From: a virus
Lineage: Duplodnaviria; Caudoviricetes
Direction: 5' to 3' (one strand)
DNA length: 42,358 nt
IMG/VR virus record: IMGVR_UViG_3300025723_000074
Span: 1-42,358 of that record
Each line of letters starts with the position of its first letter. The first letter of the stretch is position 1. The notes beneath the pieces are model-generated. The model searched no databases. It saw only the letters and a program-made list of their open reading frames with translations, and was not told the origin of the DNA. The position numbers were made by a program, and so were the translations under genes. Positions 1 through 42,358 of the stretch are shown here, piece by piece.

Positions 1-1348
1 GTGCAGAATCTCCTAGAAAAGTATTAGCTACTTTGTCGTTAAATGTCATAGCTGTTCCGAGATTTTTTGTAACTCGTTGAACATTACCTGCATATGAAGT
101 CAATAGTCCTGCAGTAGCTGTCCCTACTTCTCCTTCTTTCGTAAGATCCGTTAAATTTTTCTTGTAAGCATCATTTCGTATCTTATTCAACGAATCTTGA
201 CTATATCCCATATTCAATAGTAACTTAGCAGGACCACTAAAAGTACCAGTAGCGATATATGCCTGCATTGCAGTCAAATATTCTTTATTGCCGGTCAGAG
301 CAGCCGCTTTTACCAGTTGTTGATCAACTAGTTGTTGTTTTTTTAAGTTGATGTACTCTTCAGAATTTTTGTCTTTTATTGAATCTAGTTTTTGCTGTTG
401 TTCAGCATTATGGATCGCCATGTTACTGGAAGCATTAGCAGCATCTAATGCTTCTTTAGCACTTTTAGCATTCATGCCGGTAAGTTTCTCAATTACCAAT
501 AGATCCTCAGAATACTTCTCCATTTCTTCTTGGACTTTACCATTGGCAAGATTGGATTTATCTATACCTATGCCGGCTTTGACCTGCATATTGAGATAGT
601 CTGCCGACTGTTGTATTAACTCTTCTTGGCTAACTCCCAATCTTTGAAAAGTGTTGAGTTGTTTGGTAGTATAGGAAGTCAAGCTACCAAATTCTTTGAT
701 ACCATCTCCGGACGTGTTCCCTAGAGCTACCATACTTTCACTAGCACTAGCTGCTGCTTTAGTAAATACTTCAAGATTTCTTGCATTTAGACCCATCTTA
801 TGAGCCATATCCAACATCTCGTTGGTAGTTATGTCACCAGCGGCGCCTATTCCAGAAAGGGTATCTACACCTTTTAATAGTGCATCCGTCTGCTTAAAGC
901 TTGCTTCTAGTACTGCACCGAATGCTACCGTTAGTCCACCTAACACGAAACCCGAGGATCCAAAAGATTTAACAACTGAAAATACTGCTTTACCTAAACC
1001 ACTAGTAGCAACACCATATTTACTAAACCCTTCTTCGTTACTGAGAACAGCTTTAGTAAAACTATCCAGTGATGTTTTAGCCTGAGATAGTCCGGTCGAT
1101 AGATTACTTCCAAGTTCTGCAACTGCTTTGGCAGCTTCATCTTCTGCTTCTTTTAGTTTGTTTGTTGCCCCCGTATTTTTATTTAATGCTCCTGTGTTTT
1201 TTGTCTGAGCAGAAGAATTCTGTTGAGTAGAGTTAGCAGAGTCATTCATAGACTTTGATAGCCCACCCAATAATGTACTTTGGTTGGCAATCAAATTATT
1301 AAGTTGATTGATAGAATCTGTTAACTCTTTTACGACTTCAGGATCCAT
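1..1348 (-). CDS. Tape-measure-like tail protein, 5' part (continues beyond the left edge)
   Basis: Absent from the ORF track because it has no stop in the window. ATG at 1348 with GGAAA upstream. Translates as MDPEVVKELTDSINQLNNLIANQSTLLGGLSKSMNDSANSTQQNSSAQTKNTGALNKNTGATNKLKEAEDEAAKAVAELGSNLSTGLSQAKTSLDSFTKAVLSNEEGFSKYG..., a helical Ala/Ser/Lys/Gln-rich sequence. Preceded by a late-promoter motif and divergent from the gp26-like gene. Confidence 0.7.
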   Translation of the reverse strand, partial: MDPEVVKELTDSINQLNNLIANQSTLLGGLSKSMNDSANSTQQNSSAQTKNTGALNKNTGATNKLKEAEDEAAKAVAELGSNLSTGLSQAKTSLDSFTKAVLSNEEGFSKYGVATSGLGKAVFSVVKSFGSSGFVLGGLTVAFGAVLEASFKQTDALLKGVDTLSGIGAAGDITTNEMLDMAHKMGLNARNLEVFTKAAASASESMVALGNTSGDGIKEFGSLTSYTTKQLNTFQRLGVSQEELIQQSADYLNMQVKAGIGIDKSNLANGKVQEEMEKYSEDLLVIEKLTGMNAKSAKEALDAANASSNMAIHNAEQQQKLDSIKDKNSEEYINLKKQQLVDQQLVKAAALTGNKEYLTAMQAYIATGTFSGPAKLLLNMGYSQDSLNKIRNDAYKKNLTDLTKEGEVGTATAGLLTSYAGNVQRVTKNLGTAMTFNDKVANTFLGDSA

Positions 1349-1363
1349 AGTATTTCCATAAAA

Positions 1364-1393
1364 TAAAAATAGGGTTTTTTTGACTAATAAATA
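1364..1393 (+). promoter_or_regulatory. Late promoter (AATAAATA at 1386-1393) with upstream TAAAA...T7 element, driving the gp26-like gene
   Basis: TAAAAATAGGGTTTTTTTGACTAATAAATA resembles the T4 late consensus TATAAATA. AAGGA RBS precedes ATG 1443. Confidence 0.7.
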
Positions 1394-1400
1394 TCTTATG

Positions 1401-1430
1401 TATTTAGTAAACCGCTAAAACCTACTTTAA
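1401..1430 (-). promoter_or_regulatory. Late promoter (ACTAAATA at 1408-1401) driving the tape-measure-like gene
   Basis: Minus strand reads TTAAAGTAGGTTTTAGCGGTTTACTAAATA. It faces the plus-strand promoter so that the two start regions nearly coincide. Confidence 0.6.
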
Positions 1431-1442
1431 TAAGGAAACCAC

Positions 1443-2270
1443 ATGGACAACAATCCGCTAAAACAGTACTTCAGAAGACCTGCTGTATATATCAAACTGC
1501 CTTCAGGTGGCGAGGGATATCCACCTGGTTCGCTGATCATGACTGAAAACGGAGAGCTTCCGGTATATCCTACCACTGCTATTGATGAAATCACTGCTAG
1601 GACACCTGACGCATTGTTCAATGGAATGGCTGTAGTTGAGTTGATAAAGAGTTGTATTCCTAATATTAAAGACCCGTGGGAAATTCCTAATGTTGATTTA
1701 GATGCTATTCTAGTAGCTATAAAGACTGCATCATCACCTTCAGGTGAGATGGATATTGATTCCACATGCCCTGCATGTGCTGATACTTCTACATTTAAGG
1801 TAAATCTATCAGCAATGTTAGGTGCTATCGGAAAGCCTGATTATTCTCAACTGATCGAAGTAGGTGAATTAAAGATCAAGTTGAAGTCTATCAGTTTCAA
1901 GGATGTAAACACTGCTTCTATGGAACAATTCGAGTTTCAGCGCGTCGTGTCACAGATAGATAACATTGAAAATATCGATGAACGAAATGCAGTAATGAAG
2001 GAATCACTGCAGAAGATCACTGATCTAACAATGAAGCTACTCAGTCATTCCATAGAGTACATCGAAACTCCTACAATGAGAGTAGAAGAAAAAGAATTCA
2101 TCCTAGATTTCTTGATGCACTGTGACCGCAACCTATATATCTCTATTCGAGATCGTAGTGCTGAACTCAGACAAATGAGTGAAGTGAAGCCCATGAAGAT
2201 GGTGTGTGCATCATGCGAACATCAGTATGAACAAACAATAACATTGAATCCTACTGATTTTTTCGAGTAA
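1443..2270 (+). CDS. gp26: T4 gp26-like baseplate hub / tail assembly protein
   Basis: 275 aa. N-terminal NPLKQYFRRPAVYIKLPS, a DLDAILVAIK helix, two CxxC pairs (CPAC, CASC) and a C-terminal DFF, as in gp26-like proteins of T4-like phages. Adjacent to the tape-measure-like gene. Confidence 0.75.
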   Translation: MDNNPLKQYFRRPAVYIKLPSGGEGYPPGSLIMTENGELPVYPTTAIDEITARTPDALFNGMAVVELIKSCIPNIKDPWEIPNVDLDAILVAIKTASSPSGEMDIDSTCPACADTSTFKVNLSAMLGAIGKPDYSQLIEVGELKIKLKSISFKDVNTASMEQFEFQRVVSQIDNIENIDERNAVMKESLQKITDLTMKLLSHSIEYIETPTMRVEEKEFILDFLMHCDRNLYISIRDRSAELRQMSEVKPMKMVCASCEHQYEQTITLNPTDFFE

Positions 2271-2306
2271 CGCTTCTTAGGTCTGCCCCAGAGCAGATCA
2301 AGAAGC
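2258..2306 (+). promoter_or_regulatory. Putative -1 programmed ribosomal frameshift signal
   Basis: Heptamer T_TTT_TTC (2258-2264) in the correct X_XXY_YYZ phase, then a 7-nt spacer. Hairpin GCTTCTT(2272-2278)/AAGAAGC(2300-2306) plus GGTCTGC(2280-2286)/GCAGATC(2293-2299), with one bulged A and a 6-nt loop. Confidence 0.75.
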
Positions 2307-2494
2307 TCTTAGATTCATATGAAGAGGAATCTATCTCCATAAAAAGGACGGCACTGCACATGGCATGGAACATGCGCGGCGGAGCCACCTATGAGGATAT
2401 ATTGAATATGTCCTATCAAGAAAGACTAGAGATCAACAATCTCATAGAAGAACACATGGAAGTGACTAAAAAGTCTCAACTTCCGTATTTCTAA
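2264..2494 (+). CDS. gp51-like hub assembly ORF, probably the -1 frameshift extension of the gp26-like gene
   Basis: The -1 frame is open from the slippery site to TAA 2492-2494: RVTLLRSAPEQIKKLLDSYEEESISIKRTALHMAWNMRGGATYEDILNMSYQERLEINNLIEEHMEVTKKSQLPYF. First ATG is only at 2360. Not in the ORF track. Confidence 0.7.
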   Translation, partial: RVTLLRSAPEQIKKLLDSYEEESISIKRTALHMAWNMRGGATYEDILNMSYQERLEINNLIEEHMEVTKKSQLPYF

Positions 2495-2518
2495 TCTCAT
2501 TCATCTCTTACTCTTGAG

Positions 2519-2568
2519 AGTTGTCCTTCGGACAACTATAATGTACCTCACTTCGTTCGGTACATTAT
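2519..2568. repeat. Two abutting perfect inverted repeats (terminator and/or ssDNA hairpin signal)
   Basis: AGTTGTCC-TTC-GGACAACT (2519-2537) and ATAATGTACC-TCACTTCGTTC-GGTACATTAT (2538-2568), followed by a T-rich tract on the + strand. Confidence 0.75.
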
Positions 2569-2629
2569 TCTCTTTACTCTTTTTTAGGCTGCTCTTATAT
2601 GTCTCTTATTGATTATTGATCTGCTGCTC

Positions 2630-2985
2630 GGGAGCCATGGTAGTGCTGCAACAGCACTACCTAGGATATTGGACTGCTAGCCCTGTATGCCTTTCTGTCG
2701 TCTGTTCCCCGTCATACTAGCTATTTCATGCTGTAATAACGCCACCGGTTGCTCTGTAAGGTTTAATGGGACTGTAGTGAATCTTACTATCTATTGATAG
2801 CTTTCAGCAACGCATGTCCTGCACCATCAAGACAAAATAGATGCAGGCTCATTCAGGGTTCGCTTAACCTAACGAGAGCCCTGTCGGTATTCCATGGACA
2901 CGAATGTCCAAGCTTACTCCAGATCCGTTGATGGTGTTTCACATCTTCTCAAGGAGAGTCGAGGTACCTCGACCAAACAAATTGT
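2630..2985 (-). ncRNA. Candidate large structured non-coding RNA, family not recognised
   Basis: No ORF of 60 aa or more, at least eight helices, a UUCG tetraloop and G-U-compatible pairs on the minus strand, and two long-range pairings. Lies just downstream of the resolvase on the same strand. Ends are approximate. Confidence 0.6.
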
Positions 2986-3044
2986 AGGGTTCTGTTGGAA
3001 GCCGTGATCTTCGTGTCAGTTAGTGTAATATGTAGGTCGTATAT

Positions 3045-3614
3045 TTAGACTGACTGGGTGTCAATAGTGAGTATATTGCCGGACTTGATGTCTGTTGTGT
3101 TTGATGCTGATGAAGCGTGTGATCTAAGAAGGTCTTTGTTGTGCCTGAAGAAGTTATCAAATTCTATGATTAGCCAATCACCCAATTTAGGTGAACTATA
3201 GTACGTAAAGTTGTCTGTTACCCATGTATGCTTAGTCTGCACTACGACATATTTGCCTTTGCGATTAAACTTCATGAATAGAATATTACAATCTTCTGGT
3301 TCTGCGACTACCATGAGTTGCCCTAACCATGTATCAAGTTGTTTGCAATCACCAGTCAATACCAGATGAAAGGGGAAGTCCTTGTATGACTTGCACTCTG
3401 CATTAAATCTGGTAAATGACTGTCCAGGAATGATATCTCCTTTGAAAGTTCTAATCTGTCCCTCATCTAGAAATTGCTTGCGAGCTTGGTTCTTGCCACC
3501 GATATAGGCGCCAGATCCGGGTACCCGTAGAAACTTCTCATCATATGTTTTAGATAAAAAGGCAGCAACGTCTCTCTCGAACGATGAACCTTTTGCTTTG
3601 CTAGGAGATGTCAT
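3045..3614 (-). CDS. Holliday junction resolvase, Hjc-like PD-(D/E)xK nuclease
   Basis: SKAKGSSFERDVA, RVPGSGA, GDII and ECK motifs. Located downstream of gp46/gp47. Confidence 0.8.
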   Translation of the reverse strand: MTSPSKAKGSSFERDVAAFLSKTYDEKFLRVPGSGAYIGGKNQARKQFLDEGQIRTFKGDIIPGQSFTRFNAECKSYKDFPFHLVLTGDCKQLDTWLGQLMVVAEPEDCNILFMKFNRKGKYVVVQTKHTWVTDNFTYYSSPKLGDWLIIEFDNFFRHNKDLLRSHASSASNTTDIKSGNILTIDTQSV

Positions 3615-3630
3615 ATACTAACTTATCTTT

Positions 3631-4275
3631 CTATTTGGGGGTGATAATATTTTTACAGCGGTCATTGTGCCAGCGTTTCATAATGCTAACTCCACCTACT
3701 GTACCGCAATGCGGACACGTTGAAGTAGTCTGTTTTCCTTTTAGTTTACCTAAACTTTCAGCAGATCGCCTAGCTCTCATTTCTGCTGCTTTTTCAGCTC
3801 CAAATATTTCTTCATACGATTTGCCTTTTTTCTTAACTGACATTAACGCTTTAGTTTTATCGCTATGGGTTTTGTCGTAGAACGGATTCAACGAACCCTT
3901 CATTCTGGAACTATGATTCTTTGCATTTTGTTCTCTTGCTTCAGCATATTCTTCAGGAGATATGGTATAGTTTCGGTCTTGATTTTGACTTTGTTTATTC
4001 ATCATTCTCCACAGTGCAGACCACATTTTACCGTTTTCAGCGTCAGTGGTCATTTCTGTTAATAATCTATGACAAGTGAAATGTTCGGCTGCAGTTAACC
4101 ATACCTTATTATTAATCTGATCACTGCCACCTAAAGATTTCGGGATTATATGATGATCCTCTATATATCCTCGTATTAACATTGCATCTTTTTTCTTCAT
4201 AGTTCTAGGGCAAATAGCCTCAGCATTATTAATAATACTATAATACTGATTGTATGCGTCATTTTTGATAAACAT
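3631..4275 (-). CDS. Free-standing HNH homing endonuclease with NUMOD3-like repeats and a C-terminal CPHC zinc finger
   Basis: EDHHIIPKSLGGSD...N...LTAAEHFTCHRLL (HNH), NPFYDKTHSDKTKALMS, TCPHCG...RWHNDRCK. Start placed at ATG 4275 (GGAG at 4284-4281) rather than the track's 4296. Confidence 0.85.
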   Translation of the reverse strand: MFIKNDAYNQYYSIINNAEAICPRTMKKKDAMLIRGYIEDHHIIPKSLGGSDQINNKVWLTAAEHFTCHRLLTEMTTDAENGKMWSALWRMMNKQSQNQDRNYTISPEEYAEAREQNAKNHSSRMKGSLNPFYDKTHSDKTKALMSVKKKGKSYEEIFGAEKAAEMRARRSAESLGKLKGKQTTSTCPHCGTVGGVSIMKRWHNDRCKNIITPK

Positions 4276-4300
4276 AAGTTCTCCAATAGGATTCACTTCT

Positions 4301-4309
4301 TATTTATCA
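4301..4309 (-). promoter_or_regulatory. Late promoter TGATAAATA for the HNH endonuclease
   Basis: Same 9-mer as upstream of the structural genes at 8432, 16584 and 39774. Confidence 0.7.
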
Positions 4310-4321
4310 GTTGTTTTACAT

Positions 4322-6394
4322 TTAACCGATTTCGGTAGCAGTGCTGTATGTAGTAAATCCTGCTTCTTTAATAACTTTTAGTACACTGGGAACGCGACCG
4401 GCAAGTTCTTCACGATGACTGACCAACCAGATACTCTTGCTTCTCCTGCGAGACATATCTTTCAGAATAGCCATAGAGTTCTCTACGCCAATGCTATCTA
4501 ATCCAGAATCGATGAGTTCATCAATGAATAGAGTATTGATAGGGAAGTATAGATTTTCCCAGACATCTCTGAATGCGAAAGAAAGACCTAAGATCAATCG
4601 GTTCCGCTCACCGCGTGAAAGATTATCAAAATCAAGTTCGCGCCCGAGTTCAGTAATTTCAACCGACAAGTCATTCTTGAATATAACGTTATGCGGAAGA
4701 CCGATCTTATCTAGATAAGATGTAAGTCTAGCATTGAGGTATGATAGGTTCTGATCAATGATCTTCTTGCGTACAAATGAATCCTTGCTGGTCAATAGAT
4801 CAAGCAAGAACTTTAGATGCTCGCCTGTCCTAGTCAAGTCATTGATACGATTGAAGTCGATCTCTTGTAATGCTTTGTTCTCCATCTCGCTGACTTGTTC
4901 TGCATATGGATCTGCCTCTGCATCTTTCGTAGCGATCTGCTGTAACAAACTGGCTACAGTAGTGCGATGTTCGATTGCTTCTGCTTCAGTATCATAATGC
5001 GTGGCTGGCATCGCTCCCGGCACGATATCAGTGTGTTCTGCGAGTTGATCAGCGTATGGGTCAGTCTCGTTCTGCTTTGCGGTGATCTGATTTTGAATGT
5101 TTGCCAGCTCAGAACTGTGCTTGACTGCTTGTGCTTCAGTCTTATAATGTGTGACAGGCATCTCGCCCAAAATGAACACAGAATTTTTATTTTTTTCTAG
5201 ATCATTCTGGAATTGGGCAAGGTCAGCATTCGCAGCAACAAGCAGATTGTGTTTATTTTCTAGAACCTGTGTATGGTTATCAGTGTGAAAATCTTGTCCA
5301 CATGTATAACACTTGTTGCCCTCAAGAGTTTTGATTTCGTTTTCTAACTTGTCAATAGTTTTTCGCTCTTTAGCGATGCTGATCCCCAATGCTGCGATGT
5401 TCGCAGTAATCTTTGCCAGTTCAGCGGATCGAAGATTGTATGCAGCCAAATCAGCGTGAGCCTGTAGTTCAGCATCAATGTCGATATGGCTCAGCTTGTC
5501 ATATGACCGCTGCAATACGGTGATGTCTGCATCTCTCTTCTGCCGCCAGGCAACCTGACGAGCGAGAAGAGCATTGTGCATATCTTTCTTCCGCTTGTTC
5601 TCATTATAAGTAGCAAGGGCACGATGCGCCTGTAGTTCAGCATCGATATCGATCTTGCTCAACTCATCATAGTCACGGATGAAGCGATTTAGGTCTTCTT
5701 CGTGCTTCTTTAGCCACAGCGTCTGCCTGCGCTTCAGGCTTTCGATCTGTTCTTGAACACGCTTGTTGGCTTCTTCGATGGCCTTTACTTTGAACTCTTC
5801 TAGTTGAATGTTATCTTTATTGTCTCGAATTTTCTCTTTGATGCGCTCTGCTTTCTCAGATAGCAGAGTGATGCCCAGCAACTGTTCGATGATCTTGCGC
5901 TGCTCACCGGAAGGAAGGGCGAGGAATGGTTCCGAATAGGTATTCAGAGCAACAATGTGCTTGAACATATCAGGCGTCATACCGATAGCACGTTCAATCT
6001 GAACCTGCGTCTCTTTGTTCTCGCCTTGAGCATCATCCTTGCCCTCTTGAAGATTGCTATTCACATAGAACTTCAGAATATGAGGCTTGCGTCCGCGTTC
6101 GATCTTGTAATCCGTTCCATTAGCAGAGAACTCTAACGTACACATCATACCCTTACCATTGGTACGATTGATCAGATTATCTTTGCGAATGTTGTTGATA
6201 GGGGAACCAAACAACACATAGGATAAGCCCTGAATGAGGGTGGTCTTGCCAGTACCGTTACGAGCACCGTCACCGCCCAAATCCAGGTTCTCACCCAAAA
6301 TGAGCGTGAGTTCTTTGCTATCAAAATTTACTGCTTGCGTTACCGCGCCGATGGAAAGGAAGTTGCGTAGCGTGATATTCTTTAGGATGATCAT
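4322..6394 (-). CDS. gp46: gp46 / SbcC / Rad50-like recombination ATPase
   Basis: Walker A GARNGTGKTT, coiled coils, zinc hook CYTC (5300-5311), signature LSRGE, Walker B LFIDE, H-loop VSH. ATGA overlap with gp47. Confidence 0.95.
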   Translation of the reverse strand: MIILKNITLRNFLSIGAVTQAVNFDSKELTLILGENLDLGGDGARNGTGKTTLIQGLSYVLFGSPINNIRKDNLINRTNGKGMMCTLEFSANGTDYKIERGRKPHILKFYVNSNLQEGKDDAQGENKETQVQIERAIGMTPDMFKHIVALNTYSEPFLALPSGEQRKIIEQLLGITLLSEKAERIKEKIRDNKDNIQLEEFKVKAIEEANKRVQEQIESLKRRQTLWLKKHEEDLNRFIRDYDELSKIDIDAELQAHRALATYNENKRKKDMHNALLARQVAWRQKRDADITVLQRSYDKLSHIDIDAELQAHADLAAYNLRSAELAKITANIAALGISIAKERKTIDKLENEIKTLEGNKCYTCGQDFHTDNHTQVLENKHNLLVAANADLAQFQNDLEKNKNSVFILGEMPVTHYKTEAQAVKHSSELANIQNQITAKQNETDPYADQLAEHTDIVPGAMPATHYDTEAEAIEHRTTVASLLQQIATKDAEADPYAEQVSEMENKALQEIDFNRINDLTRTGEHLKFLLDLLTSKDSFVRKKIIDQNLSYLNARLTSYLDKIGLPHNVIFKNDLSVEITELGRELDFDNLSRGERNRLILGLSFAFRDVWENLYFPINTLFIDELIDSGLDSIGVENSMAILKDMSRRRSKSIWLVSHREELAGRVPSVLKVIKEAGFTTYSTATEIG

Positions 6395-7407
6395 AGGGTA
6401 TTATAAATCTCTAACAGAAGTTTGGAATCATAGAAGTCGCTCTCAATATTAGTTATGCTCTCTAGCACGATCTGATCAACACTTTCGAACTTTATGTCGC
6501 CCGAAACTCCCTCTTGGGTGAGTTGTTCATTCTTGATAGGAATCAGTGATACTTCTCGCAATCCATATTCTGGAATCAAGGTCTCACGGATATAGTTAGC
6601 TTCTTCATATGAGATATCGATATCAAGATGAACGCGAACGCTAGATTTGGGCAAGAGCAATCCTTTTGGGTTATCTAGAACACTACTGAGTTTATGTACG
6701 CGGAATACGGGTTGTTTAGGCCAAGAATGAAACACCGGATCCTGTCCCCACTCTAGTATCATCATGCCCCGAGCATCATCACCGGCATCTGCATAGTTGT
6801 GAGGGAAAGCATTGCCCATGTACCAGATGTTCTTCTTGCTCTGGCGCTTATGAAAGTGTCCAGAGAATACGGTCTCGAATCCAGTGACATGAGTAGCATT
6901 CAGCCCACCGTGATCAGGCATCTCCACCATAGCATTCATGAAGAAATGCGGAAGCTCCAGATGCGAGAACAGATACTTGCCGCTAAGTTTGGACAACATC
7001 TTGTAATCTTCGCCAACTAACCAGGGAGCGATGATGACATCACCTTCGCTGAACCATTCATTGACGATTACCACATTTGGTAGATGCTTCGCCCATTCCA
7101 CTGAGTGAATATCACGACGATCACGATAGTATAGATCATGATTGCCTGGAATGAAATATACGACATCGAACGCTGCACTGAGACGCTCTAGTGCTCTGAG
7201 ACCAAACTGAAGGGTATGAATATTGATGCTGGCTCTATGGTGATTCCAATCACCTAAGAACATGCACGTTTCACACCCTTCAGACTTAGCCTTTGTTATA
7301 AACCAATCAACAAAATCAAGACAATCTGTATTATGTTGTAGGCTATTACTCTTGAGTCCAAAGTGAATATCTGTGAAGACTGCCGCCTTCTTGAATAGAT
7401 TTGTCAT
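6391..7407 (-). CDS. gp47: gp47 / SbcD / Mre11-like recombination nuclease
   Basis: Metallophosphoesterase motifs TDIHFG, FLGD, PGNHD and SGHFH. Directly upstream of gp46. Confidence 0.95.
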   Translation of the reverse strand: MTNLFKKAAVFTDIHFGLKSNSLQHNTDCLDFVDWFITKAKSEGCETCMFLGDWNHHRASINIHTLQFGLRALERLSAAFDVVYFIPGNHDLYYRDRRDIHSVEWAKHLPNVVIVNEWFSEGDVIIAPWLVGEDYKMLSKLSGKYLFSHLELPHFFMNAMVEMPDHGGLNATHVTGFETVFSGHFHKRQSKKNIWYMGNAFPHNYADAGDDARGMMILEWGQDPVFHSWPKQPVFRVHKLSSVLDNPKGLLLPKSSVRVHLDIDISYEEANYIRETLIPEYGLREVSLIPIKNEQLTQEGVSGDIKFESVDQIVLESITNIESDFYDSKLLLEIYNTL

Positions 7408-7413
7408 GTCTCT

Positions 7414-7442
7414 ACTATATTACTCTTGATCGCAAAAAACAA
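7414..7442 (-). promoter_or_regulatory. Sigma70-type promoter for gp47-gp46 (probably leaderless mRNA)
   Basis: TTGTTT (7442-7437), 17 nt, TATAGT (7419-7414). ATG follows 6 nt after the -10 box with no Shine-Dalgarno. Confidence 0.6.
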
Positions 7443-7456
7443 CGATTATGGATACC

Positions 7457-8347
7457 TTAGTTGTCAAGTTGAAACTTCATATCTCTGTTCTGTCTAGAGA
7501 ATGATGGGTTCATATTATTCATCTCTAGGATGTCATCACGGATGTTCTGATTGCGCTTTTCAGTATTCAACACACGGCAGAAAGAGTTCGTGATCGCAGC
7601 AGTATAGTAAGCGAACGGATTAGCACTCTTGGCTTCGTTGAAACGCAGACCTACATAGGTCAACTGAAGTACAGCAGAGTTACGCATCTCATCATTGTAT
7701 GTGTATCCACGCCAGTTGAACTTCATCGCATACTTCTCGCACAGCATCATGTACATGCGAGCCAGCTTGTTGGTGATCTGACCATGATCCTTAGAGAAAT
7801 GACCATTGTCGATACCATTCATCCAATGTGACTTACCCACACAGTTGAATGTGCCAGTCTCATCGATCTTGAAATGTTGAAATGGGGGAAAGTTCACCTT
7901 TACATGGACCATGTCATCCACATCGCCCTTAGTAGTCTTGTCTTCTAGATCAGAGAAGTCTTCAGCATCATCTTCATCAAACAGAAGGATGTCTTTGGCA
8001 GTCTTCTTCTTGGTAGTCTTTCTTGGTTGCTTCTGTGCGACTGGAATATGATCCCATGTCATCACACGGAACACTAAGTCTTCAGCGAGTATTTCATCAG
8101 GAGATACAGGCTTACCGGTCTCTTGGGTTAGTCTATTAGCGCGTACTTCTTTCGCAGTTTGGATCTGTTCGGGTTTAGCAGCATGATCTAGACTGTCTCT
8201 GATATCACGATCTGGCATGTCGATTATGAGATCATACCTATGATATTCAGGTTGTGTATAGTAACAATATGTATTTTTGCTCGCGTGGATCTCTTTGAGA
8301 ATGTCACGATTGTTCAGATAGTTGATGGTTTTCTTTCTAGTAGTCAC
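7457..8347 (-). CDS. gp55: gp55-like late-transcription sigma factor
   Basis: NYLNNRDIL, WRGYTYNDEM, FNEAKSANPFAYYT...NSFCRVLNTEKRNQ. Order gp55-gp47-gp46 is as in T4-like phages. Start placed at GTG 8347 (AAGGA at 8358-8354) because ATG 8368 is only 2 nt from the predicted -10 box. Confidence 0.88.
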   Translation of the reverse strand: MTTRKKTINYLNNRDILKEIHASKNTYCYYTQPEYHRYDLIIDMPDRDIRDSLDHAAKPEQIQTAKEVRANRLTQETGKPVSPDEILAEDLVFRVMTWDHIPVAQKQPRKTTKKKTAKDILLFDEDDAEDFSDLEDKTTKGDVDDMVHVKVNFPPFQHFKIDETGTFNCVGKSHWMNGIDNGHFSKDHGQITNKLARMYMMLCEKYAMKFNWRGYTYNDEMRNSAVLQLTYVGLRFNEAKSANPFAYYTAAITNSFCRVLNTEKRNQNIRDDILEMNNMNPSFSRQNRDMKFQLDN

Positions 8348-8370
8348 TGAGATTCCTTCATATATCATGA

Positions 8371-8399
8371 ATTATATCATCACTGTGATCAAAATACAA
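8371..8399 (-). promoter_or_regulatory. Sigma70-type promoter for gp55
   Basis: TTGTAT (8399-8394), 17 nt, TATAAT (8376-8371), with an extended -10 TGn. Confidence 0.7.
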
Positions 8400-8409
8400 C
8401 AGCAACGGG

Positions 8410-8440
8410 TAAAATTTGGGCTTTTTTTGAGTGATAAATA
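8410..8440 (+). promoter_or_regulatory. Late promoter TGATAAATA (8432-8440) with upstream TAAAA...T7 element, heading the baseplate block
   Basis: TAAAATTTGGGCTTTTTTTGAGTGATAAATA. Confidence 0.75.
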
Positions 8441-8475
8441 CAATCAGAGAAATATATTTATCATGGGATTATGAT

Positions 8476-9405
8476 ATGGCAACTGAAGGTTCGACAGTAA
8501 CAGTAGTAGGGGAGGCGGCGCTAAAAGCAGCAAGTGCTGAAACAACAGATGTAGCTGCAGTAACGGTTAGTGCCACCCGTAGCGCACAAAAGAAAGCTAT
8601 CAATCAAGACCAGCTCAACTTCGGTGCTTATAGTGATTGGCGAGTTAGATTATCATTGTCTCCTAGTGTATTGACAAACTATCTGTATAAAGCACCAAAT
8701 CCAGGTATATTACAACCATTGAAAGATACTGACGGTGTTATCTTTCCTTATACTCCTACTATATCAGTAACCTATGCTGCAAACTATGAATCCACAGCAT
8801 TGGTTCATAACAACTATAAAGTCAATCAATACGGAAGCAGTTCAGTGGATAGCGTTTCTATTGGATGTGATTTTACTGCACAAGATGTAAATGAAGCAAA
8901 TTACCTTTTAGCAGTTATTCATTTCTTTAGGACGATGACAAAAATGTTCTATGGTCAAGACACAAATCCACAAAAGGGAACACCTCCTCCGCTCTGTTAT
9001 ATATATGGATTGGGTGCATATCAGTTTTCTGCTCAGCCACTGGCGATCTCAGGGTTTACATATACTTTACCTAATGATGTAGATTATATCTATACTACAG
9101 GGACTTCTGCTGCAGGATTACCTCAGAGCAGCACTAATCCCACTGGCGGCGCTGTACACCAGAGTGCTAGGTTGGGCCCTGGACTCAGTTTTGGGGGAGT
9201 AGGAGCACCAGTCAAATATCCTAGCACTGCAGTTTCTGCAGGAGAAAATGCTACATACGTTCCTACAAAAATACAGATGACGATAACCTGTTTACCGATG
9301 ATGAGCAGAAATGCAGTTTCCAACAAGTTCAGCTTGAAGGATTATGCTACTGGTGCATTGATAAATGGAACTCGTCGCGAAGCAACAGGTGGAGGATTCT
9401 GGTAA
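8476..9405 (+). CDS. Tail-tube initiator / baseplate-tail junction protein (gp48/gp54-like)
   Basis: DWRVRLSL, GVIFPYTPTI, FFRTMTKMFYG, GTPPPLCYIYG and YVPTKIQMTITC suggest a tube-fold protein, and it precedes the gp53-like gene. Start placed at ATG 8476 because the track's GTG 8431 overlaps the promoter. Confidence 0.6.
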   Translation: MATEGSTVTVVGEAALKAASAETTDVAAVTVSATRSAQKKAINQDQLNFGAYSDWRVRLSLSPSVLTNYLYKAPNPGILQPLKDTDGVIFPYTPTISVTYAANYESTALVHNNYKVNQYGSSSVDSVSIGCDFTAQDVNEANYLLAVIHFFRTMTKMFYGQDTNPQKGTPPPLCYIYGLGAYQFSAQPLAISGFTYTLPNDVDYIYTTGTSAAGLPQSSTNPTGGAVHQSARLGPGLSFGGVGAPVKYPSTAVSAGENATYVPTKIQMTITCLPMMSRNAVSNKFSLKDYATGALINGTRREATGGGFW

Positions 9406-9728
9406 TGGCAAACGCATCCAATCAAGGTATCTATCCTGCATCTAGTCCATATACTAATACTAATATCATAAACAACAAGTATTTGGATGTAATGAACTAC
9501 ACTCCGATACCTCTATATCCGAGCGATGTTTATTATCAGTTACCTTTGACTTATCAATATCGTCCCGATCTATTGGCATATGACTTATATAATAATCCCG
9601 GATTATGGTGGGTATTTGCAGCAAGAAATCCTAATTTATTGGGCCCCGATCCTTACTTTAATTTCGTTGCTGGTATAGGAATATATATACCTACACTAGA
9701 CACGCTAAGGACAGTATTAGGAGTATAA
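9405..9728 (+). CDS. gp53: Baseplate wedge protein, gp53-like (LysM-like)
   Basis: YQYRPDLLAYDLYNNPGLWWVFA...IYIP motif. Confidence 0.8.
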   Translation: MANASNQGIYPASSPYTNTNIINNKYLDVMNYTPIPLYPSDVYYQLPLTYQYRPDLLAYDLYNNPGLWWVFAARNPNLLGPDPYFNFVAGIGIYIPTLDTLRTVLGV

Positions 9729-9731
9729 TAA

Positions 9732-12197
9732 GTGCCAGTTTCATTTGATTCTTCCCTTCCTGGGCAATCCGACGATGACAGCGGATCTAATATTGGTACA
9801 GCAGGCCCTATCCCGAGTTCACCTACCGGAGCCGAAGCATCAGCCGGATCTGCAGGATCTCCGGGATCACCCGGTATTAATCAAAACGGAGCATCACCTA
9901 CTACTATTAATAGCGTTGATGAAAAAAATGCTAGCACTCCTCCGTCAGATCCGGCTAGTAACCCGACAAGTATTACGTCGAGAGCAATCGATCCGTCAAC
10001 TCCAGGAAAAAGACTAAAAAATCCATTAGGTGAATTTGCTAGTTACACATATCAGATAAGTTTGTATATGATCACGCCAGACGCATACGATTTGTTTGTT
10101 CAATCTGGAAGAAAAAATATCAATATTTTTAATACTAACGCAGCATCTGGACCACCATCAGGAGGAGGTGGACAATCTTCTCCCCAGCAATCTAATGCGC
10201 CTTCAGGCGGAGGAGCATTTTTGGTTGCCCAAAGCGGCGGAATAAACAATACCAATGAGAAGCGAGCAGCAGGCTTCAATTATGATTATTACATAGACAA
10301 TTTAGTCATACAGAGTCAAACTTCAGGCAAAGCAAGCCAATCCTCTACCAATATAAGTGAGATCACTTTTACTATTACCGAACCATATGGATTTTCATTT
10401 ATCTCTAATCTCAAGCGAGCATCCCTTGCTATAAATCAATACAGCGAAAATCTTGCTAATCCACCGGAGAATCCAACAAAACAATTTTTTATTTTAGGAA
10501 TACGTTTTTATGGATACGATCAATCAGGTGCATTAGTTAAACCATCCTATTCATTTAATGGATCACCGCTAGATCCAAACTCTACTGATGGATCACTGTT
10601 CAATCACTACTATGATATTAGTATAAACAACGTTGCCTTTAAGATTGACGGTAAAACAACTACATATCATATAACCGCAGCACAGATTGCACCTAAAACA
10701 TCATTTGGTGTTAAATATGGATTACTTAAAACTGGCAAAACTTTTGTCGGAAGCACAGTGGATGATATACTGCAAGGATTTGTTACCGCGCTAAATGATG
10801 AACAGAAAGCCATACACGCAAATGATCCAACGTATAAACCGTCGAAGTATAGTATAACCTATTCTACACCGGAAGCAAAATCATATATAGGTGATTCTCT
10901 TATTGTTTCTAAGGCTGATTTGGATAAGGCTAGATTTCCAGGAAGTACTGCAACTAATACTCAATCATCTACTCCTGCTAAAGAATTAAATTCTCAACCA
11001 AATAACACTCAAAGAAATGTTATATTTGGTAATAGCTTACCTATCCTTCAATGTATTGATTCAACTATTATACAGAGTAAATATCTCGAAGATGCACTTT
11101 CCGTGATTTATGATTCAACATTGGAAGCCGACCCTGATAAAAAATCATTGAAAAAAATAACTTCGGCCGATAATAGACCTGTTAGTTGGTATACTGTATC
11201 AGCCGGAGTCAGTAATCCGAGATGGGACGATAAACAAAAAGAATGGGCATTTGATATTACATATACTATTAACAAATATGATACTCCTGTTGTAACCTCT
11301 ACGTATGTAAACGCAGCATCAAAATACTACGGACCTCATAAAAAATATGATTATTGGTATACAGGATTGAATAATGAAATCATAAGTTACGAACAAAATC
11401 TAGATAACACCTTTTTCAATGTGGTCTTAGCAGATAGCAATGATAGCGTTAGTACCTCAGGGGACACCTATCGGTATAATACACCTTCAGGCAATCAATC
11501 ATATGCATCAGGACCGGCAGATGCTGTTGGCAAAAAAGGATCCGGACCTAGTGCCCAGAACTCATTCGTGACTAGTCTTTATGATCCGGGTTCATTTGCG
11601 TCAGCAACTATGACTATATTAGGAGATCCTGATTATCTTATTGAAACGTCTAGTTCTAGTATAGACAATGCATATAGTCAATTTTATGGACCTGATGGAT
11701 ATACCATAAATGCCAATGGCGGACAAGTTTTCATTGAGATAGATTTCAAAGAAGGGGTAGATTATGTCTCTGGTGGCGGCACAGGCGGAATTGACAGTGA
11801 CGGCACTACTCAAGGGGGACTGCTCAATATAAATGATTCAATACTTTTTTGGCAATATCCAGAATCTATATCAAAGATTGTTAAAAATGCCATTAGTTAT
11901 CAGGTTCAACAAGTGACCTCTACTTTTAGAGATGGTGCATTCAAACAAACATTAGAATTGGTTATTAATGATTTTGGTAATCCAGCAGTCAACGAGGATG
12001 CTAATGCAGCGCCTGCAAAATCTACTACTAGCTCTACCTCTGGACCAACAACTACTAGTTCTGCAGTTACAACTTCCAATACTAGCCCTACTAAAGATCC
12101 TGTATTACAGACTAAAGGAGGAACTATTACACAATCTTCACCTACTGGCGGCGCTCCTCCCAAACAAACTCCGCCGGTAGGCAACAATGAAACCTAA
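9732..12197 (+). CDS. Baseplate hub protein (gp27/GPD-like) with low-complexity termini
   Basis: NPLGEFASYTYQISL, FTITEPYGFSF, YDYWYTGLN, MTILGDPDYL, YQVQQVTSTFRDGAFKQTL. Lies between the gp53-like and gp5-like genes. Confidence 0.6.
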   Translation: MPVSFDSSLPGQSDDDSGSNIGTAGPIPSSPTGAEASAGSAGSPGSPGINQNGASPTTINSVDEKNASTPPSDPASNPTSITSRAIDPSTPGKRLKNPLGEFASYTYQISLYMITPDAYDLFVQSGRKNINIFNTNAASGPPSGGGGQSSPQQSNAPSGGGAFLVAQSGGINNTNEKRAAGFNYDYYIDNLVIQSQTSGKASQSSTNISEITFTITEPYGFSFISNLKRASLAINQYSENLANPPENPTKQFFILGIRFYGYDQSGALVKPSYSFNGSPLDPNSTDGSLFNHYYDISINNVAFKIDGKTTTYHITAAQIAPKTSFGVKYGLLKTGKTFVGSTVDDILQGFVTALNDEQKAIHANDPTYKPSKYSITYSTPEAKSYIGDSLIVSKADLDKARFPGSTATNTQSSTPAKELNSQPNNTQRNVIFGNSLPILQCIDSTIIQSKYLEDALSVIYDSTLEADPDKKSLKKITSADNRPVSWYTVSAGVSNPRWDDKQKEWAFDITYTINKYDTPVVTSTYVNAASKYYGPHKKYDYWYTGLNNEIISYEQNLDNTFFNVVLADSNDSVSTSGDTYRYNTPSGNQSYASGPADAVGKKGSGPSAQNSFVTSLYDPGSFASATMTILGDPDYLIETSSSSIDNAYSQFYGPDGYTINANGGQVFIEIDFKEGVDYVSGGGTGGIDSDGTTQGGLLNINDSILFWQYPESISKIVKNAISYQVQQVTSTFRDGAFKQTLELVINDFGNPAVNEDANAAPAKSTTSSTSGPTTTSSAVTTSNTSPTKDPVLQTKGGTITQSSPTGGAPPKQTPPVGNNET

Positions 12198-12224
12198 TAG
12201 CAGAAAAGATTAAGGAATCTATGC

Positions 12225-15200
12225 ATGGCTAATGATGTTATAAAGACAAGGGGAGTTCCTAAATCGGCTAAACCCGGGGCGGCAGGAACACCTAATATGT
12301 CTGTTCCGCTTTTTGGTATTGTCAAAGATAATATCGATCCGCTGAGGTCAGGCAGAATAAAAGTATTATTAGGTGATAAACCTCCATTGGATTCAGACAT
12401 CTCTACTAACTGGGTAACAGTTAGCTATCTCAGTGGATTTTTCGGTAGAGTAAATGCATCCGGCGGCTTGAATGGTACAGGTTCATATAAAGCAAATCCC
12501 AGTTCCTATGGTGAATGGCATGCGCCTCCCGATATCGGCACGACTGTTATCTGCATCTTCATCAACGGTGATCCCAATCAAGGTTATTATATAGGCTGCG
12601 TTCCAGAAGCGGAATCATTGCATATGGTTCCTGCTATCGGTTCTAGTGATTACATCGTACCAAATGCCGGTGAAGCAGCAGGATTCGGAGGAGCCACTAG
12701 ATTACCTGCAACAAATATCAACACAAATAATTCCGGAACTGTCAACAGCAATGAGTTCAACCAAGCTCCCAGACCAGTTCATAGCTATTCTGCAGCAATC
12801 ATGAATCAACAAGGTGTTATTCGTGATCCTATTCGAGGGCCCATATCATCAAGTGCTTCGCGTGAATCATCATCCCGTGTAGGTTGGGGAGTATCTACTC
12901 CAGGAAGACCTATATATGAAGGTGGATATGATGATTCCACTGTGGTCAATAACATAAAAGAAAGCAATAGCACAAAACTACAAGTAGTAGCTCGTCGAGG
13001 CGGACATAGCATTGTCATGGATGACGGTGATATTATCGGGAGAGATCAACTAGTTCGTATACGTACTGCTTTGGGGCATCAAATTACGATGAGTGATGAT
13101 GGTCAGACACTCATGATCCTGCATTCTAATGGACAAAGTTATATAGAGTTGGGCAAAGAAGGTACAGTGGATATCTATAGTACCAACTCATTCAATGTCA
13201 GAACACAAGGTGATCTAAATCTACATGCTGACCAGAACATAAACATTCATGCTGCTGGTAGTTTTAATGTCCAAGCCAAGAGCATTCAGACAAATTCAGA
13301 GACCACTACGCAGATAAGATCGACAAAAGATATCAATATTGCGACATTAGGAGCCTTGACTGGTTTATCCGGTAAAGCAATCGCTTGGAATGCTGCAGGC
13401 GATGTCTCTATGGCAGGTGGCGGACAAGCCTATATCAATGGCGCTAAAGTAAATCTAAACAGCGGACTCTCTAGCACCAAAGCACCCAGTGTTCCCACTA
13501 TTCCTCTGCTTGCACAGACCGATACGTTAGGGGACAAGAATAAAGGATTTATGGCAGCACCTGCGAAACTATTGACTATATGTTCTCGCGCTCCTGCTCA
13601 TGCACCTTGGGCCAATGCAGGCCAAGGCGTCAATGTCAAGACTAATCTAGATGCAGATGCAAATCTTCCGCCGGCACCTACTGCAGCAGTAACTGCTGCA
13701 ACAGCCGCAGGAACAGCAGTTTCTCCTTCACCGCCCGCAGCAGCAACTATCGCATCGTCACCCAATATTTCAGGAGTGTCACCTTCTATGGGAGTGAATA
13801 CTACCGCGGCTGCGATGGCAGCAGCCGCGACCGGTGCTGCAAAGGGAGCACTAAGCAGTGCAGTCACGCAAGGCGCTGCGGTGGTACAAACAGCACAAGG
13901 AGCAGTGGCTGCGGTCGGCGCATTTGCACTCACTCCTTCACAGTTGGTCAACGGCGGTATATTGAAGCCGGGTGCTGATACGCTTGTTACTGGTCTTGTT
14001 AATCGCGGGAATGATATACAACTATCCATGCCACCGTCTCTCTTTGTAGGAGCACCGGGCGCATCTAACCTGACTACGTTAGTTCAAAACACTGATGCAC
14101 AGGCACAAAGTGTGAATACCAATATGCAAAAATCACAGACAGCATTGACGCAGGTCGGAGCAATCACAGGTAAAGAGACATCAGCGGTTGTTACCGGACT
14201 TGTTCATGCTGCTGCATCTGTAGGAATAAATGCTACAGTGGGTGCTATACAGCGTTCCGCTGGTGTTGGAAGTGCAGCATCTGTAGCACTCAGCAATATC
14301 GCAGCAAACACAATAGCCAGTGCGGCTAAAGGATTGCTTACAGGGGGATCAGTTTCTGCTTCGCTCAATAATGCCGCCGGATCATTGGCAGGTGCAGCTT
14401 CTGGAGCACTAAACAGTGCTGTGGGTGCTGCAGTGACTGGTGCGGAAAACCAGATACAGAGTGCATTGAGCGCGATAGGTGCAGGCAGCGCAGCAGCATC
14501 ATTTGCATCTGGTCTCACTGGCGGCCTGGGCGGCGTCGCTAGTGCATTGACTGGTATGGCGAAAGTTCCCAGCCTATCAACATTAGTGGATCAGAGTGTT
14601 GGTGTTGCAGCATCCGCATTCAAAGCGATCAGTGCATCATTCAAACCGTTGCAAGCGGGCGTCCCGCAAAATCTTACCTCTATAGCAAAAACAAATGCTG
14701 CAAATAATGCAACAGTAGCAGATCAAAATTCACAAGCAGGAAGCTCGCTTGCTAGCATAACAAATAGTATAACAAGCGCAGCGACCAGTGCTGCTACCGG
14801 CGCAATTAAAGCAGCGACTGCAGTAGCCACCTCTTCTCTAGCAACAAATACTCTCGGAATAGCAGCAGGGTTGACAGCATTAAATGCAGTAAATTCAATC
14901 GTTCATTCGGCTAGTGTGGTAGGCGGGGCAGTAAATAATAGTACTGCAGCAGTTACTGGTGCAGCGACTGCTACCCAAACAGCAATAACTAACGCTGCCG
15001 GCGCAATTGGTGGTACAGCAACCCTATCAACTGCGGGCGGTATTACTGGCCCAGTTAATTCTGTCTCTAATAATGTAGTAGGTAATGCGCTCAATACCAC
15101 TATCGGCGGAGTCCAGAATGCGGTAAATAATATAGCAGCAGTATCGGGTGCGGGTCCGACACTGGCTGCCGGCGGCCTTCCTGCACTATCAAATGCTGCT

Positions 15201-16022
15201 GCAGTGGTTCAACAGGGTGCCATCGGGGCTACTTCTGCGACACTCGCTAGTGGATTGAGCAATCTAGCAGGCGGAATCAATACTGCTGCATCAGTTGTAA
15301 ATAATGCACCGACAGCAAGAAATAATATTCCAGGAACAACATCATTGACTAGCCTGATCAACAATGCTCAGGCTGCAGCAATGAACGGAGTATCGTCAGC
15401 AGCAGGAGCTTTAGGTGGACTGACTGCCAAAGCTAATGCACTCAATAGTATAGCAGCAACTGCTGTTATCGGTGCATTACCTCAAGTCGCTGCAGCCAGC
15501 GCAGCAGCAGGAATTGCAAGCGCGGCAGCATCTAAGCTAGGCGGGTTAGCATCATTAGCTGCTTCAGGACTGTCAGTGGGTGGAATCGCACAACTACAGA
15601 GCGCAATATCAGCACTCTCTAAGGGCGGAATCGCAGCAATAAAAATGCCTACTGTAGGATTTAATACAAATAATCGTGCTGCGATAACAGCACAGACGAC
15701 AAAGATATTGGGTGATCCGGGAATTCCTGCTCCTAATCTGACAGGGGGAGTTTCGACATCAACTGCAAATGACTATCAAACAAAACTTGATCAGGCAGCA
15801 GACTTGCAAAAACAATACAGCGCCTTACAAAAAACAACCAACGATGCAATAACTACTGCAACTGATGCACAAAACAAATATATTACAGCTAAAAATAATC
15901 TTCCGGCAGGTGATCCTGGAATAGCGTCGGCTGAAGATACCCTGCATAATGCAGTAGTAGTATTGCGAGCAGCACAAGCAGCAGAGGTCGCATTCTTGAA
16001 GGCACATCCAGAAGTTGGTTGA
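12225..16022 (+). CDS. gp5: gp5/VgrG-like central spike with a very long Ala/Gly/Ser/Thr-rich C-terminal extension
   Basis: OB-fold motifs (GIVKDNIDPLRSGRIKV, PPDIGTTVICIF), beta-helix region (GHSIVMDD, RIRTALGHQITMSDD, GDLNLHADQNINIHA), RAPAHAPW, then roughly 800 aa of mostly low-complexity sequence. Confidence 0.8.
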   Translation: MANDVIKTRGVPKSAKPGAAGTPNMSVPLFGIVKDNIDPLRSGRIKVLLGDKPPLDSDISTNWVTVSYLSGFFGRVNASGGLNGTGSYKANPSSYGEWHAPPDIGTTVICIFINGDPNQGYYIGCVPEAESLHMVPAIGSSDYIVPNAGEAAGFGGATRLPATNINTNNSGTVNSNEFNQAPRPVHSYSAAIMNQQGVIRDPIRGPISSSASRESSSRVGWGVSTPGRPIYEGGYDDSTVVNNIKESNSTKLQVVARRGGHSIVMDDGDIIGRDQLVRIRTALGHQITMSDDGQTLMILHSNGQSYIELGKEGTVDIYSTNSFNVRTQGDLNLHADQNINIHAAGSFNVQAKSIQTNSETTTQIRSTKDINIATLGALTGLSGKAIAWNAAGDVSMAGGGQAYINGAKVNLNSGLSSTKAPSVPTIPLLAQTDTLGDKNKGFMAAPAKLLTICSRAPAHAPWANAGQGVNVKTNLDADANLPPAPTAAVTAATAAGTAVSPSPPAAATIASSPNISGVSPSMGVNTTAAAMAAAATGAAKGALSSAVTQGAAVVQTAQGAVAAVGAFALTPSQLVNGGILKPGADTLVTGLVNRGNDIQLSMPPSLFVGAPGASNLTTLVQNTDAQAQSVNTNMQKSQTALTQVGAITGKETSAVVTGLVHAAASVGINATVGAIQRSAGVGSAASVALSNIAANTIASAAKGLLTGGSVSASLNNAAGSLAGAASGALNSAVGAAVTGAENQIQSALSAIGAGSAAASFASGLTGGLGGVASALTGMAKVPSLSTLVDQSVGVAASAFKAISASFKPLQAGVPQNLTSIAKTNAANNATVADQNSQAGSSLASITNSITSAATSAATGAIKAATAVATSSLATNTLGIAAGLTALNAVNSIVHSASVVGGAVNNSTAAVTGAATATQTAITNAAGAIGGTATLSTAGGITGPVNSVSNNVVGNALNTTIGGVQNAVNNIAAVSGAGPTLAAGGLPALSNAAAVVQQGAIGATSATLASGLSNLAGGINTAASVVNNAPTARNNIPGTTSLTSLINNAQAAAMNGVSSAAGALGGLTAKANALNSIAATAVIGALPQVAAASAAAGIASAAASKLGGLASLAASGLSVGGIAQLQSAISALSKGGIAAIKMPTVGFNTNNRAAITAQTTKILGDPGIPAPNLTGGVSTSTANDYQTKLDQAADLQKQYSALQKTTNDAITTATDAQNKYITAKNNLPAGDPGIASAEDTLHNAVVVLRAAQAAEVAFLKAHPEVG

Positions 16023-16025
16023 TAC

Positions 16026-16033
16026 TATAAATA
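16026..16033 (+). promoter_or_regulatory. Late promoter TATAAATA for gp25
   Basis: Exact T4 late consensus, followed by an AAAGGA RBS. Confidence 0.75.
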
Positions 16034-16049
16034 ATATAAAGGAAATGTG

Positions 16050-16565
16050 ATGCCACAGTTTATAGGATTCAGCACGATAGGTGCTTCAGTACCGAGAAGT
16101 ACCAATATACAGGTACAGGGTGCATCAAACATGAATACCAATGTAGGTCCAAATGGATTAGTTCCTATCAACGGATTTGGCATAACATCTGCATCGGGCA
16201 GCACCACCTTACCAGTATATACCGGAAAGAAATTCACTCTCACAGATGGTCAACTCGTGATGCGTGATCTCATGAATGCGCTCAATATTCCACAAGGACA
16301 GAAAGTAGGACAACCTGGTTATGGTACTAGAATATGGAGCTATATATTCGAACCAAACACTCCAGACCTTCAGACGCAACTAGAGAATGATATAAGATCG
16401 ATAGCTGCAAATGATCCTAGACTAGACATAAACTATATAAAATCCTATCCTCAAGACAACGGTATACTTGTAGAAATACAGTTCGCAATCCTACCGTTCA
16501 ATAATCCAGAAACTCTAAGTATATTTTTTAATCAAAACACCAATACTGCCACTCTAGGAGTATAA
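16050..16565 (+). CDS. gp25: Baseplate wedge subunit gp25-like
   Basis: DLMNALNIPQGQKVGQPGYGTRIWSYIFEP...DPRL. Start may be GTG 16047 or ATG 16050. Confidence 0.88.
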   Translation: MPQFIGFSTIGASVPRSTNIQVQGASNMNTNVGPNGLVPINGFGITSASGSTTLPVYTGKKFTLTDGQLVMRDLMNALNIPQGQKVGQPGYGTRIWSYIFEPNTPDLQTQLENDIRSIAANDPRLDINYIKSYPQDNGILVEIQFAILPFNNPETLSIFFNQNTNTATLGV

Positions 16566-16592
16566 AACCCCGATTTTTCTCAGTGATAAATA
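16563..16592 (+). promoter_or_regulatory. Late promoter TGATAAATA (16584-16592) with upstream TAAAA...T5 element, for gp6-gp7
   Basis: TAAAACCCCGATTTTTCTCAGTGATAAATA. Confidence 0.75.
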
Positions 16593-16613
16593 CTTAATAA
16601 AAAGAGATTAATC

Positions 16614-19600
16614 ATGGTAACAAGTTCACGGCAGGCTGCATTATTTGGTCTAAATGATTGGCAAACCTTATACCAGACATATCAACAAGCAGACTTCAAG
16701 AGCTATGACTACGAGACCCTTCGTAAGTCATTCATCGATTATCTTCGCCTATATTATCCAGAAACATTCAACGACTTTACAGAGTCAAGCGAATATATTG
16801 CGCTGCTAGATGTTATCGCATTCATGGGCCAAGGTCTGGCATTCCGCGCAGACTTGAATGCCCGTGAGAACTTTATCGATACTGCACAGCGCCGTGATAG
16901 TGTTATCAAGTTAGCCAACCTAGTAAGCTATACACCAAAGAGGAATCTTGCTGGTCAAGGATATCTCAAGGTCACTAGTCTATCTACGACACAGAATATC
17001 AATGATATGAACGGCATGAACCTCAGCAACCAGACAGTGTTGTGGAATGATCCGGCAAATGCTAACTGGTTAAATCAGATGAATACCATCTGGAATGCTG
17101 CACTCGTTCCTGCACAGCGTATCGGTCAACCTGGGCACAGCGCAAATGTTCTAGGCGTAGATACCAGCGAATATGCTATACAGATCGCGCCCAATGCACT
17201 CTCAATCGTTCCCTTCTCTTCCACTATCAATGGTCAGAATATGAATTTCGAATTGGTCAGCGTGACTAGTGCAGGTAAAGATTATATCTATGAGATTCCT
17301 CCTGCACCTATCGGACAATTCAATATGCTATATCGTAATGATAAGTTGGGTTTCGGTAGTCCTAATACAGGATATTTCTTCTACTTCAAGCAAGGAAGCC
17401 TGCAGACCTATGACTTCTCGCTGCAGCAGCAGATTTCGAACCAGGTTATACCTATCGGTGCTATTCAAGGTATCAATAATACTGATACATGGCTAAATCA
17501 AATCAACACCGACGGTACTCGTACACCTTGGGTACAAGTCCCTAACGTATATTCGAACTCATATCTACAGACTGAAAGCAGCGGCAAAAAGATTTTCGCA
17601 GTCAATTCTGGCTTCAATGATACAGTATCATATGTATTTGGTGACGGTGTATTCTCTGAAGTCCCAGTAGGAAACTTCCGCGCTTATGTACGTGCGGGTA
17701 ATGCGCTCACATATACTATCGATCCTAATGAGATGAATGGCATCGCAGTCTCTATCACTTATTATGATAGGACCGGAAGAGCACAGACGCTCACTATCGG
17801 ATTGGCATTGTCTCAAGTCGTATCCAACGCACAAGCTCGCGAGACGCTAGACGAGATCAAGTTACGCGCACCTACTCGTTATTATACACAGAACAGAATG
17901 GTAAACGGTGAGGATTATAATAACTTTCCATACACGCTCTATAGTTCTATCGTAAAGAGCAAGGCATTAAATCGCAGTTCAGTTGGTGTATCTAAGAACT
18001 TAGATTTATTAGATCCTACTGGAAAGTATTCTAGCACAAACTCATTTGGAGACGATGGCGCATTATGGCAAGATGCGACTTCTGGTTTCCTAAATCTTAC
18101 CATCAACAATAATAATGATATCATATCTTTCTTTACAAATCAACTAGCTGCTGCATTAAAGTTGAATAAAGCGAATCAATATTATATTCAGAACTATCCT
18201 AGATATCCCGTTGGTCCATATTCTAGTGATACTGCAGTTGCGGATTCTAATACGAATATAGTATATTGGCAGAGCAGCACAGTAGATACTGGTTCTGAAA
18301 CTGGCTATGTATATAATCAGGTCGGTGCCCTAAAATCACCGGTAAGTGTTGGTATATATAACTCTGATAATCTAAAATATCTCACCGCAGGTGCGCTGTG
18401 TAAGTTTGTCGCTCCAGCAGGTTTCTACTTCGATCAGAATAATAGATTGCAAACAGGAATTCCGGGTCCCGGTGGTTCTACTTATGTTTGGACAACTGTA
18501 TTATCTGTTGCAGGTGACGGTAGCAACTCTGGTCAAGGTAGTTTCGCCAATGGTACTGGTCCGATAAAGATCAATGGATATATTCCTTCAGGTTCTATTC
18601 TAGCTGAAATAATCCCAGTATTCGATAATGTGTTCTCATCTACCCTGATTCAAGAAGCACAGATACGTATGGATTTGCAACAGAGTTTCAGCCTAGTATT
18701 CAATAATGCATTGCTGATAAATCAAGAGAGATGGAGTATCTCTTCATATGACGATCCCGCTGCCTTTGTATATTTCGCGAGCCAGCAGAATAGCAATGTT
18801 TATACTATAACCTATCGTTCACTAGTATATCATTTCGGTTCAGTCGCAGAGACTAGATTTATCTTTAACAGCGATCAGATCATTTATGACACCTTCTCCG
18901 GAACTGTTATTCACGATTATATCAATATCCTCCCCATCAATACTCAGTATGGTTCTGCACAACCATTGGGTAAGAGTTATGTATTGAATACTGTTGGTCA
19001 GTCAGTTCAACCAGACGGATATGCAAATCAGTTTCAAATCGAAGTGTCTGCCACGGATGTCAACAATCAACAGTTAATATTGAATCCAGATTTCTTCTCG
19101 GAGATAACTGGTTATGTAGATGGTGGAACCAATATCGGAATCTATACATTCTTCGAAACAGTTGTAGATCCTGTCACTAATCTATCAGTTACCCAGATCG
19201 TACCTTCTACAGATGTCGTATATGCTTATTCGAATACTACACAGATCGAAACAGTGAAATATGATTATCCTGTAGGACAGTTGTTCTATGCTTATAATCA
19301 AGCATTTCCTGATGGTACTGTTGGTGGCTTCTATATGACAGTGCAAGATCCAACTGTGGTTACTCCAGCATATAATCTAGTATTACAGACAAGATATGCA
19401 GTACTATCTGGTAGACAGGGCCTATCATATCAATATCGTCATAACTCAAATAATACAAATCGCATCGATCCGGTCGTCACGAATATTATCGATCTATATG
19501 TTCTGACACAAAGTTACTACACTGCTTACCAGAACTATATACAAGATACAACAAATACTATTCCGGAACCATCAGTTCCTACAATAGAAGAGTTGAGCCA

Positions 19601-20036
19601 AGATTATAGCCAGGTACAAGATTACAAGATGTTATCAGATGCAGTAGTACTCAATAGCGCGATCTTCAAGCCATTGTTCGGTGCTAAAGCAGAGCCTGCA
19701 CTGCAGGCTACATTTAATGTTGTGCCCGTGTCAAATACAAACTATAGTAATAATCAGATCATCAGTGCAGTATTGACTGCTATCAATGGTTATTTCGATA
19801 TCAATAACTGGAATTTCGGACAGACTTTCTATTTCTCAGAGTTGAGCGCATATCTACACGATCAATGCAGCGAGTTTATCAGTTCAGTCGTGCTGGTACC
19901 GAATGATCCAACTAAGCCTTTCGGTTATCTTTATGAGATAGCTTGTCTACCGTACGAAATCTTTGCGAATGCAGCAACTGCAGCCAATATTATTGTAGTC
20001 CCTGCACTCACCCCTTCTGTTCTACAAACGAAATAG
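16614..20036 (+). CDS. gp6: Baseplate wedge subunit gp6-like (baseplate J family)
   Basis: DFKSYDYETLR, ENFIDTAQRRDSVIKLANLVSYTPKR, VFGDGVF, ETLDEIKLRAP...QNRMVNGEDY, FGQTFYFSEL. Follows gp25. Confidence 0.88.
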   Translation: MVTSSRQAALFGLNDWQTLYQTYQQADFKSYDYETLRKSFIDYLRLYYPETFNDFTESSEYIALLDVIAFMGQGLAFRADLNARENFIDTAQRRDSVIKLANLVSYTPKRNLAGQGYLKVTSLSTTQNINDMNGMNLSNQTVLWNDPANANWLNQMNTIWNAALVPAQRIGQPGHSANVLGVDTSEYAIQIAPNALSIVPFSSTINGQNMNFELVSVTSAGKDYIYEIPPAPIGQFNMLYRNDKLGFGSPNTGYFFYFKQGSLQTYDFSLQQQISNQVIPIGAIQGINNTDTWLNQINTDGTRTPWVQVPNVYSNSYLQTESSGKKIFAVNSGFNDTVSYVFGDGVFSEVPVGNFRAYVRAGNALTYTIDPNEMNGIAVSITYYDRTGRAQTLTIGLALSQVVSNAQARETLDEIKLRAPTRYYTQNRMVNGEDYNNFPYTLYSSIVKSKALNRSSVGVSKNLDLLDPTGKYSSTNSFGDDGALWQDATSGFLNLTINNNNDIISFFTNQLAAALKLNKANQYYIQNYPRYPVGPYSSDTAVADSNTNIVYWQSSTVDTGSETGYVYNQVGALKSPVSVGIYNSDNLKYLTAGALCKFVAPAGFYFDQNNRLQTGIPGPGGSTYVWTTVLSVAGDGSNSGQGSFANGTGPIKINGYIPSGSILAEIIPVFDNVFSSTLIQEAQIRMDLQQSFSLVFNNALLINQERWSISSYDDPAAFVYFASQQNSNVYTITYRSLVYHFGSVAETRFIFNSDQIIYDTFSGTVIHDYINILPINTQYGSAQPLGKSYVLNTVGQSVQPDGYANQFQIEVSATDVNNQQLILNPDFFSEITGYVDGGTNIGIYTFFETVVDPVTNLSVTQIVPSTDVVYAYSNTTQIETVKYDYPVGQLFYAYNQAFPDGTVGGFYMTVQDPTVVTPAYNLVLQTRYAVLSGRQGLSYQYRHNSNNTNRIDPVVTNIIDLYVLTQSYYTAYQNYIQDTTNTIPEPSVPTIEELSQDYSQVQDYKMLSDAVVLNSAIFKPLFGAKAEPALQATFNVVPVSNTNYSNNQIISAVLTAINGYFDINNWNFGQTFYFSELSAYLHDQCSEFISSVVLVPNDPTKPFGYLYEIACLPYEIFANAATAANIIVVPALTPSVLQTK

Positions 20037-20047
20037 GATAAGGAAAT

Positions 20048-23000
20048 ATGGCCGGAAATACTAATACGACTATCATCAGGACGCTATCGTTCCTACCGGA
20101 GATATTCCAGACTCCATCTAACTCACAGTTCTTGCAAGCTTCTCTAGACCAGCTGGTAAATCCTCCTATCGCTAGCAAAATACAAGGTTATATCGGTAGC
20201 AAGTTTGGATATGGTGTCAATGCCAATGACTATTATGTAACAGAACCTACCAAGACCCGCCGTGATTATCAACTAGATCCGGGCGTAATCTTTACTGCTC
20301 CCGCGGATTCCGCCACCGTTCCAGCAGGCACTGCTGTAGATTTTATTTCTTATCCAGGCATCATCGATGCATTGACTATGCAAGGCGGTGTCACGGATGA
20401 TAATAGTGCCCTATTTACAGGTCAGTTTTATTCTTGGGACTCATTTACTGATTTAGATAAACTGATCAACTATAATGAATATTATTGGTTGCCGGATGGT
20501 CCTCCTGCTGTACAAATCGCACCTGCAGCAGTATATACACAGGAATCCTATATCGTCACTCCGCTGACCAATGGTTATCAGATCGCTATTGAGAACCAAG
20601 CAGGTAGTGCTGTTAATCCAGTACTCACATTGATCCGTGGTGGAACATATACCTTCACGGTAGATCAAGCATCTCAGTTCTGGATTCAGACATTGCCAGG
20701 AACTTCAGGCGTGTATCCCACACAACAGAATAGGACTACACGCGATGTTTATGGTGTCATCAACAACGGTGCTGAAGTCGGCGTCGTCACTTTCAATGTA
20801 CCATTAGCCAACGCACAGGATGGATATAATATAACCGGAAATCTAACTGTTGACCTAGTTAGCACGACACCGTTCGCTAATATAAACGGACAGCCGCTAT
20901 CTTCATTTAGTGGAAATATAGATGGAGTCACTTCATTAAATGGATTGACTGTTATGTTCTATGGTACAGGACTTTCCTCTGAAAATCCAACCGGATATGT
21001 TGAGTCAGGATTCGATCAGGTATATGCGAACCAACCAGCACAAGCCGCTAATACTATGGTCGAAAGCGTAGTATATAAGATTGCTACTATCGGTAGTGTT
21101 AACTGGACTAGTTTAGGTCTTTCTGGCTCCCCTGTTATCGGTGGCACATTTACTTATAATGGCGCTGCTGTTACAGGTACTGGCACAGTCACGCTAGTAG
21201 AGATTCCTTATGATACAAATGATCCAGTCATTCAAGCCGTAACACCTCTAACATTTACTGTAGGTAGTACAACTGACACTAGCTTATCATTGATAAACGG
21301 CGGAGACACCAACCAATTTACAGCAAATGCGCTTGTGACTTTCTCTGGTACCACCATCGGCGGCATCGAAGCCGGGCAGTTTTATTATATCGCTGACATA
21401 CTAAGTTCTACAGAGTTTACTGTGTCTAATGTAGCAGGAGGCAGTGCAATATCATTGACACCTGATTCAGGATCAATGACGATCAGTTTCGATAATGTTC
21501 CTCGTCCTCTACAATTTGCAGTCGCCAGCCAAATAAATGACAACACACATTTCATTCTGTCATCCGGCACTACCAATAATATGGCAGTAAATGATACTAT
21601 TACTTTCTCCTCATATAATAATGGTCCTACCTTCGGCGGTGATGCGATCAATTTTGGTCAAGTATATTTTGTCAGCGATATCGTGGATGCAGTAACATTT
21701 GCAATATCAGAGACTCCTGGTGGCGCGATTATCGTTCTTACTGATGGTTCCGGCGCTATGACAGTGAATATAAATCAAGGTCAGCTTGACAATGGATTCA
21801 CGACAACTGTTCGCGACAACTTCTATACTATACAATATGAAGGTGATCCTAAAAATCCCATTATCAGATTATTTCCAGCAGGTGCTATTCCGTTAGATCA
21901 GAAGATCACTCCTAGACTAGGTCACGCTTATAATAATATTCCTTTCTATAGAGATGCAGAAGGCGTTCTACAAGAAGTTCCTGCGATTACTGCTCCGCTG
22001 AATACTCTATATTATCAAGACAGTTCAGTTGCAGATCGTGCCGGAATCATTCAACTAATCGATGCAAATACAGATAATACTATAGATGTACCTACACAAA
22101 TTCTAGGACAGGTAAACTACACATCTCCAAATGGTGTAGCATTTACGAATGGATTAAAAGTTCAGTTTAATGGAAATGTCACGCCGGTAGCATATCTCTC
22201 AGGTGAATATTATGTTCAAGGTGTAGGTACGTCGATAACATTAGTACCAGTAAATGAGTTAGTTGTTCCTGAAAAGTTTACGACAGGCAATTATATTCCA
22301 TGGGATTCGACAGGGTGGGATATCGGTAACTGGGAAGAACAACTGTTTATTCCTGCACAACCAGATTATGTAACTATCGCTAGGGATTCATTGAGCAGGA
22401 ATCCGTGGTCAAGAAGCAATCGTTGGTTCCATATCGATGTCATCAATGCGACTGCGATTTATAATAACGATCCTGCCATCGCTATAACATACGCGACTGC
22501 TAAGAACAAAGCATCTAGACCTATCATCGAATTTTATCCAAATCTAAAGTTGTTCAACTCTGGTATTATCGGGGTCAATCCAGTAGATTTCATCGACACT
22601 CGCACTACTAATGCTATGATGACAGTAGCCGGCGCATTGAACTATTATCCAGATGTGCAGGTATATAGTACTGCGACTGCGACCATTGCCTCTGCAAGTG
22701 CAGCAACTTCTACTACGATTACTGTTTCAGCATCTGCGATTACTGGTAGCCTCGAAAATCTTATGTATATTGCGGATTCATTGAACCAGTTGCCAGCAAA
22801 TACGACGATCACTTCGATCACCGGAACAGATACTTTAACTCTCGCTGTTTCTTGGCCTGAAGCAACAACTATCGCAGGTGGAAGCAATGCATCTATCGTA
22901 GCTAGTGCTGCTAATGTATCTGCCTATGCATTATTCCCTGGTGCCCGCATTATTTTTGCTGCAGATGCGAATCCAAATGTAAGAAACAAGATTTATGTAG

Positions 23001-26000
23001 CTGAGTTCTCTACTATTCAACCATTCGGCGAACCGGTCATCACGCTTACGGTAGCAGAAGATGGCAACTGCATTCCGGAAAATCAGACTGTTGTAACTCG
23101 TGGTTATAACTATCAAGGATTTAGTTTTTGGTATGACGGTATTCACTGGATTCAAGCACAGAATAAGACACAAGTAATCCAGCCACCTCTCTTCGACATA
23201 TTCAACTCTAGCGGCATCAGCTTGAGTGACAAGACTGTATATAATAGCTCATCATTCGTTGGTTCTAAACTGTTCTCTTATGCCATCGGTAGCGGCACAA
23301 AGGATCCTGTATTAGGATTCCCTATCGAATATAGTTCTATCGCGAACTCAGGAGATATCGTATTCGACGTATCACTGAACTCTGATACTTTTACATATGT
23401 TACAGGATCTACACCTGTAACAGAAAATGTAAATATCGGTTATGTCTATAACTATACCTCAGGAACTGACCATGTACGGCAGTTGGGTTGGCAGACTGCT
23501 ATCGCGCCCAGCCAGCAATACCAGATATTCAGCTTCAACTACGATATCACTCAACCTACAACAACTTATATATGTGATGTTCCTGCTCGCGCTGAACCAA
23601 CTGGCATTACTAAATCAGGTTCATTTGTCGCCGGCGCAACATATACCATCACTTTTGTAGGTACGACTGATTTCACATCGTTCGGTGCTGTAGCAAATAT
23701 CGTAGGAGAGACATTTGTCGCGAATAATAACACGACAAGTATCGCTACAATGAACAGTGGTTTCGAATATCAGATCGTGACTTTAGGCAGCACTGATTGG
23801 AACTCTATCGGATACAATGGAACCCCGGTCGCCGGCGGCAAGTTCATCTATAATGGTGCTGCATTGTCTGGTAACGGCACTGTATCAGGAGCAAATGCCG
23901 GTTCAGGCATTGCGAACAGCTTGGGCTGGCCTACTGTTCAGGTTTATGATAATAACATATATCTAAATCCAATAGGTGCGATCACTATCTTTGCTTATAA
24001 GATGGTTTCTGGATTTACTTATAAAATCGCATCATTAGGAATCACTAACTGGACCAGTATCGGTTATGTAGGTACACCTGTTATCGGTGGAACTTTCACA
24101 TATAATGGTAACGCTGTTATCGGTGATGGTACTGTATCTAGCCCGCCATATGTTGTGAATATCGGAACTGATACAACTACTGTATCTCTCGCATATCAGC
24201 CTGCAACAAACACCGTTATTCAAGTATTATTATTGAGTGATCAAGTAAGCCAGACTGCTTATTATAGTATTCCGATCAATCTCATCAATAATCCTTTTAA
24301 TACTGATCCAACGAGCCTTAACTACGGAGATATCAGTAATCAATATCGTGATATTTTCATAAACGCGCCAAATACTATCGGAAATATTTATGGTGCTAAT
24401 AACTATCGCGACTGCGGAAATCTAGTACCTTATGGCACTAAACTGATACAGAACTCTGCTTCTCTGGCATTGCCTGGTGCATTCTTGCGTTCAGCAAGCA
24501 CTAATCTATTCGATGCATTGCAGTTTAATAGCAGGGAATATGTGAACTATAAGCAGTTGATCGTCGCGACTGTGCAGAACACCGATTACGCTCAACGTTT
24601 CACTCCTTCTCAGTTATTGAATGATGCTCTATTGCAGATTACAGCTTCACTTAGCGAAGCTAACTCTTTCTTCTGGTCAGATATGTTGCCTTCTGCGACA
24701 CCATATATTTCCAACACTTATACATTTAATAATGGATTGACCCAATCAATCTATCCTCTGAGCAAGGTGTATAACTTCAGCACCGCAAACTATAACGGAG
24801 TGCTTGTTTATCTATATCGTGTTGTAGATGGTGTCGTGATAGAGAAGCAGTTGACGAGCGGTGTCGATTATGTCGTCAGCACGACTGCTCCTAATCTAAC
24901 GATCACTACTGCTATTCAAGCGGGTGACCAGGTAATCATCAATGAGTTCAACCAGACATATGGTTCTTATGTTCCAAATACTCCAACTAAGTTGGGGCTA
25001 TATCCATCATTCCAACCAGGTGTTGTTCTTGATAAAGATTATCAGACACCGACATATTTTATCAGAGGGCACGATGGTTCCTTCAACAGGCTTTATGGTG
25101 ATTATGATCCAGTAAATGATATATTATTTGACTTCCGCGACCAAGCATTGCTAGAGTTTGAGTTGAGGATCTATAACAATCTAAAGTTGAGCACTACTGT
25201 TCCGGTATCTAAGTATGAAGTCCTTCCTGGATTCTTCCGCACGACTAACTATACTTGGAGTGATTTTATTGATATCTACAGCCCAACGTTCTTGAACTGG
25301 GTAGGACAGAACCGCATCGATTATAAGACACAGTATTTCAATAAGAACGATCCGTTCACTTACAACTATACAAATGCGTCTAATAAACTAGATGGTTCGC
25401 TGATCCAACAGGGTTATTGGAGAGGTATCTATGAGTATTTCTATGATACGACGACTCCAAATGAGACACCTTGGGAGATGTTGGGCTTCACTGATATGCC
25501 CACCTGGTGGACATCTAGATATGGTCCGGCTCCTTATACCAGCGACAACTTTATTCTTTGGAGCGATCTAGAAGCAGGTTATATATGGAACGACGGAAAT
25601 CCATATGTCAATCCGCAGTTGACCCGCCCAGGACTATTGACTGTAATTCCAGTAGATTCCAACGGTGATCTATTGCCTCCGACCTTATCTGTATTGGGTA
25701 ACTATAATGCGACTGCTATACAGAAGGATTGGATTGTAGGCGACGACGGCTCTGCCGAACTCAGCTATCGCCGCAGTTCAACTTATCCTTTCGATCTGAT
25801 GCGTATATTTGCATTGACTAAACCAGCGGAGTTCTTTAATCTAGGTGTCGATCTAGACAACTACAAATATAACAAAGAGTTCAATCAATATCTGGTAAAT
25901 GATCGTAGCCATCTTGTAATATCCGATATAGAAATATATGGTAATGGTACTGCAAAGACCAGCTATATAAACTGGATCGTGGATTATCAGAAGCAACAGG

Positions 26001-29000
26001 GCATCGATGCTACAAATACTATTACTGGATTATTAAACAATCTTGACGTGAGATTGGTATATCGTCTTGCTGGATATAGCGCACAAGAACAGTTGCAGTT
26101 CTTTGTGGAGAAGCCTTCTCCTACAAATATCAACTCTTCTCTATTGATTCCTAATGAGAGTTATAACATTCTACTGTATAATAACCAGCCATTCGATAAG
26201 ATTGTATTCAGCGGTGTTATCGTTCAACAGAATGCAGGTTATTGGACTATATTTGGTAACTCACAGGATATCGCATATTTCGAGATATTGGATCCGAAAT
26301 ATAATGGAAAATACAACAATGTCACTATACTGAACCAAACTGTAAAACTAGCGACCGAATATTATGATACTACGACGCTAATTCCATATGGCACTAAGTT
26401 CTATAATACACAAGACTTATCACAGTTTCTGATGTCATATGGTGCGAAGCTACAGTCTCAAGGAATGATCTTCTCTGATCAATCCGGCGGAATGCCGATC
26501 AACTGGGAGAATATGGTATATGAGTTCTTGTATTGGACTCAGACCGGTTGGACAGATGGCAGCATCATCACACTAAATCCTGCTGCTTCTATCATAGAGA
26601 TCGATCCAGGCACGGCGCTAGTACAACCTCTGACTATCAAAGATCAGAACTTCGTTCTAAATCAGAACTTATATCCTATCAATATGAAGGATCTAGCCAT
26701 CAATCGTGATGGCACCTTATTCACTGCGACTGCGTTGAATACAGGTGACGCCCTGGCATATGGTCAGTTCAATATCAGCAACTTCGAGAATGGCATCGTC
26801 TTCGATAATGTGACTATCTTTAATGATGTCATCTATTCTCTCGTTACCGGAGTCCGTCAGAACCGTATCAATATGCGTGGTACCAAGAGCGCCCAATGGA
26901 ACGGCACGGTCAACGCTTGGGGCTTCATCTATAATCAAACTGATATACAACAGTGGGACGGTACCGCGACCTATACCAAGGGCGAGATCGTGCTCTATAA
27001 GAATAGATATTATGCATCACAGCAGATCGTTCAACCCTCTACAAAGTTCGATCAGACTGCTTGGAAACTTATAAACTATAATCCGTTACAACCTAATCTA
27101 TTAGCCAACCCATCTACTAGAGCATATGAGAGTGTACTCTATTATGATATCTATCAGGCTAACCTGCAACAAGATGCTGATCTACTAGCATTCTCGCTGA
27201 TCGGATATCGTCCTAGAGATTACCTATCCCTGATCGATCTCACTGATGTAGCACAGGTTCAAGTCTATCAGAATATGATCATCAATAAGGGAACGCTGAA
27301 TGCGATCAAAGCATTCAATGGCGCAAATCTTCCGCAAGGTGACATTCAATATACTGTATATGAGAACTGGGCAATCAAGACCGGTGATTACGGCGGAGTA
27401 CTCAATCAGAACTTTGTTGACTTCAGAGTAAATCGTGCTGATATGACCGGCGATCCTTCTATCGTGAGCCTGTCTGACGGAACTTCATCTCCTCCTGCAG
27501 GAACGATGCAAGTCATTCCTACATATAGCCTATATAACTATGGATCAGCACCCACTTCATCAAATATATTGACAACTCTACCGAATAGCGAACCCGCTTC
27601 GACACTATATCCCAGCGCAGGTTATGTAAACTTCAATGATGTAGAGATGTCTGCTTACTTCTATTCTGGTCTTCCGCTAGCAGTGAATGGCAGCGGCACT
27701 GTTGTTCCTATTCAGAACTTCTATGTGGGTCAATATCTATGGTTGGCCAACTTCAAGGAGAGATGGGAAGTATACGGTTGGAACTGCATAGGTCAAGTAA
27801 TCTCTATACAGAACAATCTAAATCAAACTGCTACTGTGACCTTTAATCAACCTCATGGTCTCAAGGCATTGGATCCCCTAGCCATCATAAACTTCGCTAC
27901 TGAAGTAGATGGTTATTATCTAGTTGTTCAGGTTGTGAACCTATATCAAGTAACGATCAATCTTGCTCTGACTTCTAATGCTACTACGGCGCTGCAAGGA
28001 CTAGGTTTAGGTCTAGCATTCGAAACACATCGTGTCGCAAAACCTGCTGAACTCTCGAAGCAAGACCTGATCACAAATGAGTTCATCAACAACTTATACT
28101 GGGTGGATGAGAACACTGATGGCAACTGGGCAGTATACAAGAAGACCATCAACTACAAATATCAAGATCAACTAGAAGTACCTCAATCGGTTGTGCTGGG
28201 CACAGCAGTGGCTTATACCGATAATGTTGGTTATCTTGTCAGCGATCCTGGTTTAGGAAAAGTTTATAGATACACCTTTAATGCACTGAGCAACAAATAT
28301 GATCTAACTGAGACACTCGTGCAAGGCGCGGGATTTGGAACAAAGATTGTCTATACTGGTAATCTATTCTTTATCACTCAGCCAGGCAATTCTACCAGCA
28401 ATGTCTATGTTTATACACTGAATAACACCGTGGCTTCTACCGAGTTGTTATTGGTTCAGACACTGGTTGTTCCTGCATCTGCAAATAGTATCGCAGTATC
28501 AGGAGATGCAAACTGGCTGTACATTTCCGACACTAACAACAACCGTGTGTACAAATACTATAGAGAATATACTCCGTTGAGCAGCGGATACTTTAACGAT
28601 GGCGAGACATATGAGATCACCAGCTTAGGTACCACAGACTTCGTGTCAATCGGCGCACCTGCTAATCAGATCGGAATAGTATTCCAGACCAATCTCTCTA
28701 ATCAGATTTCTGTGACAAATATGATTGCAGGCTGCGTATATGAGATCACTGCTTGGGGCCTTACTACTAACTGGAATGAGATCGGCTATTCAGGCGGTCC
28801 TGCAACAGGCGTGACATTTACTTATAATGGCGCGGCTGCTACAGGGGACGGCATGGTATCAGGTGCAGGATTAGGAACCGGCACTGCTATACAGATTTCA
28901 TACGCACTGTCATCAACAATCGATGGTGCTGCTACAGGCGCAGTATCAGGTGACAAGTTCGGCTATTCATTGTCTACTAACTATGAAGGTGATATCTTGT

Positions 29001-32000
29001 TAGTCGGCGCTCCATTCAAGAACTATAGCCAGACTATAGAGAACTGGGGAACTGCTTATCTGTATCAACGCGCTGTTCAGAACATACAAGCACAGCACAA
29101 GAATACATCTGGTTCAGCACAGGCATTCACCCTAGCCTGGACTACCTCTACGCTCAATCAAGCAGTGAGCGCAGTAACCAGCAACTATATCAGCGTAAGT
29201 GATGTCACTGGATTCAAGACAAATGATGCCATCATCTTTGCTAATGGTTCGACAGAAGCTTCTGGTATCGATCTATTGACAGTATATTATGTGGGCGATA
29301 TCGACGCAGGCACTAACTCATTTACTATAAAGACATCGCGCTCTACGACTACTTCAGTGACATTAGCCGATAGCACTGGATTGACCTGCACCGCATATGC
29401 GCAATCTCCGAGACAGGTATATCGCAACGGTGTTCGCGTGAACGATAACAACTATGCCACTATCGGAACGCAGTTCTATTATCTGGGTGATTTGTTCGTG
29501 GGAGATATTCTCAGAGTAAACGGCGGACCAACAACGCTTACTCAGACATTTAACTCTAACTATACAAATCGTACTGGCGTACAGTTCTCGTATGCATCAG
29601 ATATGGATACGTTCGGCACAAATATCCTCATCGGTTCTCCATATGAGATCAATCCAGACGGTGAAGAAGGTGCAGTATATAGTTATATCAACGGCGGCGC
29701 AAGATACGGTACAGTTATCGGCACTTCCGCATGTCAGGTCACTGGTAACAAGACTGTACTGATCAATGGCTTTGCAGTCAATCTCACTGCAGGCGATGCT
29801 GCTAGCACGGCTGCAACAATCAATGCGAGCAACATCATCAATGTTCAGGCAGCAGCAACTTATGATAATAAACTAATAATACAGCTTATCGATACTGCAA
29901 TAGCACCTGCTAAGAGCAAGTTAGTTGTCACTGCTCTGGATTCTGCTGTGCTACCAGAACTAGGTATCCAACCATATACTCAGACACAAACTATCGTCTG
30001 TCCTCATGCATACGGTCCTACTGAGTTTGGTTCTACTATAAAGATCAATGGAAACAGCGTTGTCATCTCTGCTCCAGTCGGAACACGGTATGAGAGTACA
30101 GTATTTGACTTTAATAGTGCAGATAATCTCTACAACGATACTGTGTTCGACAATAATGCGACACAGTTCATCGATGAATATCCTAATGCTGGCGCAGTAT
30201 ATATGTTCGATTATCTCGTCAACTACAATGAGAACATCAGCGATCCTGGTGCATACATCTATGCACAAGCAACAAATGATATCGTATTGGATTATGGTTA
30301 TGAACCCCGATATGGAACTGCGATAGACTTTAATGACAATGTTGTAGTCGTAGGAACTCCCGGATTTATGCCAGTCGCAGTCGGTGGTCAGGTCGTGACT
30401 TATGTCAACTCTTCTGGCAACTCAGACTGGTCAGTATATCGTAGTTCGGCTCCGATCGTGAATATCAATACGATCACTAATACCCAGCTCTATAGTGCTA
30501 CTACCAACGAGACTTTGGTAAACTTCGATTATATCGATCCGCTACAAGGCAAGATATTAGGTGCTGCTAGAGAGAACCTAGACTACGTGACTGGAGTAGA
30601 CCCAGCCAAATACAACGTAGACCTAAATGCACAATCAGGAATGCTATGGGGCGCTGGCGAGGTAGGTAGATTATGGTTCGATACTTCGAATGTCAGATTT
30701 GTGAACTACCATCAGTCAGATGTCGTGTATAACAGCAAATATTGGGGCGCGGTCTTCCCTGGATCAGATGTCGCAGTTTATAGCTGGATCGCGAGCTTCA
30801 TTCCTCCTGTGAACTATCAGGGACCTGGTGTACCATATGATGTGAATACATATGTTGTAAACAATGTACTGGATGCGACTGGTGTCATCACTCCTGTATA
30901 TTATTTCTGGGTGCGTGATACAAATATCATCTTTAGCCAGACTAACAAGACACTATCTGATAGCGTAGTAGCATCATATATCGCTAATCCAAGAACTTCT
31001 GGAATCTCTTATATGGTGCCGTTGTTGCCCAGCACATTCGCTATGTATAACTCTCTGAGCTACTTTAATGCTACAGACACTGTATTCCATATCGGATTCA
31101 ATACCGGAACAACGACAGATGTATATCACCAAGAGTTCGCGCTCATCGAAGAAGGGAATAGCGAATCCTTCCTTCCAGGTCTTCCTGCGATCTCGCTATC
31201 TAACGCAAATAACATCTACGGAACTCCGTTCTCGTTATATGCTAGAATGTTGGATTCTCTAGCAGGATGCGACCCTACTTCAGCGGTCGTACCTGATCCG
31301 TTCCTTCCGCTAGACGTACAATCAGGTGTGTTCTCTCGTCCAAAGCAGAGCTTCTTCTATGATCGCCTATTGGCACTAGAGAACTATCTAACCTTCGCTA
31401 ATACTGTATTAGCACAATATCCGATACTAGAAACCAGAGAAGAGTTGTCATTCTTGTATGCGGTTGGCCCGATTAATCCAAGTAACGGCGAACCTTTCTA
31501 TGACACGACGCAATATTGGAGCCCAGTAAACTGGTATGCTGCTGGATATAACTCTAGCATAAAGCCTGCGATCCAAGTTGCGATCTATGCTGATTTAGCA
31601 GCATTAAATCCAGCAGTCGGAACACTCGTAAAGGTTCTATACAACGGTAAGGGCAACTATGAGATTTACTCTTATGCAGGTTCAGGCAACTGGACTCGCG
31701 TAGCATTGCAGAACGGCACTATACAGTTCAGCCAAACGCTATGGGACTACTCTGCAGGCAAGACAGGTTGGGATGGTAACTTCTTCGATACTGCTCCTTG
31801 GGATCAGTATCCTAGCGAAGAGACACGCAATATAATCCGCGCACTGAATGAGCAGATTTACATCGGCGATCTTATCTCTTATCGTAATGCCAGCCTGATC
31901 CTAATGTTCTCGTATATTCAGAGCGAAGCAGCGGAATCACAGAACTTCTTGCCTTGGTTAAACAAGACATCTCTTGTGAATGTATCGCACACTATCCGCG

Positions 32001-35000
32001 AGTTGCTGCCTTATGAGACATATCGCACAGACAATCAAGTATTCTTGGCTGACTATATCAATGAGACTAAGCCATATCACGTTGTGATATCAGACTTCTT
32101 GTTCGAGTATACAAAGACTGATTTATTTGAAGGTGACATCACCGACTTCGATGTGCCAGCACAATACAACAGTCAATATCAGAAGTTCGTATCTCCGCAA
32201 CTGGTCTATACACAATATGGCAATCCGCCTTATGAATATACACTCAACGATCCCATCTGGCAGACACAAGAATACAATCAGTGGTATAATAACTATGGTA
32301 CTTCTATCACAGGTATTCCTGGATTCAATATCACTAAGTTGGGTTCATATATCAGCAACACGACCTCTATCATATTGGTAGATAATGCTTCAGGATTCCC
32401 TATCAATGGAATCATAACAATAGATTCCGAACAGATCGGATATACTACCGTAGATCGTGCGACCAATACGCTACGTGGTATCACACGCGGCGTCAATGGA
32501 ACAGTGATCGCAGATCATCTTCCTGGTACAAACATTTACATCGATCTTCCGGGCGTGCTAGTATTATACGGTGCTAGGGGATATATCAATACACCAAAGG
32601 TCACTGCATACATCGACACCAGCATCTACCCAGCACCACGCGAAGTAGCAGTCCTCGAAGCAGTTATGAATATCGATTCGGTCTTGCAGATCAATGTCGT
32701 AAATCCAGGACAAGGATATGTTGTCACCCCTGAGATCAGAGTAGAACCAGCAGAGACAGTATCTTTTAGCAACACTGATATCGACACTATAACTCACGTC
32801 ATCGGGGTATCCGCTCCCAACTTCACCACCGGAGACTTCGTGCAGTATTTCGATGGTACAGGTCCGGGTACAGGTAAGTTGTTCAGTGGTCAATGGTATT
32901 GCATCAATGTCCTAGAGACTGCTCCATTGACAGTTATCGCTCTCTATAACAACTATCGTGATGCGATCAGCGACACTAACAGGATTCCAATCTTTGACGC
33001 AGGTGTCTCAACGGGAATGACGCTCAATCTAGGTGCTCGCGCATTTGGTATCACGACATCTTCTCCCGTAAGAGAGAACAATCTCACCATCAAGTATGAT
33101 CGCACAACTTATACATCACAAGTCCAAGACTGGAAGGCTGCTGCATTCTACGGTTCATACTTTGCGGGTAACTATAATAACTCTGATGCAGTAGCAAGTT
33201 CTTCATATACGCTACAGAATGCAAATCCCAATATCGGCGACATACTAGCAGCCGCACAAGGCATTCCATTCGAAATAGCAGCAGTGAGCAATACTACACA
33301 ACTCAACTGGTCATCCTTCATCCGTCTGGTAAACTTCACCGATGATATAGAAAAATCTATAATACTCAGCTTACAAGACGGAAACAATACTATTCTCACC
33401 TTACCAAATGCTTCCGGCGGTACGACAGGTTTCTATGTTGGTATGCCAGTAAGATTTACTGGTAATGTAGATACAGCGAATACCCATATCATCGCGAACA
33501 AAGAATATTATGTCAAAGAAGTATTGCGAGAGACTGCATTCACTATCTCTGAGACTCCGGGCGGTCCAGTGTTCGATGTGGGTCTGTCTTCGATTCCTGA
33601 AAACAGTATGCAATGCGAAGTGGCTGAAGTCGTAGATACTGCGATTGTCACCCTGAACTATCCAGGCATACTACAGGCTACAGCGACCGCATCAGGCACA
33701 AATGCGATCACTATTCCATTGACTGATATCGGCACAGGTGGAACTATCGGATTCTATCCCGATCTTCCGATCTTCTTCACTGGAACTATGATCGGCGGAA
33801 TCGTAGAGAACCAGACTTACTATGTGACCTCTGTGATCGATGATCAGAACTTTACCATGTCACTCACTGAGAATGCGCTGAATACTTCAGTGACTGCGAC
33901 TGCTTCTGGTACAAATGTGATCACTGTGGGTTCTACTGCAGGATTCGCTCTAAACAATCCTGTAATCATCAATCAGATGACTGTATCAGGTTCTATGGTA
34001 ACTGACTTTGGAAACATCGTGTCAGGAAAAACTTATTATGTAAGAGAAGTAATAAACTCTACTGAGTTGACAATCTCTGAGACGATAAATGGTCCTGTAG
34101 TTGAACTGAATAATCAAACCGGCACAGCGACTATGACTAGCCAGGTCAATACAGTAAAGCTTAGCAATGGCACTGGTTCTATGACTACAAATGTCCTACT
34201 TCCAGTAAGTCCTGGACAGGTTAATGGTCAGCAGTTCACCTTCTATACTTCATCATCTCAATATCCTAACATCAGCAACGGTGTTCCTAGAAACCTAATC
34301 ACTAGAAATGTAGATGCTACAATCGCTGGATTGAACCGCATCGCGATCACTGCTGACACCGGCGGCATCGCACAGTTCTATGAAAATCTACCTGTCAGGT
34401 TCAATACTCCGATCGGCAATCTAGAGACAGATACGACTTATTATGTCCTCGCTACAGGAACGGTATCGGTTAATGTTAGCTCTTCATCTTCCAACTTCAA
34501 CCTGCTAACTTGTGACACAACTGCTTCTCTCTATGCAGGTATGCCAATCGTATTCTCAGGTGTTGGTCTAGGTGGCATTGTTATCAGTTACACTTATTTC
34601 GTATATTCTATCTCGGATGCTACTCACTTCAGCGTCTCTGCTGATGGTGTCACGGAATTCGTACTAGAGAATGATAGCGGAACGATGCTTGGTACTGGTT
34701 CTCCTTATATCACAGTATCTACAACTCCGGGCGGATCAACGTTCGAGTTGAGCAGCAGCATAAGCAAGTCAACTCTGACCCAATATCTACTTGGGGAACC
34801 AGTATTCAGTCTCTCTAACAAGATAGGTGGTTACACTGTAGTCATAGAGAATCCAGGTTCAGGATTCGCTGTAAACAATACGATCAGCATTCCTGGAACA
34901 GAAGCAGGTGGAACATCACCAAAGAATGATATCACACTCACTGTGAATACGATCGGTCCTAATGGTGAGATCACTGATGTCATTGTTGCTGGAACGCCAA

Positions 35001-38000
35001 ATGATCTCGTGCTCAAATATTATCTAAAAGTCTATTCACCCGATCAGCTAGAGGTATATGCTGATCCTCTCTTGCAGGTTCCAGTAAGCTTGGCTGACTT
35101 CCCGTACAAGGGATTCACAACTACGACTGCTACACAGGTTGCTGCTTCGGGTACAGGCGGTTGGACTTCTCATTCTGTGGTACAACTCAACAGTGTCGCT
35201 GGGTTCTCTGTCAATGATGCGATAGTCTTTACTGGCAATGTGTTCGGAAATATCGCGCTAGGATACACTTATTATATAACCAATATCAGTATCGCGCACA
35301 ACGAGATCGTCATCTCAACGCTTCCATCAGGTGCTTCATTCGTGACCGGATCTGCTACGGGTAATATGCTGATGGCTAAAGCAGGTAGTTATGCTGTATT
35401 ACCTGAACCATTCTACTTCAAGCAATCAATCGTCAGATATGCGAACAGAGTATGGAAATGTAATATTTCTAACAATGACAGCACCTTCATCTTTGGTAAG
35501 TGGGAGTTGTTGGATTCAGGTGATACTGCACTGAATGCTATGGATAGGACTATAGGTTACTATCAACCTACTGTGAATATGCCTGGTGTAGACTTGACAC
35601 AGTTGTTCGAGGGGGTCACTTATCCAAATAACATTTACTATGGTAATCAGTTCCAGCCCTCGCAACAGTATCCGTTGGACAACTTATTGCAGGATCAACC
35701 ATTCGCTCCGGTCATCTCTATCAATAGTTTGTTGTTCGATGCTGATACAAATGTATATTATGCTGTTGGAGATCTTTCAACCTATTCAGCAATACTAAAG
35801 AGCATCGATCTAGTTACTTGGAATGTTATGCAGATCGTAGATACAAATGCTGGATTGACCGGCATAGTGTATGCTAACGGAAGATTTGTAATATCTGCTA
35901 TAGATACTGCAACCCCTGTATTCACTAGCACAGATGGTAGTGTCTGGACTACAAATGGATACTTCCCTATATCTGGTACTTCATTGCAGGCGATCACGCA
36001 CGATGATAGCTGGATAGCAGTCGGAAATGCTATCGTGAGAAGCACGGACGGTGTTACTTGGACATCGGTTCATACTTATGCTCCTCAGAATGATGTTACA
36101 TTATACGGCGTAACACACGCTAATATTCCTAACTTTACAGGTTATGTAGCAGTAGGTACGGGCCTTCAAAATACCAGCTCGAATAATCCCGGCCCTAGCA
36201 ACATTATATCACGCAGCTACAACGGCGTAAACTGGATAGACATCCCTTCGATCACTCCGAATGCTCTATATGCAGTAGCATCCGATGATGCGGGTCAGAT
36301 CATCGCGGTGGGTGAGAATGGAGTCATCTATACAACTTCGAACGGTAGTAACTGGTTCGGCATAAATCAAGTCACTTGCGTCAGTGTCAATCCTGCAACA
36401 AACATATTAAATGTCACCAATACATCAGGATTTGTCGTCAACTCTACGGTAGTGTTCAGTGGTTCGTTCTCCTCTATCCTATCAGATACGGTATATTATA
36501 TTGTAAACATATTGTCACCTACTCAGGTTCAGATTTCGGATACCGAGAGCGGCACCCCGATCACGCTCACATACTCGACTATTCCTGCACAGACCATGAT
36601 GTCTCTGTATCAAGAAAATGGTTCTAATGATCTATACAGTATCATATATGCGAATGATTTATGGGTAGCAACAGGAGCTGCAGGAACTATTCTGACATCT
36701 TCGGATGGTATCGTTTGGACATCTCAGTATATTAGCACACCTGAATACTTGAATAGTGTTACATATGTGACTAATCCCTCACCTTTCATCACTTCCGGAT
36801 TCATTGTTACTGGAACAAACAATACAATAGGAACATCACCTGATGGCATTACGTGGACTGTAGTAGGTAAGTTCGAAGTTCCCCTTCCTGATTACACTGT
36901 TCGCGGCGATCCTTTCTTGGCAGGATATGGTCCTGAAGAACTCGTGCCGGGCGTCGTCAGAGACAACTTGGCTATGATCGTGAATACTCGTCCAGGAACT
37001 ACTTGGAATGCCGCAGAATATGCACATACTGGTTATAATGTTGTATCAGTTGAGTTTCCGAGTGTTCTCAGCGGACAATCTACATATTCATTCGATAGTA
37101 TCGTGCCGGTACCGGCACAAGTCTTTGTTCAACTACTAGATCCAACGACAGGTCTAGGAACTACACTATCACAGAACCAATATACGGTAAACTGGGTTAA
37201 TAAGACTATCGTACTCGCGACACCTACAACACAAGCAGTGCGCGTCGATGTATATGAAGTCGGTAATGGAAACCAACTAATAAAGTCTAACACTGATTAT
37301 GATCCTATCAGGACAAACAATGAGACAGGCTTCAATGAGATATACCTCGACTGCAGATATAGCGCGACATTGACGAGTGGTAGCGGGGTGATACAGCCTA
37401 ATGGTTCAGGGGTCACGGTGTGGTCTCCTCCGTTCATACATCATAACGGTGCTCCGCTCGTATTAGGTGCTACCAACTCTGTGTCACGCACTAGTTCATC
37501 AGATAATACTTTACTCACTATTTCTACTGCAGGAATGAATGTGGGGGACCCCATCATATTCAGCACTACGATCTCTAATATAGCACCAGAGATACTTCCA
37601 GTAACAACTTATTATGTTGCTACGGTTGCTTCAAATACTAAGTTCACGATCTCGTTGACTCAAGGTGGTCCAGTACTTCCGATCAGTGATGGTCAGGGCA
37701 TCGCATATTTCGTTACAAATGATTATGCATTCACTATTCAACCAAACGGCGTCTCTACTGTGATGGTATTCTCATCTCCGTATACCCGATTGGATGATTA
37801 TCTAGTATATTCTATCTTCGGTGAGACTACACCAATACAATATGGATATACAATTCCAGAAACACAGGAGTTTGTGAGCACCGGCGATACAGTATTCGAA
37901 CCTCTCACTAATAATCTCAACGCAACAGATGCGTATAATGCAATCGTAGAAATCAACGGTGTAAGGCAGAACTATTCATCCTACACTATCGATGTCGCTG

Positions 38001-39772
38001 CTCGCACACTAACTTTCAATGTTGCGCCATTGGTAGGAGATATCATCGCAATCACGACTTATAATGATACCGATCAGCAGTATCTCAATACTCAATATGG
38101 TATTACTGGCATGGCAGTCAATAGTATAAAATCGATAGACACTGTGTTCAGTGCGCCTGTATTCACATATGCTACTGCCACCGACGGCGCAACAAATCAA
38201 GTGACAGTTGTAAGCACTGCTGGTTTCGGAACAAATCAACCTGTACAGTTTAACGGAACAACATTCGGCGGAATCACTGCTGGTACAATCTATTTCGTAG
38301 ATGTTATTGTAGATGATTATACATTTACGATGATGGATCAATACGGGACAACTATTTCACTAACGACTGCGATTGGTACAGAGCCAATGCAAGTCATAGA
38401 AGGTGGATTGACTACTGCTAGAGTTCATACTACATTGCCAAACGGATTTGCTGATGGTGAACTAATCAGGATTGATGGAGTTGCGGGCACGACGCAGTTA
38501 AACGGAAACTACTATTATGCTAGGATCATCGATGATACGACATTCGATCTGTATCTAGAACCGTATAACCCTACAGTGGGTGCTACAAACTATCCTGTAA
38601 ATAATGTCTCTCCTTATATAAGCGGCGGCGTGATTTGGCCGCAGGGTACATTCTACTTAGTGACAAATAAAGTTACAGGTACATCTGCTTCGGGAAATGC
38701 GATAACAGTAGATACTACTGCAAATCTCGTCTCAGGAACTCCGATCTACTTCGCTGCAGATGGTTCAGCAAATGGGTCCTCGATTGTAGGTGGCCTGATC
38801 CAGGGTCAAGAATATTTCGTGAAGACGATAAGAAGCGGCACTGCATTCTCTGTGTCTGAAACAAGAAACGGTCCGGACTTCGTATTGACCACTGCGACAG
38901 CAAATGCGAATGCAACACAATGGAGTCAGACTGATCCAGATAGATTGTGGATAACAATCGATGGCAAGCGCGTTCCGTCATCAGAGATCAAGATTTATGA
39001 CTTCAACGAGATCGGAATACTCGCTCCTATTCAGTCATCACAAGAGATCATCATGACCAGCATGATTCCTTCTGCGACACCTTCAGCAGAGACTTACATA
39101 AACTTTGTGGATCAGACGGGCGTTCCTGCAGTATACCAAGCGAATGCACCTACTAGGACATGGTTGACCGCAGACTTACTCTCTGCTGGTCCGTTCTCTG
39201 GTATAGCAGGAGTGGCAAATGCCAATGACCTAGTGAATAGCATCACTCAGGTATCCATCGTTCCTGCAGTGGATTATGATGGATATTATTATATAGGATT
39301 GAATGCAGATAAGAATACACTGAATAGTGTGACACCTGTATATACCCTAACAAATGAACCTATTCCCACTCAATATTGGAAAGTTGTATTGGTCGATAAT
39401 GCTCCTATGTTGAGAATAGACAGCACAGCACCGCTCCCGATCATTGAGCCTGGACTACCAAATCCGGGCGACTCCATCACTATCTATATCACAGAAGGTA
39501 ATCTCATCTTCATCGATGGTGAGATCATCAAGTTCCGATATCTAGGAGTTCCGGGCGAGATCGGTATAATACAGCGCGGTGTCAATGGTACCGGAATTCA
39601 CGCAGTTATCCCTGCATATGCAGAAGTATTCAGTTTGTTGAGTTCAAATCGTTTGACTGACATCTATTACAATAAGACATGGAACTCTTATAATTATAAC
39701 ATAGTAGAAGGTGACCCGTTGCAGATCAGCAACACAGTACCTGCTAACTTCTTGAGAACGGGGGTATCCTAA
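20048..39772 (+). CDS. Giant (6574 aa) modular virion protein in the gp7 baseplate-wedge position
   Basis: Uninterrupted ORF with an AAGGA RBS directly after gp6. N-terminal FLPEIFQT...YNEYYWLPDGP, internal YINETKPYH, many repeated beta modules, FG-GAP-like and Asp-box repeats. Confidence 0.8.
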   Translation: MAGNTNTTIIRTLSFLPEIFQTPSNSQFLQASLDQLVNPPIASKIQGYIGSKFGYGVNANDYYVTEPTKTRRDYQLDPGVIFTAPADSATVPAGTAVDFISYPGIIDALTMQGGVTDDNSALFTGQFYSWDSFTDLDKLINYNEYYWLPDGPPAVQIAPAAVYTQESYIVTPLTNGYQIAIENQAGSAVNPVLTLIRGGTYTFTVDQASQFWIQTLPGTSGVYPTQQNRTTRDVYGVINNGAEVGVVTFNVPLANAQDGYNITGNLTVDLVSTTPFANINGQPLSSFSGNIDGVTSLNGLTVMFYGTGLSSENPTGYVESGFDQVYANQPAQAANTMVESVVYKIATIGSVNWTSLGLSGSPVIGGTFTYNGAAVTGTGTVTLVEIPYDTNDPVIQAVTPLTFTVGSTTDTSLSLINGGDTNQFTANALVTFSGTTIGGIEAGQFYYIADILSSTEFTVSNVAGGSAISLTPDSGSMTISFDNVPRPLQFAVASQINDNTHFILSSGTTNNMAVNDTITFSSYNNGPTFGGDAINFGQVYFVSDIVDAVTFAISETPGGAIIVLTDGSGAMTVNINQGQLDNGFTTTVRDNFYTIQYEGDPKNPIIRLFPAGAIPLDQKITPRLGHAYNNIPFYRDAEGVLQEVPAITAPLNTLYYQDSSVADRAGIIQLIDANTDNTIDVPTQILGQVNYTSPNGVAFTNGLKVQFNGNVTPVAYLSGEYYVQGVGTSITLVPVNELVVPEKFTTGNYIPWDSTGWDIGNWEEQLFIPAQPDYVTIARDSLSRNPWSRSNRWFHIDVINATAIYNNDPAIAITYATAKNKASRPIIEFYPNLKLFNSGIIGVNPVDFIDTRTTNAMMTVAGALNYYPDVQVYSTATATIASASAATSTTITVSASAITGSLENLMYIADSLNQLPANTTITSITGTDTLTLAVSWPEATTIAGGSNASIVASAANVSAYALFPGARIIFAADANPNVRNKIYVAEFSTIQPFGEPVITLTVAEDGNCIPENQTVVTRGYNYQGFSFWYDGIHWIQAQNKTQVIQPPLFDIFNSSGISLSDKTVYNSSSFVGSKLFSYAIGSGTKDPVLGFPIEYSSIANSGDIVFDVSLNSDTFTYVTGSTPVTENVNIGYVYNYTSGTDHVRQLGWQTAIAPSQQYQIFSFNYDITQPTTTYICDVPARAEPTGITKSGSFVAGATYTITFVGTTDFTSFGAVANIVGETFVANNNTTSIATMNSGFEYQIVTLGSTDWNSIGYNGTPVAGGKFIYNGAALSGNGTVSGANAGSGIANSLGWPTVQVYDNNIYLNPIGAITIFAYKMVSGFTYKIASLGITNWTSIGYVGTPVIGGTFTYNGNAVIGDGTVSSPPYVVNIGTDTTTVSLAYQPATNTVIQVLLLSDQVSQTAYYSIPINLINNPFNTDPTSLNYGDISNQYRDIFINAPNTIGNIYGANNYRDCGNLVPYGTKLIQNSASLALPGAFLRSASTNLFDALQFNSREYVNYKQLIVATVQNTDYAQRFTPSQLLNDALLQITASLSEANSFFWSDMLPSATPYISNTYTFNNGLTQSIYPLSKVYNFSTANYNGVLVYLYRVVDGVVIEKQLTSGVDYVVSTTAPNLTITTAIQAGDQVIINEFNQTYGSYVPNTPTKLGLYPSFQPGVVLDKDYQTPTYFIRGHDGSFNRLYGDYDPVNDILFDFRDQALLEFELRIYNNLKLSTTVPVSKYEVLPGFFRTTNYTWSDFIDIYSPTFLNWVGQNRIDYKTQYFNKNDPFTYNYTNASNKLDGSLIQQGYWRGIYEYFYDTTTPNETPWEMLGFTDMPTWWTSRYGPAPYTSDNFILWSDLEAGYIWNDGNPYVNPQLTRPGLLTVIPVDSNGDLLPPTLSVLGNYNATAIQKDWIVGDDGSAELSYRRSSTYPFDLMRIFALTKPAEFFNLGVDLDNYKYNKEFNQYLVNDRSHLVISDIEIYGNGTAKTSYINWIVDYQKQQGIDATNTITGLLNNLDVRLVYRLAGYSAQEQLQFFVEKPSPTNINSSLLIPNESYNILLYNNQPFDKIVFSGVIVQQNAGYWTIFGNSQDIAYFEILDPKYNGKYNNVTILNQTVKLATEYYDTTTLIPYGTKFYNTQDLSQFLMSYGAKLQSQGMIFSDQSGGMPINWENMVYEFLYWTQTGWTDGSIITLNPAASIIEIDPGTALVQPLTIKDQNFVLNQNLYPINMKDLAINRDGTLFTATALNTGDALAYGQFNISNFENGIVFDNVTIFNDVIYSLVTGVRQNRINMRGTKSAQWNGTVNAWGFIYNQTDIQQWDGTATYTKGEIVLYKNRYYASQQIVQPSTKFDQTAWKLINYNPLQPNLLANPSTRAYESVLYYDIYQANLQQDADLLAFSLIGYRPRDYLSLIDLTDVAQVQVYQNMIINKGTLNAIKAFNGANLPQGDIQYTVYENWAIKTGDYGGVLNQNFVDFRVNRADMTGDPSIVSLSDGTSSPPAGTMQVIPTYSLYNYGSAPTSSNILTTLPNSEPASTLYPSAGYVNFNDVEMSAYFYSGLPLAVNGSGTVVPIQNFYVGQYLWLANFKERWEVYGWNCIGQVISIQNNLNQTATVTFNQPHGLKALDPLAIINFATEVDGYYLVVQVVNLYQVTINLALTSNATTALQGLGLGLAFETHRVAKPAELSKQDLITNEFINNLYWVDENTDGNWAVYKKTINYKYQDQLEVPQSVVLGTAVAYTDNVGYLVSDPGLGKVYRYTFNALSNKYDLTETLVQGAGFGTKIVYTGNLFFITQPGNSTSNVYVYTLNNTVASTELLLVQTLVVPASANSIAVSGDANWLYISDTNNNRVYKYYREYTPLSSGYFNDGETYEITSLGTTDFVSIGAPANQIGIVFQTNLSNQISVTNMIAGCVYEITAWGLTTNWNEIGYSGGPATGVTFTYNGAAATGDGMVSGAGLGTGTAIQISYALSSTIDGAATGAVSGDKFGYSLSTNYEGDILLVGAPFKNYSQTIENWGTAYLYQRAVQNIQAQHKNTSGSAQAFTLAWTTSTLNQAVSAVTSNYISVSDVTGFKTNDAIIFANGSTEASGIDLLTVYYVGDIDAGTNSFTIKTSRSTTTSVTLADSTGLTCTAYAQSPRQVYRNGVRVNDNNYATIGTQFYYLGDLFVGDILRVNGGPTTLTQTFNSNYTNRTGVQFSYASDMDTFGTNILIGSPYEINPDGEEGAVYSYINGGARYGTVIGTSACQVTGNKTVLINGFAVNLTAGDAASTAATINASNIINVQAAATYDNKLIIQLIDTAIAPAKSKLVVTALDSAVLPELGIQPYTQTQTIVCPHAYGPTEFGSTIKINGNSVVISAPVGTRYESTVFDFNSADNLYNDTVFDNNATQFIDEYPNAGAVYMFDYLVNYNENISDPGAYIYAQATNDIVLDYGYEPRYGTAIDFNDNVVVVGTPGFMPVAVGGQVVTYVNSSGNSDWSVYRSSAPIVNINTITNTQLYSATTNETLVNFDYIDPLQGKILGAARENLDYVTGVDPAKYNVDLNAQSGMLWGAGEVGRLWFDTSNVRFVNYHQSDVVYNSKYWGAVFPGSDVAVYSWIASFIPPVNYQGPGVPYDVNTYVVNNVLDATGVITPVYYFWVRDTNIIFSQTNKTLSDSVVASYIANPRTSGISYMVPLLPSTFAMYNSLSYFNATDTVFHIGFNTGTTTDVYHQEFALIEEGNSESFLPGLPAISLSNANNIYGTPFSLYARMLDSLAGCDPTSAVVPDPFLPLDVQSGVFSRPKQSFFYDRLLALENYLTFANTVLAQYPILETREELSFLYAVGPINPSNGEPFYDTTQYWSPVNWYAAGYNSSIKPAIQVAIYADLAALNPAVGTLVKVLYNGKGNYEIYSYAGSGNWTRVALQNGTIQFSQTLWDYSAGKTGWDGNFFDTAPWDQYPSEETRNIIRALNEQIYIGDLISYRNASLILMFSYIQSEAAESQNFLPWLNKTSLVNVSHTIRELLPYETYRTDNQVFLADYINETKPYHVVISDFLFEYTKTDLFEGDITDFDVPAQYNSQYQKFVSPQLVYTQYGNPPYEYTLNDPIWQTQEYNQWYNNYGTSITGIPGFNITKLGSYISNTTSIILVDNASGFPINGIITIDSEQIGYTTVDRATNTLRGITRGVNGTVIADHLPGTNIYIDLPGVLVLYGARGYINTPKVTAYIDTSIYPAPREVAVLEAVMNIDSVLQINVVNPGQGYVVTPEIRVEPAETVSFSNTDIDTITHVIGVSAPNFTTGDFVQYFDGTGPGTGKLFSGQWYCINVLETAPLTVIALYNNYRDAISDTNRIPIFDAGVSTGMTLNLGARAFGITTSSPVRENNLTIKYDRTTYTSQVQDWKAAAFYGSYFAGNYNNSDAVASSSYTLQNANPNIGDILAAAQGIPFEIAAVSNTTQLNWSSFIRLVNFTDDIEKSIILSLQDGNNTILTLPNASGGTTGFYVGMPVRFTGNVDTANTHIIANKEYYVKEVLRETAFTISETPGGPVFDVGLSSIPENSMQCEVAEVVDTAIVTLNYPGILQATATASGTNAITIPLTDIGTGGTIGFYPDLPIFFTGTMIGGIVENQTYYVTSVIDDQNFTMSLTENALNTSVTATASGTNVITVGSTAGFALNNPVIINQMTVSGSMVTDFGNIVSGKTYYVREVINSTELTISETINGPVVELNNQTGTATMTSQVNTVKLSNGTGSMTTNVLLPVSPGQVNGQQFTFYTSSSQYPNISNGVPRNLITRNVDATIAGLNRIAITADTGGIAQFYENLPVRFNTPIGNLETDTTYYVLATGTVSVNVSSSSSNFNLLTCDTTASLYAGMPIVFSGVGLGGIVISYTYFVYSISDATHFSVSADGVTEFVLENDSGTMLGTGSPYITVSTTPGGSTFELSSSISKSTLTQYLLGEPVFSLSNKIGGYTVVIENPGSGFAVNNTISIPGTEAGGTSPKNDITLTVNTIGPNGEITDVIVAGTPNDLVLKYYLKVYSPDQLEVYADPLLQVPVSLADFPYKGFTTTTATQVAASGTGGWTSHSVVQLNSVAGFSVNDAIVFTGNVFGNIALGYTYYITNISIAHNEIVISTLPSGASFVTGSATGNMLMAKAGSYAVLPEPFYFKQSIVRYANRVWKCNISNNDSTFIFGKWELLDSGDTALNAMDRTIGYYQPTVNMPGVDLTQLFEGVTYPNNIYYGNQFQPSQQYPLDNLLQDQPFAPVISINSLLFDADTNVYYAVGDLSTYSAILKSIDLVTWNVMQIVDTNAGLTGIVYANGRFVISAIDTATPVFTSTDGSVWTTNGYFPISGTSLQAITHDDSWIAVGNAIVRSTDGVTWTSVHTYAPQNDVTLYGVTHANIPNFTGYVAVGTGLQNTSSNNPGPSNIISRSYNGVNWIDIPSITPNALYAVASDDAGQIIAVGENGVIYTTSNGSNWFGINQVTCVSVNPATNILNVTNTSGFVVNSTVVFSGSFSSILSDTVYYIVNILSPTQVQISDTESGTPITLTYSTIPAQTMMSLYQENGSNDLYSIIYANDLWVATGAAGTILTSSDGIVWTSQYISTPEYLNSVTYVTNPSPFITSGFIVTGTNNTIGTSPDGITWTVVGKFEVPLPDYTVRGDPFLAGYGPEELVPGVVRDNLAMIVNTRPGTTWNAAEYAHTGYNVVSVEFPSVLSGQSTYSFDSIVPVPAQVFVQLLDPTTGLGTTLSQNQYTVNWVNKTIVLATPTTQAVRVDVYEVGNGNQLIKSNTDYDPIRTNNETGFNEIYLDCRYSATLTSGSGVIQPNGSGVTVWSPPFIHHNGAPLVLGATNSVSRTSSSDNTLLTISTAGMNVGDPIIFSTTISNIAPEILPVTTYYVATVASNTKFTISLTQGGPVLPISDGQGIAYFVTNDYAFTIQPNGVSTVMVFSSPYTRLDDYLVYSIFGETTPIQYGYTIPETQEFVSTGDTVFEPLTNNLNATDAYNAIVEINGVRQNYSSYTIDVAARTLTFNVAPLVGDIIAITTYNDTDQQYLNTQYGITGMAVNSIKSIDTVFSAPVFTYATATDGATNQVTVVSTAGFGTNQPVQFNGTTFGGITAGTIYFVDVIVDDYTFTMMDQYGTTISLTTAIGTEPMQVIEGGLTTARVHTTLPNGFADGELIRIDGVAGTTQLNGNYYYARIIDDTTFDLYLEPYNPTVGATNYPVNNVSPYISGGVIWPQGTFYLVTNKVTGTSASGNAITVDTTANLVSGTPIYFAADGSANGSSIVGGLIQGQEYFVKTIRSGTAFSVSETRNGPDFVLTTATANANATQWSQTDPDRLWITIDGKRVPSSEIKIYDFNEIGILAPIQSSQEIIMTSMIPSATPSAETYINFVDQTGVPAVYQANAPTRTWLTADLLSAGPFSGIAGVANANDLVNSITQVSIVPAVDYDGYYYIGLNADKNTLNSVTPVYTLTNEPIPTQYWKVVLVDNAPMLRIDSTAPLPIIEPGLPNPGDSITIYITEGNLIFIDGEIIKFRYLGVPGEIGIIQRGVNGTGIHAVIPAYAEVFSLLSSNRLTDIYYNKTWNSYNYNIVEGDPLQISNTVPANFLRTGVS

Positions 39773-39773
39773 A

Positions 39774-39782
39774 TGATAAATA
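39774..39782 (+). promoter_or_regulatory. Late promoter TGATAAATA
   Basis: Immediately after the giant gene's stop. ATG 39788 follows 5 nt later. Confidence 0.7.
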
Positions 39783-39787
39783 CAGAG

Positions 39788-39943
39788 ATGAATAAGAACG
39801 ATAAGTCTGACATTCAAGGAAATCAACAAAGGACTCCAATGACAAAGCCTAATGAGCTGGGTGGTATCTATTTCTCTTCCAGCATAAAAATCTTCGATCC
39901 GGAGACAAATAAGGTAATCCTGCATAAAAGGGGAGACGGATAA
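39788..39943 (+). CDS. Small late protein (51 aa)
   Basis: MNKNDKSDIQGNQQRTPMTKPNELGGIYFSSSIKIFDPETNKVILHKRGDG. Fills the gap between the promoter and the next ATG exactly, and is below the track's length cutoff. Confidence 0.7.
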   Translation: MNKNDKSDIQGNQQRTPMTKPNELGGIYFSSSIKIFDPETNKVILHKRGDG

Positions 39944-40621
39944 ATGCCAAACATTTATCTGACCGAAAACCTATTTAATAAGGCATTTGGAATATCGCCA
40001 TGGCGATATATAGGTAGTGATCAAACTGATAACGTATCATACTTTGGTTCAAATAAAAAGCTAAAGGCTGATATAGAAAGATTAGGAGAAAAATATTTCT
40101 CTAAAAGTTTATTAGAAACCTTCGATTGTATAGACAACAAAGAGTTGAGAAAAATAGAAGCAACACTATATTTGCAACCTAATAATGTCAAAGATGATCC
40201 TAGCTATTACAATGAAACTTCAATCTATGCTCCCGGCGGCGGCAAAAAAGGAATGAAACATCGAAAACCTAGAAGTGAAGCACACATAAAAAAAATCATT
40301 GAACATCGAACTGGAAGTGTGAAGGATGAAACTGCTAGACAGCTTATGCGTGAGAAAAAGATAGGAACTAAAGCTAAACTAGAAACAAAACAAAAAATGT
40401 CATTTGGTAGGTTAGGTGAAAAAAATAATAATGCATTAGTATGGACACTGACTACGCCAGAAGGTGATATTATAACAGTATCCGGACTCCGATATTGGGC
40501 AAAGATTAACGGACATAAGTATAAAGATATATATGATAGCAAGAACGGATGGAATGCATTAAAGCATGGTTCTGGTCGTGGCGGCGGCAGAAAGAAAAAG
40601 GAACACAACAGTGGAATTTAA
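39944..40621 (+). CDS. Free-standing GIY-YIG (Seg-like) homing endonuclease with NUMOD3-like repeats
   Basis: NIY...YIGS...YFGS...E...YYN, then basic repeats (KPRSEAHIKKI, KLETKQKMS). More AT-rich than its neighbours. Confidence 0.8.
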   Translation: MPNIYLTENLFNKAFGISPWRYIGSDQTDNVSYFGSNKKLKADIERLGEKYFSKSLLETFDCIDNKELRKIEATLYLQPNNVKDDPSYYNETSIYAPGGGKKGMKHRKPRSEAHIKKIIEHRTGSVKDETARQLMREKKIGTKAKLETKQKMSFGRLGEKNNNALVWTLTTPEGDIITVSGLRYWAKINGHKYKDIYDSKNGWNALKHGSGRGGGRKKKEHNSGI

Positions 40622-41237
40622 TATAAAGGTGTTTGTAAAGGGACACATTACTATTACAGATGTCACTGAACCTGACAATCACGTTGTTCTAGTTGACAAG
40701 GATAACCAAATCAACTACGAAAATATGTCGGAAGCCTTAGCGGATTCTATAGCAGATCGTGGTTATGGTTTTATCTATCAGATGGCATTTGGCAACGGTG
40801 CATCGTCTATCGATGAGACAGGTGTTATCACATATCTTCCACCGAACACGACTGGACAGAATGCTGCACTATACAATGAGACATACGCTAAAATCGTAGA
40901 TGATAACAGCGTATTCAACCTAGATCCTACTAGAAATAAGATGACTGTTCTGCATACTGCTGGCAATCTCTATACTGATATCCTAGTACAATGTTTGCTA
41001 GATTACGGTGAGCCACCTGGACAAGCCGCATTCGATAATAGCACATCTACTACTTCTGACTATATCTTCGATGAGCTAGGTCTATTGGCAAACTACGGTG
41101 TGGATACTAACGGAAATCCTATCACTAGGTTATTGACACATGTGGTGTTCCATCCGGTTCAGAAATCATTGAACAGACAGATCCAGATAGACTATACTGT
41201 CAGAATCCAGTCACTGACTAATCTAGTAACAATATAA
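40611..41237 (+). CDS. Virion structural protein (baseplate / tail-fibre attachment region)
   Basis: KGHITITD...VDKDNQINYEN, MAFGNG, LDYGEP, FDELGL, LLTHVVFHPVQKSLNRQIQIDYTVRI. Start placed at GTG 40611 (AAGGA at 40598-40602) instead of 40566. Confidence 0.65.
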   Translation: MEFNIKVFVKGHITITDVTEPDNHVVLVDKDNQINYENMSEALADSIADRGYGFIYQMAFGNGASSIDETGVITYLPPNTTGQNAALYNETYAKIVDDNSVFNLDPTRNKMTVLHTAGNLYTDILVQCLLDYGEPPGQAAFDNSTSTTSDYIFDELGLLANYGVDTNGNPITRLLTHVVFHPVQKSLNRQIQIDYTVRIQSLTNLVTI

Positions 41238-41254
41238 TATAAAGAGGGGGATAG

Positions 41255-42358
41255 ATGTCATATAATATCTATAGAACGAATGGTAATCTGCTAACAACTA
41301 TCCCTGACGGCGTTGCCAATACGACCAGCACTCCGCTAACACTGCCGGGCCGCAGTTATCCTGGATATGGTCTAGTCGTAGATACTAACTTTGTGCATCA
41401 GTTAGAGAACTTTGCTAACATCACCCCTCCTGCAAATCCTATTCAAGGCCAGCTTTGGTACAACACTAATAACAATACGCTGTACATCTGTCCTCAGGAC
41501 GGCATAACTGCTTCTAATCAATGGTTTCCCTTACTGAATGAAGATGCTAACGGAAACATCTCTGTAGCAAATATAAATGTGACTAATAATGCAGTCATCA
41601 GCGGAAATCTATCAGTAGCAAATGTGGTCACTGCCAATTACATTGTAGGTAATGGCAATGGTATAGCCAATATTACTGGTGCTAATGTTACTGGACAAGT
41701 ACCAAATGCATTAGTATCTGGTACAGTATATACCGGCGCCCAACCAAATATCACTTCAGTTGGCACTCTAAGCAATCTCGCTGTTACTGGAAATACTACA
41801 ACTGGTAATGTCACAATGAGTTCTGGTGGAAATGTTACTGGCGCCAATGTCATCAGTGCTAACTACTTCTCAGGTGATGGCAGCAATCTCACAAATATCG
41901 CAGGCAATGCTGTTACTGGTACTGTAGCTAATGCATTATATGCTACTGCAGCAGGATCAATTGGTGGAACAGTGCCCGGTTCTAATGTTATCGGCCCTGT
42001 AGCCAACGCAACCTATGCTGACCTCAGTAATATCGCATATTTCGCGGGCAATGTTACTGCCAGCAATCAACCAAATATCACATCTGTTGGTGTACTAACC
42101 TCATTGCGTGTCAGCGGCATAAGTAACCTGAGTGCAGTAGGCAATGTTCAAATCACGGGTGGATCGCCCGGACAAGTATTACAGACTGATGGTAATGGAA
42201 ATCTATCTTGGTATTCCATCAACTCTGCTGGTCTAGTGAATGGAACTTCGAATGGTGGTATTCCTGTAACTAACGGTAATATCAACTTCTCTGTGGGCGG
42301 CAGTGCGAATGTTCTCGTAGTTACTAGTACTGGTGTAAATGTTTCAGGTACGCTGAAT
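41255..42358 (+). CDS. Tail fibre protein, 5' part (continues beyond the right edge)
   Basis: ATG 41255 after GAGGGGG. MSYNIYRTNG...LENFANITPPANPIQGQLWY, then Asn/Gly/Val/Thr-rich repeats including QPNITSVGxL twice (41741, 42068) and GQVLQTDGNGNLSW. Confidence 0.8.
   Translation, partial: MSYNIYRTNGNLLTTIPDGVANTTSTPLTLPGRSYPGYGLVVDTNFVHQLENFANITPPANPIQGQLWYNTNNNTLYICPQDGITASNQWFPLLNEDANGNISVANINVTNNAVISGNLSVANVVTANYIVGNGNGIANITGANVTGQVPNALVSGTVYTGAQPNITSVGTLSNLAVTGNTTTGNVTMSSGGNVTGANVISANYFSGDGSNLTNIAGNAVTGTVANALYATAAGSIGGTVPGSNVIGPVANATYADLSNIAYFAGNVTASNQPNITSVGVLTSLRVSGISNLSAVGNVQITGGSPGQVLQTDGNGNLSWYSINSAGLVNGTSNGGIPVTNGNINFSVGGSANVLVVTSTGVNVSGTLN

What the first reader, a model, noticed from the sequence alone, without database searches (positions are those of the whole stretch)
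2630..2985. Candidate novel ~350-nt highly structured, pseudoknotted ncRNA downstream of the resolvase
Seen (plus-strand coordinates; the RNA reads on the minus strand): palindrome GTCGAGGTACCTCGAC 2958-2973; UGGACA-UUCG-UGUCCA 2895-2910; CAGGG/CCCUG 2879-2883/2854-2858; and CCUGCA/UGCAGG 2842-2847/2818-2823. The loop of that last stem can pair both upstream (CACCAUCAA 2928-2936 with UUGAUGGUG 2822-2830) and downstream (UUUUGUC 2831-2837 with GACAGAA 2693-2699). A multiloop is closed by GUUGCU/AGCAAC 2806-2811/2748-2753 and contains CUAUC/GAUAG and GUAAG/CUUAC. There is a bulged hairpin at 2710-2741 and a terminal 10-bp GGUAGUGCUG/CAGCACUACC stem at 2639-2661. This is the only long non-coding stretch in a gene-dense 42 kb, preceded by an unstructured A/C-rich linker. 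I see no tRNA, tmRNA, RNase P, or group I/II intron hallmarks. Inference: an undescribed phage RNA class co-transcribed with the nuclease/recombination block, possibly a ribozyme, a nuclease-associated RNA, a replication primer or a protein decoy.
Basis: partly seen in the sequence, partly recalled or inferred. Interest (0 to 1): 0.8.

Follow-up and report, generated by a model that had tools for sequence, protein, structure and literature searches.

The report
Jumbo-phage knotted RNA, likely replication primer
The gene-free gap holds a conserved, doubly knotted RNA-type fold of about 370 letters, shared by many giant lake-type phages and absent from the Rfam catalogue, whose layout (a word copied twice, then plasmid-style DNA hairpins) suggests that it likely grips its own DNA to start copying the phage genome, which nobody has tested.

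Summary
Real. The minus-strand element (about 2990-2621) is conserved in 70 non-redundant phage copies with strong covariation (98.6% of cells paired, 36 of 61 pairs compensatory) and has no Rfam hit. Most stems are right. Sister types in the same slot include Rfam Polynucleobacter-1 (function unknown). In small bacterial integrase islands, related RNAs occupy a slot that otherwise holds an HUH/Rep-like gene. Best reading (0.6): a ColE1-like, self-clamping primer RNA at a replication origin. Transcription, R-loop and priming are all inferred; GC skew was uninformative, and in this type the resolvase is nearly always upstream. The scan found this family, the twin repeat and the origin idea before on other genomes; I re-tested them here.

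The parts
2621..2990 (-). Structured RNA-type element (type A), about 370 nt; ends approximate
   Evidence: 70 non-redundant homologues, covariation; strand by G-U:A-C 109:9
2958..2973 (-). 5' hairpin P1, variable in sequence
   Evidence: sequence; alignments
2917..2956 (-). P2 domain: invariant CUCC/GGAG stem with inner hairpin; shared with type B elements
   Evidence: A model hits 6 of 10 type B, best E 1e-8
2743..2889 (-). Multiloop closed by 2889-2885/2747-2743 holding stems 2883-2879/2858-2854, 2852-2841/2824-2814 and 2811-2807/2752-2748
2698..2835 (-). Pseudoknot 1: UUGUCU 2835-2830 pairs with AGACGA 2703-2698
   Evidence: MI z 20.5, 16.4, 12.4; 403 of 414 cells; 5 of 6 pairs compensatory
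2706..2771 (-). Pseudoknot 2: UCCC 2771-2768 pairs with GGGA 2709-2706
   Evidence: MI z 22.4
2711..2740 (-). Bulged hairpin P7
   Evidence: 8 of 10 pairs compensatory
2674..2684 (-). Twin repeat, copy 1 (here GC-U-AGCAG; family NC-xx-GGCAA)
   Evidence: identity covariation
2639..2661 (-). Terminal hairpin, nearly invariant on both arms
2621..2629 (-). Twin repeat, copy 2 (here GC-AGCAG; family NC-GGCAA): predicted landing site of copy 1 on the template strand
   Evidence: the pairing is inferred
2566..2620 (-). A-rich tract, candidate unwinding element
   Evidence: mean 46% A, 24% G+C over 40 nt in 68 homologues
2542..2564 (-). Hairpin with tandem G-A and GAA loop (GAACG-A-AGTGA at 2558-2548), like the hairpin downstream of ColE1 RNA II
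   Evidence: single copy in the window, 0.11 expected
2519..2537 (-). Second hairpin with C(GAA)G triloop
3052..3062 (-). Conserved GAC-N5-GTC motif inside the resolvase 3' end; role unknown
   Evidence: 53 of 63 homologues
3045..3614 (-). PDDEXK / RusA-like resolvase, upstream neighbour
   Evidence: PF24608 E 1e-23, phrog_244

Best explanation
This is a conserved, doubly pseudoknotted RNA-type element followed by a twin repeat, an A-rich tract and DNA-type hairpins, and it likely works as a ColE1-like primer RNA at a phage replication origin. Shown: the fold, its strand, the co-mutating repeat and the hairpin tail. Inferred steps: (1) it is transcribed, probably by read-through from the resolvase/SbcCD operon; (2) the folded RNA would present copy 1 (2684-2674), which would pair with the template DNA strand at copy 2 (2629-2621) just behind the polymerase and seed a persistent R-loop into the A-rich tract; (3) an RNase H-type cut or the transcript end would give the 3'-OH primer; (4) the displaced strand would fold into the GNA/G-A hairpins, which would load a helicase/primosome (host PriA or a phage loader).
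For: Twin repeat: strongest non-Watson-Crick signal of an unbiased MI scan is identity between 2682 and 2627 (z 12.1); own-copy match 503 against 462.9 +- 4.6 in permutations, 0 of 10000 (ignores kinship); on a tree of 70 rows, for the 61 with a clear register, 10 and 11 changes separately and 11 jointly; the window and L302 changed GGCAA to AGCAG in both copies. Mismatches are one-directional: copy1 G / copy2 A 104, A/G 1, as rG-dT wobble predicts; no third complementary site in the RNA (at most 2 of 30 variant rows per column bin). Sister types repeat it with other words: first six letters identical in 22 of 23 unambiguous rows, the exception G/A (27 loci examined). Tail: GNA triloops in 51 of 159 tail hairpins against 1 of 230 in the body; GAGCG-n-AGCGA or GAACG-n-AGTGA on the RNA strand in 55 of 68, opposite strand 0, nested ColE1-like form in 6; ColE1 has that nested hairpin at 1324-1351 on the RNA II strand and two G6 runs at 928-933 and 1175-1180. 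Islands: of 19 DUF6641 loci in 10 of 201 genomes, 4 hold a related RNA with twin repeat (2 by pattern, 2 by eye), 3 a short ORF plus another hairpin-tailed non-coding stretch, and 5 instead an ORF with HxH and YxxK motifs (H, Y, K invariant in 72 sequences), PF23343 E 3e-4, best fold match SIRV1 ORF119 Z 8.1, rmsd 3.0, 109 aligned, with parvovirus Rep domains at Z 7.4. Phage Phosso has RNase HI directly behind the syntenic 1-kb gap.
Against: No transcript, R-loop, primer or origin activity is shown. GC/AT skew of the 333-kb relative G001 follows the coding strand and cannot place an origin. RNase HI found in 0 of 5 related contigs (host enzyme possible). The kinship-aware pair test is underpowered (6 pairs, about 5 same way, 0 opposite, p 0.06), 9 divergent rows including the window were left out of it, and 7 of 30 variant rows matched a consensus partner better than their own. 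The G/A bias rests mostly on two conserved positions. The short G-A hairpin word also occurs by chance elsewhere in these genomes at control rates. 39 of 40 pattern-found type-A copies keep the resolvase upstream. The island HUH call is below Pfam's cut-off in 1 of 5 proteins and absent in 4, Foldseek gives no E below 0.001 and ranks IS200/IS608 transposases first, and generic folds tie; the island RNAs are RF01718-type, not type A, and my island profile did not hit types A-D. No conserved sigma-70 promoter on either strand. PA5oct and Phosso gaps show no profile match and no clear twin repeat.
Confidence: 0.6

Rival explanations
1. A trans-acting ornate RNA (like GOLLD/ROOL) or RNP scaffold; the repeat is a tertiary or protein contact and the hairpin tail is only a transcription boundary or stabiliser.
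For: Size, two pseudoknots and many invariant unpaired bases exceed what a primer needs; swappable 5' modules; the tail lies between convergent operons; two earlier notes preferred a boundary (e1-5342574, e1-5764947).
Against: Same-direction identity covariation with a G/A bias is not explained by pairing within one strand; tail loops are GNA/GNNA, DNA-type, on one strand only; the terminator scan finds no terminator in the tail; always cis-fixed layout, also in islands.
Confidence: 0.17
2. An RNA that guides or recruits the adjacent resolvase (or HNH/SbcCD) to its own locus, for cutting, recombination-dependent replication or packaging initiation.
For: Resolvase upstream in 62 of 63 type-A copies with flank (39 of 40 found without using it); self-matching word resembles a short guide; HUH nickases take the same slot in islands.
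Against: Island copies have no resolvase nearby; L290 has another upstream gene; the resolvase is inverted in PA5oct and Phosso and abuts other genes in SCTP-2; a 7-9 letter guide is short.
Confidence: 0.1
3. The whole element folds as single-stranded DNA (a single-strand origin or packaging signal) and is never used as RNA.
For: No expression evidence; G-T pairs are allowed in DNA; the tail is DNA-type.
Against: Body hairpins carry GNRA tetraloops (28 of 230) and almost no GNA triloops; two long-range pseudoknots over 370 nt are typical of RNA (established knowledge).
Confidence: 0.08
4. A ribozyme or mobile-intron remnant.
For: Conserved unpaired core such as ACUACAG and UUGA.
Against: No Rfam intron or ribozyme hit; fixed intergenic slot, no interrupted gene, no insertion-site variation seen.
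Confidence: 0.05

Closest known systems
ColE1/pMB1 origin: RNA II pre-primer with downstream n'-pas/ssiA (NC_001371; PMC5043065, PMC3167613, passages read)
   Same: Long folded transcript, a word repeated further down its own gene (two G6 runs), then on the same strand a nested GAACG..GAGCG-n-AGCGA..AGTGA hairpin that recurs in the phage tails. The papers describe persistent hybrid, RNase H processing and helicase loading on the non-template strand.
   Different: No sequence or Rfam likeness of the RNA body; repeat is mixed-sequence, 49-65 nt apart instead of about 250, and co-varies; no antisense RNA I seen; sits in a 200-330 kb phage with its own DnaB-like helicase and primase. That the G runs seed the hybrid and that this hairpin is n'-pas is recalled, not read.
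Polynucleobacter-1 RNA motif, Rfam RF01718 (PMC2864571: table row and supplement hits seen; no function given there)
   Same: Same slot behind the resolvase in 5 of 20 loci scanned; chain of profile matches A to B (5' domain) and B to C (3' half, 8 of 8, E to 1e-25); same repeat-hairpin-repeat-tail layout.
   Different: The window has no RF01718 hit; the Rfam model covers only the first 141 nt of type C; type A and type C share no direct profile match.
T4 oriF/oriG (ori uvsY, ori 34) R-loop origins (PMC3016281, passages read)
   Same: T4-like phage, transcript predicted to form an R-loop in an A+T-rich unwinding element.
   Different: T4 origins are about 100 bp, promoter plus unwinding element, sequence-independent, with no structured RNA, repeat or hairpin tail.
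GOLLD, ROOL, OLE, raiA ornate RNAs (recalled)
   Same: Large, multi-knotted, often phage-borne, function unclear.
   Different: No Rfam hit to them; smaller; cis-fixed self-matching repeat and DNA-type tail.

Membership tests
Polynucleobacter-1 (RF01718) | Match to the covariance model above 37 bits | tested here: not met
   No hit in window at gathering or E up to 10; met by sister type C
Polynucleobacter-1-linked superfamily (types A-D) | Same slot, shared modules, repeat-hairpin-repeat plus G-A hairpin tail | tested here: met
   type D is linked by layout and one weak hit only
ColE1-type origin | Long structured RNA upstream of the start site | tested here: met
   structure by covariation; transcription itself not shown
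ColE1-type origin | Sequence or model homology to RNA II / RNA I | tested here: not met
   no Rfam hit; no plasmid match beyond one 21-nt chance hit
ColE1-type origin | Word in the RNA able to pair with the downstream template strand | tested here: met
   (sequence level only)
ColE1-type origin | Primosome-assembly-type hairpin downstream on the displaced strand | tested here: met
   55 of 68 on the RNA strand, 0 opposite; identity of the ColE1 hairpin as n'-pas is recalled; PriA binding untested
ColE1-type origin | Antisense regulator RNA I | tested here: inconclusive
   antisense sigma-70 site 11/12 at 2514-2542 only in this genome, at the other end, not above shuffles in 68 homologues
ColE1-type origin | Persistent R-loop, RNase H cleavage, DNA extension from the RNA | not testable with these tools
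   needs experiments
T4 oriF/oriG | A+T-rich unwinding element downstream | tested here: met
   24% G+C over 40 nt after copy 2
T4 oriF/oriG | Middle-mode promoter directly upstream | tested here: inconclusive
   no sigma-70 enrichment; conserved GAC-N5-GTC motif of unknown role; MotA box not tested
Group I/II intron, RNase P, tmRNA, known ribozymes, GOLLD/ROOL/HEARO | Rfam model match or ARAGORN call | tested here: not met
Nuclease-associated guide RNA | Obligate linkage to one nuclease gene | tested here: inconclusive
   62 of 63 in type A but absent in island copies of the sister type
HUH Rep (island slot protein) | HUH motif, catalytic YxxK, Rep fold | tested here: inconclusive
   motifs present; PF23343 below cut-off; Z 8.1 to SIRV1 ORF119 with generic folds within about 1; Rep versus transposase not resolved

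The most novel reading that the evidence does not exclude
A superfamily of large, modular, multi-pseudoknotted origin RNAs that target their own DNA through a re-programmable 7-9 letter word, start replication of T4-like jumbo phages without an initiator protein, and have been captured by small chromosomal islands as a drop-in replacement for a Rep gene, switched on by the helper phage's late promoter.
Probability: 0.4. Interest if true: 0.9.

Novelty: new variant of a known kind. Interest (0 to 1): 0.74.

Why it matters
Replication origins of most jumbo phages are unmapped, and the ColE1 primer is the textbook case of an RNA-only initiator. If the reading holds, it gives a function to a motif catalogued without one in 2010, extends RNA-primed initiation to large phages and satellite-like islands, and offers a clean genetic test (single against double repeat mutants). 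If it fails, a 370-nt doubly knotted RNA with a self-matching, co-mutating word is still unexplained. Three paper searches found no description of the full-length element in the open library; paywalled papers were not searched.

Tried and rejected
Rfam at gathering and E up to 10, and ARAGORN: nothing. blastn against cultured phages: no match; plasmids: chance hits only. Pattern scan of GTDB genomes: 0 of 120 returned loci hold type A; the scan covered 27 of 64 parts. Sequencing runs: no RNA holder listed, which is no evidence either way; no reads were laid. PA5oct paper (PMC7318152, passages): its four ncRNAs lie elsewhere by the coordinates given; its two held supplements do not name the small ORFs in the gap. 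GC skew of G001: confounded with the coding strand; the main strand switch lies about 5 kb from the RNA. gp59 search: nothing rang, even in controls, so uninformative. Antisense sigma-70 promoter: this genome only. Pairing of copy 2 with the UUGCCG arm inside the RNA: seen by eye, does not covary. PDB sequence search and PHROGs for the island protein: nothing. Script slips: one search's repeat pattern missed most rows; pair lists had the P2 stem off register (clean totals in 86); the automatic register failed for 9 divergent rows. No covariance model was built and no R-scape is available. No paper passage was found for the ColE1 G-run/C-run pairing or for GAA-loop single-strand signals.

Full report
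Setting. The window is part of a T4-like jumbo phage: tape-measure-like gene, baseplate hub/chaperone (1443-2270 +), PDDEXK/RusA-like resolvase (3045-3614 -), HNH, SbcC, SbcD, late sigma factor, then structural genes. The finding lies in the 550-nt gap between two convergent operons. Rfam and ARAGORN find nothing. The lone sequence folds only modestly better than shuffles (z -1.88).

Homologues. The resolvase fetched 80 loci; 34 carry a strong match to the gap. Two pattern scans of IMG/VR added 104 of 120 and 42 of 120 loci with a profile hit; 0 of 120 GTDB loci had one. After dropping partial copies, 17 without anchors and near-duplicates, 70 rows remained (L001 is identical to the window there). 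An unbiased mutual-information scan recovered the stems and two pseudoknots. On the 25-row alignment the 61-pair model has 98.6% of cells paired and 36 compensatory pairs, above all 500 shuffles and all slid registers; these counts include shared ancestry. G-U outnumbers A-C 109 to 9, so the minus strand is the folded one.

Sister types. Other resolvase loci hold different elements in the same slot. Five of 20 scanned hit Rfam Polynucleobacter-1, a motif listed in 2010 without a function (PMC2864571; I saw the table row and supplement hits). Profiles link type A to B through the 5' domain and B to C (the RF01718 type) through the 3' half; D is linked mainly by layout; A and C do not match directly. 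So the window is not a member of RF01718 but belongs to a modular superfamily of which RF01718 is a fragment.

The twin repeat. My reading before consulting earlier notes was already an origin primer; the repeat was a lead from those notes, and it also came up as the top non-Watson-Crick signal of my scan. A short word flanks the terminal hairpin twice, 49-65 nt apart, and changes in both places together. At the most variable position 59 of 61 clearly registered rows are identical (G 41, T 9, C 8, A 1), the two others G/A; the tree needs 10 and 11 changes for the copies alone and 11 jointly; the independent-pairs test has only 6 pairs (p 0.06). Nine divergent rows, the window among them, were left out there; by eye the window has AGCAG in both copies. 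Mismatches are almost all copy-1 G against copy-2 A, which a hybrid of RNA copy 1 with the template strand of copy 2 would tolerate, although two conserved positions supply most of them. No third complementary site exists in the RNA. Types B-D and island copies show the same with other words. Pairing within one strand cannot give same-direction identity, so RNA pairing with its own template is the simplest reading (inference).

The tail. After copy 2 come an A-rich tract and hairpins with GNA triloops and tandem G-A pairs, unlike the GNRA loops of the body; that such loops are DNA-type is established knowledge, recalled. The fetched ColE1 record has two G6 runs 247 nt apart in RNA II and, further on the same strand, a nested GAACG / GAGCG-T-AGCGA / AGTGA hairpin. 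One or other of these words lies on the RNA strand in 55 of 68 phage tails, never opposite, nested in 6; the window has the collapsed form at 2558-2548. The phiX174 F-G gap has similar GAA-loop words. The word alone is short and occurs elsewhere at control rates, but it is next to the element in 5 of 5 large contigs. Papers read in passages state that RNA II forms a persistent hybrid, RNase H leaves the primer and the non-template strand loads the helicase (PMC5043065), that n'-pas recruits PriA (PMC3167613, PMC5778457), and that T4 origins are a promoter plus an unwinding element forming an R-loop (PMC3016281).

Islands. RF01718 rang in 3 of 151 genomes of one betaproteobacterial order. There the full element, with repeat and tail, lies between DUF6641 and a tyrosine recombinase, with defence cargo nearby and no resolvase. 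Among 19 DUF6641 loci, 14 have TAAATA (late-promoter-like, consensus recalled) at the head of the divergent slot; the slot holds such an RNA in 4, a short ORF plus another hairpin-tailed stretch in 3, an HUH-like ORF in 5, other genes in 5, and 2 are truncated. The ORF family keeps H, Y and K invariant, folds confidently (pLDDT 86) and resembles SIRV1 ORF119 and parvovirus Rep domains, with generic folds close behind and IS200-type transposases first in Foldseek. A slot that alternates between this RNA and a Rep-like nickase favours a replication module, but these are sister-type RNAs and the protein's role is not proven.

Against. Nothing here shows transcription or priming. Skew is uninformative. 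RNase HI was not found in 5 related contigs, though Phosso has it right behind the syntenic gap. Type A is tightly linked to the resolvase. No promoter was identified.

Verdict. A real, uncatalogued member of a modular phage RNA superfamily; it most likely works like the ColE1 primer (0.6) without being homologous to it. The scan has reported this family many times on other genomes; those notes are leads, not support, and more were seen than the twelve listed. Supplements of bioRxiv preprints were closed and paywalled papers unsearched, so a prior description cannot be excluded.

Noticed in passing
window 2255-2494 (+): The hub/chaperone gene ends in a TTTTTTC slippery site and the -1 frame stays open for 77 codons to 2494; site in 60 of 61 relatives, open frame in 61 of 61. 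Likely a tail-assembly-chaperone programmed frameshift, next to the tape-measure-like gene.
   Followed up: yes
window 2514-2542 (+): Near-perfect sigma-70 site (11 of 12) pointing into the element on the antisense strand, with a hairpin as its spacer; not conserved in 68 homologues.
   Followed up: yes
window 3052-3062 (-): GAC-N5-GTC motif conserved at nucleotide level in the variable resolvase tail (53 of 63), duplicated in L290 where another gene is upstream; possible promoter or binding site.
   Followed up: partly
L465, L466, L497-L500 (G058, G011, G100, G032): Family of small DUF6641 / tyrosine-recombinase islands with a TAAATA-headed slot and defence cargo (Zorya-like, type III and MmeI-type restriction); DUF6641 has no mention in the paper library. 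Candidate jumbo-phage satellites.
   Followed up: partly
L479, L480, L496: A further non-coding element type behind a short ORF in the island slot, with a word seen twice by eye and the same G-A hairpin tail.
   Followed up: no
L081:2480-3990 and L083:2987-4000: PA5oct and Phosso have 1-1.5 kb gaps in the syntenic slot, headed by TAAATA on the minus strand, with the resolvase inverted; four tiny annotated ORFs in PA5oct may be miscalls.
   Followed up: partly
L043, L056, L057, L060, L061, L064: Types C/D carry G-A hairpins on both strands behind the RNA (6 of 25 loci with a tail), which would suit two-way loading; type A only on one.
   Followed up: no
window 20048-39772 (+): A 6574-codon ORF, not examined.
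   Followed up: no
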